From assembly GCA_934489945.1 (NCBI GenBank), contig CAKSSY010000001.1:12044-76043 (forward strand): 64,000 nt of DNA, given 5' to 3'. Positions 1 to 64,000 of the stretch are shown here, piece by piece; within the stretch, counting starts at the first letter, position 1; each line of letters opens with the position of its first letter. The notes beneath the pieces were generated by a model. It was given only the letters and a program-made list of their open reading frames with translations. It was not told where the DNA came from and made no database searches. This stretch comes from an uncultured Eubacteriales bacterium. Its GTDB lineage: Bacteria; Bacillota; Clostridia; Oscillospirales; CAG-272. The position numbers were made by a program, and so were the translations under genes.

Positions 1-1926
1 ATCGGGAAAGTCGTGTCCTTTGGTTACCATTTGGGTGCCGAGCAGGATATCCGCTTCCCGTCGTCGGAATTTGCCGAGAATCTCTTCATAAGAGGACCGG
101 GCTGCGGTCGTATCGGTATCCATGCGGAGAATCCGTGCACCGGGCAACATTTCGGACAGTTCGCGTTCAACGCGTTGTGTGCCGTATCCGACAAACGAAA
201 GATGTTCGCCGCCGCACTCCGGGCAGGTTTCCGGAACCGGTATTCTCATGCCGCAGAAGTGGCAAACGAGCGTTCCGTCCTCGTAACTGCCTTTTTTTGT
301 GTGATAGGTCAGAGACACACTGCACCGCGGGCAGAGCAGAGATTTTCCGCAGGTCCGGCAGGTGATGAAATTATGATAACCGCGGCGGTTGAGAAACAGA
401 ATGGATTGTTCGTTCTTTTCCAGTGTTTGAGAAAGCAGAGCGGCAAGGTTTTTGCCGATAGGCGAAACATTTCCCGTTCGCATTTCGGCGCGCATATCGT
501 CGATCTGAACCTCGGGAAGGTTGGCACCGCCGTAGCGTTCCTTGAGTTTTACAAGAGTATAGGTACCGTCGGTCGCCTTTTTGAAGCTCTCTATACTCGG
601 CGTTGCGGACGCGAGGAGCATAACGGCGTGATTTACGGCACACCGATAGCGGGCAACATCGCGGGCATGATATTTCGGGTTCATATCGGATTTATAAGTA
701 TGTTCCTGTTCTTCGTCCATGATGATAAGTCCGAGGTCGTGAACCGGAGCGAACACGGCGGAACGGGTTCCGACTACGACATCGGTCTTGCCGTCTCGTA
801 TGACGGAATACGTGTCGATTCTTTCTCCCTGCGAAAGTCCCGAGTGTACAACCGCCACGCGTGCGCCGTAGCGGGCTCGGAAGATGCTGAGGGTCTGCGG
901 CGTCAGGGCTATTTCGGGCAGGAGAACAATCACGCCGCGTCCTGCGGCAAGTACACGGTCTATAAGGGACAGCATAACGCTGGTTTTTCCGCTTCCGGTT
1001 ACGCCGTAAAGAAGGGCACCGTGCGGCTTTCCGGAGGCAAAAAGGGAAGCAAGGGTATCAAATGCCGCTTGTTGTTCCTTGTTCAGTTCGATTGCTTTGG
1101 GAGGAGCGGCATCGGGATCCACGGTGGCAACGCGATATTCGGTTCGTGTCTCAAGACAAATCAGATTTTTGGTTACCAGTGAGCCGAGTTGAGTCTTGGT
1201 GGCTTTTGCCGCTTTCAGAAGGTCCTCCTCTCCCATACTGCCGTTTTCGCCGAGCGTCGCGACGATTGCCCATTGTTTTGGGGAACGCGGAACGCCGGCT
1301 TTGGTCAGAAGGGCTTTTTTCAGACTTTCTTCATCGGCAAGCAGAGAATAACTTCGTTTTTCCACTCCGGCTTCCGAATCTTTCACTTCCATTTCACGGT
1401 GCAGATATCCGGTTTCGCAAAGTTTTTGCACGCTGTTTGCGGCAGTTGCCTTGAAACGGGATTTCAGGGCTGTCAGCGATAACCGTTTTTGCTTTTCCAC
1501 ATGTCGATAGATAAAAAGAGCCTGCATATCAAGCCCTTTGGGATTTGCCGGGAAGATTTTTTCCGTGACCGAATAATACTCCTCAAAGCGCGACAGAACT
1601 GCACTCGGGAGCATGGCATGAATGGCATCGCCGTATGTGCAAAGTGTCATTTCTTTCAGAAATCCGCACAGTCCGATCATTTCCTCGTCCAACCGAACAC
1701 CGTTCGGGCAGACCGACAGGATCGGTTTCACTTCGTCGTATTGCGATTTGTCGGAAAGCGCACTGACCATCGCCATATGGCGTCGGTTTCCCGTTCCGAA
1801 CGGAACCGTAACAAAGGAGCCGCGCCCGACCGACTGCCGCAGATCCGGCGGCAGATAATAGTCGTATGCGCGGTCGATGCAGTAAGGTATGTCAAGAATA
1901 TATACCTGTGCATACTCATTGGGCAT
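1..1926 (-). CDS. priA: Primosomal protein N' (PriA helicase), C-terminus beyond window edge
   Basis: Absent from the ORF track because it runs off the window. Manual reverse-strand translation from the ATG at 1926 (GGAAGGAG upstream) gives MPNEYAQVYILDIPYCIDRAYDYYLPP. It also shows Walker A LLYGVTGSGKTSV, zinc-finger CRTCGKSLLCPRCSVSLTYH..CHFCG, and GTQMVTKGHDFPD at position 1. The + ORF 13..1182 is its antisense shadow. Confidence 0.9.
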   Translation of the reverse strand, partial: MPNEYAQVYILDIPYCIDRAYDYYLPPDLRQSVGRGSFVTVPFGTGNRRHMAMVSALSDKSQYDEVKPILSVCPNGVRLDEEMIGLCGFLKEMTLCTYGDAIHAMLPSAVLSRFEEYYSVTEKIFPANPKGLDMQALFIYRHVEKQKRLSLTALKSRFKATAANSVQKLCETGYLHREMEVKDSEAGVEKRSYSLLADEESLKKALLTKAGVPRSPKQWAIVATLGENGSMGEEDLLKAAKATKTQLGSLVTKNLICLETRTEYRVATVDPDAAPPKAIELNKEQQAAFDTLASLFASGKPHGALLYGVTGSGKTSVMLSLIDRVLAAGRGVIVLLPEIALTPQTLSIFRARYGARVAVVHSGLSQGERIDTYSVIRDGKTDVVVGTRSAVFAPVHDLGLIIMDEEQEHTYKSDMNPKYHARDVARYRCAVNHAVMLLASATPSIESFKKATDGTYTLVKLKERYGGANLPEVQIDDMRAEMRTGNVSPIGKNLAALLSQTLEKNEQSILFLNRRGYHNFITCRTCGKSLLCPRCSVSLTYHTKKGSYEDGTLVCHFCGMRIPVPETCPECGGEHLSFVGYGTQRVERELSEMLPGARILRMDTDTTAARSSYEEILGKFRRREADILLGTQMVTKGHDFPD

Positions 1927-1949
1927 GGTTTGCTCCTTCCAGGAGAAAT

Positions 1950-2309
1950 TCAGTGATTGTCGGTTTCTTCCGACGGATTTTCATCTCCCGTTTCTTTTTC
2001 TGCTTCACTTTCGGATGCTTCCTCAGATTCGGCAACAGCTGTTTCCGGCATATTTTCCACGATGGAATATTCTCCGCTGTAGATCCGGTCTATGGCAATT
2101 TTGACTGCTTTCTCATCTTTCAGCTCCGGATCAATCATAGTGTTGATGGGTTTATCTGTCTCCTTATTTCCGGTGAGGGCTTTTTCGGCGTTTTCGCGCT
2201 GTCTGACATACTCATCTGTTACCTCTCTTGCGCATTTTGCAGTTGCGATGGCGAGCTCATAACGGTTGAATTTGTTTTGGGAAAGTTCACTGAATGTAGG
2301 GTGTAACAT
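1950..2309 (-). CDS. rpoZ: DNA-directed RNA polymerase subunit omega
   Basis: 119 aa, N-terminus MLHPTFSELSQNKFNRYELAIATAKCAREV is typical of RpoZ. Sits in the conserved gmk-rpoZ position. Has an acidic C-terminal tail. Confidence 0.85.
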   Translation of the reverse strand: MLHPTFSELSQNKFNRYELAIATAKCAREVTDEYVRQRENAEKALTGNKETDKPINTMIDPELKDEKAVKIAIDRIYSGEYSIVENMPETAVAESEEASESEAEKETGDENPSEETDNH

Positions 2310-2326
2310 AGATTATCTCCTGTTTT

Positions 2327-2935
2327 TTATTTTTGAAAATAGAGTTTGGCAACATCCGGATTGCGGGAAGAGGACAACTGTTCGGCACGAACAATTGCCA
2401 GAATGTCCTTCGCCGCGCGATCCGGCTCACCGTCCGGATTATAGACGACATAGTCATATTCGGCAAAATGCGGCACTTCGGCTCTGGTTTGTTCCAGTCG
2501 GGCACGGATGACCTCCTCTGTTTCGGTTCCTCTGCCGCGCAGACGTTCTTCCTGAATGGCGAAAGTGGGGGGGAGAAGCATAATCAGGAGGGCATCCGGA
2601 TATTTTTCCCGGATATGAACGGCACCGTTTACATCGATTTCAAGAATCATATTTTTGCCTTCCGCAAGGACGCGTTCGACTTCCTCACGCGGTGTGCCGT
2701 AATAATTTCCGCAATAGAAATTATATTCCAGCATATCGTCATTCTGAATGCGGCGTTCAAATTCTTCACGTGTGATATAGAAATAGTTGACACCGTCCAC
2801 TTCTCCCGGACGGGGGGCTCTGGTTGTGGCAGATACCGAAAAACGGAAATTGCCGGTTGCCAAAAGCTGGGCGTTCACCGTCCCTTTTCCGCTTCCTGCG
2901 GGTCCGGAGACAACGATCAAAAGTCCTTTGTTCAT
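2327..2935 (-). CDS. gmk: Guanylate kinase
   Basis: P-loop VVSGPAGSGKGTV, then SATTRAPRPGEVDGVNYFY, with typical length and synteny. Confidence 0.95.
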   Translation of the reverse strand: MNKGLLIVVSGPAGSGKGTVNAQLLATGNFRFSVSATTRAPRPGEVDGVNYFYITREEFERRIQNDDMLEYNFYCGNYYGTPREEVERVLAEGKNMILEIDVNGAVHIREKYPDALLIMLLPPTFAIQEERLRGRGTETEEVIRARLEQTRAEVPHFAEYDYVVYNPDGEPDRAAKDILAIVRAEQLSSSRNPDVAKLYFQK

Positions 2936-2941
2936 ATGCGG

Positions 2942-3226
2942 TCAATCCTTTCTGTCCGTTGTTTCATCTTCGGTTTCTTCGTCGTCGGAAAACCTGTCTT
3001 CCAATCTGCCTGCGATCGTCTCGGTCTGGATGGCGGAGAGGACAACATGCTCCGAATCGGTAATAATGACCGAACGGGTTCTTCTGCCACAGGTGACATC
3101 AATGGCACGTCCGTCATCCTTGGCATCCTGCACCAGACGTTTGACAGGGGCGGAATCGGGGCTTGCCAACGCCACGATTCTGTCGGCAGCGATCATATTG
3201 CCGAATCCGATGTTGATGAATTTCAT
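2942..3226 (-). CDS. remA: RemA/DUF370 family regulator
   Basis: [67 protein letters not shown] closely matches the RemA (YlzA) signature. Lies upstream of gmk, as in other Firmicutes. Confidence 0.85.
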
Positions 3227-3243
3227 TTTTCAGCAGCCTTTCT

Positions 3244-4131
3244 TTATTCGATATTCTGAATCTGTTCACGAATCTTTTCCAGTTCTGTTTTGGCATCGAC
3301 TACCAGATGTGCGATGTCCGAGTTGGAGCATTTGGAACCGATGGTATTGATTTCGCGGTTCATTTCCTGAACGAGGAAGTCGAGCTTTCGGCCTGCCGGT
3401 TCCCCGGATGACGCGATATCCTCAAACGCCTTGAAATGCGAGCGGAGTCGCACCAGCTCTTCGTCAATGGCGACCCGGTCGGCGAAAATGGCGCACTCGG
3501 TCAGAATACGGTTCTCGTCAACTGTAATTTTATTGTCGGCAAGAATTTGTTCAAGGCGTTCACGGAGTTTGTCGCGATACCCGTCAATGTCCTTTTCGGA
3601 AAGTGCGGCGATCTTGTCGGCAATTGTACGGATTGTCGCAATCTTGACGCTAAGGTCGGCTTCCATACGTGCACCTTCCGCCGCACGGGCGGACAGAAAT
3701 CCGTCGACGGCGGGGGAGAGAACCGAAAAAAGATCCTGCCAATCGGAAGCGGCATCCTCCTCGGGCTTACGGATGACAAAAATGTCGGAGTTGCGCGCCA
3801 CGCTCATCACGCTGATATCATCGGCAAGACCGAACTCATCACGCAGGTGGTGAAGGGCTTCCAAATATCCCTTGGTGTAAGCGATGTCGAGCGCAATATT
3901 TACGCCTTCGTTTTCCTGAACTTCGACGCTGATGCCGACATCAACTTTTCCGCGTGAAATTCCCTGTGACAGAAGGAACGGTTTGATTTTTTCCTCTAGA
4001 TAGGAGTAAGCACGCGGGAGTCGCACATTACAATCGAAAAAACGGTTATTGACGCTACGGATTTCGACGGTGATGTCTTTTCCGCCGACAGTTTTCTTTG
4101 CGCGACCGAAGGCGGTCATACTTTTCATCAT
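3244..4131 (-). CDS. yloC: YicC/YloC family (endoribonuclease-like) protein
   Basis: MKSMTAFGRA N-terminus and NREINTIGSK C-terminal motif. Start moved to the ATG 7 nt after GGAGGTG; the listed ORF extends to 4164. Confidence 0.85.
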   Translation of the reverse strand: MMKSMTAFGRAKKTVGGKDITVEIRSVNNRFFDCNVRLPRAYSYLEEKIKPFLLSQGISRGKVDVGISVEVQENEGVNIALDIAYTKGYLEALHHLRDEFGLADDISVMSVARNSDIFVIRKPEEDAASDWQDLFSVLSPAVDGFLSARAAEGARMEADLSVKIATIRTIADKIAALSEKDIDGYRDKLRERLEQILADNKITVDENRILTECAIFADRVAIDEELVRLRSHFKAFEDIASSGEPAGRKLDFLVQEMNREINTIGSKCSNSDIAHLVVDAKTELEKIREQIQNIE

Positions 4132-4279
4132 ACGGAGTGTCACCTCCTCAATATAAACATACACACATATTGTAAACCTTTTTTATAATTTTGTCAACAA
4201 CGGACGGAGTCTTTTTTTATTTCCGAAACAAAAAAATTGCAGAAAATGTAAAAAAACGAAAAAAAGTTTAAAAATTCAC

Positions 4280-4308
4280 TTGCAAATCCGGAAAAAATGA
4301 GATATAAT
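4280..4308 (+). promoter_or_regulatory. Sigma-A type promoter for efp (TTGCAA-N17-TATAAT)
   Basis: TTGCAA at 4280-4285 and TATAAT at 4303-4308, with a 17-nt spacer, in an AT-rich gap upstream of efp. Confidence 0.5.
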
Positions 4309-4363
4309 AATACGTAAAAATATTTTCAAAGCTGATTCAGCTATTTTTTGGGAGGTTTAATTT

Positions 4364-4924
4364 ATGGTAGTAGCAGGCGATTTCAGAAACGGTATTACGT
4401 TTGACGACGGTCAGGGCAATGTTCTTCAGGTCATTGAATTTCAGCACGTGAAGCCCGGCAAAGGCGCGGCTTTTGTCCGTACCAAGCTCAAGAATGTGAT
4501 TTCGGGTGCCGTGATTGAAAAGACGTTTAACCCCACCGATAAGTTTGAAAACGCATATATCGAGAGAAGAGAAATGCAGTATTCCTATGATGATGGAGAT
4601 CTTTATCATTTCATGGATACCGAAACATGGGAGGAAACGCTCATTCCTCACGACAAGGTGGATGACAATTTCCGTTTTGTCAAGGAAGAAATGATGTGCA
4701 AGATCATTTCTTACAAGGGAAATGTATTCGGAGTTGAGCCTCCCACATTTGTGGAGCTTGCCGTTACGCACACCGATCCCGGTTTTGCAGGCAACACCGC
4801 AACCAACACTCTCAAGCCCGCAACACTTGAGACCGGTGCGGTCATCAAGGTTCCGCTCTTTATCAATGAAGGCGAAGTGCTGAAGATTGATACCAGAACC
4901 GGCGAATATCTTGCACGCGCGTAA
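4364..4924 (+). CDS. efp: Elongation factor P
   Basis: [39 protein letters not shown] is the canonical EF-P N-terminus. 186 aa, with GGGAGG RBS. Confidence 0.97.
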
Positions 4925-4969
4925 GGAAAATAACGGAGTCCGCACCCGATGCGGCAGAAAGGATCAGAA

Positions 4970-5461
4970 ATGAAACTTACAGAAAAAGCAGCGTATATCA
5001 AAGGATTGGCTGACGGTGTTGAATACGACAAAAACACCAAGGAAGGCAAGCTGATTGCCGCTTTGATTGATATGGTGGATGAAATGGCAAAGAAGATCGA
5101 CGTCCTTGACGAAACGATTGACGAGCTGAACGATTACATTGAGGAAATCGATGAGGATCTCGGCGATGTGGAGGAGTGCCTTTGCGACGGAGATTGTGAC
5201 GAATGTGACGACGAGGATTGTGACGGCGATTGCGAGAACTGCGACCATTCGGATGAATGTGACATTGCCGACGAAGACGAGGATGATGACGAGGAGGGTA
5301 ATGAGTATTTTGAAATCAAGTGTCCTTCTTGCGGTGAAGTAATCTGCTTTGACGAGAGCATTGATCCTGAGGACCTCATTTGTCCCGCGTGCCACGAGAA
5401 GATCGCGTGCATTGTCGACGAGGAAGATTATAAGAAGGTCAAAGAGGACGAAAAGAACTGA
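4970..5461 (+). CDS. Acidic Cys/Asp-rich protein with C-terminal zinc ribbon (CD1247 N-terminal-domain-like, name from memory)
   Basis: Start MKLTEKAAYIKGLADG lies after AAAGGA. Central CLCDGDCDECDDEDCDGDCENCDHSDECD. C-terminal CPSCG..CPACH ribbon. Confidence 0.6.
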   Translation: MKLTEKAAYIKGLADGVEYDKNTKEGKLIAALIDMVDEMAKKIDVLDETIDELNDYIEEIDEDLGDVEECLCDGDCDECDDEDCDGDCENCDHSDECDIADEDEDDDEEGNEYFEIKCPSCGEVICFDESIDPEDLICPACHEKIACIVDEEDYKKVKEDEKN

Positions 5462-5495
5462 CAGAGCCGTGAAAATACGGTTTGCGAACAGAAAA

Positions 5496-5697
5496 GGGGC
5501 TGTTAAAAAACTTGATGTTTTTAACAGCCCCTCAAAAATGCCGGTTGGGATTCCGGTATTTTGGATGCGATCTTGGTCGTTTTTGCCTCTGTGATTATGT
5601 TTTTTGATTTTTCCTGGTGGCAAAACGGCGGCTGAAAGCCACCGGGACCAAAGTCGTCGGGGTGTTAAAAAACTCATTTTGAGTTTTTTAACACCCC
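5496..5697 (+). repeat. Four-hairpin intergenic repeat element, copy 1 (full length)
   Basis: Four modules: H1 GGGGCTGTTAAAAA..TTTTTAACAGCCCC; H2 AAAATGCCGG..CCGGTATTTT; a spacer containing CACAGAGGCAAAAAC (read on the reverse strand), then H3 GGCTGAAAGCC; H4 GGGGTGTTAAAAAACTC..GAGTTTTTTAACACCCC. Matches 15083..15284 in inverted order. Sits between convergent genes. Confidence 0.8.
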
Positions 5698-5700
5698 TTT

Positions 5701-6675
5701 TCAGTGCAGTTGGGTTTCGTACAGAAGAAAACCGACAATCGCTGCCAACGTCGAGGCAAAGATAAGCGTCTTAGATGCCGGACGGGCACCGATACGATCG
5801 GCGAGCAGGTGATGGAAATGCGAGCGGTCCGGCAGAAGTGGGTTCTTTCCCGATGACAGGCGGCGCAGGACGGCGAAAACCAGGTCGGCAAGCGGAAGAG
5901 AAAAGACGAGCATAAGAATCAGCGGCGCACGAATTGCCCGAACGGCAAGAAAAGCCAGCATAAAACCGAGAAAGGTAGAGCCGGTATCTCCGAGAAAAAG
6001 CCGTGCCCCCCGCAAATTGTATGGAAGAAATCCGATACACGCGCCGCCTAGAATAAAACATATTGCGGCGTATCCGAGCGGAGGGGCAGAAAGCGAGATG
6101 AGACCGATAGCCAAACTTTCGACGAGAGAAACACCGGCACAAAGACCATCCAATCCATCAATAAAGTTGTGTGCGTTGATAAGCGTGACAAGAAAAAGAA
6201 CGGTAATCGGGGTTGAAAATGCGCCGAGCGACAGGTCTTTTCCGCCGATACGAAGAATCTGAAGTACATTTCCCCCCAGTGTCGACACAAACGCCGCCGC
6301 ACACTGGACACCGAACTTCAGTCCCGGAGGAAGGGAGAGCTCATCGTCCAACACGCCGACAAGCACAATCAAAACCGCACCCGCCAAAGCATAAAACAAA
6401 TCGGGCGCAATTTCATAGCCGTATAAGAGAGTCAAAATAAGGAACGCAAAATAGACCGACAGTCCTCCCAACCGCGGTACAGGATGCTTGTGCATCCGCC
6501 GTCCGTCACGCGGGATGTCGATGGCACCCAATCGAGCTGCCACGCGAAAGTCGAACGGTGTCAGCAGGAGCGAGAGGAGTGCCGAGAAGATCATGGCACG
6601 AAAAAGCCAAAGAATCTGCAAATCGTTCCGCCTTTCCGCGTGCCATTTTGTCAGATCACAAAACCGATCCTGCAT
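5701..6675 (-). CDS. Glycosyltransferase family 4 (MraY/WecA/TagO-like undecaprenyl-phosphate sugar-phosphate transferase)
   Basis: RRMHKHPVPRLGGL, VLDDELSLPP, NAHNFIDGLDGL and LGDTGSTFLGF motifs, with multiple TM segments. Start is uncertain: M at 6675 or 6594. The listed ORF to 6738 includes trpS-derived sequence. Confidence 0.8.
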   Translation of the reverse strand: MQDRFCDLTKWHAERRNDLQILWLFRAMIFSALLSLLLTPFDFRVAARLGAIDIPRDGRRMHKHPVPRLGGLSVYFAFLILTLLYGYEIAPDLFYALAGAVLIVLVGVLDDELSLPPGLKFGVQCAAAFVSTLGGNVLQILRIGGKDLSLGAFSTPITVLFLVTLINAHNFIDGLDGLCAGVSLVESLAIGLISLSAPPLGYAAICFILGGACIGFLPYNLRGARLFLGDTGSTFLGFMLAFLAVRAIRAPLILMLVFSLPLADLVFAVLRRLSSGKNPLLPDRSHFHHLLADRIGARPASKTLIFASTLAAIVGFLLYETQLH

Positions 6676-7030
6676 TTGATTTTGGAGAGCATTTTCCTTA
6701 TACAGTACAATAGAGATTCCCTCGGCAACCCTTTTCATGATACCATCAAGATAAGTCTTGTCGGTGAGAATCCGACGAATTCTTTCGTTTGCCGGCGTCA
6801 GCGCATCGGTACAGAACTGACCGACAGCCGACTTGAAGTCGTCATAGCCATTCCCGTCAAATTCTTCTTCGATTTTTCAAAATTCTTGCCTGTAAAGCAG
6901 AAACGGATTGACATGAGGTTGTCGATTTCGTTCCCGTCATCCGCATAGCGGGCGACGATAACGGAATCGGGCACGGCACGCTTGCTTTTCCTTATGATTG
7001 TGTCCCTGTCATTCGGAATATATACCACTG
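6640..7030 (-). pseudogene. Decayed C-terminal fragment of tryptophanyl-tRNA synthetase (trpS relic)
   Basis: Three reading frames together read YIPNDRDTIIRKSKRAVPDS..EIDNLMSI..TGKNFEK / IEEEFDGNGYDDFKSAVGQFCTDALTPANERIRRILTDKTYLDGIMKRVAEG. This is collinear with the last ~130 aa of bacterial TrpRS. There is a frameshift in the homopolymer at 6873-6877 and no KMSKS motif or N-terminal catalytic domain. Confidence 0.6.
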
Positions 7031-7106
7031 TGTTGGTATTTTCGTCCGATTTGCTGGTTTTCTTTGCCGGATTGGTGGATTATCGGCGAGAGAATCCGGT
7101 TGCTGG

Positions 7107-8315
7107 TTAGACATGGTGTTTTTTCTTTCCGAGATATTCGCGGGCGATTTCCCCGAGCGTTTTGATGCCGGACGTGATTTGCTCATCGGATGGGGTGGAA
7201 TAGTTTAGGCGGAAAGAACGGGACGGTGCCTCGGTGTCGCAGTTGAACGCCGTGCCGGGAACTACAGCAATCTTTTTATCAATGGCAAATCGGGTAAATT
7301 CGGTTGCGTCGCAACCTTCCGGCAGTGTACACCAAATGAAAAGTCCTCCCTCCGGACGTGTGTAGGCGACCTCCCTCGGCATTTCACGATCAAGTGCATC
7401 CAGCATCAGTCCGCACTTATGACGATAAATCGCACGTATTTTTTCGATGTGAGCATCCAAATCACATTCGGTCATATAGCGATAGCAGAGCATTTGGAAA
7501 AAGATATTGGAGTGAACATCTTCACACTGTTTCCCTACGACCATCTTCTGTACAACCGCTTCCGGTCCGATGACAAAACCGATCCGCATTCCGGCGGAAA
7601 GAATTTTGGAAAAAGAGGAGCAGTAAATGACAATGTCCTCGGTATCCATACTCTTGATTGTGGGGATTTCCTCGCCTGCGAACCGAAGTTCTCCGTAGGG
7701 ATTGTCCTCTAAAATGAGGATGCCGTATTTTACGGCAATTTCGTAGATCTGTTTGCGACGGGCAAGTGAGGTTGTGGAACCGCTCGGGTTTTGGAACGTG
7801 GGAATCAGGTAGAGCAGTTTGGCTTTAGGAGTTGTCTTGAGGGTTTCTTCGAGCTTTTCGGGGTCTATGCCGTCATCATCCATCGGAACGCCGATTGTTT
7901 CGGCACCGCAGGCACGGAAGGAGTTAAGGGCACCGATGAAACTCGGATTTTCGCAGATTACGGCGTCGCCGGGATTACAGAGGACGCGACAGCAAAGGTC
8001 AATGCCCTGATTGCCTCCCGATACAACGATGGTCATATCTTTTTCACCGCCGATGCCGAATTTTGCTTTCTGACGTTCGGCGATCGCGTTGCGGAAAGGA
8101 GGAAATCCCTCGGTGATACTGTACTGAAGTGCCTGCGTGGAGGCGTTTGCAAAAATGTCGGCAGAGAGTTTTGTCAATTCTTCAACAGGGAAGGATTCGG
8201 GTGCCGGATTCCCTGCCGCAAAGGAAACGATCGAGGGGTCGGTGAGACTCTTGAAGATCTCACGGATCGCGGACGGTTTCAGATTCTGAAAGGCATTGGA
8301 AAACGTATATTGCAT
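7107..8315 (-). CDS. PLP-dependent aminotransferase, class I/II (LysN/2-aminoadipate transaminase-like)
   Basis: MQYTFSNAFQNLKPSAIREIF..FAAGNPAPESFP and the SFSKILSAGMRIGF lysine motif. Start ATG at 8315 follows AAAGGAGA; the listed ORF is over-extended to 8465. Confidence 0.85.
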   Translation of the reverse strand: MQYTFSNAFQNLKPSAIREIFKSLTDPSIVSFAAGNPAPESFPVEELTKLSADIFANASTQALQYSITEGFPPFRNAIAERQKAKFGIGGEKDMTIVVSGGNQGIDLCCRVLCNPGDAVICENPSFIGALNSFRACGAETIGVPMDDDGIDPEKLEETLKTTPKAKLLYLIPTFQNPSGSTTSLARRKQIYEIAVKYGILILEDNPYGELRFAGEEIPTIKSMDTEDIVIYCSSFSKILSAGMRIGFVIGPEAVVQKMVVGKQCEDVHSNIFFQMLCYRYMTECDLDAHIEKIRAIYRHKCGLMLDALDREMPREVAYTRPEGGLFIWCTLPEGCDATEFTRFAIDKKIAVVPGTAFNCDTEAPSRSFRLNYSTPSDEQITSGIKTLGEIAREYLGKKKHHV

Positions 8316-8444
8316 AGAAAATCTCCTTTGAGAATGATATTTCATTTCTATTTTACCATACAACCTTTCTGATTTCAAGCATATTCTTCGGAAAATTCTT
8401 CCTCGGGCGGCGAAGATTTGGTTGTTTTTGCTCTCAATTGGTGC

Positions 8445-8473
8445 TTGACAACGAATACAAATCATAGTATACT
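8445..8473 (+). promoter_or_regulatory. Sigma-A type promoter (TTGACA-N17-TATACT) for ORF 8507
   Basis: TTGACA at 8445-8450 and TATACT at 8468-8473. Confidence 0.45.
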
Positions 8474-8506
8474 GTAAAAAAGTTTTTTAAAGGTAATTTT
8501 GCATTT

Positions 8507-9460
8507 ATGACGTACGACGATCGTTTGATGATTCCCACGCAGGATCAGAAGGGTGACAAGGGAGATTTTCATGACATTTTGTTGTTTGACGGTGAAGGCA
8601 GATTTCTGACGCGTTCGACTTCCGATATTCCGACTTTGAAAAAGGAAAACTTTTTTGATCTTTTGTCAGGTGAGGAACAGAAATTCTTTCATATGTGGAG
8701 CCGCCTGTTTTCGACGGGAAGTCTCCTGTTGGATACTTCTCGCGGAATGGCACTCGTATTCTGCCGGCTTTACCCGACAACGGGCGTTTTTGTGGCAATC
8801 ATGTTTCATACAAGCCGCGAAGCTATGCGTCATTTCTGGCAGAACGGAGTCTTGGACAACACTCGTGTTTCTCCGCAACTTGTCGCCAAGACACCTCCTC
8901 GTAAGGAGGGGAGACAAGAAGAAATCTGTATGATTGAGAAAAAACTCGGAGTTTGTGCGGAGATTTTTGATCTGGCTTCGTATTCGGTTTCTGAAATCAA
9001 AGGGCGGCAATTTCTTTCTTTGCTCTCACGGAGTGCCCGTGCCATCGCTCGTGCATTCGGTTGCGGGTATGTTCTCCGCGAAGAGTCGGCGGTGCTTCCT
9101 GCTGACGGATATGTATTCAGTCTGCCGTCCTTTTTTGCGATTTTGTCCTGTTTATTGTCCTGCGTCCGCCTTTACGGGGCAGAGTACGATGTTCCGCAGA
9201 TGTCTTTGCGAGAGGAGGATGGCAGAATCGTCTTGCTTTTAAAAGCACAGATCAAAGGTTACAAGGACAAACCGAGCTATACGATTCGATTTGACTATCC
9301 CGAGTTTGAAGCCTGTCGTACAATTGCTTCGCGCCACGATTTTATATTGGAAATCGGGCTGCAACCCGCGGGGGAAACCGCGACACTGTCGGTTCGTTTT
9401 TCTCCCGAATATCGTGATCCCGCGGTTTTCGGGTTGAAAAGTCCTCTTCGTTTTCAATAA
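8507..9460 (+). CDS. Hypothetical protein (317 aa), no family recognised
   Basis: Long uninterrupted ORF with native-like composition, its own promoter and a downstream terminator. No signal peptide or TM segment. No motif I can name. Confidence 0.5.
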   Translation: MTYDDRLMIPTQDQKGDKGDFHDILLFDGEGRFLTRSTSDIPTLKKENFFDLLSGEEQKFFHMWSRLFSTGSLLLDTSRGMALVFCRLYPTTGVFVAIMFHTSREAMRHFWQNGVLDNTRVSPQLVAKTPPRKEGRQEEICMIEKKLGVCAEIFDLASYSVSEIKGRQFLSLLSRSARAIARAFGCGYVLREESAVLPADGYVFSLPSFFAILSCLLSCVRLYGAEYDVPQMSLREEDGRIVLLLKAQIKGYKDKPSYTIRFDYPEFEACRTIASRHDFILEIGLQPAGETATLSVRFSPEYRDPAVFGLKSPLRFQ

Positions 9461-9519
9461 CGAAAGAATACGGTTTGGGAAAACCGGTTTATCTGTTGAT
9501 GATATTCTTAGAAAGAAAA

Positions 9520-9565
9520 AACAAATCCGGGCGATTTCGATAAAAGAAATCGCCCGGATTTGTTT
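9520..9565. terminator. Bidirectional hairpin terminator
   Basis: AACAAATCCGGGCGATTTC..GAAATCGCCCGGATTTGTT perfect stem between ORF 8507..9460 and the convergent tRNA genes. T/A runs on both sides. Confidence 0.6.
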
Positions 9566-9569
9566 CGTT

Positions 9570-9645
9570 TGGTGACCCGTACGGGAATCGAACCCATGTT
9601 ACAGCCGTGAAAGGGCCGTGTCTTAACCGCTTGACCAACGGGCCA
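9570..9645 (-). tRNA. tRNA-Glu (UUC)
   Basis: Reverse complement GGCCCGTTGGTCAAGCGGTTAAGACACGGCCCTTTCACGGCTGTAACATGGGTTCGATTCCCGTACGGGTCACCA folds as a cloverleaf. Anticodon loop is CTTTCAC and CCA is encoded. Confidence 0.9.
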
Positions 9646-9722
9646 TGGTAGCGGGAATTGGATTTGAACCCATGACCTACCGGGTATGAACCGGTTGCTC
9701 TAGCCAGCTGAGCTATCCCGCC
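9646..9722 (-). tRNA. tRNA with CAU anticodon (elongator Met-like; Ile2/lysidine type not excluded)
   Basis: Reverse complement GGCGGGATAGCTCAGCTGGCTAGAGCAACCGGTTCATACCCGGTAGGTCATGGGTTCAAATCCAATTCCCGCTACCA. Anticodon loop TTCATAC. Directly abuts tRNA-Glu. Confidence 0.8.
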
Positions 9723-9741
9723 ACGAATGGAACGCTTTGCT

Positions 9742-9770
9742 ATTATATCACGCAAATGTGTACTTGTCAA
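9742..9770 (-). promoter_or_regulatory. Consensus promoter of the tRNA-Met/Glu operon (TTGACA-N17-TATAAT)
   Basis: On the reverse strand: TTGACAagtacacatttgcgtgaTATAAT, about 20 nt upstream of the tRNA 5' end. Confidence 0.6.
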
Positions 9771-9912
9771 CCCCTTTTTTTACTTTTTTTATCTTTTTTT
9801 GATTTGTGCCGAAAAAAGGGCGGTTTGTTAAAAAAGAAACAACTTGATCGCTTTTTTGCGAAAAAACAGCCTGTTTTTTCCAAATTCTGTAGACTTCCCC
9901 CCTCCTTTGACC

Positions 9913-9941
9913 TTGCATTCATAAGGCGGCTGTGTTATAAT
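9913..9941 (+). promoter_or_regulatory. Promoter of the rnf operon (TTGCAT-N17-TATAAT with TGn extension)
   Basis: TTGCAT at 9913-9918, and TGtTATAAT ending at 9941. Confidence 0.5.
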
Positions 9942-10022
9942 ATTGTCGTAATGTTTGTGATTTGGATTTCAAAAAGGACGGCTTCCGAAGGGGAGGATCC
10001 GTCGGAAAGGTAGGCAGAGACT

Positions 10023-11381
10023 TTGGTACACACATTCAAAGGCGGTGCACATATTCGGGAATACAAGAACACCCGAGGTTGCGCAATCGAAAAGATGCCG
10101 GCTCCCGATACGGTTTCTATTCCGCTTTCTCAACACATCGGTGCTCACTGCAAGCCGGTGGTGGCGGTCGGAGATACGGTTACATACGGACAGGTGATCG
10201 GTATTGTGGAGTCGGGACTTGGCTGTCCGGTTCATGCAAGTGTTTCCGGGAAGGTGCTGGCAATCGACTCAATCAACAACGCCCACGGAACGGCAATTCA
10301 GAATATTATTATAGAAAACGACGGGAATTATACGCCGTGTCCCGATATAAAACCCTTTCCGAAATTGCTCGCAGAGACAAGTGCCGAGGAAATTGTGGAA
10401 CTTATCCGCGATGCAGGTATTTCGGGTATGGGCGGCGCGACCTTTCCGACTTATGCCAAGCTCGCCGGAGCAATCGGCAAGGTAGACAAACTTATTATTA
10501 ACTGTGCAGAGTGTGAGCCGTTTATTACGGCGAATCATCGCCTGATGCTGGAAACGCCGGAGGAAGTAATCCGGGGGGCTGAAATTCTGCGTCATGCCTT
10601 GGGGTTGTCAAGCGGCATGATTGCTGTTGAGGACAACAAACCGGATGCCATAGCTCTTCTTCGCAAAACCATTGCCGAAATGGGCAATGTGCCGCTTACG
10701 GTTGAGGAGATGAAAACCAAATATCCGCAGGGCGACGAACGTCAGCTCATGTTTGCACTGACCGGCAAGGAATTGCCGGCAGGCAAGCTCCCGGCAGACA
10801 TCGGTTGCGTGATTTTCAATGCCGAAACCAGTGCCGCCGTGGCAGTGGCGTTTTACAAGGGGACGCCTCTTGTCAAGCGAATTGTCACTGTTGACGGAGA
10901 TTGTGTCCGTACACCGAAGAATGTGCTGGCACACATCGGCACGAGTTATCTGGACCTGATACGGTATTGCGGCGGATTTGTCAAGATACCGGAAAAAATC
11001 GTAAACGGCGGTCCCATGATGGGGTTTGCTCAGTGGGACATTCATGCGCCCGTTACCAAAGGTACTTCGGCAATTCTGGTCTTTTCCAAAGCGTTTGATG
11101 ATGCAAATTCTCTTCCGGAGGAGGCTTGTATCCGCTGCGGCAGATGCGTGAAGAATTGTCCGATGCATCTGATGCCGAATTATCTTGCCTTGTATACCGA
11201 AAACAAGAAATACGACGAGGCGGCGAAAATGAATGTTATGAGTTGTGTCGAATGCGGCACCTGTTCGTATAACTGCCCGGGACAAATCCCGATTGTACAG
11301 TATATCCGGGTTGCAAAGGGTGTAATCCGTGCCGAACAGATGCGTGCGAGAGCGGCGGCGGAAGCCTCGAAAGCCAAGTAA
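10023..11381 (+). CDS. rnfC: Rnf electron-transport complex subunit C
   Basis: TTG start. SGMGGATFPTYAKL NADH/FMN region and two ferredoxin motifs, CIRCGRCVKNCP and CVECGTCSYNCP. First gene of the rnfCDGEAB order. Confidence 0.92.
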   Translation: MVHTFKGGAHIREYKNTRGCAIEKMPAPDTVSIPLSQHIGAHCKPVVAVGDTVTYGQVIGIVESGLGCPVHASVSGKVLAIDSINNAHGTAIQNIIIENDGNYTPCPDIKPFPKLLAETSAEEIVELIRDAGISGMGGATFPTYAKLAGAIGKVDKLIINCAECEPFITANHRLMLETPEEVIRGAEILRHALGLSSGMIAVEDNKPDAIALLRKTIAEMGNVPLTVEEMKTKYPQGDERQLMFALTGKELPAGKLPADIGCVIFNAETSAAVAVAFYKGTPLVKRIVTVDGDCVRTPKNVLAHIGTSYLDLIRYCGGFVKIPEKIVNGGPMMGFAQWDIHAPVTKGTSAILVFSKAFDDANSLPEEACIRCGRCVKNCPMHLMPNYLALYTENKKYDEAAKMNVMSCVECGTCSYNCPGQIPIVQYIRVAKGVIRAEQMRARAAAEASKAK

Positions 11382-11389
11382 GGAGGATT

Positions 11390-12394
11390 ATGATGAACGA
11401 TACCAAAACGGAAAATCAGAATTCTGCCGTGGAAGTTCCCGCGCTTCTTACGGTGTCTCCCTCTCCCCACATCAAGAGCGGCGTGACAACATCAAAGATC
11501 ATGCGGGATGTCATCCTTGCTTTGATACCTGCCTGCGTATGGGGAATCATGCAGTTTGGTCTCTCGGCGGCACTTCTCCTTGTTGTTAGTGTGGCTTCGG
11601 CGGTTTTCTTTGAGTGGGGAACCGAAAAGATTTTGCACCGCAAAAATTCAATCCGGGATCTTTCGGCGGTCGTTACGGGTATGCTGGTTGCTATGAATCT
11701 GCCTGCCGGTGTCCCTTTGTGGCTCCCGGTGATTGGTGCGTTTGTCGCCATTGTGGTTGTCAAGCAGCTTTTCGGAGGCATCGGCAAAAATTTTCTGAAT
11801 CCTGCGTTGGCGGCAAGAGTGTTCCTGTTTCTGTCGTGGTCGGATAAAATGGCAACCTTTCCGGCACCGCGCGGCGTGGATGCCGTGGCTTATGCCACAC
11901 CTCTTGCATCGCTTGCCGAAAACGGGGAAGCCGGGGCTTCGGTGTTGGAAATGTTTCTCGGCAAAACGGGTGGCTGTATCGGAGAGGTTTCGGCTCTTTT
12001 GCTGATTCTCGGCGGGATTTATCTTCTGGTTCGCAAGGTAATCTCCTGGCATATTCCCGTTTGTTATCTCGGAACGGTGGCACTTCTTACATTTCTTCTG
12101 CCGAAGAGCGGCGGTGCTTTCAATGTGACATATATGCTCACGCAACTTTTCTCGGGAGGACTGATGCTCGGCGCGATCTTTATGGCTACCGATTATGTCA
12201 CTTGTCCGATTACAAAACGCGGACGTGTGATTTTTGCCGTTGGCTGTGGTCTGATTACGGTTCTTTTCCGCTATTACAGCAGTTATCCGGAGGGAGTTTC
12301 TTTTTCCATCTTGGTTATGAACTCCCTGGTCTGGTATATTGACAGGTTGACGAAGCCGCGCGTGTTCGGAGGTGCAAAGCATGGAAACAAATAA
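11390..12394 (+). CDS. rnfD: Rnf complex subunit D
   Basis: Polytopic membrane protein with SPSPHI and FNPALAARVFL motifs and GLMLGAIFMATDYVT (FMN-binding Thr region). Confidence 0.92.
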   Translation: MMNDTKTENQNSAVEVPALLTVSPSPHIKSGVTTSKIMRDVILALIPACVWGIMQFGLSAALLLVVSVASAVFFEWGTEKILHRKNSIRDLSAVVTGMLVAMNLPAGVPLWLPVIGAFVAIVVVKQLFGGIGKNFLNPALAARVFLFLSWSDKMATFPAPRGVDAVAYATPLASLAENGEAGASVLEMFLGKTGGCIGEVSALLLILGGIYLLVRKVISWHIPVCYLGTVALLTFLLPKSGGAFNVTYMLTQLFSGGLMLGAIFMATDYVTCPITKRGRVIFAVGCGLITVLFRYYSSYPEGVSFSILVMNSLVWYIDRLTKPRVFGGAKHGNK

Positions 12395-12956
12395 GAATAC
12401 CGCAAGAACGGCACTCATCGTCGGACTTAAGCTCCTGTTGATTTGCGCTGTGGTAGCGGGAGTGGTGTCTTTTGTCTACTCTGTGACGATTGACGCCTAC
12501 AATCAAAATCTGGAAAATGAAATCAGAAAGTCGATTTCGACAATCTTTGACGCTTCCGAAGCCGATGTGATTGACTATACGTCGGATTCTGTTGAGGACT
12601 CCGACATCAAGGCATTCTATACCGTTACCAAGAACGGAGAGACGGTGGGTTATTGCGTAAATGTCATCGGAAAGGGCTTCGGCGGTGAGATCAGTCTTAT
12701 GGTCGGCTATCATGCGGACGGAACCATCCGCGGTGTGTCGGTGGTTTCACACTCCGAAACCGCAGGCGTCGGTGAAAAAGCAATGAAAGAAGAGTATCTG
12801 AAGCAATACACCGGACTTTCCGGTATGATTACGGTATCCAAAGGAACCGGTACCGATGTGACGGCAATCTCCGGGGCGACGATCTCTTCAAAAGCAATCA
12901 ATGCGGCGATGAACCGTGCAAACGAGTTTCTTAGGAACCGGGGGGTGGCAGGATGA
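12381..12956 (+). CDS. rnfG: Rnf complex subunit G (FMN-binding)
   Basis: N-terminal TM segment plus the SGATISSKAI covalent-FMN motif. ATG at 12381 lies 6 nt after GGAGGTG and overlaps the rnfD end. Confidence 0.88.
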   Translation: METNKNTARTALIVGLKLLLICAVVAGVVSFVYSVTIDAYNQNLENEIRKSISTIFDASEADVIDYTSDSVEDSDIKAFYTVTKNGETVGYCVNVIGKGFGGEISLMVGYHADGTIRGVSVVSHSETAGVGEKAMKEEYLKQYTGLSGMITVSKGTGTDVTAISGATISSKAINAAMNRANEFLRNRGVAG

Positions 12957-13639
12957 AAAAGAACGGTTTTTTGCAGCAGATGAGAGAGGGACTCCTTGAC
13001 AATAATCCGACTTTGGTACAGCTTCTCGGAATGTGCCCGACTCTTGCAACCACCACATCGGTGAAAAATGCAATAGGGATGGGACTGGCGGCAACGGTGG
13101 TTCTTATCTGTTCCAATGTGTTTATTTCGCTTTTGCGGAAATTTATCCCGAAACAAGTGCGTATTGCGGCTTTTATTGTGATTGTTTCCGGCTTTGTTAC
13201 CGCGGTCGAACTTGCCATGCGGGCGTATTTCTATTCGTTATATCAGGCTCTCGGACTCTTTATTCCGCTGATCGTGGTCAATTGCATTATTCTTGCACGT
13301 GCCGAGGCATTTGCTTCCCGAAACAAGGTGATTCCGTCCGCTGTGGACGGGCTTGCGATGGGACTCGGTTTTACTTTTGCACTTACGGTTATTTCCACGA
13401 TTCGTGAGATTCTCGGTGCCGGTACTTTCTGCGGTATCGATCTGTTTGGTGGGCATTTCAGTCCGGTTATGATCCTCGTTTCGCCTCCCGGTGCGTTCCT
13501 GACACTTGGATGTGTCATTGCGGTCGTGCAGAAGATACGGAACAAGGCAGAGGACAAAAAAAGATTGGAAAAACTCGGTCAGGTCGAGTTTTCGGAGTCT
13601 TCCGAAATCATCTGTGACAAGGAGGAGACGAACGTATGA
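12953..13639 (+). CDS. rnfE: Rnf complex subunit E
   Basis: NNPTLVQLLGMCPTLATT and LFIPLIVVNCIILARAEAFA motifs. 4-nt overlap with rnfG. Confidence 0.92.
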   Translation: MKKNGFLQQMREGLLDNNPTLVQLLGMCPTLATTTSVKNAIGMGLAATVVLICSNVFISLLRKFIPKQVRIAAFIVIVSGFVTAVELAMRAYFYSLYQALGLFIPLIVVNCIILARAEAFASRNKVIPSAVDGLAMGLGFTFALTVISTIREILGAGTFCGIDLFGGHFSPVMILVSPPGAFLTLGCVIAVVQKIRNKAEDKKRLEKLGQVEFSESSEIICDKEETNV

Positions 13640-14217
13640 GTTTTGGCGAAGTTTTATTGATGATGTTCGGCGCGGTTTTGGTTGAAAATTTTATTTTCGC
13701 CAAATTTTACGGTTGTTGTCCTTTTCTCGGAGTCTCCGAAAAGCCGGACACGGCGTTCGGTATGGGAATGGCGGTTACTTTTGTTATCACAATCTCCAGC
13801 GCGTTTACATGGCTTGTTTATCGGATTCTGGTCCTGTTTCATCTTGAATATTTTAAGACGATTGCGTTTATTCTGGTGATCGCGGCTCTGGTTCAACTGA
13901 TTGAAATGTTTCTGCGTCGGTTTATTCCCGCACTTTACAGTGCCCTCGGAATCTATCTGCCGCTGATTACCACCAACTGTGCGGTTTTGAGTTCCGCGCT
14001 TCTCAACATTCAGAATGAATACAACTTTATTGAATCGGTGTGCTTCGGGTTCGCTGCGGCACTCGGTTTCACACTTGCCATTGTGGTTTTTGCCGGAGTA
14101 CGCATGAGACTTTCCGTCGCCAAGCCTCCGCGCGCCTTCCGCGGCTTTCCGATGACGCTGATTGCGGCGGGATTGCTTGCCATGGCATTCTCGGGCTTTA
14201 CAAGCCTCAGCTTCTGA
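13636..14217 (+). CDS. rnfA: Rnf complex subunit A
   Basis: FLGVSEKPDTAFGMG and IYLPLITTNCAVL motifs. 4-nt overlap with rnfE. Confidence 0.92.
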   Translation: MSFGEVLLMMFGAVLVENFIFAKFYGCCPFLGVSEKPDTAFGMGMAVTFVITISSAFTWLVYRILVLFHLEYFKTIAFILVIAALVQLIEMFLRRFIPALYSALGIYLPLITTNCAVLSSALLNIQNEYNFIESVCFGFAAALGFTLAIVVFAGVRMRLSVAKPPRAFRGFPMTLIAAGLLAMAFSGFTSLSF

Positions 14218-14227
14218 GGAGGAAAAT

Positions 14228-15073
14228 ATGAATATTACGGATGTTTTGATTCCCGTTGGAATCTTTGCGGCTTTGGGGTTGCTTTTCGGCGTCATACTGG
14301 CGGTTGCTTCCAAAATTTTTGAAGTCAAGGTGGATGAACGTGTACCGAAGGTGCTGGACTGTTTGCCGGGCGCGAACTGCGGCGGATGCGGCTTTTCGGG
14401 CTGTGCGGCACTTGCCGAGGCGATTGTAAAGGGGGAAGCCAAGCCCAATGCCTGCACAGTCGGCGGCAATGACGCGGCAAAGAAGATCGGGGCTATTATG
14501 GGAGTCGAGGTCGGAGAAAGCGTGCGGATGCGTGCACAGGTTATGTGTTCCGGCACTTCGGAATTTGCCAAAAAGAAATATATCTATGCCGGGGCGAAAG
14601 ACTGTATCTCTGCCACCAAGTTGGCGGGAGGAGATAAACTGTGTCCGAACGGTTGTGTAGGACTCGGAACTTGTGTTGCCGCTTGTCCGTTCGGTGCGAT
14701 TGAGGTTGTGAACGGAGTTGCCGTGGTCGATTATAAAAAGTGCGAGGGATGCGGTGTCTGTACGCATGCCTGTCCGAAGGGAATCATCAAGCTGATTCCG
14801 TACAACAGCCGCCATTGGGTGGGGTGTATGTCAGTGGAAAAGGGTGCGGTGACACGCAAACAGTGCGATGTTGGTTGCATCAGTTGCAAGATGTGCGAAA
14901 AGGCGTGTGAGTACGGTGCTATCAAGGTGACGGATTTTGTTGCCGCCATGGATTATGCCAAGTGTGTCGGCTGTGACAAGTGCGTGGAGAAATGCCCGCG
15001 CCATATTATCTGGTCTGCGGGGGCGCAGGACGGACACATGGTGATTACGCGCGAAAAGCTGATTCAAAAATAA
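14228..15073 (+). CDS. rnfB: Rnf complex subunit B (polyferredoxin)
   Basis: MNITDVLIPVG TM anchor, CGGCGFSGC motif and several CxxCxxCxxxCP clusters. ATG at 14228 follows GAGGAGG; the listed ORF is over-extended. Confidence 0.9.
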   Translation: MNITDVLIPVGIFAALGLLFGVILAVASKIFEVKVDERVPKVLDCLPGANCGGCGFSGCAALAEAIVKGEAKPNACTVGGNDAAKKIGAIMGVEVGESVRMRAQVMCSGTSEFAKKKYIYAGAKDCISATKLAGGDKLCPNGCVGLGTCVAACPFGAIEVVNGVAVVDYKKCEGCGVCTHACPKGIIKLIPYNSRHWVGCMSVEKGAVTRKQCDVGCISCKMCEKACEYGAIKVTDFVAAMDYAKCVGCDKCVEKCPRHIIWSAGAQDGHMVITREKLIQK

Positions 15074-15082
15074 TGAAAAAAA

Positions 15083-15284
15083 GGGGTGTAAAAAAACTCA
15101 TTTTGAGTTTTTTTACACCCCCGACGATTTTGGTCTCGGCGGCTGAAAGCCGCCGTTTTGCCACCAAGAAATGCGAAAAGACAAAGTCACAGAGGCAAAA
15201 ACAACCAAGATCGCCTCCAAAATGCCGGACGGGATTCCGGCATTTTGGAGGAGCTGTTAAAAACATCGAGTTTTTAACAGCTCC
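15083..15284 (-). repeat. Four-hairpin intergenic repeat element, copy 2 (full length, inverted relative to copy 1)
   Basis: Module order H4-H3-spacer-H2-H1 on the + strand. The spacer CACAGAGGCAAAAACAACCAAGATCGCCTCC equals the reverse complement of the copy 1 spacer. About 85% identity by eye. Confidence 0.8.
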
Positions 15285-15397
15285 TTTTGGTTCTTATGGT
15301 TTGAAACGCTTGTACGGGAAGACATTTTGGCGAAGCCGTCAATTCACGGGCGCACTTTTACGGGAGGGGGTAAGTCTTCCCGTGATCGTCATACTCA

Positions 15398-16495
15398 CTA
15401 TAAGAGAAGCGGCGAAAGCTCATAAAAGGTTCTTTGAAAATCGGGCAGGTGGCGGTTGGCGGCAATGGCATAAAAACCGCTGTGTTCGACAAAACGGTAC
15501 GCCTCAGCCATCAAGTCGACAAGATCATCAAGAGAATGGCTTTCCATCATGCCGAAAACACAAATGAATCGCAGAAGTGCCACCGAAAAGAGAAGGGAAG
15601 AAAATGCGACGGCTGGAGAACCGGCATCGGCTATGTAAGGAAACCCTTCAAAAATCATGTGATTGACGATGAGTTTTTCGGCGTAATCCTCAATATGAGG
15701 AAAGGCGTTGCAGAGATGCTGTTTTGCAATCTTGAATTTTTCGTATGCTTCGTCGTCCCCGCAATCGCCGAGAAGTGTCAATGCCTTTCCACCGCAGTCA
15801 CCGATACTGCGGCTTTTTTGACGGATTGTCAGAATAAAAGCACGTATTGCATGAATGGCAGAGGCTCCTGTGCAGTCATGAACGTTGTCGGCAACGGGCG
15901 AATTTTCCGGATCGCCGATAAAGTCACATAGATTTTCCAACCGTTTGCAGAGCGGCAGTGCCCGATTTTCCATCAATCGAATGGCTTCTTTACGTACAAG
16001 ATCCTTGGTATCGTTCGCATCATAGATCTTGATGCCGTCAAACGGAAGCCTGATATTGACGGGTTGCATTCTGAGCGGTTCGGTGGTTTCAATCAGCAAT
16101 TCGATGGTTCTCTCACAACTGTTTGACATACAGATCTCGGTTTTGTCACCGTAACGTTTGACCGAGCGCGGGTAGACGCGGCAGATAAGCGGAAGAGCTT
16201 CTTCCCCCTGTTCCTTTTGCAACAGGCAATAGCCATCCGTGTCAAGCATGGGACAATTGCCGTTATAATCCGGATTGATACGCGCAAAATGTTCCGGTTC
16301 GCCAAGCGGAAGAATTTCAAAGGCACAATCAAGACGGTGCCGCAAGGTATTTCCGCATTCGATGCCGAGAAGTGTATAGTATTCTTTTTCGGAAAGTGTG
16401 ACACCCCAACCGTTGCAACAAACGCGGCGGCATTTATCGCATTTGCAGGCAAATTTTCCAATGTAGTCGGGAGCGGTTACAGAATTTGTATTCGT
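15398..16495 (-). CDS. FliB/YkgJ-family Cys-rich protein (flagellin lysine-N-methylase-like); N-terminus lacks a canonical start
   Basis: The canonical-start ORF is 15398..16345 (TTG). The in-frame upstream 50 codons encode the family signature APDYIGKFACKCDKCRRVCCNGWGVTLSEKEYYTL. GGAGG sits 8 nt before an ACG codon at 16495. Confidence 0.6.
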   Translation of the reverse strand, partial: TNTNSVTAPDYIGKFACKCDKCRRVCCNGWGVTLSEKEYYTLLGIECGNTLRHRLDCAFEILPLGEPEHFARINPDYNGNCPMLDTDGYCLLQKEQGEEALPLICRVYPRSVKRYGDKTEICMSNSCERTIELLIETTEPLRMQPVNIRLPFDGIKIYDANDTKDLVRKEAIRLMENRALPLCKRLENLCDFIGDPENSPVADNVHDCTGASAIHAIRAFILTIRQKSRSIGDCGGKALTLLGDCGDDEAYEKFKIAKQHLCNAFPHIEDYAEKLIVNHMIFEGFPYIADAGSPAVAFSSLLFSVALLRFICVFGMMESHSLDDLVDLMAEAYRFVEHSGFYAIAANRHLPDFQRTFYELSPLLL

Positions 16496-16719
16496 ATTTT
16501 TTTCCTCCGCAGCAAAGATGGTTTTGGATATCCGGAGTTACGGATACCTTCTCAATCTGTATTTTTATTATAAACCTGTTTTTTATATCGGGAAAAACTT
16601 TTTCAAAATAAAATGTGAATTTTGAAAAGCGGAAAAAGTTTCGATGTCCTCTTGAAAAATCCGCCAATCTATGTTACACTTATTTCTGTGAAACGCATAT
16701 GCGGAACAGGAGAAAAATC

Positions 16720-17148
16720 ATGAGGATTTTATTGATAGACGGGCAAGGCGGAAAAATGGGGAGAGAGCTTGCGGGGCAGATTCTTGCCCGCTATCCGGAT
16801 GTCAGTCTGACCGTGGTGGGAACCAACAGCACCGCGACTGCTGCCATGCTTAAGAGCGGAGTCGGATTGGGGGCAACGGGCGAAAATGCGGTGGTCGTCG
16901 GATGCCGCACGGCAAATGTGATCGTCGGACCGGTTGGCATTGTGATTGCCGATTCCATGCTCGGCGAAATCACACCCGGAATGGCACTTGCCGTGGCACA
17001 AAGTACGGCGGAAAAAATCCTGATTCCCGCAAACCGATGTGGAGTTTATATTGCCGGAATGAACAGACAAACGATTTCGGAGCTGATTGCGGATGCTGTT
17101 GGAAAAATCGGGGAGCTTTACGTCGAAAAATGCGGGGAAAAACGTTGA
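16720..17148 (+). CDS. DUF3842-like protein (family name from memory)
   Basis: MRILLIDGQGGKMGRELAGQIL N-terminus. ATG at 16720 follows AGGAGAAAAA. 142 aa. Confidence 0.55.
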   Translation: MRILLIDGQGGKMGRELAGQILARYPDVSLTVVGTNSTATAAMLKSGVGLGATGENAVVVGCRTANVIVGPVGIVIADSMLGEITPGMALAVAQSTAEKILIPANRCGVYIAGMNRQTISELIADAVGKIGELYVEKCGEKR

Positions 17149-17173
17149 CGGATAACACTTTTTCTGCTATAAT
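17145..17173 (+). promoter_or_regulatory. Promoter (TTGACG-N17-TATAAT) upstream of the Fe/B12-type ABC operon
   Basis: TTGACG at 17145-17150 overlaps the DUF3842 stop. TATAAT at 17168-17173. Leaves a leader of about 180 nt before the permease start. Confidence 0.4.
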
Positions 17174-17366
17174 AAAGAAAACCTCATGGAGGCGTTTTTG
17201 ATCCGATTGCCATATTCAAAAGAAAAACACAGGTTTTTCTTCGCGGCAGAAGCCGTCGGCGGTTGTGTGAATGCAATTTTTGAATCCATATCTGTAAAAT
17301 CATGCCAAAAGGCGTATACTTTTCAGAAGAAAAAGTACACGTCTTTTTTTCTTGAAAGTGGGAAAT

Positions 17367-18461
17367 ATGCGAAAAAGAGAGACGAAACCATACGAACGGT
17401 GTGACAGCACCGGAATTTACAAACAATATCTTGCACGGAAGCGGGCGGTAATTCCGCTTCTTTTGGGGGCGGCTTTTTTTCTGGCGGTGATGGCACTCGG
17501 CACGGGAGCATCGGGAATGAGTCCACGCGCCGTACTTTCGGCTCTTTGCGGTATCGGAGACGCAACCAACGTTATGATTGTACGAAATATCCGGTTGCCA
17601 CGGATATTTGCCGCCGTTCTGACGGGGGCGGGACTGTCCCTCGCCGGTTGTGTTATGCAGAATGTTCTTCGGAATCCGCTGGCGTCGCCGTCCACGCTCG
17701 GCGTTTCCAATGCGGCGGTGTTCGGTGCCAATTTTGCCATCCTTCTGCTGGGAGCGGGGCGTTTTCATGCTACCGACGGTGCGATGCTCACGCTCTCAAA
17801 TCCGTATCTTGTCACGCTCTGTGCCTTTCTTTCGGCACTTGGCTCCGCTTTTCTGATTCTGGCATTGTCGGGGCGACGGGGTTTTTCTCCCTCTGTTGTG
17901 GTGCTTTCGGGTGTAGCACTTGGCGCGCTTTTTTCCGCGGGAACTACCATTCTTCAATATCTGTCACTTGACACGGAGGTTACTGCAGCCGTTTTCTGGA
18001 CTTTCGGAGATCTCGGGAGGGCAAGCTATGGGGAAGATGCGGTGCTGTTTGTCACGGTTTTGGCGGCGTTTGTCTATTTTATGTTTCGTCGGAACGATTA
18101 CAACATTCTGGCAAACGGGGACGACACGGCACACAGTCTCGGTGTGCGTGTCGGGCGTATCCGCTTCTTCAGTTTGTTTCTTGCCTCTTTATTATGTGCT
18201 GTCAGTGTTTCCTTTCTCGGCATCATCGGTTTTTTGGGACTTGCCGCTCCGCAGATTGCGCGTCGTGCGGTCGGAAACGATCATCGCTTTTTGTTGCCGG
18301 CATCGGCACTTTGTGGGTCCTGTCTGTTGCTTTTTTCGGACATTCTCGCCCGTTCGGTTCTGTCCGGCGTTTCTCTGCCTGTCGGGGCGGTGACGGCTCT
18401 TTACGGCGGTCCGATTCTCTTATGGATTCTTCTGAAAAAGAAAGGGGGCGGAGTCTTGTGA
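17367..18461 (+). CDS. FecCD/BtuC-family ABC transporter permease (iron-chelate/cobalamin type)
   Basis: IRLPRIFAAVLTGAGLSLAGCVMQNVLRNPLASPSTLGVS and LPVGAVTALYGGPILLWIL motifs. Start is ATG 17367 or GTG 17352. Confidence 0.85.
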   Translation: MRKRETKPYERCDSTGIYKQYLARKRAVIPLLLGAAFFLAVMALGTGASGMSPRAVLSALCGIGDATNVMIVRNIRLPRIFAAVLTGAGLSLAGCVMQNVLRNPLASPSTLGVSNAAVFGANFAILLLGAGRFHATDGAMLTLSNPYLVTLCAFLSALGSAFLILALSGRRGFSPSVVVLSGVALGALFSAGTTILQYLSLDTEVTAAVFWTFGDLGRASYGEDAVLFVTVLAAFVYFMFRRNDYNILANGDDTAHSLGVRVGRIRFFSLFLASLLCAVSVSFLGIIGFLGLAAPQIARRAVGNDHRFLLPASALCGSCLLLFSDILARSVLSGVSLPVGAVTALYGGPILLWILLKKKGGGVL

Positions 18462-19228
18462 CGCTTTCGGTAAAAAATCTTTGTTTTTCCTACTCATCGG
18501 TTTCCGTCCTGAAGGATGTTTCTTTGGAAGCTCGGGCGGGGGAATGTACGGTCCTTATCGGGGTCAACGGTGCCGGAAAAACCACACTTCTCAAATGTAT
18601 GGATCGGATTCTGAAGCCGACGGGTGGCGTAATACGCGCGGACGATCGGGACATTTGGGAAATGTCTCTCTGCCAACTGGCAAAAACGGTTGCCTATGTG
18701 CCGCAAACGACGACTTTTGCCGGCGGCTGTACGGTCTTTGATGCGGTTCTTATCGGAAGGCGACCCTATTTCGGGCTTGCGGGGGCATCCGATGCGGATG
18801 TTCACATTGCCGGCGAATGTCTGAACAAGCTCGGACTGTCATCACTTGCCATGCGGGAGGTGGGGGAGCTTTCCGGCGGAGAGAAACAGATGGTGGCGAT
18901 TGCACGGGCTTTGGCACAGCAACCGAAGATTTTGCTGTTTGACGAACCGACGGGAAACCTTGACCTGAAAAATCAGATTATTGTGGCAGAGCGGATACGC
19001 GGAATTGTAAGGGAAGAAAAGATGGCAGCGGTCGTTACGATGCACGATCTGAATCTTGCTCTTCGCTTTGCCGACCGCTTTGTTCTTATGAAGGACAATA
19101 CGATATTTGCTTCGGGCGGCGGAGAGATTCTGACATCGGAAAATTTGAAAGAAGTATATGGAATTCGTGTTCTTGTTACATCGGTTGATGGGAGAACGGC
19201 GGTGATTCCGGAAGGAGGAAACATATGA
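18458..19228 (+). CDS. ABC transporter ATP-binding protein (FepC/FecE/BtuD type)
   Basis: GTG start in a GTGA overlap with the permease stop. Walker [12 protein letters not shown], signature LSGGEKQ, Walker B ILLFDEPT. Confidence 0.9.
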
Positions 19229-20337
19229 GAAAATTGATTTCGCTTTTTTTGGCATGGACGTTACTAATCGGGATATTTGCCGGATGTGTATCGGAAGACG
19301 GGGGGCAGAGGGATACGATTACGGTTACGGATCTTTTGGGAAGGGAAGTGTCGGTTCCCGGGGAGGTGTCCCGTGTCGTTTGCATCGGTGCGGGGGCATT
19401 GCGTCTGTATTGTTATGTGGGGGATATGGCAAAGCTGTGTGGCGTGGAGGAATGCGAAAAGGGCTTTTTGATTTCGGTGCGTCCATATCAGACCCTTCAC
19501 GAGGAATTGTTTCGTTCCCTTGTGTCAATCGGCTCCGGCGGACCCAAGGGGGCTCCGGACGCTGAGGCGATTCTTTCGGCTCGACCCGACGTAATTTTCT
19601 CACTTTATACCTCCGATGTGTCTGCGATGGATGAATTGCAGGCAAAGACGGGAATTCCCGTGGTGGTACTCAGTTACGGAAAAACAGAGGCGTTTGACGA
19701 GTCCTTGCTTCAATCTCTTACCTTGATGGGGAAGGTACTCGGACGCGTCGAACGGGCAAAACAGGTTACCGATACCATTCATTCGATTGCCGATGATCTG
19801 GATACACGCACGAAGGATATTCCGGACAATCAAAAAAAGACTGTCTATCTTGGATGTCAAAGCAACTACGGAACTCACGGCATCGGGTCTACGACGGCAG
19901 AATATTCGCTCTTTGATGCCGTTCATGCACGAAACGTTCTGGATCTTGCTGGGTATCACGGATATCAGAAGGCATTGGATATGGAAACTCTTGTTACATT
20001 GGATCCGGAGGTTATGTTTTTGGATGCGGGCGGGCTTTCGGTTCTGGCAGAGGAATACCGGAAAAACGGTTCGGTTTTTGAAAATATGAGAGCCTTCCGA
20101 AACGGGGAAGTCTACCTGACCATGCCCTACAATGCCTATTACACCAACCTTGAAATTGCGTATGTCAACGCTTATTTTATCGGCAAGACGTTGTATCCCG
20201 AGGCATTTGCCGATGTGGAGATCGGGGCGAAGGCAGAGGAGATTTCGACAGCACTGCTCGGGCAGAATGTCTTTTCTTTTGTTACGGCGGCGATTCCGAA
20301 CGGTTATGAACGTCTTGATGTTTCTCTGTTCCGATAA
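19225..20337 (+). CDS. ABC transporter substrate-binding lipoprotein (class III PBP, siderophore/cobalamin type)
   Basis: Lipobox LIGIFAGC. VTDLLGREVSVPGEVSRVVCIGAGALRL is typical of FecB/BtuF-like binding proteins. ATGA overlap with the ATPase gene. Confidence 0.85.
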   Translation: MRKLISLFLAWTLLIGIFAGCVSEDGGQRDTITVTDLLGREVSVPGEVSRVVCIGAGALRLYCYVGDMAKLCGVEECEKGFLISVRPYQTLHEELFRSLVSIGSGGPKGAPDAEAILSARPDVIFSLYTSDVSAMDELQAKTGIPVVVLSYGKTEAFDESLLQSLTLMGKVLGRVERAKQVTDTIHSIADDLDTRTKDIPDNQKKTVYLGCQSNYGTHGIGSTTAEYSLFDAVHARNVLDLAGYHGYQKALDMETLVTLDPEVMFLDAGGLSVLAEEYRKNGSVFENMRAFRNGEVYLTMPYNAYYTNLEIAYVNAYFIGKTLYPEAFADVEIGAKAEEISTALLGQNVFSFVTAAIPNGYERLDVSLFR

Positions 20338-20346
20338 GGAGGAAGT

Positions 20347-20775
20347 ATGAAGGATATTCAAAAAGCAAAAAAGATTTTGGAAAAAGGAAATGTAACCTGT
20401 GTTCTCTGTCGCGGCGACGAGGCGGTGGTATCGCAGAAATCCGGCATTTCTCCGATGCTGGATTTTCTTGCCGACGGAACCGATCTTCGCGGGTTTTCGG
20501 CTGCCGACAAGATTATCGGCAGAGCGGCGGCGATGTTGTTTGTTCTTGCGGGTGTTTGCGAGGTCTATGGTGAGGTGGTCAGCCGTGCCGCTCTGCCGAT
20601 TTTTGAGGCACATGGTGTGGCATACAGTTATGGGATACTGACAGATCGGATTATCAATCGCAGGGGAGACGGTCTTTGTCCGATGGAAGCAGCGGTGGCA
20701 GAAATCAACGATCCGAAACTCGGTGCAGAGGCTCTCTATGCCAAACGTCGGGAGCTTCATGCTCACAAGGTGTAG
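20347..20775 (+). CDS. DUF1893-like protein (family name from memory)
   Basis: 142 aa with CVLCRGDEAVV..DKIIGRAAAMLFVLAGV..CPME pattern. Last gene of the ABC operon. Confidence 0.55.
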   Translation: MKDIQKAKKILEKGNVTCVLCRGDEAVVSQKSGISPMLDFLADGTDLRGFSAADKIIGRAAAMLFVLAGVCEVYGEVVSRAALPIFEAHGVAYSYGILTDRIINRRGDGLCPMEAAVAEINDPKLGAEALYAKRRELHAHKV

Positions 20776-20798
20776 GAAAAACGTTTGAAAAGCGACAC

Positions 20799-20833
20799 GG
20801 AGAGGCAAAAAAGTCAAGACTTTTTGCCTCTCC
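20799..20833. terminator. Bidirectional hairpin terminator
   Basis: GGAGAGGCAAAAAA..TTTTTGCCTCTCC, between the ABC operon end and the convergent micro-ORF. Confidence 0.55.
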
Positions 20834-20918
20834 GTGAAATCTTTCACATTGTCATTTTACTCTGAAAATCGGGACTGCAACAGTCCTTTGAAAAATGAGG
20901 AGTCGGGTGGAAGAACGG

Positions 20919-21080
20919 TTATCTTTCCTGCTGGTTCCGACGATTCTGTTCGTTCTGCTGATTCTGCTGATTCTGCTGATTCTGTTGGTTCTGTTCGTTC
21001 TGCTGGTTCTGCTTGTTCTGGCAGTTCTGAGAATTCTGTTGATTACGGATTGTATCGTTATTTTGATTCTGATAATTCAT
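20919..21080 (-). CDS. Putative 53-aa Gln/Asn-rich small protein
   Basis: MNYQNQNNDTIRNQQNSQNCQNKQNQQNEQNQQNQQNQQNQQNEQNRRNQQER. AAAGGAG lies 8 nt upstream of the ATG. Bracketed by terminators. The other frames over the repeat are also open, so coding status is tentative. Confidence 0.45.
   Translation of the reverse strand: MNYQNQNNDTIRNQQNSQNCQNKQNQQNEQNQQNQQNQQNQQNEQNRRNQQER
20942..21041. repeat. Imperfect tandem 9-nt repeat (about 11 units, NNNRTTCTG on the + strand)
   Basis: ctgattctg x3, ttggttctg, ttcgttctg, ctggttctg, cttgttctg, gcagttctg, agaattctg. Encodes (Q-N-x)n on the reverse strand. Confidence 0.8.
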
Positions 21081-21167
21081 TTGAAAAACTCCTTTCGGTT
21101 TTGTAAGAATAGTTTGTTCGAGTTCGGCGGAACTATTCCGGAAATCGGAAGAAGAAATATTTTTCAT

Positions 21168-21198
21168 AAAAAAATCCGAAAGCATTGCTTTCGGATTT
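21168..21198 (-). terminator. Terminator of the tRNA-Thr/Tyr operon
   Basis: On the reverse strand, AAAATCCGAAAGCaatgCTTTCGGATTTTTTT immediately follows the tRNA-Tyr CCA end. Confidence 0.6.
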
Positions 21199-21283
21199 TG
21201 GTGGGGGATGGTGGATTCGGACCACCGAAGTCAGAGACAACAGATTTACAGTCTGCCCCCTTTGGCCGCTCGGGAAATCCCCC
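21199..21283 (-). tRNA. tRNA-Tyr (GUA)
   Basis: Reverse complement GGGGGATTTCCCGAGCGGCCAAAGGGGGCAGACTGTAAATCTGTTGTCTCTGACTTCGGTGGTCCGAATCCACCATCCCCCACCA. Long variable arm and GTA anticodon. Confidence 0.9.
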
Positions 21284-21317
21284 TTATGGAGTCTACAGCG
21301 ATTGCCATAAACCCTTT

Positions 21318-21392
21318 TGGAGCTGGTGATCGGAGTCGAACCAACAACCTGCTGATTACAAATCAGCTGCTCTGCCATTGAGCCACACCAGC
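21318..21392 (-). tRNA. tRNA-Thr (UGU)
   Basis: Reverse complement GCTGGTGTGGCTCAATGGCAGAGCAGCTGATTTGTAATCAGCAGGTTGTTGGTTCGACTCCGATCACCAGCTCCA. Anticodon loop TTTGTAA. Confidence 0.9.
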
Positions 21393-21418
21393 ATACCGCA
21401 TTATGCGGAACGTGTTGT

Positions 21419-21447
21419 ATTATATCATATTCAAATGGGTTTGTCAA
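21419..21447 (-). promoter_or_regulatory. Consensus promoter of the tRNA-Thr/Tyr operon (TTGACA-N17-TATAAT)
   Basis: Reverse strand TTGACAaacccatttgaatatgaTATAAT, about 26 nt upstream of tRNA-Thr. Confidence 0.6.
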
Positions 21448-21637
21448 GGATTTTTTGAATTTTTTTCGTTTTTTTTGCAAAATTCATTTTTTCCGCCTTT
21501 GCTGTCTCTTATGCGACGGAAAATTTGGGAGAGTTTTGTTAAAATTCGCTTTTTTCTTTACTTTTGGTCGATTTTCTATTATAATCTACAATGAAGAAAA
21601 CAATAGAAACCGATTTTTCGGTCGGAAAGGATATTTT

Positions 21638-22330
21638 ATGAAAATTGCCGGTCTGCAAAAACTTACATTGCTGGATTTTCCGGGTAAAGTTGCCTGTACG
21701 GTGTTTACCGACGGATGCAATTTCCGATGTCCGTTTTGTCACAATGCTTCCCTGGTTCTGCCGAACGGGCATATCGGGGAAATTTCCGAGGAGGAATTTT
21801 TTGCTTTTCTGAAGAAGCGGGAGGGGATTCTTGACGGAGTTGTCGTTACCGGCGGAGAGCCGACGTTGGCGTCGGGCTTATATGAATTTATTGCCAAAGT
21901 CAAATCCATGGGGTATCTTGTCAAATTGGATTCAAACGGCAGTATGCCGGACAAGCTCCGTGTGCTTATTGACGACGGACTTCTTGACTATATTGCCATG
22001 GACATAAAGACCGTTCCGGAAAAATACGATTCTGTGGCAGGAGTAAAGGTGGACGGAAGAAAGATTCGGGAAAGTATGGATCGGATTCGTCACAGCGGAA
22101 TCCCACATGAATTCCGTACTACTGTGGTAAAAGGGCTTCATACAAAGGAAGATATTGTCGGAGTGGCAAAATTGCTTGGAGAAGGCGAGGCATATTATTT
22201 GCAGAGCTTTGTGGATTCGGGCGACATTTTGTCGGACGGTTGCGAAGCATTTTCTGCCGAGGAAATGCACGCAATCGCGGATGAGGCAAGAAGATTCTGC
22301 CCGACCGTCCAACTCCGTGGCATCGAATAA
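21638..22330 (+). CDS. nrdG: Anaerobic ribonucleoside-triphosphate reductase activating protein-like radical SAM enzyme
   Basis: MKIAGLQKLTLLDFPGKVACTVFTDGCNFRCPFCHNASLV (CxxxCxxC) and GVVVTGGEPTL. Start ATG at 21638; the listed ORF is over-extended. No nrdD in the window. Confidence 0.8.
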   Translation: MKIAGLQKLTLLDFPGKVACTVFTDGCNFRCPFCHNASLVLPNGHIGEISEEEFFAFLKKREGILDGVVVTGGEPTLASGLYEFIAKVKSMGYLVKLDSNGSMPDKLRVLIDDGLLDYIAMDIKTVPEKYDSVAGVKVDGRKIRESMDRIRHSGIPHEFRTTVVKGLHTKEDIVGVAKLLGEGEAYYLQSFVDSGDILSDGCEAFSAEEMHAIADEARRFCPTVQLRGIE

Positions 22331-22331
22331 A

Positions 22332-23204
22332 TCAGAAATCCGGTGTATAGGTTTTGACAGCCGAGGATCGCGCCTGACGGTATCCTTCAAAACCGAGGGA
22401 ATCGGCAAGAGCGAGAACGCTGTTATATTCCATGGTGGTAACGCGTCTGGCAAGCTCCGGGTAGGCGTTTTTATCAACAAAATCCGGTGTGAATTGGCTC
22501 ATGAGGCTTAACCGAATGTCGGAAACCGGAAGATTGGATGCGAGCGTTCTCAAAACCGCCATGGAATCATGCCGCTGACCCGGCAGAACCAAATGACGAA
22601 CGACAACACCGCTTTGGAGCATTCCGTCATTGTCGAACCGGGCAGCACCGCGTTGACGGAACATTTCGAGAACGGCGGCAAGGGCAGTATCGGGATAATC
22701 GGCGGCGTGTGAGTATTTTTCGGCAAGGGCAGAAGAATGATATTTGAAATCGGGAAGATAGATATCTACAAGACCGTCGAGTGTCCGCAAAGCCTCAACA
22801 CTTTCATATCCGCCGCAGTTCCATACGACAGGGACGGGAAGACGGGATTTGATTTTTCCCAGAAATGCGGCAAGGTGGTGTGTATAATGTGTGGGGGTGA
22901 CGAGATTGATATTGTGTGCCCCCTCTTCAACAAGGCGGAAAATCTGTTTTTCCAACCTTGCCTCGTTGATGAGCTGACCTCTTTCTCCTGTGTTGATTGC
23001 TTTATTCTGACAAAAAACACACCGAAGGTTACACCCGCCGAAAAAGATTGCTCCTGAACCGTTTTTGCCGCTGATTGGCGGTTCTTCCCATCGGTGAAGT
23101 GCTATGCGGGAAACAAGAAAGTCTTCCGGTGTGTGGCAAAAACCCATTTGTCCGGAATCTCGGTCAACGCCGCACTGTCGCGGACACATATTACAAACTG
23201 CCAT
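22332..23204 (-). CDS. Radical SAM protein, PflX/pyruvate-formate-lyase-activase-like
   Basis: MAVCNMCPRQCGVDR N-terminal Cys cluster, then FFGGCNLRCVFCQN radical-SAM motif. Start at 23204 follows AGAGGGGAA. Confidence 0.75.
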   Translation of the reverse strand: MAVCNMCPRQCGVDRDSGQMGFCHTPEDFLVSRIALHRWEEPPISGKNGSGAIFFGGCNLRCVFCQNKAINTGERGQLINEARLEKQIFRLVEEGAHNINLVTPTHYTHHLAAFLGKIKSRLPVPVVWNCGGYESVEALRTLDGLVDIYLPDFKYHSSALAEKYSHAADYPDTALAAVLEMFRQRGAARFDNDGMLQSGVVVRHLVLPGQRHDSMAVLRTLASNLPVSDIRLSLMSQFTPDFVDKNAYPELARRVTTMEYNSVLALADSLGFEGYRQARSSAVKTYTPDF

Positions 23205-23331
23205 GAAATTCCCCTCTTTTTTTCTTTTTCTGATTGTACCACAGAAGTCGGGGAGATTGCAAGTCTTTTTGCTTGACATGGTGGAAAAAATGTGATAAAA
23301 TATTCTAAATTTGTGTTTTGAGGTGCGTGAA

Positions 23332-24585
23332 ATGATTGGTGATGTGATTCGTTCCTTTCAATCCCGGTGTTCCTGCGGGCTGGTTCACAGAACCGCGGTG
23401 CGCGATGTGAGAGTCGGTTCGGGACTCGTGCATCAGGTCGGAAAGATTCTTAAGGAAAACGGATTTCCGCGCGAGCTTTTGCTTGTTGCCGATGAAAATA
23501 CACTTCGCGCCGCCGAGGGGATTTTTGAGAGTCTGGACGGTTTTTCGGTTACGTGTCATATCTGGAAGAATCTGCGTGTCGCCACGGTACATGAGGCACA
23601 GGAGATACAGGAACTGATCCATGATAAGGAGATCGGTGTTCTGTCGGTCGGGACAGGTTCTGTCAACGATCCCTGCCGTCTTGCCTGCTCACGCGAGAAA
23701 AAACCACTTTGTATTTTTGCGACGGCACCGTCTATGGATGGCTTTGCATCCTACGGTGCACCGCTTGTGAAGGATGGTTTTAAGTCTACCTATGCTGCGG
23801 AGAGTCCCGCTGTTGTTGTCGGAGACACCGCGATCCTTGCCGCTGCGCCTGTGGCACTTAAGTCTGCGGGCTTCGGCGATATGATTGCCAAGTATGTCGG
23901 GCTTGTTGACTGGAAGATATCTTCTATTCTGATCGGGGAATGTTATTGCGAACGGGTAGCGGAACTGACACGGAATGCCGTCGACAATCTGGTGAAAATG
24001 GCTGACCGTGTGACGGCAAATGATGAGGAGACTGCCGGCAAAATATTTGAAGCACTTCTGATGACCGGCATCGGGATGAGCTTCATGCAAAATTCCCGTC
24101 CCGCCAGCGGAAGCGAACATATCGTTGCACATCTGATCGAATGTAAAGAATTGCCGCTCGGTATCATTCCGAATTATCATGGGGAAGATGTCGGTGTCTG
24201 CACGCTGGAAATGTTGGAACGATATGAGAAACTGGCATCTTATGAAAAGATTCACGCTCATCGTGAAAAGGTGGATTGGGAAGATGTGAGACATTGGTTC
24301 GGTCCCATGGCGGATGAAGTGATGAAACTCAATATGCCGACTACGGTTGCCGATGAAGTCGATCCGCGTATGTTGGAGGAGAAGTGGCAGGATATTCGTG
24401 AAATCATCCGTTCGGTTCCTTTTGCCTCGGTCTGCCGTGACGCGATGCGTCGTGCAGGTTGCAAACTGACGGTGGCGGACATCGGAAAATCTCCCGATTT
24501 CTTTTCGGCGTGCGTCCGGTATTCCCCTTATATGCGGCGGCGTCTGACACTGTTGCGTATTGCGGGAATGATAGAGGAGGGATAA
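23332..24585 (+). CDS. sn-glycerol-1-phosphate dehydrogenase-like (AraM/EgsA family, Fe-ADH/glycerol-DH superfamily)
   Basis: VGTGSVNDPCR nucleotide-binding loop, DMIAKYV, and SGSEHIVAHLIE metal-binding His region. About 417 aa. Start follows GAGGTG. Confidence 0.6.
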   Translation: MIGDVIRSFQSRCSCGLVHRTAVRDVRVGSGLVHQVGKILKENGFPRELLLVADENTLRAAEGIFESLDGFSVTCHIWKNLRVATVHEAQEIQELIHDKEIGVLSVGTGSVNDPCRLACSREKKPLCIFATAPSMDGFASYGAPLVKDGFKSTYAAESPAVVVGDTAILAAAPVALKSAGFGDMIAKYVGLVDWKISSILIGECYCERVAELTRNAVDNLVKMADRVTANDEETAGKIFEALLMTGIGMSFMQNSRPASGSEHIVAHLIECKELPLGIIPNYHGEDVGVCTLEMLERYEKLASYEKIHAHREKVDWEDVRHWFGPMADEVMKLNMPTTVADEVDPRMLEEKWQDIREIIRSVPFASVCRDAMRRAGCKLTVADIGKSPDFFSACVRYSPYMRRRLTLLRIAGMIEEG

Positions 24586-24587
24586 TC

Positions 24588-25862
24588 TTGAGGAATCGGA
24601 CCATACACAGCGCAGAAATTCTCTGCGTAGGAACTGAGTTGTTGCTCGGCGATATTGTGAACACGAATGCGTCATATATTGCGCAAAAACTTGCCGCACT
24701 CGGGATCGGTGTTTACCATCAGACAGTGGTGGGCGACAACCCCGAACGACTTAAGCGCGCGCTTACCGACGCACTGTCACGAGTGGATCTGGTGATTACC
24801 AGCGGCGGACTCGGACCGACGTATGATGACTTGACCAAAGAGACGGTCGCCGCATATTTCGGCAGAAAAATGCACCGTGATGAGGCTTGTCTTGCAGAGA
24901 TTGAGCGGTATTTTGCACTCCGTCATCACGATCTTTGCCGTATGACAGCCAACAACCGAAAGCAGGCAGACATCCCCGATGGGGCGATTGTGTTAAAGAA
25001 TCCGAACGGCACCGCACCCGGCGTGGTAATCGAAGGAGAGGACGGCAGAACCGTTATTATGCTCCCGGGACCTCCGCGCGAATTGGAACCCATGATGGAC
25101 AATGAGGTGGTTCCGTATCTTTCCCGGCGTCGCGGAGAGGTCTTTTTCAGCCGCAACATTCACATTATGGGAATGGGGGAGTCGGCGGTTGAAAACGAAC
25201 TTCGGGAACTGATGGAAAATTCGGTGAATCCTACAATTGCACCTTATGCGAAAGATGGTGAATGCCGTCTTCGCGTTACGGCTCGTGCCGCGGACGAAAA
25301 AAGTGCTGCCGCGCTGTGCGACGGGATGATCGAAACCGTGCGGAATACACCGGTTGGCGGATTTATTTACGGCGTGGATGTGGGAACCATAGAGAACACG
25401 CTTGTCAGAACGCTTTTGGAAGGCGGCATGACGATTTCCTGTGCCGAGTCCTGCACAGGAGGACTGATTGCCAAGCGGATTACCGATATTCCCGGTTCCT
25501 CCGCGGTTTTTGCGGGCGGATGTGTTGCCTATACCGAACGGGTAAAGTCTTTGCTGTTGGGAGTGAAGCCGGATACGCTTGCCGTTCATACTGCCGTCAG
25601 CGAGGCGGTTGCACGCGAGATGGCAGAAGGGATTCGTGAGAAACTCGGTACCGATATCGGAATCTCCACCACCGGTTACGCTGGTCCCGGAGGCGGCACC
25701 GAAAAAGAGCCGGTCGGAACCGTTTATGTCGGCATTTCCACATCGGAAGGCACACAGGTTACGCGTTTTTCCTTCTCTTCCATGAGGTCAAGAGATTATA
25801 TCCGCAGTCTTGCTGCCGGGCGTGCACTCCTTTTGGCATGGAAAGCTGCAAAGTGTAAATAA
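24588..25862 (+). CDS. cinA: Competence/damage-inducible protein CinA (MoCF-binding plus NMN amidohydrolase domains)
   Basis: TTG start 6 nt after GGAGGG. AEILCVGTELLLGDIVNTNASYIAQKL and C-terminal AESCTGGLIAKRITDIPGSS. Confidence 0.9.
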   Translation: MRNRTIHSAEILCVGTELLLGDIVNTNASYIAQKLAALGIGVYHQTVVGDNPERLKRALTDALSRVDLVITSGGLGPTYDDLTKETVAAYFGRKMHRDEACLAEIERYFALRHHDLCRMTANNRKQADIPDGAIVLKNPNGTAPGVVIEGEDGRTVIMLPGPPRELEPMMDNEVVPYLSRRRGEVFFSRNIHIMGMGESAVENELRELMENSVNPTIAPYAKDGECRLRVTARAADEKSAAALCDGMIETVRNTPVGGFIYGVDVGTIENTLVRTLLEGGMTISCAESCTGGLIAKRITDIPGSSAVFAGGCVAYTERVKSLLLGVKPDTLAVHTAVSEAVAREMAEGIREKLGTDIGISTTGYAGPGGGTEKEPVGTVYVGISTSEGTQVTRFSFSSMRSRDYIRSLAAGRALLLAWKAAKCK

Positions 25863-25886
25863 TTCCGGAGAAATTGTGAAAATCTC

Positions 25887-25915
25887 TTGATTTTCTGCCG
25901 GAATCGGTTTATAAT
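25887..25915 (+). promoter_or_regulatory. Promoter of pfkA (TTGATT-N17-TATAAT)
   Basis: TTGATT at 25887-25892 and TATAAT at 25910-25915. Confidence 0.5.
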
Positions 25916-25962
25916 AAAAAAATAGAATGGAAAATACCTTCGGCGAAAGGATGACAAATAAA

Positions 25963-27042
25963 ATGGAAAACAAATTCAGAAAAATCGGTGTATTGACATC
26001 CGGAGGCGATGCCCCCGGAATGAATCCCTGTATTCGCGCCATTACCCGCAAGGGAATTGAACAGGGCGTGGAAGTCGTGGGAGTTTTGGGAGGCTATAAA
26101 GGGCTTGTTGACGGTTCTCTTATGCCGTTGAACCCCAGAAGTGTTTCCAATATTATCACCCGCGGCGGAACTATGCTGTATTCCGATCGTTGCCCGGAGT
26201 TCAAGACAGAGGAAGGAATGAAGGCAGCAATTGAAACCTGTCGCAAGAATAATATTGATGCCATTGTTGCCATCGGCGGCGACGGTACGTTCCGTGGTGC
26301 CACCGACCTTACCCGCCATGGAATTCCGACGATTGGTATTCCCGGTACGATTGACAATGACATTACCGCGACCGACTACACGGTTGGTTACGATACGGCA
26401 ATGAATACGGTTTTGTCTTTGATTGACGATCTGCGCGACACTTGTGAATCTCACGGCAGATGCAACGTCGTAGAGGTTATGGGACGCGATTGCGGTTGTA
26501 TTGCCTTGAATTCGGGAATTGCCGCGGGAGCGGTCGCCATTGCCATTCCCGAGCTTCCTTTTGACGAGGAAGAAGCCATTGAAAAGATCAAAAGCGTGAA
26601 AGCCGCCGGAAAACGCGGTATGATCGTAGTTCTCAGCGAGGGCGTTTCCTTTGCCAAAGGCGAGAATTACGGCGAGAGATTGACTGCGCGGATTGATGCG
26701 GAAACGGGGGTTCAATCTCGTTTTGCCCGTTTTGCTCATATTGTTCGCGGTGGTTCTCCGTCTCTTCGTGACCGTCTTACGGCAACTGAGATGGGCGTTC
26801 TTGCCGTTGAGCTTTTGCTGAAGGGCGTGAGCAATGTGGTTATCTGCGAAATCGATGGCGAGATCAAGCCTGTGGAAATCAACTATGCGCTGATTCTTGA
26901 CCGTATGTACAAAGGCAAACTGAAGGACGGCGATTTGGATCTCTTTACTGCTTCGCAGATCGAGGAGATGCGGTTGACTTGTCAGCGTCGCTCTTTCAAT
27001 ATCAAACGTTTGTATAATCTTTCACGTGACATTTGCAAATAA
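25963..27042 (+). CDS. pfkA: ATP-dependent 6-phosphofructokinase
   Basis: IGVLTSGGDAPGMN, IGGDGTFRGA, PGTIDNDI and VMGRDCG motifs. Start chosen at MENKFRKIGVL. Confidence 0.9.
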   Translation: MENKFRKIGVLTSGGDAPGMNPCIRAITRKGIEQGVEVVGVLGGYKGLVDGSLMPLNPRSVSNIITRGGTMLYSDRCPEFKTEEGMKAAIETCRKNNIDAIVAIGGDGTFRGATDLTRHGIPTIGIPGTIDNDITATDYTVGYDTAMNTVLSLIDDLRDTCESHGRCNVVEVMGRDCGCIALNSGIAAGAVAIAIPELPFDEEEAIEKIKSVKAAGKRGMIVVLSEGVSFAKGENYGERLTARIDAETGVQSRFARFAHIVRGGSPSLRDRLTATEMGVLAVELLLKGVSNVVICEIDGEIKPVEINYALILDRMYKGKLKDGDLDLFTASQIEEMRLTCQRRSFNIKRLYNLSRDICK

Positions 27043-27058
27043 TTAAGGCACTTTTATG

Positions 27059-27096
27059 AGGGGCAGTAAAAAACATTACGTTTTTTACTGCCCCTC
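27059..27096 (+). terminator. pfkA terminator, H1/H4-type stereotyped hairpin
   Basis: GAGGGGCAGTAAAAAAcattacgTTTTTTACTGCCCCTC. Confidence 0.6.
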
Positions 27097-27200
27097 ATAA
27101 ATTACAAACGGGAGACGTTGATTTGGGGCAGAATTCCTCTGTTTTTGCCATTGAAAACAGGCGTTTTTCTTTTTGAAAGGGTAAAAACAGAAAACGAAAA

Positions 27201-27234
27201 GAGGGTGTAAAAAGTTTTGTTCTTTTACATCCTC
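27201..27234 (-). terminator. Terminator of the serine-hydrolase gene, H1/H4-type hairpin
   Basis: GAGGGTGTAAAAAG..CTTTTACATCCTC, followed by a T-rich tract on the reverse strand. Confidence 0.55.
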
Positions 27235-27273
27235 TTTTCGTTTCTATAGTCGTCGATTCCGGGAACGAACTCG

Positions 27274-28767
27274 TCAAACGCGTCTTGCCACAAATGTTCC
27301 CGTATACTCGTTTAAGAACGCCTCGGCAGCCTTGGTCATGCAGACCGCAACCTCATCGCCACGGAAGGCAAACACGGCGGTACTGTTTCCAAAATATCGA
27401 TCGATAATCTGGATACGCAAAATCAACTTTTTTTCCTCGCGCCACGCTGCGGAAACCGCACAGTTGTAGCGGAATCCGGGGGCACCCGGCATCGTGCCGA
27501 TTTCGTCGGAATATCCGTCCTGCGGGAACTTCCCGAACACATTGTGGTTCATGCCGAACGGAAGAACTTTGTCGCCCTGCTCATTGGTATAACGAAATTC
27601 TCCGGTGCCGTCGCCGTGGAACACAAACGAAAAATGAGTGATTTTTTGCGGATTCGGCTTGTCACAGACGTATTCTGCACCGTTCAATTCTGCCTCAAAC
27701 GGTGACACAGCCTCTCCCGTGATTGAACGGAGTTTGAGATTGGCACGGAAGGAATCTAGACTTGCCTTGGCTTTGGAATCTTCCGCCAAGGGATGTTCCG
27801 AAAGTTCATTCACAATTCCATCAAACAAACTGTCAATGAGAATTGCCCGTGCGGCAGCCCGTGCGGCAGGTGCGCCCTGATTGTCTGCCGTACAGGTGAA
27901 GATAAAGTCCTTGTCCGGCACGCATATGGTGAGTTGGTCGCCCATGCCGATAAAGCCAAAGCTGTTCTGCTCCAAACGCCATATCTGATACCCGTAGCCA
28001 TAAGAAAGTGCGCCGCCGTGACCATCGGTGTCATTATCGACAACACGCGAGGTGGCGGTTCGTAAATATGCCTCGTTCATCAAACGTTTGCCGTTCCACG
28101 TTCCGTAGTTCATCACGAAACGCGCAAAAGACAACATATCCCGTGGCGTACAGACCATAGCGGAGTCGCCCCACGACTCACCGGTCGGTGTTTTCAGCAT
28201 GGTTGCCGTTTGAAAGGAGCCGATCTCGTTGAAAATTTTCTTTTTCAGATAATCCAACAACGGCATCCCCGACAGACGCTCTGCAAGAACGCAGAGAACC
28301 TGGGAACCGGGGCTGTCGTACTGCCAAAGCGTTCCTGCGGGATGTGTGGTTCGGCGATGATTGAAATAAATATGACAACGGTCATGGTCGGTGTGAAGGA
28401 ACCAGTTTTCCGAATCACCGCAGGTCGTCATGGTCAACATTTGACGGATTGTTTGCTCGGCGAGATAGGGCGGAAGCTCACCGTCAATCTTGTCGGCAAA
28501 ATACGAAGCAATCTTATCGTCAAGCGACAACTTGCCATCTTCCTCAAGAAGTCCGATGGCAACGCCGACAAAGCTCTTGGTCTGTGAATACATTCTGTGA
28601 CAGAACTCCGCTGTAAAAGGAGCCCAGTAGTTCTCCGAAAATATTTTATTTCCACGCATCATCAGCACGCTGTGCAACGTGATTCCGTGACGTTCATAAA
28701 GGGCAAGCAGTTTTTCCACCTGTCGGCTCGAGATACCTGCTGCCTCAGGGGTAATTGTTTCAAACAT
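27274..28767 (-). CDS. Serine hydrolase, beta-lactamase/transpeptidase-like (class C related)
   Basis: SxxK motif YSQTKSFVG near the N-terminus. 497 aa with an extra C-terminal domain. No signal peptide. Confidence 0.8.
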   Translation of the reverse strand: MFETITPEAAGISSRQVEKLLALYERHGITLHSVLMMRGNKIFSENYWAPFTAEFCHRMYSQTKSFVGVAIGLLEEDGKLSLDDKIASYFADKIDGELPPYLAEQTIRQMLTMTTCGDSENWFLHTDHDRCHIYFNHRRTTHPAGTLWQYDSPGSQVLCVLAERLSGMPLLDYLKKKIFNEIGSFQTATMLKTPTGESWGDSAMVCTPRDMLSFARFVMNYGTWNGKRLMNEAYLRTATSRVVDNDTDGHGGALSYGYGYQIWRLEQNSFGFIGMGDQLTICVPDKDFIFTCTADNQGAPAARAAARAILIDSLFDGIVNELSEHPLAEDSKAKASLDSFRANLKLRSITGEAVSPFEAELNGAEYVCDKPNPQKITHFSFVFHGDGTGEFRYTNEQGDKVLPFGMNHNVFGKFPQDGYSDEIGTMPGAPGFRYNCAVSAAWREEKKLILRIQIIDRYFGNSTAVFAFRGDEVAVCMTKAAEAFLNEYTGTFVARRV

Positions 28768-28822
28768 CTGTCAACCTCCGGTTATGTTAATGATTTTATT
28801 ATAATATTTTTTGAATGTTTTG

Positions 28823-29641
28823 TCAAGCAAAAGGCGGAATGTCTGCCTCTGCGTTTCGATACTCTCCCGGTGTTTTTCCCGTACTTTTACGAAAAACATA
28901 AGTAAAATAGCCGGGACTGTCAAAGCCCACGGTTTTCGCGACCGCACTGATCGGAAGTGCCATGTTTTCAAGCAGCATGGATTTTGCGGTTTCCACCCGC
29001 AGATAGTTTACATATTCGATTGGTCTCATGTGCGTGTACTCCCGGAACAGACGACAGAGGTGTCCCTCAGAAACCCCCGCTACCGCGGCAAGGGAAGAGA
29101 GTTCCACCGTTTCCCGATAATGCTCGGAAATATATTGCACCGCCGCTGCGGTGCCGTTTTTCTCAATCCCCCCGCCGGTATCGGGATTGGCACCGGGTGC
29201 CTCGCGAAACGACAGCAACAGCTCATAGAGCAGGGCACTGGTCCGTCGCCTCCAGTTTTTTTCACGATTCATTGCACAGATCCGACGGTGCAGAGCCGGA
29301 AAATACGTCCCGTCCCGCACATCCGCTTCAAACGGAAAGCAAGCACGTGCCATCGCTCCGCTGTAGGTGATCCAATAAGTTTCCCATTCGTCTCCGTCGG
29401 CACGGTACTCGTGCGGTGCAAACGGCGGTAAAAGAAACACCTGTCCCATACAGACACGTACTTCACCGTCACGCAGATGAACCAGTCCCGAGCCGGACGC
29501 GGTATAAATGAGTTGATAGTCCGGGATGCCGGCGGGACGGTGAATGGCTCCCTGATGTGCCGCGCCGCCGATTGTTGCGGTGTATAAAGGCAGTCGCTGT
29601 TCTTCAGCAGTTGCATCATTCCAATACGGTGCGATTTTCAT
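28823..29641 (-). CDS. AraC family transcriptional regulator (cupin N-domain plus HTH)
   Basis: MKIAPYWND start follows AGGAGAA. C-terminal HTH LSSLAAVAGVSEGHLCRLFRE..AKTVGFDSPGYFTYVFRK. Start placed using the ORF-track frame; the listed ORF is over-extended to 29893. Confidence 0.85.
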   Translation of the reverse strand: MKIAPYWNDATAEEQRLPLYTATIGGAAHQGAIHRPAGIPDYQLIYTASGSGLVHLRDGEVRVCMGQVFLLPPFAPHEYRADGDEWETYWITYSGAMARACFPFEADVRDGTYFPALHRRICAMNREKNWRRRTSALLYELLLSFREAPGANPDTGGGIEKNGTAAAVQYISEHYRETVELSSLAAVAGVSEGHLCRLFREYTHMRPIEYVNYLRVETAKSMLLENMALPISAVAKTVGFDSPGYFTYVFRKSTGKTPGEYRNAEADIPPFA

Positions 29642-29768
29642 AGTGCTTTCTCCTGTCAAAAAATTATCATGATATCGTAATATTTCGATAGTAAAAAACA
29701 AAAAAATTATGATACAATGAGTATAACAAATCCATGATGTTTTGTCAATATTCGGAAAGGAAACGATT

Positions 29769-30455
29769 ATGAATTTTGAAGAAAAGCAGTTTCGTTCACT
29801 CCAATATCTTTTTCTCCCGCCGAAAGATTTCGACAAAAGCAAAAAGTATCCTGCCCTTATTTTTCTGCATGGTATCGGTGCACGCGGAGACATGGGAAAA
29901 CTCAGAAGTCATCCCTTTTTTACGGAGTCTGTCGTAGACTCGCCTGATTTCCCGATGGTTGTTTTTGCCCCGTTGGATCCTCCGGGAATTGTGTGGTTTG
30001 ATGTTTTTGAAACCCTTTGTGCGTTTACCGACGAAGTGTGTGCCACCGACTTTGTCGATTCGTCCCGTGTCTACCTGATGGGTGCCAGCATGGGCGGTTA
30101 TGGCACATGGATGCTGGGAATGAGTCGTCATGAAAAAATTGCTGCTATCGTTCCGATCTGTGGCGGCGGCACCTATTGGGATGTCGGAAGGCTGAAAGAT
30201 GTGCCGGTTTGGGCATTCCACGGGGCATTGGATCAGTCTGTCAGTCCCGATGAAAGCCGCCGGATGGTAGATGCCGTCAATCGCCGCGGCGGAAATGCCA
30301 AACTCACGATTTATCCGGAGCGTGACCACAATGCGTGGAGCGATACCTTTCGCAATCCCGAGGTTTTTAAGTGGCTTCTTTCGCATCGGAAAATCCAAAA
30401 AGACGTTGAGAATACAGAATCGGAACCGAACTTGGATCCCGCTCATTTCGGTTAA
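29769..30455 (+). CDS. Alpha/beta hydrolase (carboxylesterase/CE1-like)
   Basis: YPALIFLHGIGARG, nucleophile elbow GASMGG, and late D and H (ERDHNAW). Divergent from the AraC gene and upstream of GH2. Confidence 0.7.
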   Translation: MNFEEKQFRSLQYLFLPPKDFDKSKKYPALIFLHGIGARGDMGKLRSHPFFTESVVDSPDFPMVVFAPLDPPGIVWFDVFETLCAFTDEVCATDFVDSSRVYLMGASMGGYGTWMLGMSRHEKIAAIVPICGGGTYWDVGRLKDVPVWAFHGALDQSVSPDESRRMVDAVNRRGGNAKLTIYPERDHNAWSDTFRNPEVFKWLLSHRKIQKDVENTESEPNLDPAHFG

Positions 30456-33419
<2,964 letters not shown>

Positions 33420-33453
33420 AAGCCGTAAAGGGGAAAAACAATATAATCACGTC

Positions 33454-33522
33454 AGAATGCCCGGAATCCCAACCGGCATTTTGGAGGGGCTGTTAAAAAC
33501 TCAATGTTTTTAACAGCCCCTC
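33454..33522 (-). repeat. Partial copy (H2+H1 end only) of the four-hairpin repeat
   Basis: AGAATGCCCGGAATCCCAACCGGCATTTTGGAGGGGCTGTTAAAAACTCAATGTTTTTAACAGCCCCTC. Lies between the GH2 stop and the convergent ttcA-like stop. Confidence 0.75.
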
Positions 33523-33527
33523 GGATT

Positions 33528-34304
33528 TTATTCGGACTCGTCCGGTGCTTCGGTATAATGTTTGATTCCCTGCATTCCGGAAACTTCCCGGAATCCGTCG
33601 ATTTCTCCACGTTGAATGGCACCGAAGATGCGATAACGAAGCCCTTTGTTGTCACGTTCCAACGTGGAAAGAAGCGTTTTCATTTTTGCACGTTCGGTAT
33701 TGCCGTCAGCCGGGCAGGGAGATTTTATGACGGGAAGTCCCGCTTTTCCGGCAAAGTAACGCACGTCTTTTTCGGGAAGGTAGATAAAGGGACGAATCAG
33801 CGTGATTTCGGCACGGGAAAGATACGTGACAGGGCTGAAACATCCAAGCCGCCCTTCAAAAAAGAGATTCAGCATAAAGGTGTCAACCACGTCATCAAAA
33901 TGGTGTCCGAGTGCGACCGAGGTGCATCCGAGTTCTTTTGCCGCTCTGTGCAAGGCACCACGGCGCATTTTTGAGCACAGTGAACAGGGATTGGATTCCT
34001 TTCGCACTTCAAAGATGATGCGGTAGATTTCGGTGGGGATGATATGATAGGGTACATCCAGCGATTCGCAAAGGGAACGGACTTTCGAAAAATCCATTTC
34101 TCCGGGAAATCCCATATCAATGGTAATGGCGATCAGTTCAAATTTGTGTTGGTAAAAACGTCGCAACTCGGCAAGGGCACAAAGAAGAGCAAGAGAGTCC
34201 TTGCCGCCGGAAATACCGACCGCAATTTTATCGCCGTCGTGAATCATATCATAATCGGTGAGGGCACGTCTTGTATAACTTAAAATACGTTTGATGGATT
34301 CCAT
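33528..34304 (-). CDS. ttcA: PP-loop ATPase, tRNA 2-thiocytidine synthase TtcA-like
   Basis: GISGGKDSLALL PP-loop, CSLCSKMRRG, and late CPADG Cys motif. Start MESIKRIL at 34304. Confidence 0.75.
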   Translation of the reverse strand: MESIKRILSYTRRALTDYDMIHDGDKIAVGISGGKDSLALLCALAELRRFYQHKFELIAITIDMGFPGEMDFSKVRSLCESLDVPYHIIPTEIYRIIFEVRKESNPCSLCSKMRRGALHRAAKELGCTSVALGHHFDDVVDTFMLNLFFEGRLGCFSPVTYLSRAEITLIRPFIYLPEKDVRYFAGKAGLPVIKSPCPADGNTERAKMKTLLSTLERDNKGLRYRIFGAIQRGEIDGFREVSGMQGIKHYTEAPDESE

Positions 34305-34320
34305 AATACCTTCGTGTTTT

Positions 34321-35082
34321 TTAAAATTCGCCGAACGAACAGGTTTCGTAAATTCTTTCGGCATCGGGAGTCATGTTTCCGTCGGCTGTGCGGAGAAACA
34401 GGGGTTTGGTGAGTGTGAGTGAACCGCGGGCTCCTTTTTTGGCTTCCACCAGCACCATGGACGGGGAGGAAGCAGTATTTGCATGGACGAACGTCATTTT
34501 CTTCGGTTCAAGAGTGGCAAGGCGCATGGCAGAAAGCAAATCTACCAAGCGATCCGGGCGGTAAACGCAAAAAAACTTTCCGCCATACTTCAAAAGTCCG
34601 GATGCGGCATGACAAAAATCGCCGATATTGCCGCAGACCTCATGACGGGCGATGAATTTCTGCCCGTGTACATTTGGCTTTCCGCTGTCGACCTTCATAT
34701 AGGGGGGATTGGATAGAACCATATCGGCAGATTCGCAGGCGAGGAGATTCTTTGGCAGTTCACGCAGGTCACAATTCAGAACTGTGATTTTGTCCGAAAC
34801 CCCATTCAGGGCGGCGTTCCGGGTGATGAGATCGCAAAAAGCGGTCTGAACTTCAACCGCCACTGCGGTCTTCACTTTTTGACGTGTCAAAAGGAGGAGC
34901 GGAAGAATACCTGTGCCGCTTCCGAGGTCGATGGCAAGTGCCGACGGCATACGGGGAACAAAGGCAGCGAGCAAATAAGCATCCGTTCCGAAAGACAGTC
35001 CGTTTTTTTTGCTGATTAAGCGAATTTTTTCGTTGACTGTTTCAATTTTTTCCTCTTCCGAGATTGCGGGCAAAGCAAGCAT
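34321..35082 (-). CDS. tRNA (adenine-N6)-methyltransferase-like SAM MTase (TrmN6/YfiC type)
   Basis: DLGSGTGILPLLL SAM motif I and catalytic LSNPPYMK (NPPY). Confidence 0.75.
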   Translation of the reverse strand: MLALPAISEEEKIETVNEKIRLISKKNGLSFGTDAYLLAAFVPRMPSALAIDLGSGTGILPLLLLTRQKVKTAVAVEVQTAFCDLITRNAALNGVSDKITVLNCDLRELPKNLLACESADMVLSNPPYMKVDSGKPNVHGQKFIARHEVCGNIGDFCHAASGLLKYGGKFFCVYRPDRLVDLLSAMRLATLEPKKMTFVHANTASSPSMVLVEAKKGARGSLTLTKPLFLRTADGNMTPDAERIYETCSFGEF

Positions 35083-35102
35083 AGAGGTTCCTTTCCGTGA
35101 AA

Positions 35103-35134
35103 AAAGCCGAAGCTACAGAATCGCTTCGGCTTTT
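35103..35134 (-). terminator. Ferredoxin gene terminator
   Basis: AAGCCGAAGC..GCTTCGGCTT hairpin followed by Ts on the reverse strand. Confidence 0.6.
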
Positions 35135-35146
35135 ATGTAGCTGAGA

Positions 35147-35320
35147 TTACTTGTCAGCCTTAGGTGCGCCGACGGGGCAGGTGTCCGCACAAGAACCGCA
35201 ATCAACGCACTTCTTAGGGTCGATTTCGTACTTGCCGTCGCCCTCGGAAATTGCTTCAACAGGGCATTCGGATGCACAAGCACCGCAAGACACGCAATCA
35301 TCAGAAATCTTATAAGCCAT
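35147..35320 (-). CDS. 2x[4Fe-4S] clostridial-type ferredoxin (57 aa)
   Basis: Below the ORF-track size cut-off. Manual translation gives MAYKISDDCVSCGACASECPVEAISEGDGKYEIDPKKCVDCGSCADTCPVGAPKADK. GGAGGT RBS and an extended -10 TGaTATAAT upstream. The listed ORF 35113..35301 is in the wrong frame. Confidence 0.85.
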   Translation of the reverse strand: MAYKISDDCVSCGACASECPVEAISEGDGKYEIDPKKCVDCGSCADTCPVGAPKADK

Positions 35321-35417
35321 TTTTTAATACCTCCGATAGTTTTGATACCACATTATATCATATTTTTTCGCGTTTGCATAGACCTTTTGAAAAATTTTTA
35401 CAGGAATCCGAGGAATT

Positions 35418-36578
35418 TTATTCTTGCGGCATTTCCAGGTCTCCGTTTTCCGCGTCGTTTTCTTCTTTTTCGGCATCGTTATTCCGTTTTCCGGGGCGAC
35501 TGATGACCTTGACATTGTCGCGGTGGTAGGACTTCGGGAGAGGCGGATCCGCATCTTTCAGGCGGACTTTAATTATGCCGGAAATCGGAGAAATTTCGCA
35601 GACTGTGCCCACGCCGTCCGGGGTACTGACGATAGAGTCTACGGGAGGCGTCAGTTTTGTTTCTTCCGCGTAAGCCTGACATTCATAACGCAGGCAACAC
35701 ATCAGTCGTCCGCAGTTTCCGGAAATTTTAGAAGAATTAAGCGACAGATTCTGTTCCTTTGCCATTTTGATCGAGACCTGACCGAAACCGGACAGGAAAC
35801 TGGCACAGCAGAGCGGTCTGCCGCATATACCGAGCCCACCAATCAGCTTTGCTTCATCACGGATTCCGATTTGGCGCAATTCAATGCGGGTGCGGAATAC
35901 CGACGCGAGATCTTTTACAAGTTCCCGGAAGTCGACCCTGCCCGCTGAGGTGAAGTAGAAGAGCAGTTTGGAGTTGTCGAAAGTGTATTGTACATCTACG
36001 AGCTTCATGTCCAAACCGTGGGCGAGGATTTTTTCGTTCCCGATTTTGAATGCTTCTTTTTCCTTTTGGTGATTTTCCTCGTTATGAGCGACATCCGCAG
36101 GGGTGGCGATTCGGACGACAGGACGAAGCGGCGGCACGATTTCTTCATTCGGAACGTAGCGGTTGGACAGCCACACCTCCCCAAATTCCAAGCCGCGCGC
36201 GGTTTCGACAATGGCGAAGTCCCCGCGGTTTGCCCGATAATTTCCGGCACTGAAATAGTAAACCTTACCTGCTTTTTTGAAGCGTACTCCGAGCACCTCG
36301 GTCGCATTTTCGGAAGGTGTGAGTTGAATTTCCGATTGTTTGATGCCGAACAGAATGCTGTCGTCATCAAAGTCATAATCGGCAGGCAGTTCTACGGGAT
36401 CTTCCTGGGGCTCGGCGGGAGCAGAAGGCGGTGTCGGAGCCTTTTTTTCTGTCGTTTGGAGCGGTTTCTTTTCATTTTCTGCCGTGTTGGGCATTCCCTC
36501 ACGGCGGTTCTTTTTATTGCGATTATGATAACGGTGAGGTCGGTGTCTGGTATTGTTTTTTTGTTTTTCTTCGTTCAT
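35418..36578 (-). CDS. ricT: PSP1-domain protein RicT/YaaT with a long N-terminal extension
   Basis: VLGVRFKKAGKVYYF, FRELVKDLASVFRTRIELRQIG and the Cys motifs CGRPLCC and CGRLMCCLRYE. Synteny with holB. Confidence 0.85.
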   Translation of the reverse strand: MNEEKQKNNTRHRPHRYHNRNKKNRREGMPNTAENEKKPLQTTEKKAPTPPSAPAEPQEDPVELPADYDFDDDSILFGIKQSEIQLTPSENATEVLGVRFKKAGKVYYFSAGNYRANRGDFAIVETARGLEFGEVWLSNRYVPNEEIVPPLRPVVRIATPADVAHNEENHQKEKEAFKIGNEKILAHGLDMKLVDVQYTFDNSKLLFYFTSAGRVDFRELVKDLASVFRTRIELRQIGIRDEAKLIGGLGICGRPLCCASFLSGFGQVSIKMAKEQNLSLNSSKISGNCGRLMCCLRYECQAYAEETKLTPPVDSIVSTPDGVGTVCEISPISGIIKVRLKDADPPLPKSYHRDNVKVISRPGKRNNDAEKEENDAENGDLEMPQE

Positions 36579-36602
36579 ATTGGCAACCTTTCTCCGACAC
36601 GG

Positions 36603-37619
36603 TTATATGTCGGAAATCATTGTGACGAGAGACAGACGGATATTGGCGTTCCGTGAAATGCCGTCTACGGTTTTCGTCACAGTATCCGAGAGACGGAACA
36701 ACGCGGCGGTGCTGCTTGCATAGGCAAGTTGTGCGGCACTTTCGCGATCGGTATAAAAAACAAGAGGAGAATCTTCCGAGCTTTTCAGGACAATCAGATC
36801 ACGCAGAGCATTTTGGACGCATCCGAGAATCGGCAACAACTCATCCTGTTTTTGCGGCAGGGCAAGAATCCATTCGACGAGCGTGACAAAATTCCGTTCG
36901 AGTGCCGCGCCTACAAAGTCGGCTGCCGTTGTACGCTGTTTGAGAAGTGGGGCACGTTCCTTATCGTCGCAAAGTTCAAGGGCACGTCCGATTGAGCCGG
37001 CAGCGATTGTAAGGATTTCTTCAAATTCCTGCGGTTTTGTTCGTGAGAGCATGGCAGCCGTTTTGTTATTGGAAACGAGATATTCACGGACAAGACGGTC
37101 CGGCAACAATTCGGTGCGTAATATTGGTGCACGGCTTCGCACGGTCTCAAGCAGTTTCTCGGGCTTGGTACACAACAGGAAAAAATGGACATAAGACGGC
37201 GGCTCTTCAAGTGTCAGCAGAAAGGCGTTCTGCGCGGCTGTTGTCATGGTGTCGGCATCCTCAAGAATGTAAATTTTATCATCAAGATCATTCGGCAGAG
37301 TGACAACATCGTTTTTCAGATTGCGGATTTGCTCAATCTTGACGGACTGTCCTGTTTTTCCGATGACGATGACATCGGGCGATTTTCCCTCCAGAATTTT
37401 ACGGCAGGACGGACAGTGGAGGCAGGGAAGAGGTTCGGAAGACTTGTCCCGGTTCTCACACGCGAGTGCGGCGGCGAAGTTCAGGGCAAGGGTATGTCTG
37501 CCGCTTCCGTGAGGTCCCGCAAGAATATAGGCATGAGCCTCGGTGTTTTTCAGAATATCATCACAGAGGCGGCGACGCAGTTCGGAATTTCCCACGATAT
37601 AAGGCATGGACTCTTTCAT
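36603..37619 (-). CDS. holB: DNA polymerase III subunit delta-prime
   Basis: HAYILAGPHGSGRHTLA, zinc module CLHCPSCRKI, and LLTLEEPP. ATG at 37619 follows GGGGGAG. Confidence 0.85.
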   Translation of the reverse strand: MKESMPYIVGNSELRRRLCDDILKNTEAHAYILAGPHGSGRHTLALNFAAALACENRDKSSEPLPCLHCPSCRKILEGKSPDVIVIGKTGQSVKIEQIRNLKNDVVTLPNDLDDKIYILEDADTMTTAAQNAFLLTLEEPPSYVHFFLLCTKPEKLLETVRSRAPILRTELLPDRLVREYLVSNNKTAAMLSRTKPQEFEEILTIAAGSIGRALELCDDKERAPLLKQRTTAADFVGAALERNFVTLVEWILALPQKQDELLPILGCVQNALRDLIVLKSSEDSPLVFYTDRESAAQLAYASSTAALFRLSDTVTKTVDGISRNANIRLSLVTMISDI

Positions 37620-37711
37620 GCGTTCTCCCCCTTCCGGCAATCTTGATACAAAGACATTATAACAGGTTTTCTTTCGACTGTCAAGTTCCGCACACGAAAA
37701 ACGGGCTTTGG

Positions 37712-38587
37712 TTACAGGACTTCCTTATAGATTACGTTCTTGGCAACTCCACGGTCGCGTGCCACTGCTTTTATGGCATCCATTTTGCTCATGCCGGTAG
37801 CAAGATAGCTCTCTAAATGTTCGGCAACGCTCATGTTTTCCCATTCCGCGCCCTTGTCCGATTCGGAATTTCCCTCCACCACGAGAACATATTCGCCGCG
37901 CGGCTCATTTGTTTCATAGTATGAAATGGCACCGCCCACGGTTGTTCGCATGATTTCTTCGTTGCGTTTTGTCATTTCGCGACAAAGGGAGAGACGGCGG
38001 TCGTTTCCGAATGTCCGAGAAAGATCGAGAAGTGTGGTTTTCAGTTTGTGCGGAGCTTCATGAAAGATCATGGTGCGTGTTTCTTTTTCCAAGGAAGCGA
38101 GATGTTTTTGCCGGTCGGCTTTGTTGGCAGACAGGAACCCTTCAAAGCAAAAACGACCCGTGGGAAGTCCCGACACGGTAAGTGCCACGATGGCGGCACA
38201 CGGACCGGGAATCGGGCAGACGGGAAGTCCCTCGGCGGCACAAAGTGCCACAATGTCCTCTCCCGGGTCGGAGATGGCGGGAGTTCCGGCATCTGTGATG
38301 AGAGCACAGGACTCGCCGGCGGCGATACGTGCCGTAATCTGCGCGCCGCGTTCCTTTTTATTGTGTTCAAAATAAGAAATCATCGGTTTGGATATGCCGA
38401 GAAAGGTCAAAAGGCGCAGGGAATTGCGTGTATCTTCCGCAGCGATAAAGTCCACGCCGGAAAGAACCTTGACGGCACGTTCCGACAGGTCAGCCAGATT
38501 GCCGATCGGTGTGGCAACGAGATACAAAGTGCCTTTTTCGACCTTGTTTTTTTCTTCGGAGAAATTTTCATCCTTGATACGGTTCAT
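37712..38587 (-). CDS. rsmI: 16S rRNA (cytidine1402-2'-O)-methyltransferase
   Basis: GTLYLVATPIGNLADLS, ALITDAGTPAISDPG and MIFHEAPHKL motifs. Start MNRIKDE at 38587. Confidence 0.9.
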   Translation of the reverse strand: MNRIKDENFSEEKNKVEKGTLYLVATPIGNLADLSERAVKVLSGVDFIAAEDTRNSLRLLTFLGISKPMISYFEHNKKERGAQITARIAAGESCALITDAGTPAISDPGEDIVALCAAEGLPVCPIPGPCAAIVALTVSGLPTGRFCFEGFLSANKADRQKHLASLEKETRTMIFHEAPHKLKTTLLDLSRTFGNDRRLSLCREMTKRNEEIMRTTVGGAISYYETNEPRGEYVLVVEGNSESDKGAEWENMSVAEHLESYLATGMSKMDAIKAVARDRGVAKNVIYKEVL

Positions 38588-38657
38588 AAAAGAGTCCTTT
38601 CCGGCACGGATTGGCTTTCCTTTGCATAGAATAGAAAAAAACAGAAGGGAGCAATCC

Positions 38658-41286
<2,629 letters not shown>

Positions 41287-41400
41287 TTATTATTATACCA
41301 AAGATTCATCCTCCTGTCAATCAAATTTTTGAAATTCTTTCTCACTGATTGTGCATTGTGTACAAAAAATAAACAAAAAGAAAAATAATATGCAATACTG

Positions 41401-41429
41401 TTTACAAAAACAAGAAACTGTGTTATACT
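41401..41429 (+). promoter_or_regulatory. Promoter of hpf (TTTACA-N17-TATACT with TGn)
   Basis: TTTACA at 41401-41406, and TGtTATACT ending at 41429. Confidence 0.5.
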
Positions 41430-41483
41430 GAAATCACGGATAAGGAAATGGTTCCGTATCCGAAGCTTCAAGGAGGAATCAAA

Positions 41484-42011
41484 ATGAAAGTAACGATCAA
41501 TGCCAGACAGATGACTGTCCGTGACAATCTTAAGGAGCTTGCTGTAAAAAAGCTGGATAAGCTCGACAAGTACTTCCCGAAAGAAGGGGAAGCTACGGTC
41601 ACTTTCAGTCGAAAACGCAACAAGGAAAATCTTGAAGTGACGATTTTTGCGGCAAATACACTGTTTCGCTGTGAGGTCGAAGAGGAAACTTTTCAGAATG
41701 CGCTTGACAGCTCTATTGATATGATCGAACGTCAGATTCGCAAGAATAAAACCCGTTTGGAAAAACGTCTTCGCCAGGAGGCGTTTGAGAGCCCGTTTGA
41801 TTCCGGAGAGACGGTTGAGGAAGAACAGGAGTTTGTGATTCGCAGAAAAACTTTTTCTTACAAGCCGATGTCGGTGGATGAAGCAATTTTGCAGATGAAT
41901 CTTTTGGAACATGAATTTTTTGTATTTGAAGATGCCGAAACCGAAAAGGTCTGTGTCGTGTATAAGCGCAAAAACGGCACATACGGTCTGATTACACCTG
42001 CCGCAGAATAA
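41484..42011 (+). CDS. hpf: Ribosome hibernation-promoting factor (long HPF)
   Basis: MKVTINARQMTVRDNLKELAVKKLDKLDKYF and the C-terminal dimerisation domain KPMSVDEAILQMNLLEHEFFVF. AAGGAGG RBS. Confidence 0.9.
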   Translation: MKVTINARQMTVRDNLKELAVKKLDKLDKYFPKEGEATVTFSRKRNKENLEVTIFAANTLFRCEVEEETFQNALDSSIDMIERQIRKNKTRLEKRLRQEAFESPFDSGETVEEEQEFVIRRKTFSYKPMSVDEAILQMNLLEHEFFVFEDAETEKVCVVYKRKNGTYGLITPAAE

Positions 42012-42039
42012 TTCTGTTGACAAAAAGCTCGCAAAAAAC

Positions 42040-42070
42040 GTTGGGGAGCCTTGCAAAAAGCTCCCCAACT
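42040..42070 (+). terminator. hpf terminator
   Basis: GTTGGGGAGCcttgcaaaaaGCTCCCCAAC hairpin. Confidence 0.55.
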
Positions 42071-42167
42071 TCCGCGGTTTCTTTTCAAAAGGCTGATACG
42101 CTTTCGGGTATTTTTTCTGCCAACAGGTTCATGTCGGCAGTCCGAACATTACGAAAAAGAGGGCATT

Positions 42168-42683
42168 ATGAATATATGGATTATATACGCAAGCAAAACG
42201 GGAACAACGAGAGATTGTGCTGAGAAGCTCGCAACCTTGTTTTCGCTGCATCGGGTGACTTGCGTGGATATTGAAAAGGAGATTCCCGATATTCGGGAAG
42301 CGGATGTCATTCTTGTCGGAACTTCTGTCCGCATGGGACGGATAGCTACGTCTGTGCGAAAATTTCTGACTGAAAATCATGAGGTTTTACTGACTGTGCA
42401 TCTCGGATTGTTTCTTTGTTGTGGATTTTGTGACAATGCAGAGTCATATTTTAAGAACAATTATGCCGCAGATCTTCTGGAGCATGCGGATTCGGCAATG
42501 ACTTTTGGCGGGGAAATGCGTGTAGAAAGGCAAAAGGGATTTGACAAGTTGATAGCGAAGCTGGCTCTTCGCAGTATCGCTTCGCACAATCGGGACGAAG
42601 ATCGGGAACACGATATTCCGCTCCCCGCGCTGATTCCGGAGAACATTCGACGTTTTGCTGATGAAATCCGTTCTGCATTGTGA
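42168..42683 (+). CDS. Flavodoxin-domain protein
   Basis: MNIWIIYASKTGTTRDCAEKLA FMN-phosphate loop. 171 aa. Start ATG at 42168. Confidence 0.7.
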   Translation: MNIWIIYASKTGTTRDCAEKLATLFSLHRVTCVDIEKEIPDIREADVILVGTSVRMGRIATSVRKFLTENHEVLLTVHLGLFLCCGFCDNAESYFKNNYAADLLEHADSAMTFGGEMRVERQKGFDKLIAKLALRSIASHNRDEDREHDIPLPALIPENIRRFADEIRSAL

Positions 42684-42750
42684 CGTCAAAATAACTATAA
42701 AATTTTGTCGTATATTCAAAAAGTTGTTTGCTTTGACGAATAACTTTTTC

Positions 42751-42779
42751 TTGACAAAAGTGTCTGTATGTGGTATTAT
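42751..42779 (+). promoter_or_regulatory. Consensus promoter of tRNA-Lys (TTGACA-N17-TATTAT)
   Basis: TTGACA at 42751-42756 and TATTAT at 42774-42779, 17 nt upstream of the tRNA. Confidence 0.6.
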
Positions 42780-42796
42780 TATGTGGTAGCTTTGAT

Positions 42797-42872
42797 GCCC
42801 CATTAGCTCAGAAGGTAGAGCACTTGACTTTTAATCAAGGTGTCCGGAGTTCGACTCTCCGATGGAGCACCA
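42797..42872 (+). tRNA. tRNA-Lys (UUU)
   Basis: GCCCCATTAGCTCAGAAGGTAGAGCACTTGACTTTTAATCAAGGTGTCCGGAGTTCGACTCTCCGATGGAGCACCA. Canonical 76-nt cloverleaf with anticodon loop CTTTTAA. Has a C3:A70 mismatch in the acceptor stem. Confidence 0.9.
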
Positions 42873-42884
42873 CAGAAAACAAAA

Positions 42885-42919
42885 AGAGAGCAGAGACAAT
42901 TATCTCTGCTCTCTTTTTC
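42885..42919. terminator. Bidirectional terminator (tRNA-Lys / hydrolase gene)
   Basis: AGAGAGCAGAGAcaattaTCTCTGCTCTCT plus a T run. Confidence 0.6.
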
Positions 42920-42932
42920 TGATTTTATCGGT

Positions 42933-43895
42933 TCAGGATAATTTTCTTTCCGACAGTGAATTCAGAAATTCCGTGACCTTTTGTTTGACTCTGTCGTGAT
43001 CCACCAGATAGCTCATACCGTGAGAAGCATTTTTTACGGTGATTACCTCGTGGCGGGAGGCACAGGCAGTATTATTTTCCCGTGTGTTGAGGATCGGCAC
43101 AAAGGTATCTGCTTCCCCGTGGACGAAAAGAACGGGAACTTTGGCATTTTGCAGTGTTTCTGTCGTGGAGCACTCGCGGAACGAAAAGCCGGCAAAAACT
43201 TTTGACATGGCATCAGCAACATACAAAAACGGAAAGACCGGGAGGTGAAACCGTGTCTTGAGAACATAGGAAAATTCGTCCCACGCGCTGGTGAAGCCAC
43301 AATCGGCGACAGCACCGACCACGTTGTGAGGCAACTCTTCTGAACCGATTGCCATCATTACGGTAGAACTTCCCATTGAAATGCCGGACAAAATCACAGG
43401 AAGATCATCTCCGATTTTGGTATTCAGAAAGCGAATCCAATCAATCAGATCGTAGCGTTCCTTCACGCCGAAGCAAATGTACTGTCCTTCGCTGGCACCG
43501 TGTGTACGTTGCTCAATGGCGAGAAGGTTATATCCCATTGCCCGGTAGTCACGCCATGCGCCGCTGAAATCATATCCAACTCGTCCACGCCAACCGTGCG
43601 TCAGAAGAATTGTACCGCGTGCGTTTTTGGTTTTGAGAAAGTATCCGTGCAACGAAAGTCCGTCTCGGCTTTGAATCCAAAGATCTTCCTTGTTTGCCGT
43701 CTGAAATGCCTCAAGTCCTTCACGGATAATCGGCGCATATGCCGACAATTCACCCTTTTCCAGATTGGAGAGTGCGGTGTTTTCGTTGATTTTGTCATTC
43801 CGTCGGCAGGCAAATTGAAAAAGAAACCACGAAATTGCAAGAACGAGAATCGCGATTCCCACAAAGGTTACCGCCGTAATTTTCAGATAAATCAT
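42933..43895 (-). CDS. Membrane-anchored alpha/beta hydrolase
   Basis: N-terminal TM segment (MIYLKITAVTFVGIAILVLAISWFLF), HGWRG oxyanion region, nucleophile GISMGS, and late D and H. Confidence 0.7.
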   Translation of the reverse strand: MIYLKITAVTFVGIAILVLAISWFLFQFACRRNDKINENTALSNLEKGELSAYAPIIREGLEAFQTANKEDLWIQSRDGLSLHGYFLKTKNARGTILLTHGWRGRVGYDFSGAWRDYRAMGYNLLAIEQRTHGASEGQYICFGVKERYDLIDWIRFLNTKIGDDLPVILSGISMGSSTVMMAIGSEELPHNVVGAVADCGFTSAWDEFSYVLKTRFHLPVFPFLYVADAMSKVFAGFSFRECSTTETLQNAKVPVLFVHGEADTFVPILNTRENNTACASRHEVITVKNASHGMSYLVDHDRVKQKVTEFLNSLSERKLS

Positions 43896-43944
43896 ACGAT
43901 TCCTTTCGATAAAAAAAGGGGAGGACAAGCCTCCCCGCATGAAG

Positions 43945-44199
43945 TCAATCGGTGATATAGGGCAGAAGAGCTACCTGACGTGCACGCTTGATGGCAGTGC
44001 TCAGATCGCGCTGGTGTTTTGCACAGGTGCCGGAAATTCTTCTGGGAAGAATCTTGCCGCGCTCGCTGATATATTTACGGAGCTTGCCGGCATCCTTGTA
44101 ATCGATGTAATCGACCTTATCTGCACAGAAAATGCAGATCTTCTTTCTTTTGTGCATCATCGGACGAGCCGGACGTGCGGAATTTTCATTTCTATCCAT
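43945..44199 (-). CDS. rpsR: 30S ribosomal protein S18
   Basis: [46 protein letters not shown]. Confidence 0.95.
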
Positions 44200-44249
44200 C
44201 TTATGAAACCTCCTCGTTAATTTTATTGGATGCGCCTTCGTTCCCGGAA

Positions 44250-44726
44250 TCAGAAGGGAAGAAAGCTCTCATCGGTGTTGACATTCTCGAACTTCGATGC
44301 GTCATCGCCACCGGACGAGAATGACGGTGCATTGTAAGCCTCGGGCGTATACGATTGTCCCGGATTGCCGGACGCTTCCCCCTTGCTGTCGACAAACATG
44401 GCTTCATCTACCACGACTTCGGTGGAAGTGCGTTTCTGACCTTGCTGATCCTGCCACGGTCTCACCTGAATAGAGCCGGTAACGCAGATCGAAGAACCTT
44501 TATGAAAGTATCTCGAAATAAATTCAGCAGTCTGACGCCATGCAACAAGATTGATGAAATCGGTTTGTTGCTGTGCCTGTTGTCCGTCGGCATTCTTTCC
44601 GCTGTATCGTCTGTTGACGGCAATGGAAAAGGAAAGGACGGAAATGCCGCTCTGTGTTTGTTTCAGCTCCGGGTCAGCGGTAAGTCTGCCCGCAAGCACG
44701 ACCTTATTCAGATTCAGATTTGCCAT
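44250..44726 (-). CDS. ssb: Single-stranded DNA-binding protein
   Basis: [29 protein letters not shown]-fold and the acidic C-terminal tip DESFLPF. Confidence 0.95.
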
Positions 44727-44744
44727 TTTTGTTTGCCTCCGTAA

Positions 44745-45149
44745 TTATTCGGCGTCTGTTGCTTCGGCAACCTCAGCGGCGGGAGCCTTTTCGATGACTT
44801 CGGAAATGTCGGTGACTTCGACATATTCGGGTGCTTCGGTCTTTGCTACTGCCTCATGTGTGAGCTTTACGATGGTCTTACGCAGAACCGCCTCATCGAT
44901 GTTGAGAAGACGATCAAGCTCTGCGGGGAACGAGGAAGCCGACTTGAAAGTGACGACCGTATAGTAACCTTCGTTCATATCTTCAATCGGATATGCAAGA
45001 CGACGCTTACCCCAGTCGGCAAGGTCAACGATTTCACCGTTCTCGGCAATGAGTGTCGTGAACTTTGACACGGTTTCCTTTGCCGCTTCTTCGCCGTTTG
45101 CAAGAGTAACGACGAACAGGCATTCATAAGAATTCATGATTTTTTCCAT
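44745..45149 (-). CDS. rpsF: 30S ribosomal protein S6 (with acidic C-terminal extension)
   Basis: YECLFVV..DWGKRRLAYPI motif and rpsF-ssb-rpsR synteny. GGGAGGTG RBS. Confidence 0.9.
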   Translation of the reverse strand: MEKIMNSYECLFVVTLANGEEAAKETVSKFTTLIAENGEIVDLADWGKRRLAYPIEDMNEGYYTVVTFKSASSFPAELDRLLNIDEAVLRKTIVKLTHEAVAKTEAPEYVEVTDISEVIEKAPAAEVAEATDAE

Positions 45150-45262
45150 ATTTTACACCTCCCTATGGACGTTAGATCGTGCGCATCGAAATTTACGCAC
45201 GATAAGGAGACGGGTAAAAACCCGTTCTAGAATAGTTTACCACATTTATTTCTTTTTGTCAA
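45150..45262 (-). promoter_or_regulatory. rpsF promoter (TTGACA-N17-TAAACT) and structured ~80-nt leader
   Basis: -35 at 45257-45262 and -10 at 45234-45239 on the reverse strand. The leader contains hairpins ACGGGTttttACCCGT and ATCGTGCGtaaatttcgatGCGCACGAT. Confidence 0.45.
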
Positions 45263-45281
45263 GGGATTTGCGAAAAAAGAC

Positions 45282-45314
45282 GCCCTCCTGCGAACAAATT
45301 GTTCGCAGGAGGGC
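45282..45314 (-). terminator. pot operon terminator
   Basis: GCCCTCCTGCGAACaatttGTTCGCAGGAGGGC followed by GTCTTTTTT on the reverse strand. Confidence 0.7.
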
Positions 45315-45319
45315 AAAAT

Positions 45320-46555
45320 TTAATCGTAGTATGCTGCGCGTATTTTCTTTTTGACAAAATGGACGGTAAGAACAGTACCGAAAGCCACAACAATCACTCC
45401 ACAGAGAATGAAGATGCCGACTCCGATTTTACTTTCAATCTTCAGGTCTTCCCAAAGCGTGTTCATCAGCATACGTGTTTCATCGGGGAGATCATGATAG
45501 TACTGCATATTACTGATATCAAAATCGTAGAGAATGGAGATGGCATCGGGGTGAACTTCCTCTGTCATATAGGCGATGTAGTCCTCATTCTCGAACACCA
45601 GTTTGTTGGGCCATGCGTAGCAGACATATTCTGCGTTGGCAACGGCAACTTCTTCGCTCAACATAAAATTGATGTATTCAAGAGCAAGGTCGTAGTTTTT
45701 CGTGCTGGAAGGAATGCACATGGCATCAACAAAAACGTTTGTGCCTTCCTTCGGATAATAAAACCCGAGCTGTTCGTTGTCGCCGTACATGGTAAAAAAG
45801 TCGCCGGCGTAGTACGATGAGATTGCTGCCGAACCGCCTTTCATCTTGTTGAAGATTTCGTCCATGACATATCCTTGGACAACATTTTTTTGCTTTTTCA
45901 GAAGTTCAAGGGCGGTTTGCCATTCGGCGGGGTCGGTGGAATTGACATCGTAACCGAGGTAGTATTGCGCGGTGCCGAAAGCATCACGAGGATTATTGAA
46001 CTGAAGGATATTTCCCTTGTAGTCTTCATCCCACATCAACGACCAACTTCCGAGGTCTTCATCATCCGGGTCAACCATATCGGTATTATAGATGATGCCG
46101 ACCGTACCGTAAGTATAGGGGACGGACCAGAGGTTGTCGGGATCATAGTAAAGATTTTTGAAATTGTCATCGATATACTTGTAATTCGGAATGTTCTTTT
46201 CGGGAGAGATCTCTTTGAGAAGTCCTTCGGCAGCGAGACGTGCCACCATATAGTCGGACGGGATAACGACATCGTAGCTGACCGCGCCGCTGGAGAGTTT
46301 GGCGTAAAGGTCCTCGTTGCTGGCATATGTGGAGTAATTGACTCTGACATTTATGCCGAGTTCTTTACGGCAATATTCCTCAAATGCGGCGTTGACATCC
46401 ATGGAATCTTCCGAGCCGTCGGAAATGTACTCGCCCCAGTTATACACATAAAGCGTTGTGGCGGCACCGGTCGGTTTTTCGGAGTCGTTTTCCCGGCAGG
46501 AAAACAAGCAGATTGATGCAAGAAGCAAAAGAAATACAAGAAGTGTTTTTTTCAT
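45320..46555 (-). CDS. potD: Spermidine/putrescine ABC transporter substrate-binding lipoprotein with an extra C-terminal TM helix
   Basis: MKKTLLVFLLLLASICLFSC lipobox and a PotD-like body (YVYNWGEYI). C-terminal IGVGIFILCGVIVVAFGTVLTVHFVKKK. Confidence 0.85.
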   Translation of the reverse strand: MKKTLLVFLLLLASICLFSCRENDSEKPTGAATTLYVYNWGEYISDGSEDSMDVNAAFEEYCRKELGINVRVNYSTYASNEDLYAKLSSGAVSYDVVIPSDYMVARLAAEGLLKEISPEKNIPNYKYIDDNFKNLYYDPDNLWSVPYTYGTVGIIYNTDMVDPDDEDLGSWSLMWDEDYKGNILQFNNPRDAFGTAQYYLGYDVNSTDPAEWQTALELLKKQKNVVQGYVMDEIFNKMKGGSAAISSYYAGDFFTMYGDNEQLGFYYPKEGTNVFVDAMCIPSSTKNYDLALEYINFMLSEEVAVANAEYVCYAWPNKLVFENEDYIAYMTEEVHPDAISILYDFDISNMQYYHDLPDETRMLMNTLWEDLKIESKIGVGIFILCGVIVVAFGTVLTVHFVKKKIRAAYYD

Positions 46556-47364
46556 GCCGCCCCTCCGTTCTTTTTGCTTTTTGCTCCGCGCGAACCGGCA
46601 AAATTGACGGCAAGCAATAGCGCGAGAATGACGAATACCATCAGTGCACAAAGAGCGTACATACTGTATTTGACCTCGTGTGCGGTCTGGTTGTAAACGT
46701 AGAGGGGGAGAGTCTGAAAATCGGGGGAGCTGACGAAATGGCTGATAACAAAGTCGTCAAGCGAAAGGGTAAAGCCCATCATCAGTCCCGAGATGACACC
46801 CGGCATGACAAACGGCAACTCGACCTTGAAAAAGGTCTTTGTCGGCGTACAGCCGAGGTCAAGTGCTGCCTCGCGCAGACGAGGGTCCATCTGGCGGAAA
46901 CGCGGGAGGACAGACAAAATAACATACGGAAGATTAAATGTGGTGTGAGCGATAATCATGGTCGGCAGACCGAATCGAATCGGCAGAAACGACAGGGAAA
47001 TTGCACCGACAAAGAGAAGCATCATGGAAACACCGGTCACAATATCGGGGTTCATCATCGGGATATTGGTAACCGTAATCAGTGCATTCTTCAGATGTTT
47101 ACTTTTCATCCGGTCGATACCGAGGGCGGCAAAGGTGCCGATGACGGTGGCAAGCAGAGAGGAGGTGACCGCGAGAATCAGGGAATTGCGAAGAGCACTG
47201 AGGGCACTGGAATCGCGGAACAATTCGCGGTACCAGTAGAGCGAAACGCCCGAAAAGCGGTTCAGTGTGCCTGCACGGTTAAAGGAAAACAATACAAGGA
47301 CAATGATCGGCGCATAAAGAAGTGCGAAAATGACCCACATATAAATTCTGGACAGTCTTTTCAT
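46552..47364 (-). CDS. potC: Spermidine/putrescine ABC transporter permease
   Basis: EAA-loop REAALDLGCTPTKTFFKVELP. 6 TM segments. 4-nt overlaps with neighbours. Confidence 0.9.
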   Translation of the reverse strand: MKRLSRIYMWVIFALLYAPIIVLVLFSFNRAGTLNRFSGVSLYWYRELFRDSSALSALRNSLILAVTSSLLATVIGTFAALGIDRMKSKHLKNALITVTNIPMMNPDIVTGVSMMLLFVGAISLSFLPIRFGLPTMIIAHTTFNLPYVILSVLPRFRQMDPRLREAALDLGCTPTKTFFKVELPFVMPGVISGLMMGFTLSLDDFVISHFVSSPDFQTLPLYVYNQTAHEVKYSMYALCALMVFVILALLLAVNFAGSRGAKSKKNGGAA

Positions 47365-48185
47365 ACAATCATGCCTCCTTCCTTGTTGTCGGAAAAGCGG
47401 TTCATAACCGCAACCGAGATCAGAATCAGGATCATCATGACCAACGAAATGGCTGCACCGATATTATAAGTGTTGACATTTTGGAATTGACGTTCAATGG
47501 TATCACCGATCAGATCAAAAGCACCACCGCCCAGTTTTTGAGAAATGTAGAAGGTGCTGATGGAAGGGACAAAAACCATTGTAATTCCCGAAATGATTCC
47601 CGGTACCGAGAGGGGGAGGGTGACACGGAACAGTGTCATGACACCGTTGCATCCGAGATCGCTTGCCGCCTCATAATATCGCTTGTCCAGCTTGGAAATG
47701 CTGGTATAAATCGGAAGAACCATATAGGGCAAAAAGTCATAGACCATGCCGAGGATAACAGCACCCGATGTGCCGACGATCTTGACTTTGGGAAGCCCGA
47801 TTGTTTCGAGAAGCGAATTGAGGAGTCCGCCATTGTCGAGAATCGTCATCAGGGAATATGTGCGGATCAGGAGGCTGATCCACATGGGCAACATCAGAAA
47901 AACAATCAGCATTTTCTGTTTGCGCGGCGAAAGTTGTGAAATAATATAGGCGAGCGGGTACCCGATGATAAGGCAGATGGCTGTAGCGATGAGGGCAAAG
48001 CAGATCGACAGCAGGAAGATGTGGGTATATCCCGACAGCATGGTAATATTGTCAAACGTAAAATTGCCGTAAGTGTCCGTAAAAGCAAAATATATGACAA
48101 AAATCAGCGGCGCAACAATGAAGAGCAATGCCCAGACGCTATGAGGAACGGCGGCAAAGTTTTCCGAGAAAGAACGTTTTTTCAT
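47361..48185 (-). CDS. potB: Spermidine/putrescine ABC transporter permease
   Basis: EAA-loop [21 protein letters not shown]. 6 TM segments. Confidence 0.9.
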
Positions 48186-49324
48186 TCCGGCATTTCCTCC
48201 TCCTGCTCCTCGACGGATTCGGCATCGGAAAGCTCGTCAAATTCATCGCTGAACGAGGAATAGTCGCCGAACATATTGGAGTATTCGGACTTTTTCATGA
48301 CGTGAATGGCATCCGGCTCAATATACAGTCCGATTGTGTCGCCGGGAGCCACATAGTCTGTGGACTGAATCATCCATTTGAAATTCTGGATATCGACAAT
48401 GATTTCCCAATGAACGCCTTTGAACGTGACACTGGTGACGACACCTTCCAACATTCCTTTTTCGGGGGAGACAACGTCCACATCTTCGGGGCGGATGACA
48501 ATGTCGACTTTTTCTTTCGGAGCAAAACCTTTGTCAACGCAGTCAAAGATGTGACCGGCGAATTTTGCCTTGTAGTCTTCAAGCATTATTCCGTCAAGGA
48601 TATTGGATTCTCCGATGAAGTCGGCAACGAAGGCATTGACCGGTTCGTTGTAAATATCGGCAGGTGTGCCGATTTGCTGAATTTTACCGTCTGCCATCAC
48701 CACGACGGTGTCGGACATGGAGAGTGCTTCTTCCTGATCGTGGGTGACGTAAATAAAGGTAATGCCGGTTTTTGTCTGAATATTTTTCAGCTCATTCTGC
48801 ATATCTTTTCGGAGTTTTAAGTCAAGGGCACCCAAGGGTTCATCAAGCAAAAGAACTTTCGGTTGGTTAATCAGTGCACGGGCAATGGCCACACGCTGTT
48901 GCTGTCCGCCGGAAAGGAAATTGACGTTTTTCTTTTCAAAGCCTTTCAGATTGACGAGAGCCAACATTTCTTTGACTCGCGTTCGTATTTCCGCGTCGTG
49001 CATTTTCTTTACACGAAGACCGAAAGCGATGTTTTCATAAACATTCAGATGAGGAAAGAGCGCGTACTTTTGGAAAACCGTGTTGACGTGTCGCTTGTAA
49101 GGGGGAACATCGTTCAGAACGGCTCCGTCAAAAATGATTTTTCCTCTGTCCGGAGACGCGAATCCGCTGATGATACGAAGCGTGGTGGTTTTTCCGCAAC
49201 CGGAAGGACCGAGCAGTGTTACAAATTCCTTGTCATGAATGTCAAGATCAATGGACTTCAGAACCTGTTCGCCGTCAAACTCCTTGCAGATACCTTTCAA
49301 TTCGATGAGCTTTTTTTTCTCCAT
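48182..49324 (-). CDS. potA: Spermidine/putrescine ABC transporter ATP-binding protein
   Basis: [35 protein letters not shown], and a TOBE-like C-domain plus an acidic tail [22 protein letters not shown]. Start [11 protein letters not shown]. Confidence 0.9.
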
Positions 49325-49447
49325 TCGACATAAATACTCCTTTAGAATCATACAGAATTTTCAAATCGCGGGCGTACCGTTTTTTGAATGGATATATTTT
49401 AGCAGATATGTCCTGGAATTGCAATATCTTTTGAAAAATATTTTGTT

Positions 49448-50023
49448 CTAAGGAGAGTTTTTTTGCAGAAAAATGCGAAAAAAGATCGCTGTGGAGAAAA
49501 AGAAGAGGGAGAGGCTGTTTCCGGTTCGCAAAATCAGATAAATTGAGACGCTCCAAAGTGCAAACAAAAATAAAAAAGAGAGAAAATCCGTTATGCGGCA
49601 GGCGATCGCGGCATTTCCGAAGTGTGCGAGGAGACAGAAACAGATTCTGCCGCCGTCAAAGCCCTGTACAGGCATGAGATTCAGGATGGCGAACGCTGTC
49701 GAAACGGATAGAAAAAAGGAATCTTTCGGGAGCCCACAGAGAAGTCCGATGCCGACGGAGAGCAGGTTGAAAAAGGGACCTGCCGCGCAAAGAAGAATTT
49801 CTTTCCTGTAGGAGAGAATTTGCCCGCGGAACAAAAGGCGGATTCCGAAGGTGTCGGCATAAACTCCGTTTGGTTTTATGCCGAGAAGAACTGCCGAGAG
49901 AAGATGACCTGATTCATGAATCAGAATGGCAAGGAGAGTCAGGAATGGCACTTTGGTCGGGACGGTAAGTGTCCAGACGAGGATGCCGATAAGAAAAACA
50001 ACAAAACTGATTTTCCGGAGCAT
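49448..50023 (-). CDS. M50 family site-2 metalloprotease (SpoIVFB-like core)
   Basis: HESGH (HExxH) in a TM helix and NLMPVQGFDGGR (NxxPxxxxDG). Start MLRKISF follows AAGGGGGA. Confidence 0.7.
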   Translation of the reverse strand: MLRKISFVVFLIGILVWTLTVPTKVPFLTLLAILIHESGHLLSAVLLGIKPNGVYADTFGIRLLFRGQILSYRKEILLCAAGPFFNLLSVGIGLLCGLPKDSFFLSVSTAFAILNLMPVQGFDGGRICFCLLAHFGNAAIACRITDFLSFLFLFALWSVSIYLILRTGNSLSLFFFSTAIFFRIFLQKNSP

Positions 50024-50182
50024 ACGTTTCCCCCTTTCCGACGACATCAGATGCGTCTTCACAAAAAATTAACAAATAAATTTTGGTTGTCTGTTGCAAA
50101 ATGGACAAAAAGAGTATACAATAAAGACCGTTAAAAGAACGGGAAGTGACGGGACCGTAAAAACCGTGAAGAAAGGATCAAT

Positions 50183-51352
50183 ATGGAAATCAATCAGAAA
50201 AGAATTTATGCCGATAATGCGGCAACAACGCCGGTTTCGAGCGAAGTCATAGAAGCAATGGAACCCTGTTTCCGTGAATTTTGGGGCAATCCCTCCAGTC
50301 TTTATCAGGAAGGTCAGCGCGCCAAGGAGATTGTGGATGCCGCTAGAGAAAAGGTGGCAGCTGCGCTTGGATGCGATGCCGGGGAAATTTATTTTACTTC
50401 CTGCGGCTCCGAGTCGGACAACTGGGCAATCAAGGGAGCCGCACACGCACCGGGAAACAAGAGAAAGAAGATTGTTACCAGCAAGATTGAGCATCATGCG
50501 GTTCTTTATACCTGTGAGGCACTTGCCAAGGAGGGGTATGAAGTCGTGTATGTCGATGTTGATGCAAACGGTGTGATTAACATGGACGAGCTTCGCGCGG
50601 CTGTAGATGATAATACTGCGATTGTTGCCGTGATGATGGCGAACAATGAGATCGGCACGATTGAACCGATTGCCGAAATTGCCCGGATTGCTCACGAACA
50701 TGGTGCTCTTATGTTTACCGACGCGGTTCAGGCGGTTGGCAATATTCCTGTAAATGTGAAGGAATTGGGAGTGGATATGCTTTCTCTTTCCGGTCATAAA
50801 CTTCACGCGCCAAAAGGGATCGGTGCCTTGTATATCAGAAAGGGGGTTCGTATCCGCACATTGATTGACGGTGGCGGACAAGAACGCGGAAAACGGGGAG
50901 GAACCGAAAACGTTCCTTATATTGCGGGACTTGGTGTGGCATTGGAAACTGCTGTAAAGCGTTTGCCGGATATGGAAAGGGTCAAAATGTTGAGAGAACG
51001 TTTGATTGACGGCTTGCTGCGGATTCCGTATTCTCAGCTTAACGGTGACAGAGAGTGCCGCCTCCCGGGAAATGCCAATTTTTCGTTTTCGTTTGTGGAA
51101 GGAGAGAGTCTTCTTCTTTTGCTGGATCTTGCCGGAATCAGTGCATCTACCGGTTCGGCGTGTTCGTCAAAGTCGTTGGAACCCTCACATGTGCTGATGG
51201 CGATTGGTGTGGAAGTGGAAATGGCGCATGGGTCGCTTCGTTTTTCCCTTTCTCACGAAAATACGGAAGAGGATGTCGACCGCATTATTGAAACTGTGAA
51301 GGCAAGCGTGGAACGCCTCAGAGCTATGAGCCCGCTTTGCCCTGCCAAATAA
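50183..51352 (+). CDS. nifS: Cysteine desulfurase NifS
   Basis: [25 protein letters not shown] (PLP Lys) and [10 protein letters not shown] (active-site Cys). Confidence 0.9.
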
Positions 51353-51374
51353 TATTATCAAAGGAGAAAACAAT

Positions 51375-51812
51375 ATGCTTTACAGTGAAAAAGTTATGGA
51401 TCATTTCAGCCATCCGCGGAATGTCGGCGAAATTGCCGATGCGGACGGTGTTGGCACCGTAGGCAATGCCAAGTGCGGTGATATTATGCAGATGTTTATT
51501 AAGGTGGACAAAGAAACCGGCATTATTACCGATGTCAAGTTCAAAACGTTCGGATGCGGTGCCGCCATTGCCACATCGTCAATGGCTACCGAGCTCGTGA
51601 AGGGAAGAAGCATTGATGAAGCCCTTACGTTGACCAATTCCGCTGTGGTGGAGGCATTGGAGGGTCTTCCGCCGGTCAAGATTCATTGTTCGGTTCTTGC
51701 GGAAGAGGCGATTAAAGCGGCAATTGCTGATTATTATAAGAAAAACGGTATTGATAAGGAAATTCCGGCACCCAAGGATTGTCACGAGTGTGAAATCCAT
51801 GCCGAGAAATGA
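51375..51812 (+). CDS. nifU: Fe-S cluster scaffold protein NifU/IscU-like
   Basis: HPRNVGEI, NAKCGDIM, FKTFGCGAAIA and KIHCSVLA conserved Cys motifs. Confidence 0.9.
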   Translation: MLYSEKVMDHFSHPRNVGEIADADGVGTVGNAKCGDIMQMFIKVDKETGIITDVKFKTFGCGAAIATSSMATELVKGRSIDEALTLTNSAVVEALEGLPPVKIHCSVLAEEAIKAAIADYYKKNGIDKEIPAPKDCHECEIHAEK

Positions 51813-51830
51813 AGCATAAATTTTCATATT

Positions 51831-51865
51831 GCGAGTGTTGAGAAAAACGACACTCGCGTTTTTTT
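51831..51865 (+). terminator. nifSU terminator
   Basis: GCGAGTGTtgagaaaaacgACACTCGC followed by GTTTTTTT. Confidence 0.65.
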
Positions 51866-52297
51866 GCATGATTGAATTTTATTGTGCTTGGTTTTGCTTA
51901 AAATATAAGCATTATTTTCCATATACAGAAGGAAAAGAACTGCTTTATGCCGCAACAATTTCCATGACATGGAAACTTTGACGGGCGTGCGAATTTTGAC
52001 GTTTTGCGTTAGAACTTGACGAATTCTTATGTGTGGCGAACGGTTTTCGCTTCAAAAAGACGGGTAAAACAAATTTACTTTTGGAACTGGGCTTGGCAAT
52101 CGGCGAAAATGAGTTTTAGCAATGTGCACAAAAACTTTCGTTTGCTTCGAAACAGCAATTGAATTTGGTAAATTTCAATTACCATTTGATGACTGTGTGA
52201 TTGAATTGTGTAGAACTTTGCAGTGGGGAAGTGCCACAAAGCCTTGATATACTTGGATTCTGTCTGTTTTGCTTGAAATATTATTATGTAATATTTC

Positions 52298-52326
52298 TTG
52301 ACAGTTTCTTCGATTTGTGGTATGAT
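52298..52326 (+). promoter_or_regulatory. Promoter of the large ABC/DUF5696-like operon (TTGACA-N17-TATGAT, TG-extended)
   Basis: TTGACA at 52298-52303, and gTGgTATGAT ending at 52326. About 200 nt upstream of the ATG at 52534. Confidence 0.5.
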
Positions 52327-52533
52327 ATCTCTATAAAAATAAATCCAAACGTTTCGGCAGATGCAAACATCGTGTGGTGTTACTTTCTGTTTGGACGAAT
52401 GGCTCATTCCGCCTCCGACTTTGTAAGGGTTCCGCTTCTTTGCTCCGGCATTTCGACGGACATGGTTGCTGAATCTGCTTGTGGGGCGGAAAGTTATGTA
52501 TTCCATGCTTGCACAATTTTCAGGAGGAAAACT

Positions 52534-55500
52534 ATGAACAAGAAAAGAACCCAAAGAATTTTGTCTTTGGTACTTGCTTTGGCGTTCCTTGTCCCTGGCA
52601 CGCTTTTTGCTGCCGCGGCGGAGGGGAATCTTCTGACGTCACCTGCCGTTACGTCGGGGCAAGGGAACTCGGGGAATGGCTCTGTCACCGATGCTACCAT
52701 TGACGATGTGAGAGAAATTTTGGATTCCGCGTCCTACGAGGAGTATCGCAGCGAGTATTACGTTGCGAAAACCACCGTTGTGGACGGAGTGAAAACCACC
52801 ACGTATGAATGGACGGTGAAGCCGGGAGAAAAGGAAATCGTAATTGACGCGATTGACAATTTATACACCGAGGGAACCGATGCCGCATACAAGGTGGAAA
52901 CGTATGACGGTGTCAAAGCGTTGTATACGCCGTCCTCCGGCACCGTTTCATGGAAGGTTGCGATTCCGGAAAGAGCGAGATACAGCATTGTTATCGAATA
53001 TTATCCGGTTTACACCAACAATGCCGGCGAGGTAGTCAGTAAGGCAACCGGTATTGAGCGTATTTTCCGTATCAATTCGGCAATCCCGTTCCTGGAGGCA
53101 CGTTATCTTTCTCTTGCCAAGATATATCGGAATGAGTATGTGAGTGCCGAACGCAAGGTCGACAACAAAAAGTCGATTTCCGAGTACATAAGTGAGGCGG
53201 AAGCGGTTGGACTGAAGGTGACGGAAAAACGCGAATCACAGGGCGGTGGCACATATCTGATTTATGAAATGCCAGAAGTGTGGACGTCTGCGATTTCGGA
53301 TTATTGTGAGGCAAACGGTATCCGTTTCTTTACGACGGACATTGACAACAACGAAATTCGTCCTACCATCAAGCAAAGCCCCGCATGGTCTTCCTATGAG
53401 ATTCACGACGCCGACGGCTATTATGCGGAGTCTTTCGAGTTCGTGTTTGACAAATCTGATTCGACCATTATTTCACTGACTGGTGTCAATGAGCCGATGG
53501 CGATCAAATCCATTCGGTTGATTCCTCATGAAGATTATAAGACCATGGAAACGGTGTCTGCCGGTTATCCGACAAAGACACCGGGGACGGACAAAGTCAA
53601 GATTGAAGGCGAATATCCGTATTCGACTTCATCTCAGACAATTTATCCGATAGAGGATACCCGTTCTGCCAAGACAAGCCCGATTTCCACGGCACGTACA
53701 TATCTGAATACGATTGGCGGCGTGGGCGGTGAAAAATGGGTGTCTGCGGGACAGACCATCTCTTATCGTTTTACGGTCAACAACAGCGGTATATATAATA
53801 TAGTAGCGAGATTCAGCCAGTCGACACTGGACGGTATGTATTCTTCGAGATCTCTTGCTTTACATACCAACTATACGGAGAGCGAGTATAAAGCGAAGTT
53901 CGGGAATCTGAACGGCTATTATGACGGTTGTCCCGGTGTTGAGGCAACAAGACTTCGTTTTGATTATTCCACGGCTTGGCAGACTAAAATTCTGTCGGAC
54001 GGGAATGTGGATCTTGCCTTCTATTTTGAAAAAGGCGTTGAATATCAGATCGACTTTACAGTAACCCTCGGTTCCATGGGCTCGTTGGTGAGTCAGGTGG
54101 AGAGTGCACTGGAAGCGATCAATGCCGATTATCTGAATATTCTTAAACTGACCGGTGCAGAGCCTGACGATTACCGCGATTACGGCTTTAAACGTGTTAT
54201 GCCGGATGTGGTAGAAAGCCTTTGCAAACAGGGTGAGCTTCTGTACGCTCTTGTGGAAGAACTTCAGGAAATGTCCGGCGTCAAAGGATCCATGGCAGCT
54301 ACATTGGAAAAAGTGGCATGGCTTCTGACTAGAATGGGAAATGATCCCGAAAATGAGATTGCAAGAAACCTTACACAGTTCAAGAGTTATATCGGCTCGC
54401 TTGGCACATGGATCAGCGATGCCAAAACGCAGCCTCTTCAGATTGACTACCTGCTCATTCAGGGAACCGATCAGAAGGTTCCGAAGGCTGAGGCAAACTT
54501 CTTCCAGTCGTTTGCACATGAAATCAGCAGTTTCTTCCAAAGTTTCGTTCGTAACTACGACAGAATGGGTGCTACTGCCGATTATAAAGATGATGACAAA
54601 GAAGTAATCAAGGTTTGGCTGGCATACGGACGCGACCAGTCTCAGGTTATCCGTAACCTTGTCAACAACGAATTTACTCCGGCTTCCGGCGTTCCGGTCA
54701 ATCTGAAATTGGTCGCCGGCGGAACGCTTCTTCCGTCTATTCTTGCCAAGAGCGGACCTGATGTCTATATCGGTCTCGGGCAGAGCGAAGTCATCAACTA
54801 TGCAATCCGCGGTGCTTTGATTGCGGTGGAGGAACGGGACGGATTTAAGGAACTTTGCCTGGATGAAGAAACCAGACAGTTCAACGAAGCTGCGATGATG
54901 GTTCTCGGTATTGCGGACGCGGCGAACGTCATGCATTACTACGGACTCCCTGAAACACAAACATTTAATATGATGTTTGTCAGAAAGGATATTCTTGCCG
55001 GTTTGAATTTGGATATTCCCAAAACATGGGATGATGTTTTGTCGGCAATTCCGGTGCTTCAGGCAAACAATATGCAGATCGGTATGCATTCCGATTACAA
55101 GATCTTCCTTTATCAGATGGGTGGCGAGCTGTTTGCTGACGGCGGTATGCGAATCAATCTTGATTCCAATGTTGCACTGGAAGCATTTGAGATGATGTGT
55201 AGCTTGTACACCAACTACTCTTTCCCGTACACATACGATTTTGCAAACCGTTTCAGAACCGGTGAGATGCCGATCGGCTTTGCCGGCTACACCGAAACCT
55301 ATAACAAACTGAAGGTTTTTGCAACTGAAATTGAAGGGCTTTGGGGTATGTACCCGATGCCGGGAACCGAAGATGAATACGGCAATATTAACAACTGTGC
55401 AGTTTCTACGGCGACGGCAATTGTTATGATTACAGGTTGTGAAAATGTTGACGGGGCGTGGGAATTTATGAAGTGGCACTCCGGTGAGGATTGTCAGGAG

Positions 55501-56175
55501 CAGTATTCCAATGAAATGGTTGCAATCCTTGGTCCTTCCGCAAAACATCCTACTGCCAACATCGATGCGCTTGAAGGTCTTCCGTGGTCGGCGGATGAAC
55601 TGAAGGAAATCAAACTTCAGTTTAATAATCTTGCCGCAATTCCCAACTATCCCGGTTCTTACATTATTGACCGTTATACCAACTTTGCATTTCTTGCTGC
55701 GTTCAACGATGGCGCGGACCCTGCGGAAGAATTGCTTTCCCATATTACAACAATTAACAAGGAAATTGCCCGCAAGAGACAAGAATTTGATTTGGAAACG
55801 CTGGATTATATCGGACAGAAACTCTCCGAAAAGAGAATTTCGCAGGCATTGACGCTTCTTTCTACCGGAACTCTTTCGGTGGAAATCGGTGTGGAGAACA
55901 GTAACGGAAAGGTCGAACTTCATACCGTCAAATATTCCGTCAGTGACAGCCTGAAAAAGCAATACGCTACCGAGATTGACAAGGTCATTGCCGAGCTTTC
56001 AAAGACAACAGATATTAACAACAAGCTCAGCGAAGAAAGACAGATGACACTCTTAAAAGAAAACATTGAAATTTTGTCTGCAATTCAGACAAGCGGTGCG
56101 GATGCCGAGGGCATTGCCATGGCGAGCAAGCTGATGAATGAAGCACTGAATGCTCTGCTTAGTTATCAGCACTAA
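52534..56175 (+). CDS. Giant (1213 aa) secreted solute-binding protein: ~690-aa N-terminal extension fused to an ABC family-1 SBP domain and a helical tail
   Basis: AGGAGG RBS. SPase-I type signal MNKKRTQRILSLVLALAFLVPGTLFAAAAEG with no lipobox Cys. From ~54600, KVWLAYGRDQSQVIRNLVNNEFTPASGVPVNLKLV..PDVYIG is typical of sugar SBPs. The listed ORF is over-extended to 52201. Confidence 0.75.
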   Translation: MNKKRTQRILSLVLALAFLVPGTLFAAAAEGNLLTSPAVTSGQGNSGNGSVTDATIDDVREILDSASYEEYRSEYYVAKTTVVDGVKTTTYEWTVKPGEKEIVIDAIDNLYTEGTDAAYKVETYDGVKALYTPSSGTVSWKVAIPERARYSIVIEYYPVYTNNAGEVVSKATGIERIFRINSAIPFLEARYLSLAKIYRNEYVSAERKVDNKKSISEYISEAEAVGLKVTEKRESQGGGTYLIYEMPEVWTSAISDYCEANGIRFFTTDIDNNEIRPTIKQSPAWSSYEIHDADGYYAESFEFVFDKSDSTIISLTGVNEPMAIKSIRLIPHEDYKTMETVSAGYPTKTPGTDKVKIEGEYPYSTSSQTIYPIEDTRSAKTSPISTARTYLNTIGGVGGEKWVSAGQTISYRFTVNNSGIYNIVARFSQSTLDGMYSSRSLALHTNYTESEYKAKFGNLNGYYDGCPGVEATRLRFDYSTAWQTKILSDGNVDLAFYFEKGVEYQIDFTVTLGSMGSLVSQVESALEAINADYLNILKLTGAEPDDYRDYGFKRVMPDVVESLCKQGELLYALVEELQEMSGVKGSMAATLEKVAWLLTRMGNDPENEIARNLTQFKSYIGSLGTWISDAKTQPLQIDYLLIQGTDQKVPKAEANFFQSFAHEISSFFQSFVRNYDRMGATADYKDDDKEVIKVWLAYGRDQSQVIRNLVNNEFTPASGVPVNLKLVAGGTLLPSILAKSGPDVYIGLGQSEVINYAIRGALIAVEERDGFKELCLDEETRQFNEAAMMVLGIADAANVMHYYGLPETQTFNMMFVRKDILAGLNLDIPKTWDDVLSAIPVLQANNMQIGMHSDYKIFLYQMGGELFADGGMRINLDSNVALEAFEMMCSLYTNYSFPYTYDFANRFRTGEMPIGFAGYTETYNKLKVFATEIEGLWGMYPMPGTEDEYGNINNCAVSTATAIVMITGCENVDGAWEFMKWHSGEDCQEQYSNEMVAILGPSAKHPTANIDALEGLPWSADELKEIKLQFNNLAAIPNYPGSYIIDRYTNFAFLAAFNDGADPAEELLSHITTINKEIARKRQEFDLETLDYIGQKLSEKRISQALTLLSTGTLSVEIGVENSNGKVELHTVKYSVSDSLKKQYATEIDKVIAELSKTTDINNKLSEERQMTLLKENIEILSAIQTSGADAEGIAMASKLMNEALNALLSYQH

Positions 56176-56211
56176 CGGGTTATTTAATCTATTTGATTTA
56201 AGGAGAGAAAA

Positions 56212-57159
56212 ATGTCAAACAAAGCAGCAGAAAAAAAAGCTGTTTCGCGGAAAGACATGACTCGGTTACAGTGGACATGGAAGGAAATGAAGAGAAACAA
56301 AGCAGCGTATCTGATGTGCTTTCCCTTCATGTTGATTTTCACGCTGTTTACCGTTGTTCCGGTCATCCTTTCGATCGTGTTCAGCGTTACGGACTTCAAC
56401 TTGCTTGAATGGCCGAATTTTGTCTTTGCCGACAACTATATCCGTCTGTTCCTCGATGACGATATTTTTATCATTGCCGTCAAAAACACCTTTATTTTTG
56501 CCATTATCGTCGGTCCTGTATCCTATTTGCTTTCTTTCGTGGTGGCTTGGTTTATCAACGAGTTGCCGCCTAAGATCAGAGCCGTGGTGACACTGGTCTT
56601 CTACGCTCCTTCCATTTCCGGTCAGGTTTACCTGATTTGGCAGACGTTGTTCTCGGGCGACTCTTACGGCTGGGTAAACGCCAAGCTCTTGGAAATCGGA
56701 TTGATTACCACACCGATTCAGTTCTTTAAAAATGCGGATTATGTTATGCCTCTTTGTATCGTGGTCGCGCTGTGGACATCGCTTGGTACCGCTTTCCTGT
56801 CCTTTATTGCCGGACTTCAGGGCGTGGACAAGGCGCAGTACGAAGCCGGTGCCGTTGATGGTGTCAAGAACCGGTGGCAGGAACTGTGGTTTATCACACT
56901 CCCCAATATGGGACCGCAGTTGATGTTTGGTGCCATCATGGCAATTACCAGTTCTTTTGGCTTCGGCGGAATCGTAACCGCTCTTTGCGGCTTCCCGTCT
57001 GTCGACTATGCAGCTCATACGATTATGCACCATTTGGACGACTATTACGGTCAGCGTTTTGAGGTCGGATATGCTTCGGCGATTGCTGTGGTATTGTTCG
57101 TAATCATGGTGGGCGCGAACATGATCGTTAAGAAGATCATTGCAAAGGTAGGTACGTAA
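56212..57159 (+). CDS. Carbohydrate ABC transporter permease (CUT1, MalF/UgpA-like)
   Basis: 6 TM segments and EAA-type loop YEAGAVDGVKNRWQELWFITLP. Confidence 0.9.
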   Translation: MSNKAAEKKAVSRKDMTRLQWTWKEMKRNKAAYLMCFPFMLIFTLFTVVPVILSIVFSVTDFNLLEWPNFVFADNYIRLFLDDDIFIIAVKNTFIFAIIVGPVSYLLSFVVAWFINELPPKIRAVVTLVFYAPSISGQVYLIWQTLFSGDSYGWVNAKLLEIGLITTPIQFFKNADYVMPLCIVVALWTSLGTAFLSFIAGLQGVDKAQYEAGAVDGVKNRWQELWFITLPNMGPQLMFGAIMAITSSFGFGGIVTALCGFPSVDYAAHTIMHHLDDYYGQRFEVGYASAIAVVLFVIMVGANMIVKKIIAKVGT

Positions 57160-57160
57160 T

Positions 57161-58033
57161 ATGGCAAAATTAAGAACAAGAAATCATAAAGTCGTACTGA
57201 ACCGATCGCGCGGCGGCGATGCCGGCATTACCGTAATGCTTTCGCTGTTGGGTATCTTCATGTTCCTTCCGATGCTTTATGTTGTAATGCAGTCATTAAA
57301 GCCTTTGGATGAACTTTGGATGTTTCCGCCGAGATTTTACGTGGTCAGTCCCACACTCAGCAACTATTCGGACCTTCTGACTTTGATGAATACATCATGG
57401 GTTCCGTTTTCCCGATATATTTTCAATACGGTGTTTGTTTCTGTGGTAGGAACTACCGGTAACCTGTTCCTTTCCTCCATGGCGGCTTATGCAATGGCGA
57501 AAATCAAATTTCCGGGCGGCAAGTTGATGTTCAAAACCGTCAGAACTTCTTTGATGTTCCATGCGACGGTAACTTCTACTACATCGTTCCTGATTATGAG
57601 TAATCTGCACCTGATTGATACTTACTGGGCAAGAATTATTCCCGCATGGGCAACTTCTCTTGGTTTGTACCTCATGAAGCAGTTTATGGAAACCGGTGTT
57701 ACCGATGCTGTATTGGAGAGCGCACGTCTTGACGGCGCAAGCGAGCTTCGTACATACTGGACGATTGCCATGCCGATGGTAAAACCCGCTTGGTTGACGC
57801 TGATTGTATACTCTTTCAAGGATTTGTGGAACGCGGGCGCGTCCATGTACATTCAGTCGGAACAGTTGAAATCCTTTAACTATGCCATTCAGCAGGTTAT
57901 GGCCGGTGGTATCAAGCGTGCCGGTGCCGGCGCGGCGTCTACGGTCATTATGATGATCGTACCGATTACGGTCTTTATCATTACACAGTCGAATATCATT
58001 GAAACCATGGGTTCCAGTGGTATGAAGGATTAA
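57161..58033 (+). CDS. Carbohydrate ABC transporter permease (CUT1, MalG/UgpE-like)
   Basis: 6 TM segments and EAA loop LESARLDGASELRTYWTIAMPMVKP. 1-nt gap to the previous gene. Confidence 0.9.
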   Translation: MAKLRTRNHKVVLNRSRGGDAGITVMLSLLGIFMFLPMLYVVMQSLKPLDELWMFPPRFYVVSPTLSNYSDLLTLMNTSWVPFSRYIFNTVFVSVVGTTGNLFLSSMAAYAMAKIKFPGGKLMFKTVRTSLMFHATVTSTTSFLIMSNLHLIDTYWARIIPAWATSLGLYLMKQFMETGVTDAVLESARLDGASELRTYWTIAMPMVKPAWLTLIVYSFKDLWNAGASMYIQSEQLKSFNYAIQQVMAGGIKRAGAGAASTVIMMIVPITVFIITQSNIIETMGSSGMKD

Positions 58034-58044
58034 GGAGGATGCAG

Positions 58045-60222
58045 ATGAAAAAGTTTATATCCGTTCTTGCTTTGATGTTTGCCCTCATTATGATTCTTCC
58101 TTTGTCGGCAGGCGCATTCAACTCTTTTCAGACCTATACCAACGCGATTGGCGGATCTCCGCTGTATTCCCCCGATGCTTATATTCCGATTAACACATAT
58201 AATTCCGCTTATATGGGACTTGATAAGACGATGTCCGATCCTTACGATATTGCTGTGGACGGTGAGATGAATGTCTATATTGCCGATGCAGGATCGAATT
58301 CCATTATTGTGTTGGACAGATATTATAAGCATAAATTTACTTTGACAAGTTTTACCAATGAAATCGGAGCCCCTGACTCCTTTGCTTCACCTCGTGGTGT
58401 GTTTGTTACCGATGACAAATACGACGGCTATGGCAATTTGGTGGAGGAAGGAAAAATCTACATTTGCGACACGCAGAATTATCGTCTTGTTGTGTTCAGC
58501 CGCAGCGGAGAATTTCTGTATGTTTTGGATGCTCCTGAGTCAGAGTTGTTTGAGGAAAATTCCATTTATTATCCGATTGCGGTTGCGGTCGATAAATATA
58601 ATCGAATTTTTGTGGTGTCGTCGCAGACCACGCAAGGTATTATTGTCTTGACATCGGAAGGCGAATTTACCGGGTTTATCGGCGCGCCGAAGGTCAGCAT
58701 TTCTCTTTGGAACATTATCTGGAGACGTTTTCAGAACGAACAGCAGAGAAAACAGCAGTCAACCTTTGTTCCCGTGACTTTCAATAACATTACGGTGGAC
58801 GAAGATGGTTTTGTTTATGCGACATCCGATAAAATCGACTCCAGCAAAATTGCATCTGCAATTCGTTCCAAATCCATTTCCGGCACAAATGCACCGGTAA
58901 AAAAACTGAATGCCGCAGGCGATGAGATTATGAGCCGTAACGGCTTTTTCCCGCCGGTTGGTGAAGTTGCATATCTTACCAGTTCTAATAACTCAAGCGA
59001 TATTACGGGAGTTTCCACAATCGGCGATGTCGCGTTGGGCGATGCGGGGACGTGGTCCATTACCGATACCAAGCGAAGCAAAATATATACCTACGACTCA
59101 CAGGGCAACCTGTTGTTCGCTTTCGGAGACAAGGGCAATCTTCAGCTCGGTCATATCGGTACGTTAAAAGCAATTGCCTATCAGGGCGAAAAATTGTTGG
59201 CACTGGATTCCGGTTCCACCAAGAGTATTACGGTGTATGAGAGAACCGAGTACGGAAACATTCTGATTTCGGCGGTTGCTGACCAAATTAACCGTGAATA
59301 CGATAAGGCATCCGAAAACTGGACTGAAATTCTGAAAAGAAACTCGAATTTTGATGCCGCCTATATCGGTATCGGTCAGGCTCTTTACAGAAGCGGTAAA
59401 TACGAGGCGGCTCTTGATTATTATGAGGCTGCGTATGATACCGAAAACTGGTCAAAGGCGTATGCCGAACTCCGTAAGGAAAGAGTCGAAAAAATCTTTC
59501 TTTTGATTCCGCTTGGAATTGTTGCACTTTGTATCGGTTTTGTTTTCCTTGCGAAAAAGATCGGCAAAGTAAATCTTCGCGCGGCAACGTCGGGAGAAAA
59601 GATTACATTTGGTAAGGAACTTTTGTTTGGATTTCATGTGATTGCTCATCCGTTCGATGGCTTCTGGGATTTGAAGCACGAAAAACGTGGTTCGTTACGT
59701 GCGGGACTCATTTTCCTCGCTGTGGCAGTGCTGACGTTCTTCTATCAGGCGATCGGACAGGGCTATTTGCTCAATCCGACGGGCGGATATTCTACAATTC
59801 TTACGCAGGTTATCAGTGTATGTATCCCGATCTTACTGTTTGTAATTTCCAACTGGTGTCTGACAACGCTGTTTGAAGGCGAGGGCAGTTTTAAGGACAT
59901 TTTTGTTGCAGTGTGTTACTCGTTGCTTCCGATTCCGCTGTTCACGATTCCTGCAACTATTTTCTCCAATATTGTGACGAACGATGAAAAGGATATTATC
60001 ACGTTGCTCGGAACTTTAGCGTTTATTTGGGCAGGCTTCCTGATCTTCTTCGGAACAATGGTTACGCACGATTATTCACTTGGCAAAAATATTATTATGG
60101 TAATATGTTCGGTTGTCGGTATGGCGTTTATTATGTTTGTTGCCCTGCTGTTTACGACGCTTTTGGGTAAGATCGTAAGTTTCGTCACTAATATCATAAC
60201 TGAAATTGCTTACCGTATGTAA
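58045..60222 (+). CDS. Secreted NHL-repeat beta-propeller plus TPR-like segment fused to a C-terminal 5-TM Yip1-type membrane domain
   Basis: Signal peptide ..LPLSAGA/F. Six NHL-like blades (for example YDIAVDGEMNVYIADAGSNSIIVLD and GKIYICDTQNYRLVVFSRSGEF). TPR-like YRSGKYEAALDYYEAAY. Then TM helices with GFWDLKHEKRGSL typical of Yip1 domains. ATG at 58045 lies 6 nt after AAGGAGG. Confidence 0.7.
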   Translation: MKKFISVLALMFALIMILPLSAGAFNSFQTYTNAIGGSPLYSPDAYIPINTYNSAYMGLDKTMSDPYDIAVDGEMNVYIADAGSNSIIVLDRYYKHKFTLTSFTNEIGAPDSFASPRGVFVTDDKYDGYGNLVEEGKIYICDTQNYRLVVFSRSGEFLYVLDAPESELFEENSIYYPIAVAVDKYNRIFVVSSQTTQGIIVLTSEGEFTGFIGAPKVSISLWNIIWRRFQNEQQRKQQSTFVPVTFNNITVDEDGFVYATSDKIDSSKIASAIRSKSISGTNAPVKKLNAAGDEIMSRNGFFPPVGEVAYLTSSNNSSDITGVSTIGDVALGDAGTWSITDTKRSKIYTYDSQGNLLFAFGDKGNLQLGHIGTLKAIAYQGEKLLALDSGSTKSITVYERTEYGNILISAVADQINREYDKASENWTEILKRNSNFDAAYIGIGQALYRSGKYEAALDYYEAAYDTENWSKAYAELRKERVEKIFLLIPLGIVALCIGFVFLAKKIGKVNLRAATSGEKITFGKELLFGFHVIAHPFDGFWDLKHEKRGSLRAGLIFLAVAVLTFFYQAIGQGYLLNPTGGYSTILTQVISVCIPILLFVISNWCLTTLFEGEGSFKDIFVAVCYSLLPIPLFTIPATIFSNIVTNDEKDIITLLGTLAFIWAGFLIFFGTMVTHDYSLGKNIIMVICSVVGMAFIMFVALLFTTLLGKIVSFVTNIITEIAYRM

Positions 60223-60245
60223 CATACAGAACAGGAGATGATAGA

Positions 60246-63200
60246 ATGAAAAATATGAAAAAATTAATATCGTTGCTCTTGACTGTATGTTTTCTTCTCG
60301 GGGCAAGCACGGGAATTCTTTCAATCGGAGCCTCGGCAACGACTACAACGTCTGCCACACCGGATCAAAAAGATCCGATTGACCTTTCCGCAATCGATTA
60401 TACCAAAGAGGTTTATTATACCGCGGAAGAAAAACTGGCAACGATGTCGATGGCGTTTGAAAAGGGCGACTATCAGTTGTGGGTCAATTCCTACACCGGC
60501 GAGGTTGCTACAGTCAATACCAAGACGGGAGAAACACTGTTCTCCAATCCTTATGATGTCGGCTTGAGTAAGGCTGTTACAACCACCAAAAACGAAATTC
60601 TCTCGCAGATCATTATCGGATATACCGGCAATGATTCTACTATGACCAATACGTTCAACAGTTACAATGATGCCGTGTTGAACGATCAAATTAAGGTTAA
60701 GAATATTAAAAACGGCATTCGCATTGAGTATACGATCGGTCGTGAGGAAACCAATTACTTGGTCCCAAGACTGATTACCGCGGAACGCTTTGAAGAATTC
60801 TTCGGTGCGACGATGCGTGAGGCAATGAAGGAAGAGGGAAAAGAATGGTATTATGAAAAGCGTTTTTTGACCTTCTACACACTTCGTGACCCCGCTGAGT
60901 TTGCGGATTCTCAGAGAAAGCTGGCGGAGTTGTATAAGGAAATTCCGATCACCGAAAAGATCGGTGCTGTATATCAGATCAATGAAGAGATTACGGCGGC
61001 AGAGTTGATGCAGCTTGAGGAATACATCAAGACCTATGTTCCCGCGTATACCTATGAGGAACAGGATTTTGACCATGAAAAAACCGAGTATGTCAATGAA
61101 GATCAGAATCCCGCAGTGTTTAAGCTCGCTCTTGAATACACGCTTGACAACCTCGGAATGAAGGTGACACTTCCTGCAAACGGTATTCGCTTTGATGAAT
61201 CGCTTTACAAACTTTCCTATATCACGATTTTGCCTTATATGGGTGCGGGAACTTACAGCGAAACCCGTCCGAACACCGGATATACTTTTCTCCCGGATGG
61301 AGCGGGCGCAATCTTCCGTTTTGAAGATCTTGGCGGCGGCGGAACTGTCAGCGGTCAGGTTTACGGTCAGGACTATGCTTATCACAACATCAGCGGAAAG
61401 TACCAGGAAGTATTCCGTATGCCTGTATATGGAATTGTTCGCAACAATGAGTATGTCTATGTGAAAAATCCTGTGACGGGTGCTTATGTGTTGGAGAAGC
61501 AAGAGAACCCGACCAGTAGCGGTTTCTTTGCAATTATTGAAGAAGGAGACGCACTTGCTACGATTCGTTCCTTCCACATGGGCAATACGGCTGAGTATCA
61601 TACCACGCAGGTCAGCGTGAATCCGAGACCTTCCGACTCATATAATATTGCGGATTCCATTTCTGTCGGCAATAACTCGTCGTGGACGGTTGTTTCGGAC
61701 AGAAAATACGTTGGGAATTACACCATTCGTTATATTATGCTGACGGACGATGCGGTTGCCGCGGAAAAAGGAATTACCGACTATTATCCGACTACGTATT
61801 TCGGTATGGCGATGGCATATCAGAATTATTTGACATCCCCCTATTCTACCGGTACGCAGAATGAAACCCCGGACAAACAGACCTCGGTTCTGAAAAGAAT
61901 GGAGGACAGCGAACTTGAATCCACGATTCCGCTGTATATTGAAACGTTCGGAACGATTCAGACCGTTGAAAAAATCCTTTCCGTTCCTGTCAATGTCATG
62001 GCTCCTCTGACAACTTTTGAGGATATTATGACGATGTATGATGAGCTTGCGGAATACGGAAATATCACCAATATCAATTTCAAACTCACGGGTTACGCGA
62101 ATGGTGGTATGTATTCTACGGTTCCGTACGGACTGAAGTGGGAGAGTGCAGTCGGCGGCAAGAAAGGCTTCCGGAAGTTGCTTGAATATGCTGCCGAGAT
62201 TAACGGCGGATCAACGACTGACGGAAAAGCACTCGGTATCTTCCCGGATTTCGATTTTGCGTATGTCAACAGTCTTTCTGCGTTTGATGGCTTTTCTTTC
62301 CGGAGAGATGCGGTGAAAACCATAGATGACCGTTACAGCACCAAACGCGTTTATTCCTCTACTTATCAGACCAGCGAAGGATTTGGAAACCTGTTGATCT
62401 CTCCTGCATATTTCAGCAGATTCTATGAAAAACTTACCAAAAACTATTTGAAGTATGTGGATGAGAAGAAGGGGATTTCCGGATTGAATATTTCTGTTGC
62501 CACGCTCGGTTCCGATCTTAACTCCGATTTTGATGAGAAAGAACCCTATAACCGTGAGGACAGCAAGAATTTCACCATTGAAGCCCTCAAGTATCTCTCG
62601 GATCATTACAACAAGGTCATGGTGCAGGGTGGAAACGTGTACACATGGCAATATGCAGATTATATTGTCGGACTTTCGATTGACTCAAGCCGTTATCTGA
62701 TGGCAAGTAATACTATTCCGTTTGCCGGAATCGTACTTCACGGCTATATGCAATACACAGGAACGGCAATCAATGAGGAAGGTAACATCCGTTATGGTAT
62801 TCTTAAAGCAATCGAAAGCGGTTCCTCTCTTTACTTTATCCTGACATATCAGAATGCCACCAAGTTGAAGGAAGATTACCTTCTCAGTCAGAACTACTCG
62901 GTCAGATATGATATTTGGGCAGGTAGCAAGGATGAAGAGGGCGTGTTCAAAACGGGCGAACTGATTGAGTTGTATAATCAGTTGAATGATGCACTCGCCG
63001 ACGTACAGAACAAAAAAATTATCGGACACAAACTTCTTGACGGATGGCGTGTTCCCGATGCGGATGAGCTGATTGCCGATGCCGAGGCGGAAAAGGCAGA
63101 GGAACTTCGCATGGAGGAAGAAAAGAAAGCGGCTGAGGAAGCAAGGCTTCGCAGTGAACATCTTGAGGCAAGAGTCTCTGTCGTGAAAAATGCAGAAACG

Positions 63201-63848
63201 GCTCGTAATACTGCTAAGCAGAGACTTGCCGGCGTTCAGATTGAAACAATCCTGAAGAGTCTGCAGACAGCATTGGATAAAATAGAAACGGCAAAGGAAG
63301 CCATCAAGAATGCAGCGGAAGGTGATGATATTACCGCATTTGAAAAATCTATCGCCGATGCTGAACTTTCAATTCACTCTTTGTATAATACCAATGTAAT
63401 GGTGGCGTATAACGAAATTGTAAATGCCAAAAAGACGGTTGACGACAAGGTTCGTTTGCTGAATGAATCCATTGAGTTTTTCAAGGCTGACGGAAGTTAT
63501 GACAAAGACTTCATCTCAGAGGTTGAGGTCAATGTTGAGCCTGTTCGGAAAATTGCCGAGGAAGTGGACGAAATTATGGCAACCATTACCGATTATCGCA
63601 ATCAGGTTATTGCCGCGGCAAACGGTATGATTGTTGTGGAGGAAGAAGTAGAAGAAAAACCCGAGGAAAAGGGTATGCCGGAAAAATACAGAGTGAATGA
63701 CGGATCAATTGTCTCTGTGGTATACGGCGAAGTTGGTTCTCCCTACAAGACATTCCTGCTGAATTACAATTACTTTGCCATTACTGTGGAGTATGAGGGA
63801 ACCACTTATGAAATCGGTGCGTACGGATACGTCGTACTGGATCACTGA
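60246..63848 (+). CDS. 1200-aa secreted protein, DUF5696-like (name from memory) with a C-terminal coiled coil and small beta domain
   Basis: Signal peptide MKNMKKLISLLLTVCFLLGASTGILSIGASA. Central LPDGAGAIFRFEDLG..MPVYGIV..GFFAIIEEGDALATI. Residues ~930-1130 are heptad-like and Ala/Glu/Lys rich (EAEKAEELRMEEEKKAAEEARLRSEHLEARV...). Confidence 0.6.
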   Translation: MKNMKKLISLLLTVCFLLGASTGILSIGASATTTTSATPDQKDPIDLSAIDYTKEVYYTAEEKLATMSMAFEKGDYQLWVNSYTGEVATVNTKTGETLFSNPYDVGLSKAVTTTKNEILSQIIIGYTGNDSTMTNTFNSYNDAVLNDQIKVKNIKNGIRIEYTIGREETNYLVPRLITAERFEEFFGATMREAMKEEGKEWYYEKRFLTFYTLRDPAEFADSQRKLAELYKEIPITEKIGAVYQINEEITAAELMQLEEYIKTYVPAYTYEEQDFDHEKTEYVNEDQNPAVFKLALEYTLDNLGMKVTLPANGIRFDESLYKLSYITILPYMGAGTYSETRPNTGYTFLPDGAGAIFRFEDLGGGGTVSGQVYGQDYAYHNISGKYQEVFRMPVYGIVRNNEYVYVKNPVTGAYVLEKQENPTSSGFFAIIEEGDALATIRSFHMGNTAEYHTTQVSVNPRPSDSYNIADSISVGNNSSWTVVSDRKYVGNYTIRYIMLTDDAVAAEKGITDYYPTTYFGMAMAYQNYLTSPYSTGTQNETPDKQTSVLKRMEDSELESTIPLYIETFGTIQTVEKILSVPVNVMAPLTTFEDIMTMYDELAEYGNITNINFKLTGYANGGMYSTVPYGLKWESAVGGKKGFRKLLEYAAEINGGSTTDGKALGIFPDFDFAYVNSLSAFDGFSFRRDAVKTIDDRYSTKRVYSSTYQTSEGFGNLLISPAYFSRFYEKLTKNYLKYVDEKKGISGLNISVATLGSDLNSDFDEKEPYNREDSKNFTIEALKYLSDHYNKVMVQGGNVYTWQYADYIVGLSIDSSRYLMASNTIPFAGIVLHGYMQYTGTAINEEGNIRYGILKAIESGSSLYFILTYQNATKLKEDYLLSQNYSVRYDIWAGSKDEEGVFKTGELIELYNQLNDALADVQNKKIIGHKLLDGWRVPDADELIADAEAEKAEELRMEEEKKAAEEARLRSEHLEARVSVVKNAETARNTAKQRLAGVQIETILKSLQTALDKIETAKEAIKNAAEGDDITAFEKSIADAELSIHSLYNTNVMVAYNEIVNAKKTVDDKVRLLNESIEFFKADGSYDKDFISEVEVNVEPVRKIAEEVDEIMATITDYRNQVIAAANGMIVVEEEVEEKPEEKGMPEKYRVNDGSIVSVVYGEVGSPYKTFLLNYNYFAITVEYEGTTYEIGAYGYVVLDH

Positions 63849-63869
63849 GGAAAGGGAGGTGCATAATTC

Positions 63870-64000
63870 ATGACTAATACAAAGAGTATTCCCGGTAAGT
63901 CCGGGAATGAAAAATCCGCGCCGAAAAAAAGAAGAAAAATCGCCTCTCTTGACAGAAGAAAGGCTCGTGCCGGATGGTTTTTCGTTCTTCCGTTCGTAGT
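63870..64000 (+). CDS. ABC transporter permease-like protein, N-terminal fragment (continues beyond window)
   Basis: AAAGGGAGGTG RBS. MTNTKSIPGKSGNEKSAPKKRRKIASLDRRKARAGWFFVLPFV resembles the cytoplasmic N-tail plus first TM segment of MalF-type permeases. Confidence 0.5.
   Translation, partial: MTNTKSIPGKSGNEKSAPKKRRKIASLDRRKARAGWFFVLPFV

Follow-up and report, generated by a model that had tools for sequence, protein, structure and literature searches.

What kind of element is the block of about 200 nucleotides at positions 5496-5697, which lies between the ends of two convergent genes and returns as a reverse complement elsewhere on the same contig? The DNA analyzed, a stretch of 64 kb referred to below as the window, belongs to the core chromosome of a gut Clostridia bacterium that has not been cultured, and its genes include priA, gmk, remA, efp, the rnfCDGEAB operon, pfk, lacZ, ligA, ssb, rpsF and several encoding ABC transporters. 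Human-gut assemblies, Hadza samples among them, contain proteins identical to those of the window. The nearest species representatives are MAGs classified as Clostridia, Eubacteriales or Oscillospiraceae, with RnfC proteins at most 81% identical to that of the window. Among the 38 window ORFs scanned against Pfam, no match to transposase, integrase or Y1-transposase/RAYT families was found, in line with the initial annotation of this DNA, which had noted that no transposase is nearby.

The element is approximately 205 nt long and consists, in this order, of a hairpin H1, a hairpin H2, a three-way junction (P1, P2, and P3) and a hairpin H4 with a T-run last. No plausible ORF was found within it, and the earlier view that it has no coding capacity therefore stands. 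Two intact copies, A and B, are located in the window:

5496-5697, plus strand: copy A, intact (H1-H2-three-way junction-H4), 242 bits, between a gene for a zinc-ribbon-like protein of 170 aa (4949-5461, plus strand) and a glycosyltransferase-4 gene (5701-6738, minus strand)
5495-5532, plus strand: H1 of copy A, a 16-17-bp hairpin, GGGGCTGTTAAAAAAC / GTTTTTAACAGCCCC, with AAAA directly 5'
5535-5562, plus strand: H2 of copy A, a hairpin, AAAATGCCGG / CCGGTATTTT, with the loop UUGGGAUU containing a GGGA motif
5567-5657, plus strand: core of copy A, a three-way junction with stem P1 (5567-5578/5646-5657), arm P2 (5581-5600/5607-5625) and arm P3 (5626-5633/5637-5644)
5659-5697, plus strand: H4 of copy A, an 18-bp hairpin followed by TTTT, a predicted plus-strand intrinsic terminator
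15083-15284, minus strand: copy B, intact and opposite in orientation to A, 241.8 bits, between rnfB (14228-15073, plus strand) and a FliB-like gene (15398-16345, minus strand), with H4 at 15083-15121, the junction at 15124-15214, H2 at 15219-15246 and H1 at 15249-15285

Because AAAA precedes the hairpin, H1 of copy A reads as a minus-strand intrinsic terminator, and the T-run of its H4 overlaps the stop codon of the adjoining minus-strand gene. In the junction, P1 is formed by GCGATCTTGGTC/GACCAAAGTCGTC, P2 by TTTTGCC.../GGCAAAA and P3 by GGCGGC/GCCACC. The two copies are separated by 9.4 kb and are reverse complements of each other with 174 of the 211 aligned positions identical (82.5%), close to the value of roughly 85% that had been estimated by eye; BLAST pieces against other members of the family show 83-87% identity. 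Many of the mismatches between A and B are due to the loops of H2, P3, and H4, which are reverse-complemented between the copies. Inspection of the sequence also confirmed that the spacer CACAGAGGCAAAAACNACCAAGATCGC is common to both. The initial annotation had described four hairpin modules, and the sequences of H1 to H4 are all present as described, but H3 is not a free hairpin; it corresponds to junction arm P3.

In order to find further copies, the known ones were used to construct a family profile and two covariance models. In total, five copies (A-E) were identified in about 74 kb of this genome, the span covered being the 64-kb window plus about 15 kb. The three additional copies are:

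27058-27239, plus strand: copy D, degenerate, 99.4 bits, between pfk (25927-27042, plus strand) and a gene of the beta-lactamase family (27274-28767, minus strand)
33420-33522, minus strand: copy C, truncated and decayed, 55.8 bits, model positions 2-104, with H1 at 33486-33520, H2 at 33455-33482 and remnants of P2/P3 that abut the lacZ stop codon
L212:17666-17851, approximately 3.9 kb past the right end of the window: copy E, degenerate, between a peptidase M14 gene and a xanthine/uracil permease gene

All five copies are located between convergent gene ends, so that the placement first reported for A, B, and C applies to D and E as well. The interval 33454-33522 had been regarded as a clean H2+H1 module, which our results do not support, since homology extends to 33420 and covers model positions 2-104; C is thus to be seen as a truncated and decayed copy instead of a module in its own right. 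Both D and E have an eroded core but retain intact terminal hairpins (H1 and H4), in which compensatory changes are seen; a remnant of H2 in D retains a GGGAG loop. The copies can be arranged in a decay series, with A and B intact, D and E eroded, and C truncated. No copies were found in the last 28 kb of the window. The other strong hairpins of the window are unrelated to the element in sequence, and the repeat is thus not simply the usual terminator form of this genome.

Further copies were found outside the species. A scan of metagenome contigs for the P2-P3 pattern matched at least 120 loci, and five of those listed are genuine (L113, L154, L159, L168, and L190); these comprise at least four full copies and at least one contig (L190) with several partial copies. 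The remaining listed loci belong to an unrelated conserved gene of a common human-gut organism or are chance matches. The elements of L159 and L168 are 98% identical to each other in flanks that are entirely unrelated, and each is 87% identical to copy A, whereas identity to A is 77-82% for those of L154 and L113, in which compensatory changes are numerous. Of 80 rnf loci of related species (1.1 Mb), only three have a copy (L074, L031, and L020, the first two being MAG contigs of related Clostridia species), and in these the sequence is strongly diverged and the architecture is the same. In the closest relatives, rnfB is followed by a plain terminator 3' of the gene. With related copies at unrelated loci in gut and rumen Clostridia contigs, the family is widespread but sparse in the clade, and it is locally expanded in the species of the window. 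The absence of further copies had been named as the result that would point to a simple local duplication; more copies exist in this genome and in others, and that objection fails. An exact scan for the spacer in 185,579 representative genomes, a set in which the species of the window is not included, gave no match, BLAST searches of phage and plasmid collections gave no match to the element, and scans of IMG/VR gave chance matches only. A literature search for a described Clostridia repeat of such a type returned nothing specific.

The copies in other genomes also extend the range of contexts. A convergent-end context is seen for A-E, L159, and L074, and probably for L168. L154 lies between tandem genes and is co-oriented with the upstream gene; L113 also lies between tandem genes and is anti-oriented, with the promoter and T-box leader of the next gene following the element. 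In L031, L020, and L190, which represent three species, the element is located just 3' of tRNA-Met and tRNA-Glu genes. Divergent promoter regions were not found as a context among the copies found. In L168 and L031, a separate pre-existing terminator precedes the element, as would be expected of a selfish insertion into a safe site. In the subfamily formed by L031, L020, and L190, the sequence TTCGAT(C)TCCCGTACGGGT, corresponding to the tRNA 3' end, is repeated after the element (0 of 300 shuffles), and in L190 the tRNA-Glu-linked element is tandemly duplicated. Such a repeat of the tRNA 3' end bounding the element is not present in the window copies. The sequences of the tRNA-Glu subfamily hint at possible site-specific integration in that lineage.

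The fold of the element is strongly conserved. Compared with shuffled sequences, the predicted folding energies correspond to z = -9.3 for copy A (-98 kcal/mol) and z = -13.7 for copy B (-114 kcal/mol). In an alignment of ten copies, which was guided by the model and hence fitted to it, 94.7% of the cells are paired as opposed to 43-50% (about 48%) for slid controls, 52 of the 77 pairs have changed on both sides, and none of 500 shuffles reached the observed values. Compensatory changes are present in all six helices. As an independent check, MAFFT and RNAalifold applied to six copies recovered the same six helices de novo. Rfam 15 at gathering score identified only tRNAs in the whole window, and permissive scans of copy A and seven copy-bearing loci gave only chance-level matches on the element, so that the Rfam comparison suggested earlier places the element in no family at either threshold.

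The hairpins and the junction differ with respect to strand. H1, H2, and H4 are almost pure Watson-Crick palindromes and are equally good on either strand. In P1 and P2, read on the forward strand, 26 G.U pairs were counted versus 3 A.C, and the forward fold of the junction core is 3-6 kcal/mol better than the reverse in eight of nine copies. The covariance-model score is likewise much higher in the forward direction, as exemplified by L113 (170.7 vs. 42.3 bits). The sequence GUUUUUGCC...GGCAAAAC-GGCGGC...GCCGCC-GAG is kept from the window to L031 and L020/L190 and is weakened in L074, and the GGGA motif of the H2 loop is retained in most of the aligned copies. Judged from sequence, the junction features point to a putative forward-strand constraint on RNA or single-stranded DNA. 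The strand-asymmetric pairing, the forward-fold bias and the conservation of P2/P3 across distant species speak against purely selfish DNA; together they suggest selection on the forward-strand RNA.

The two ends of the element are related to each other. [quoted passage not shown] In other close copies, 11-15 positions are matched in arms of up to 18 nt, L154 being weak (8/18). As the ends match within a copy yet differ between lineages, they co-evolve in the manner of terminal inverted repeats. No consistent target-site duplication was detected when the flanks of ten copies were compared with shuffles; the only significant flanking direct repeat among the ten is that of the tRNA-linked L031. 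With regard to a parent IS, neither the 1.1 Mb from related species nor IMG/VR yielded the terminal hairpin type. A system resembling the bridge RNA of IS110 was considered and rejected: on visual inspection, the variable P2 loop showed no complementarity to the ends or to the target.

A consensus scan of both intact copies identified H4 as a terminator on the strand of the element and H1 as a terminator on the opposite strand, and most copies retain both the A-run that precedes H1 and the T-run that follows H4. By the sequence criterion of a hairpin with a T-run, H4 and H1 are thus both predicted intrinsic terminators. The proposal that the terminal hairpins double as terminators is supported with regard to these predicted signals, but the geometry is crossed, with each signal placed at the far end. 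Each of the convergent mRNAs would consequently cross the whole element and acquire a complementary, structured 3' UTR of ~200 nt. No conserved promoter was found upstream of the element or inside it, the similarity between copies beginning exactly at H1. The only sigma-70-like match is that on the reverse strand of A, and it is absent from B; the forward strand of L113 has neither an upstream gene nor an evident promoter.

To compare filled and empty versions of site A, homologues of the 170-aa gene beside copy A were traced to their contigs. In a sister species (~92% nucleotide identity, contig L231), the same two convergent genes are present and site A is empty, with a spacer of 75 nt. This spacer contains one hairpin, AGGGCTGTTGCCGACACA-GAA-TGTGTTCGGCAACAGCCC, flanked by AAAA and TTT and located exactly in the place of the element. 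Homology between the window and L231 runs 9 nt into the 5' arm of H1 and resumes 8 nt before the end of the 3' arm of H4. The outer stem of the resident hairpin is thus equal to the ends of the element, which indicates that the element lies inside a bidirectional terminator or has replaced the inner part of one. The alignment of the filled and the empty site shows no target-site duplication; the initial annotation had listed such duplications among the features to check, and they are lacking here as in the flanks of the ten copies. More distant syntenic relatives (75-77% nucleotide identity) have spacers of 53-54 nt with a simple, unrelated hairpin. Since these relatives are also without the element at site A, its absence is ancestral by parsimony; the empty site could in principle reflect a loss instead of a gain. 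Two other derivations were rejected, namely that H1 and H4 represent a duplicated local target hairpin and that the hairpin of the empty site is a simple H1xH4 deletion product: H1 and H4 are the same at different loci, and the inner stem of the empty site differs.

Site D is occupied, with further internal deletions, on a contig of ~92% identity from the metagenome sample of the sister; from the common sample and the ~92% nucleotide identity, this contig was taken to belong to the same sister organism. With site D filled but site A empty in the sister, the insertions are of different ages; D is old and A is recent, in agreement with their states of preservation. Within the species (contigs 97-100% identical), every site that could be seen is filled, A in three contigs, B in five and C in one further contig, and a sixth contig at site B reaches only the first bases of H4. 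There is thus no sign of current activity. Presence/absence variation of the kind anticipated for a mobile element is observed between species, site A being empty in the ~92% sister, and the second objection named beforehand, that of 3' UTR terminators without mobility or copy-number variation, fails too.

At site B, two groups of strains differ at 23 of the 211 element positions. The 113-nt spacer beside copy B shows a similar rate of difference, and the intergenic region is ~10% diverged compared with ~0.35% in 6.3 kb of flanking genes. We also considered, and rejected, gene conversion by copy A as the source of the differences between strains, since the sites agreeing with one variant (10) and with the other (8) give no directional signal. 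The H2 loop of copy B in the window is cleanly inverted relative to other strains at the same site, showing loop flipping to be an ongoing process.

We consider it reasonably probable that the element is a ~205-bp non-coding interspersed repeat, non-autonomous and MITE-like, of the SPRITE/BOX/bcr1 kind, that has multiplied in an uncultured gut Clostridia lineage. A non-autonomous repeat, as opposed to conserved genes, is indicated by the multiple copies at unrelated loci, the near-identical copies with unrelated flanks, the lineage-specific expansion, the presence and absence between close relatives and the decay series, as well as by the co-varying inverted ends, the lack of coding capacity and the placement only downstream of genes. 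At the opposite extreme, no family would exist, and the copies would be ordinary terminators unrelated to one another or the product of a single local duplication. H1 and H4 are indeed terminator-like and A and B are only 9.4 kb apart, but 200 nt at >80% identity cannot be chance, the copies lie in unrelated flanks, some of them are on other contigs, MAGs of other species included, and the other strong hairpins of the window are unrelated in sequence. This explanation is already refuted, and we give it next to no weight. A functional RNA gene, or a 3'-UTR-derived RNA family, would treat the copies as paralogues in which the junction and the GGGA loop are functional, for example in protein binding or regulation, and H4 serves as the terminator. 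We regard this reading, which takes in the small RNA family proposed in the initial annotation, as unlikely. It is consistent with the strong covariation of P1, P2, and P3, with the ratio of G.U over A.C (26:3) and the better forward fold in 8/9 copies, and with forward covariance-model scores far above the reverse. The P2/P3 sequence kept to distant copies and the GGGA loop found in most of them also fit, as does H4 as a forward-only predicted terminator, and the copies linked to tRNA-Met/tRNA-Glu in three species could be co-transcribed. However, similarity starts exactly at H1 with no conserved promoter upstream or inside, L113 lacks an upstream gene or evident promoter on its forward strand, the core has decayed in C, D, and E while the terminal hairpins survive, and no Rfam family matches. 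Moreover, the H2 loop is flipped in copy B of the window and not in other strains, so that the loop sequence is dispensable there.

The palindromes could also belong to a host-domesticated DNA structuring element of the REP/BIME type, binding a nucleoid protein or gyrase or extruding cruciforms; its role would be to manage supercoiling and transcriptional collisions, and the copies would be kept for it. The location of 5/5 copies in this genome between convergent genes, the near-perfect palindromes of H1, H2, and H4 on both strands, and the loops, which invert freely between copies and strains as if only the stems or the duplex matter, are all as expected for such an element. Its copies are, however, few and unevenly distributed (related species have almost none, and the final 28 kb of the window lack them), they decay, the pairing of the junction is strand-asymmetric, and no binding protein is known. 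In addition, the ~10% divergence of the intergenic region at site B, far above the ~0.35% of its flanks, argues against strong purifying selection, and we hold a REP/BIME-type role to be improbable. We attach a similarly low probability to a self-targeting 'terminator cassette' that homes into terminator hairpins with its outer stem (GGGCTGTT/AACAGCCC) and carries a functional junction RNA. Such a cassette might dispense with a dedicated transposase and move by recombination or hairpin-driven template switching, or it might depend on a trans-acting recombinase reading structured RNA or DNA. Its junction RNA, present in both convergent 3' UTRs, might bind a protein, or the sense/antisense overlap of ~200 bp might couple the decay of the two mRNAs.

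For the non-autonomous repeat that we favor, new copies would land in, or replace, existing bidirectional terminator hairpins 3' of genes, mostly convergent ones, which are harmless sites. The outer stem common to the element and the resident hairpin suggests homing into similar terminators, and movement may be carried out by an enzyme or by recombination or template switching between similar hairpins. Once in place, the element would itself act as a terminator, as predicted from H4 with its T-run on its own strand and H1 with its T-run on the other. Both convergent mRNAs would then gain a highly structured 3' end, possibly with an RNA-stabilizing effect on them. With time, copies decay, the core eroding and the terminal hairpins being kept longest.

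Small structured repeats have mostly been catalogued in cultured pathogens, and the present family comes from a gut Clostridia lineage known from metagenomes only. The filled and empty versions of site A constitute a clean natural experiment on the entry of a repeat into terminators without target-site duplication. Ordinary terminators are replaced by a structured block of 200 nt and, if the crossed geometry is real, the convergent mRNAs would overlap over the whole element; if the junction is a functional RNA, the family would illustrate the spread of a regulatory RNA module through a mobile element. As its helices covary strongly, the element can pass for an sRNA or riboswitch candidate in screens based on covariation. 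Four within-species contigs end inside H1, H4, or the junction core, which is compatible with repeats or palindromes breaking short-read assemblies and de Bruijn graphs.

Among small bacterial repeats, the element represents a new family of a known kind. REP, BIME, and REPIN sequences of Proteobacteria are mobilized by RAYTs (IS200/IS605-like TnpA) and occur as extragenic palindromes at the 3' ends of genes, in either orientation and in mosaics. REP units are 20-40 bp long with a GTAG-type head, are present in hundreds of copies with an associated RAYT, and affect termination and mRNA stability; BIMEs of E. coli are found in the same kind of location and bind gyrase and IHF. Like these, which often lie between convergent genes, the present element is palindromic, follows the 3' ends of genes and occurs in either orientation, but it differs in being a fixed composite of 205 nt. 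Palindromic targets are also used by IS1397 and ISKpn1, which insert into REP loops, and by the IS110/IS1111 family, which inserts into REP-like or repeat targets; all of these are autonomous and encode a recombinase. The position of the present element within a resident palindromic hairpin, without target-site duplication, is similar, whereas no recombinase was found for it among the 38 window ORFs scanned. Of the mobile and REP-like options in the initial annotation, a repeat element is supported by the multiple copies and the presence/absence variation, while strict membership in either the MITE or the REP class is not: for a strict MITE, no target-site duplication was detected in ten copies and no parent IS was found in the sequence searched, and for a REP, the arms start with GGGG(C)TGTT instead of a GTAG head and no RAYT was seen in the window.

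Bacterial MITEs, such as the Correia elements of Neisseria, are short, ORF-less, multicopy and intergenic sequences with terminal inverted repeats and presence/absence between relatives; they can affect the processing or termination of transcripts, and normally have a target-site duplication and a parent IS recognized by shared termini (PMC3184786). The element is like them in its length below ~500 bp, its non-coding and multicopy nature, its terminal inverted repeats and its presence/absence variation, but each of its terminal repeats also folds back into a hairpin of its own. In the Bacillus cereus group, bcr1 is a non-autonomous repeat of ~155 bp whose distribution is not conserved between related strains (Delihas 2011, PMC3184786). 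It is transcribed, compensatory changes preserve its multi-helix RNA, some copies have lost stability, and it is flanked by direct repeats of 5 bp (PMC3184786). Compensatory changes preserve a multi-helix fold in the present element as well, although its sequence and fold are different and it is without flanking direct repeats. SPRITE, BOX, and RUP of S. pneumoniae, likewise a Firmicute, are small non-coding interspersed repeats of <200 to a few hundred bp whose transcripts fold into stable stem-loops. Their numbers are high in one species, lower in the species nearest to it and close to zero in more distant ones, and they transpose slowly (Croucher et al. 2011, PMC3049150). BOX is a composite of modules, some of which may be missing, and both BOX and RUP have target-site duplications (PMC3049150), unlike the present element. 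SPRITE contains a duplex of ~18 bp with AAAA/TTTT flanks, has the look of an oversized Rho-independent terminator and shows no demonstrable target-site duplication (PMC3049150). H1 and H4 closely parallel this AAAA/TTTT-flanked duplex of ~18 bp. No similarity in sequence to SPRITE or BOX was seen in a comparison made without the SPRITE/BOX HMMs, and the host is a member of the Clostridia and not a streptococcus. The present element differs from SPRITE in joining two SPRITE-like hairpins and a conserved three-way junction in one fixed unit of ~205 nt.

Comparison of copy B of the element (window 15083-15284, minus strand) with L208 and L210, contigs of other strains of the same species that cover this site, showed that the loop of the small hairpin H2 is reverse-complemented between strains at one and the same locus (window 15225-15240 versus L208:~3990-4010), the loop sequences compared being CCGGAATCCCGTCCGG and CCGAACGGGATTCCGG. 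Flipped loops were also observed between element copies in the terminal hairpins H1 and H4 and in the junction arm P3. Taken together, these observations show that hairpin-loop inversion is an active mutational process here. Between the same strains, the entire intergenic region containing copy B (window 15077-15400) is ~10% diverged, and the flanking 6.3 kb differ by only ~0.35%. The divergence of the copy B region could be due to hypermutable hairpins, to recombination importing a short tract or to relaxed selection.

Within the P2 arm of copy A (window 5496-5697, plus strand), a sigma-70-like site was observed:
window 5594-5623, minus strand: TTGCCA-18 nt-CATAAT, directed leftward.
Since this site is kept neither in copy B nor in the other copies, it is probably fortuitous.

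Two solitary hairpins of the terminal types were identified at gene ends in the metagenome contig L190:
L190:148-186: solo gene-end hairpin, H4 type;
L190:1362-1393: solo gene-end hairpin, H1 type.
The H4-type hairpin is 97% identical to H4 of the window. The L190 species is a different one from that of the window and in other respects has no nucleotide similarity to the window. A terminal hairpin can thus occur alone, without the rest of the element, and perhaps spreads by itself.

In the metagenome scan, the pattern GTTTTTGCC-N36-GGCAAAACGGCGG also matched a strongly conserved stretch from an organism common in the human gut, which is unrelated to the element. Among the matches listed, L093, L094, L097, L111 and about 30 more metagenome loci are of this kind.

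Other RNAs and repeats were observed as well. The element copy of the metagenome contig L113 adjoins a T-box leader (L113:6599-6832) that slightly missed the gathering score (91.6 against 93 bits). In L074, from a related Clostridia species, a Gut-1 RNA match lies near threshold (L074:11072-11148; 48.8 against 50 bits), and a short unit, GCGCTTC[A]GCGC...AGTGATAT, occurs twice in tandem directly upstream of the element (L074:1040-1085). In the window itself, a 9-nt repeat (CTGCTGATT, with variant units) recurs in tandem about 15 times (20928-21077) between a DUF1893 gene and tRNA-Tyr/tRNA-Thr. The array falls within a doubtful ORF (20895-21329), whose span also overlaps the tRNA genes.

In three other species, element copies are linked to tRNA genes:
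L031:5634-5900;
L020:2887-3165;
L190:6200-6593.
In each, tRNA-Met and tRNA-Glu lie directly upstream of the element, and the T-loop/3' end of tRNA-Glu, TTCGAT(C)TCCCGTACGGGT, is repeated 3' of it, an equal score being reached in 0 of 300 shuffles. L190 contains two units in tandem with a period of 193 nt, each closed by the tRNA-Glu 3'-end repeat. This arrangement looks like the attL/attR of site-specific integration, or like repeated integration, at a tRNA gene.

Follow-up and report, generated by a model that had tools for sequence, protein, structure and literature searches.

Several described systems each resemble a part of the locus studied here. The bifidobacterial mucin-core route, found in a gut bacterium, joins extracellular GH101 (EngBF) and GH129 (NagBb) enzymes to the GNB/LNB CUT1 importer, whose SBP is of GltA type. 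DagB (ZGAL_3152; 5opq), a GH129-like alpha-1,3-(3,6-anhydro)-D-galactosidase of Zobellia galactanivorans, consists of an N-terminal beta-sandwich, a TIM barrel and an Ig-like C-terminal domain (PMC5698469); its chain has 659 residues in the crystal structure, its gene lies within a PUL for carrageenan in a Bacteroidota species, and an outer-membrane anchor is predicted. The CUT1 importers of Bacillota are established users of multitask ATPases (PMC7658222), and known systems energized by MsmX or MsmK, such as AraNPQ-MsmX, have one permease pair and a lipoprotein solute-binding protein (SBP) of about 420 aa. The Yip1-family protein YknW of Bacillus subtilis is an accessory subunit of the ABC transporter YknWXYZ and modulates its assembly (PMC4887032). 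In the Sus-like utilisomes of Bacteroidota, a surface glycan binder, a surface glycosidase and a transporter are encoded together and harvest glycans as a unit.

We analyzed a 64,000-nt stretch of DNA (the window), in which positions 52298-64000 contain a promoter and six close-packed plus-strand genes, the last of them cut by the window end. The initial annotation had described these six genes and the gaps of 36, 1, 11, 23 and 21 nt between them, and an ORF check reproduced all of the genes and gaps. The total of six did not stand, however: the further permease that it had placed at 63870 is P3, truncated by the window end, and the same contig holds a seventh gene, P4, 12 nt downstream of P3, and a strong terminator (Table 1; positions past 64000 are window equivalents on the same contig, where window coordinate = L001 coordinate + 50245). 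The complete cassette encodes, on the plus strand, a giant SBP, the permeases P1 and P2, an NHL-TPR-Yip1 membrane protein (the Yip1 protein), a DUF5696 protein and the permeases P3 and P4. Judged by the spacing and by the presence of one conserved promoter and one terminator, the seven genes probably form a single transcription unit. The open reading frame of the SBP begins at TTG 52201, and ATG 52534 follows the RBS CAGGAGGAA, found unchanged at 14 orthologous loci; for the Yip1 gene, the alternative ATG 58039 is open too but abuts the RBS. We lean, with modest confidence, toward reading the cassette as a cell-surface module for the capture, trimming and import of glycans, in which the Yip1 protein would be a membrane scaffold and the ATPase would be a shared one of MsmK type.

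Table 1. Features of the cassette and its boundaries, in window coordinates
Feature	Position	Strand	Description
Intrinsic terminator of nifS-nifU unit	51830..51858	+	11-pair stem, then T run; upstream boundary of the operon
Sigma-A type promoter	52298..52326	+	TTGACA, 17-nt spacer, TATGAT, extended -10 TG
5' leader	52327..52533	+	about 200 nt, sequence unconserved
SBP	52534-56175	+	1213 aa
SBP beta-sandwich 1	52759-53532	+	
SBP beta-sandwich 2	53593-54066	+	CBM35-like
SBP helical bundle	54076-54426	+	
SBP CUT1 core	54439-55785	+	
SBP tail	55822-56169	+	helical/beta-hairpin, poorly conserved
Permease P1	56212-57159	+	315 aa, MalF/UgpA type
Permease P2	57161-58033	+	290 aa, MalG/UgpE/SugB type
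NHL-TPR-Yip1 membrane protein	58045-60222	+	
NHL beta-propeller	about 58216-59238	+	extracellular, after signal peptide
TPR	about 59272-59448	+	
Five-TM Yip1 domain	59632-60144	+	Pfam 58.8 bits, cut-off 28.6
DUF5696 protein	60246-63848	+	1200 aa, secreted
Pfam DUF5696 domain	61083-63041	+	E 3e-116, covers TIM barrel
DUF5696 helical (coiled-coil-type) hairpin	63060..63617	+	aa 939-1124, between barrel and last beta domain
Permease P3	63870-64856 (in window 63870..64000)	+	328 aa, MalF/UgpA type
Permease P4	64869-65918 (beyond window, same contig)	+	349 aa, MalG type
Bidirectional terminator	65964-66006 (beyond window)		20-bp stem, 3' of P4

The genes upstream of the cassette were identified as nifS and nifU by NCBIfam, and 721 nt separate the nifU stop (51812) from the SBP start, a stretch with a GC content of 0.40-0.43 compared with 0.46-0.50 nearby. 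Both the AT-rich gap and the single good promoter reported earlier are thus present: the promoter agrees at 11 of 12 positions and is the best site within 51700-64000, and its -35 hexamer and extended -10 core (T-TG-TA ... AT) are invariant in all 14 orthologous upstream regions. An Rfam search of the 5' leader found no match to a known RNA family, and its fold has a z-score of -1.4; leaders of the orthologues diverge and measure 200-350 nt, some of them with terminator-like hairpins.

Gene order was colinear and on one strand in all 80 related loci (62 complete and 18 cut by contig ends), and it recurs in the cultured Butyrivibrio fibrisolvens D1 (pNP243) and on a plasmid of Paenibacillus cellulosilyticus, both of which carry the cassette on a megaplasmid. 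The order is kept from gut Clostridia to soil Paenibacillus. The SBP-permease-permease-YIP1-DUF5696 neighborhood that the initial annotation had named for Clostridia and Paenibacillus is therefore real, and the conservation check that it proposed found the same order in Lachnospiraceae and Paenibacillaceae. The neighbors of the cassette in gut Clostridia are nifS/nifU, alaS, an rRNA methyltransferase gene, suf genes, secA, udg and mecA, and its surroundings contain no regulator, recognized CAZyme or sugar-catabolic gene. Such a setting among housekeeping genes is unlike that of typical inducible glycan loci and counts against the reading we prefer. The Butyrivibrio cassette shows translational coupling to the gene for a cytoplasmic GH43 most like exo-beta-1,3-galactanases and adjoins an AraC-type two-component system, a typical sugar-utilization context. 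The literature searched contained no published study of the cassette and no mention of DUF5696.

The binding protein, noted initially as about three times oversized, has 1213 aa compared with about 420 aa in known systems. It begins with a Sec-type signal with an AAA/E cleavage site, and we found no lipobox in the signal peptides of the SBP and the DUF5696 protein, both of which are AXA-type. The Pfam search suggested in the initial annotation matched SBP_bac_1 (E 8e-16) in the SBP, along with Yip1 (E 8e-16) and DUF5696 in the proteins named after them, and a profile search of the SBP against the PDB found the sophoro-oligosaccharide SBP Lin1841 (E 9e-10). In the AF2 model (pLDDT 77), the core aligned with 5ysf at a TM of 0.77 (Foldseek). 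The top matches bind oligosaccharides (sophoro-oligosaccharides, acarbose/GacH, cycloisomalto-oligosaccharides and MalE), and numerous structural neighbors of the core are dinucleotide-binding proteins of the CUT1 fold, for example, 7c0x and mutant entries. CBM_35 scored 28-31 bits in the SBP orthologues, with a cut-off of 28. As modeled, the SBP is a predicted CUT1 oligosaccharide-binder core with two CBM-like beta-sandwiches and without a lipid anchor.

The EAA loop on which the ATPase docks is intact in all four permeases: EAGAVDG...ITLP in P1 (from residue 211), ESARLDG...IAMP in P2 (from residue 186), ESCSIDG...ITLP in P3 and ESAYIDG...IIIP in P4. The Pfam model BPD_transp_1 matched both P1 and P2 weakly, P2 matched SugB (E 4e-13) and AlgM2 (E 1e-12), and P3 and P4 were typed as permeases by NCBIfam matches. 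P1 is 65-91% identical to its orthologues, and the pairs P1-P3 and P2-P4 are each about 26% identical. The assignment of the transporter parts to the CUT1 sugar type is supported. The occurrence of two translocators with a single SBP is a point against the preferred reading. An ATPase gene was sought in the seven-gene cassette and none was found, but the earlier statement that the window encodes no nucleotide-binding subunit was incorrect: PotA (48182-49351, minus strand, within a potABCD operon) and an iron/corrinoid-type ABC ATPase (18194-19228) are both encoded in the window, outside the cassette operon. The shared MsmK-like ATPase that had accompanied this statement fared better. As all four EAA loops are kept and a same-strand ugpC precedes the cassette by 37 nt in P. 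cellulosilyticus, it is plausible that an MsmK/UgpC-type ATPase encoded outside the cassette energizes the permeases.

Of the cassette members, only the Yip1 protein combines an integral membrane domain with large extracellular domains for protein interaction. In addition to Yip1, it has TPR_16 and NHL/SBBP matches in Pfam, and its matches in the PDB include NHL propellers at up to E 1.6e-7. Hydropathy indicated seven hydrophobic segments, of which the first is the N-terminal signal peptide, the next a single TM helix (486-504) and the remaining five belong to the Yip1 domain. The NHL and YIP1 parts are separate genes in Butyrivibrio and fused in Paenibacillus.

The AF2 model of the DUF5696 protein (pLDDT 74, pTM 0.63) contains N-terminal beta domains, a GH129/GH101-like TIM barrel and a C-terminal beta domain; confidence is low (pLDDT below 50) at 691-714, 751-778 and 789-816, and the most conserved motif, SDFDE...YNRED, falls in the second of these stretches. 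The structure prediction and Foldseek search proposed at the outset retrieved DagB (5opq; E 2e-17, TM 0.59-0.60), GH129 NagBb (5wzp; E 4e-13) and GH101 (E 1e-8), the TM values of 0.58-0.60 for DagB and NagBb being normalized by target length. No GH family matched the protein in Pfam, even with the E limit relaxed to 5, and a barrel-only profile searched against the PDB ranked NagBb first at E 0.012; sequence support for homology with GH129 is marginal. On its modeled structure, the protein is nevertheless predicted to have a GH129/GH101-like, glycoside-hydrolase-like fold. In a deep alignment, E297, D301, E318, D351, D376, D681, D761, R770, N797, H832, N843 and E857 are invariant, and the acidic residues remain so across the split of Bacilli and Clostridia, at 23-27% identity (the range for the orthologues of B. 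fibrisolvens and P. cellulosilyticus). D761 would sit at about the nucleophile position of the family, and the alignment contains no conserved Glu ~31 residues after it (cf. DagB E517). The helices of the hairpin, predicted at 939-1021 and 1030-1124, have no counterpart in the orthologues of Butyrivibrio and Paenibacillus, whose barrel leads directly into the C-terminal strands. The hairpin is clade-specific, length-variable and the least conserved stretch of the protein (15-23% identity), and members of the family range from about 900 to 2545 aa.

Under the reading as a glycan-import module, one strong conserved promoter would drive all seven genes. The SBP would be exported unanchored, its two CBM-like beta-sandwiches holding the polymer and its CUT1 core binding the released oligosaccharide. 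The DUF5696 protein, also exported, may be a glycosidase whose target is an alpha-linked sugar, probably of galacto configuration, in a polymer or glycoconjugate, a proposal based on the GH129/GH101-like three-domain fold and on the deeply conserved acidic residues, with D761 near the nucleophile position. The hairpin, about 12 nm here and much longer in relatives, would serve as a stalk that bridges the cell wall between the catalytic head and the membrane complex, and the Yip1 protein would tether the two unanchored secreted proteins beside the translocators. P1P2 and P3P4, anciently diverged MalF/MalG-type pairs, would be two translocators, each drawing its energy from a multitask MsmK/UgpC-type ATPase whose gene lies elsewhere. 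The sole hint of the substrate comes from Butyrivibrio and is for arabinogalactan-type glycans. The initial proposal of an importer that captures and processes glycans agrees with the CUT1 parts, the GH-like fold of DUF5696 and the CBM-like modules of the SBP, although the fourth permease, which completes a second pair, was missed.

An alternative that we consider unlikely is that the cassette turns over or recycles, as a housekeeping function, a glycopolymer of the cell's envelope (for example, a secondary cell-wall polysaccharide or a teichoic-acid-like or capsular glycan), trimming the polymer and taking the fragments back up instead of harvesting food. The location amid housekeeping genes in gut Clostridia, with no regulator and no CAZyme, would suit such a role, as would the near-consensus and conserved promoter, similar to those of constitutive genes, the conservation of the permeases (65-92% identity, among genomes that share 68-81% identity in NifS and 71-93% in NifU) and the stalk, whose length differs among lineages as envelope thickness would. 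The GH43 exo-beta-1,3-galactanase-like gene and the sugar-type two-component system of Butyrivibrio point instead to a plant glycan, a megaplasmid is no core envelope locus, and the CBM_35-like module and oligosaccharide-type SBP are typical of nutrient uptake; wall-synthesis genes adjoin the cassette in none of the loci examined. Similarly improbable, in our judgment, is that DUF5696 is a catalytically dead GH-like fold with a glycan-binding or structural role at the surface, similar to the surface glycan-binding proteins that lack catalysis, the system importing oligosaccharides produced by other enzymes or organisms. The lack of a significant sequence match to any GH family and of an invariant Glu at the acid/base position expected from DagB are consistent with this, a pure scavenging cassette would need no other hydrolase, and a role in structure or adhesion would go well with the long helical insertion. 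An active site would better explain the invariance of D351, D376, D681, D761, E857, H832 and R770 at 23-27% identity, however, and DagB is active even though its catalytic residues differ from those of NagBb (PMC5698469), which makes plasticity the norm in this fold group.

A non-carbohydrate substrate, with the NHL propeller or DUF5696 processing a non-glycan polymer, appears very unlikely. Proteins of the CUT1 binding fold can take solutes other than sugars, and the many dinucleotide binders among the neighbors of the SBP core and the lactonases and lyases among NHL and SGL-type propellers would allow for it, while the best SBP matches are oligosaccharide binders and the CBM_35-like module, the GH-like fold and the GH43 neighbor in Butyrivibrio all argue for carbohydrate. 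We give practically no credence to the idea that two unrelated pairs of ABC permeases have come to lie beside unrelated secreted proteins by accident, without forming a functional unit. This idea is ruled out by the synteny of the 80 loci, shared by Lachnospiraceae and Paenibacillaceae, and sits poorly with gaps of 1-36 nt, a single promoter and a single terminator.

The cassette shares with the bifidobacterial route the pairing of a GH101/GH129 fold with CUT1 transport, its SBP core superposing on GltA-type and related binders and its DUF5696 protein on NagBb, EngBF and SpGH101. In contrast to that route, no GH101 or GH129 sequence model matches DUF5696 (about 10% identity to these enzymes in structural alignments), the enzyme-like gene is part of the transporter operon itself, the SBP has three times the size and carries no lipid, and there are two permease pairs and a Yip1 protein; the occurrence of the cassette in bacteria of the soil and the rumen as well makes a role specific to mucin unlikely. 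DagB, the best structural match of DUF5696, has the same three-domain plan at 11% identity, to which DUF5696 adds N-terminal domains and the helical insertion. An SBP, MalF/MalG-type permeases with EAA loops and the lack of an in-operon ATPase are common to the cassette and the systems energized by MsmX or MsmK, and a UgpC/MsmX-type gene adjoins the Paenibacillus orthologue, but the known systems are without Yip1, NHL and DUF5696. In YknWXYZ, too, a membrane protein of the Yip1 family is encoded alongside a bacterial ABC transporter. YknW is small and is not known to have NHL or TPR ectodomains, and YknYZ, of MacB type, exports a peptide toxin, whereas the cassette would be a type I importer. 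The Sus-like utilisomes are a functional analogue of the proposed surface module: no part is homologous, and an outer-membrane TonB-dependent transporter takes the place of the cassette's cytoplasmic-membrane ABC translocators.

All six plus-strand open reading frames (ORFs) claimed in the initial annotation were present in the window, and we measured the same intergenic gaps that it had given, 36, 1, 11, 23 and 21 nt. An exact match to the DUF5696 protein identified the window's own contig, L001 (146 kb), in a Hadza gut metagenome; on it, permease P3 is complete and is followed after 12 nt by permease P4. A bidirectional terminator with a 20-bp stem and then a convergent gene lie 3' of P4. 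With P4 and this terminator located, the cassette amounts to seven genes over ~13.4 kb, with a single promoter and a single terminator. The convergent gene, encoding a multi-pass membrane protein, adjoins the cassette in its closest relatives only.

Features of the cassette and its surroundings, in window coordinates, with the range of identity to the window protein across the related loci compared (best 80 of 458)
Feature	Position	Strand	Size	Identity	Remarks
Iron-siderophore/heme/corrinoid-type ABC ATPase	within ORF 18194-19228	+			NCBIfam
ORF at the expected potD place	45320-46651	-
ORF at the expected potC place	46552-47364	-
PotB	47361-48185	-
PotA	48182-49351	-			above NCBIfam equivalog cut-off; adjoins potB
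ORF between pot operon and nifS	49448-50062	-	204 aa		no NCBIfam match, E up to 1e-5
nifS (cysteine desulfurase) and Clostridial-type nifU	50183-51858	+			range includes own terminator (51830-51858)
Promoter TTGACA-17-TATGAT, extended -10	52298-52326	+			best consensus match in region
SBP	52534-56175	+	1213 aa	42-74%
Antisense ORF within SBP gene	53860-55962	-	700 aa		probable shadow ORF
Permease P1	56212-57159	+	315 aa	65-92%
Permease P2	57161-58033	+	290 aa	65-92%
NHL-TPR-Yip1 protein	58045-60222	+	725 aa	51-82%	from ATG 58045 (727 aa from 58039)
DUF5696 protein	60246-63848	+	1200 aa	40-74%
Antisense ORF within DUF5696 gene	60321-61601	-	426 aa		probable shadow ORF
Permease P3	63870 onward, cut by window end	+	328 aa in full on L001	52-85%
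Permease P4	beyond window end	+	349 aa on L001	52-85%
Convergent membrane-protein gene	66008-66808 (L001 15763-16563)	-	266 aa		no NCBIfam match

Upstream, nifU stops at 51812 and is followed by a terminator of its own; a 721-nt gap of lower GC then leads up to the SBP gene. Alignment of 14 orthologous upstream regions showed the -35 hexamer and extended -10 core of the promoter in this gap to be conserved in every one. The SBP start codon, ATG 52534, has AGGAGG in front, and the motif CAGGAGGAA was invariant in 14 orthologous loci; a mechanical ORF call had placed the start at TTG 52201, which we set aside for this ATG with its orthologue-conserved ribosome-binding site. Between promoter and start codon, the leader measured 200-350 nt in the orthologous upstream regions and its sequence was not conserved. 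An Rfam search of the window's 5' leader for a riboswitch or leader RNA gave no family match, and the fold of this leader was unremarkable (z = -1.4). In three related loci (L021, L026 and L062), the leader carries a GC-rich hairpin and a T run just 3' of the conserved promoter, for example GGGGCTGTTTTTGCCCCTTTTTG, which could act as an attenuator; an element of this type was absent from the window's own leader. The two antisense ORFs, entirely contained in the SBP and DUF5696 genes, give translations that are rich in Cys, Arg and Lys and unlike protein, and are probably not genes.

Scanning one genome per species, we identified 458 stretches that code for proteins closely related to DUF5696 and compared the best 80 loci, nearly all of them from MAGs of uncultured Clostridia, Eubacteriales or Oscillospiraceae. 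Where the record names a source, it was mostly ruminant faeces, rumen or hindgut, with some human and horse faecal samples. Among these best 80 of 458, the order SBP, P1, P2, Yip1, DUF5696, P3, P4 was found on one strand in every locus: 62 were complete, 18 were cut by contig ends alone and there were no exceptions. SBP length was near constant across the loci, and DUF5696 length varied. A tblastn search against annotated plasmids located the cassette also in Butyrivibrio fibrisolvens D1 (pNP243), where NHL and YIP1 are separate genes, and in Paenibacillus cellulosilyticus, where they are fused, with DUF5696 identities of 23-27%. Conservation of the gene neighbourhood, which the initial annotation had named as a check, thus extends through all 80 loci to two cultured Bacillota, and the presence of the cassette in Butyrivibrio and Paenibacillus places its arrangement before the Bacilli/Clostridia split. 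The exact seven-gene cassette occurs in uncultured Clostridia from human (including Hadza), ruminant and horse guts and from other sources, and in cultured rumen and soil Bacillota. Chance juxtaposition of its genes is excluded.

The permeases were assigned by NCBIfam (UgpA/UgpE/MalG-type) and PDB matches (SugB, AlgM2, MalG), P1 and P3 being MalF/UgpA-like and P2 and P4 MalG/UgpE/SugB/AlgM2-like. Read directly from the sequence, the EAA coupling loop was intact in all four, and the MalF/MalG-type pair with EAA loops expected of CUT1 importers (TC 3.A.1.1) is present twice, as P1/P2 and P3/P4. Given the low identity between the counterparts (~26% both for P1 and P3 and for P2 and P4) and the intact loops, we consider these two complete translocator pairs that diverged long ago and can each dock an ATPase. 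The final 10 residues of P2, ETMGSSGMKD (58004-58033), form a cytoplasmic tail motif with an identity of 0.99 over 65 orthologues, above that of the rest of the protein.

No ABC ATPase gene was found inside the cassette of the window or of any one of the 80 related loci. The initial annotation had gone further and stated that the window encodes no nucleotide-binding subunit, which proved incorrect: two ABC ATPases are present, neither of them part of the operon. PotA was rejected as a dedicated ATPase of the cassette because it belongs to potABCD, beside potB (NCBIfam); with PotA and PotB identified and ORFs at the expected places of potC and potD, the minus-strand genes at 45320-49351 look like a potABCD-type spermidine/putrescine ABC transporter operon. 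The same-strand ORFs around the second ATPase (17352-20337, +) suggest a metal or corrinoid uptake operon. ABC ATPase-like ORFs lie upstream, at the locus edge, in five related loci (L021, L026, L037, L039 and L062) and were rejected as partners since, judged by sequence, they look SufC-type (Fe-S assembly). In P. cellulosilyticus, an MsmX-type ugpC gene lies 37 nt upstream of the cassette on the same strand. Shared "multitask" ATPases are established for Bacillota CUT1 importers (PMC7658222), and with this precedent and the ugpC beside the Paenibacillus orthologue, a cassette without its own ATPase gene is ordinary.

The SBP matched CUT1 binding proteins by Pfam (SBP_bac_1, E 8e-16), by profile (Lin1841, E 9e-10) and by structure, the nearest to its core being the sophoro-oligosaccharide binder 5ysf (Foldseek TM 0.77), with GacH, MalE and cycloisomalto-oligosaccharide binders also close. 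In the AF2 model (pLDDT 77), the protein comprises two beta-sandwiches, a helical bundle, the CUT1 core and a poorly conserved helical and beta-hairpin tail. Similarity of the first sandwich to Golvesin_C was faint, and the second matched CBM_35 with 28-31 bits in orthologues, barely over the Pfam cut-off, and weakly in the window protein. SBPs of monoderm bacteria are normally lipoproteins, and unlipidated ones are unusual. Both the SBP and the DUF5696 protein carry a Sec-type signal peptide that has an AXA cleavage site, and the lipobox was missing in nearly all of the 120 homologues inspected for each, a lipobox-like motif being found in 7 SBP and 7 DUF5696 homologues.

The NHL-TPR-Yip1 protein consists of a signal peptide, an NHL-type six-bladed propeller, TPR, a single TM helix and a Yip1 domain with five TM segments. 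PF04893 matched residues 532-702 with 58.8 bits (gathering score 28.6), and five hydrophobic segments at 555-703 agree with the five-helix membrane domain of the family; the propeller and TPR are predicted to be outside the cell. Among studied bacterial Yip1 proteins, the literature searched yielded YknW as the only precedent, a family member modulating how the ABC transporter YknXYZ is assembled (PMC4887032).

In the DUF5696 protein, PF18952 matched residues 280-932 with 389.8 bits against a gathering score of 25.6. By sequence, no characterised relative of it was found: searches of the PDB with phmmer and a full profile returned no glycoside hydrolase (GH), only TIM-barrel noise (IMPDH) and coiled-coil matches, and Pfam searches up to E 5 with the window protein and five diverse relatives gave no GH family. 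A barrel-only profile searched against the whole PDB placed NagBb top by sequence, at a marginal E of 0.012 over 74 residues spanning alpha1-beta2-alpha2-beta3, followed among barrels by GH13 enzymes; this match lends weak, though independent, support to homology. With the AF2 model (pLDDT 74, pTM 0.63), Foldseek identified DagB (5opq), a GH129-like 3,6-anhydro-D-galactosidase (E 2e-17, TM by target 0.59-0.60), NagBb (5wzp), a GH129 alpha-N-acetylgalactosaminidase (E 4e-13, TM by target 0.58), and the GH101 proteins EngBF and SpGH101 (E 7e-9 to 2e-7, TM by target 0.19-0.29). In DagB, a TIM barrel is flanked by an N-terminal beta-sandwich and a C-terminal Ig-like domain (PMC5698469), and the modeled DUF5696 protein follows the same three-domain plan. 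As modeled, it has the GH129/GH101 architecture of beta-sandwich, (beta/alpha)8 barrel and C-terminal beta domain. By sequence similarity, the basis of CAZy assignment, it falls outside GH129/GH101, the E of 0.012 to NagBb being marginal, and would constitute a new GH family if active.

Residues E297, D301, E318, D351, D376, D681, D761, R770, N797, H832, N843 and E857 were invariant in a deep alignment. D761 appears to lie roughly where, in relative terms, the barrel of DagB or NagBb has its nucleophile (~54% into the barrel versus ~58% for DagB D486), a positional argument only, and the alignment showed no invariant Glu ~31 residues after it, the spacing of DagB E517; DagB and NagBb themselves differ in catalytic residues (PMC5698469). 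A helical region, residues 939-1124, separates the barrel from the last beta strands as an insertion; no other stretch of the protein is as poorly conserved (15-23% identity). The insertion is absent from the Butyrivibrio and Paenibacillus proteins and, we infer, explains most of the wide length range of the family. A library-wide phmmer search with residues 1-940 recovered 3,674 representatives of 50%-identity clusters at E <= 1e-3 and 1,075 at E <= 1e-30, with lengths of ~900 to 2,545 aa. DUF5696 thus makes up at least 3,674 such clusters in public data, yet the literature searched contained no paper naming it.

The flanks of the cassette in gut Clostridia consist of housekeeping genes: nifS/nifU, alaS, an rRNA methyltransferase, suf genes, secA, udg, mecA and a helicase. 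The nifS-nifU pair also lies 5' of the cassette in at least 12 related loci, and its retention at only ~50% DUF5696 identity in some of them indicates that the synteny of cassette and Fe-S assembly genes is older than the species. In the window's flanks of the cassette, in five other contexts and among the flank families that recur in the 72 of 80 loci with flanking DNA, we found no regulator, recognised CAZyme or sugar-catabolic gene. Gram-positive polysaccharide utilisation loci co-locate CAZyme, transporter and regulator. A regulator and a classified CAZyme beside the transporter were absent from the gut Clostridia flanks examined and were found in the distant Butyrivibrio orthologue only, with a histidine kinase and an AraC-type response regulator upstream, two ordinary SBPs downstream, and a GH43 gene whose 3' end is overlapped by the SBP gene. 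This GH43 lacks a signal peptide and is closest to exo-beta-1,3-galactanases (6eug, 3vsf, 7bys); it is the sole hint of a substrate, type II arabinogalactan, and one with no safe transfer across 25% identity. After the P. cellulosilyticus cassette (locus L086, 15874-25097) lie four LLM-class flavin-dependent oxidoreductases, an NADPH-dependent oxidoreductase and two ordinary SBPs. In one related MAG (locus L091, 21450-24278), a gene called as a 3635-aa product without a Pfam match starts ~5 kb downstream of the cassette.

We lean towards reading the cassette as a surface module for glycan capture, trimming and import. In such a module, the DUF5696 protein would hydrolyse a glycan, the NHL-TPR-Yip1 protein would tether the two unanchored secreted proteins, SBP and DUF5696, and the DUF5696 helical hairpin might serve as a spacer across the cell wall; a single SBP would serve both translocators, and a shared MsmK-type ATPase would provide the energy. 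The main rival, housekeeping recycling of an envelope glycopolymer, draws on the housekeeping gene context and the constitutive-looking promoter of the gut Clostridia clade; we consider it unlikely. The DUF5696 protein, with its GH-like modeled fold and no Glu at the DagB spacing, could be non-catalytic, to which we give similarly little credence, and a non-carbohydrate substrate, beside an SBP core closest to oligosaccharide binders, seems very improbable.

The glycan-import reading has a bolder form, which we put forward only tentatively: a Gram-positive counterpart of the "utilisome", a wall-spanning supercomplex with a Yip1-held SBP and a DUF5696 enzyme of a new GH family over two ABC translocators. 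The NHL propeller and TPR would grip the unlipidated, giant, CBM-bearing SBP and the stalked enzyme, DUF5696 would found a GH family remotely akin to GH129/GH101, and both secreted proteins would be placed above two distinct translocators with one common SBP. If true, the cassette would represent an architecturally new class of ABC importer that is ancient in Bacillota, and in a large uncultured group of gut Clostridia it would serve as a core feeding system under constitutive expression. Should DUF5696 turn out to be an ordinary glycosidase that supplies an ordinary CUT1 importer, the result would be no more than a useful annotation for a common unknown.

With two cultured hosts, B. fibrisolvens D1 and P. 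cellulosilyticus KACC 14175, the function is directly testable. Characterisation would probably give a new glycoside hydrolase family, would give an importer role for bacterial Yip1 proteins, and would explain how a monoderm cell retains an unlipidated SBP and why one SBP is encoded beside two translocators. We found no described system matching the conserved seven-gene combination in the literature searched. Its parts, a CUT1 importer, a GH-like fold and Yip1, are individually of known kinds; distinctive are the two translocators, the giant unlipidated CBM-bearing SBP, the NHL-TPR-Yip1 protein and the enzyme-like DUF5696 protein within a transporter operon.
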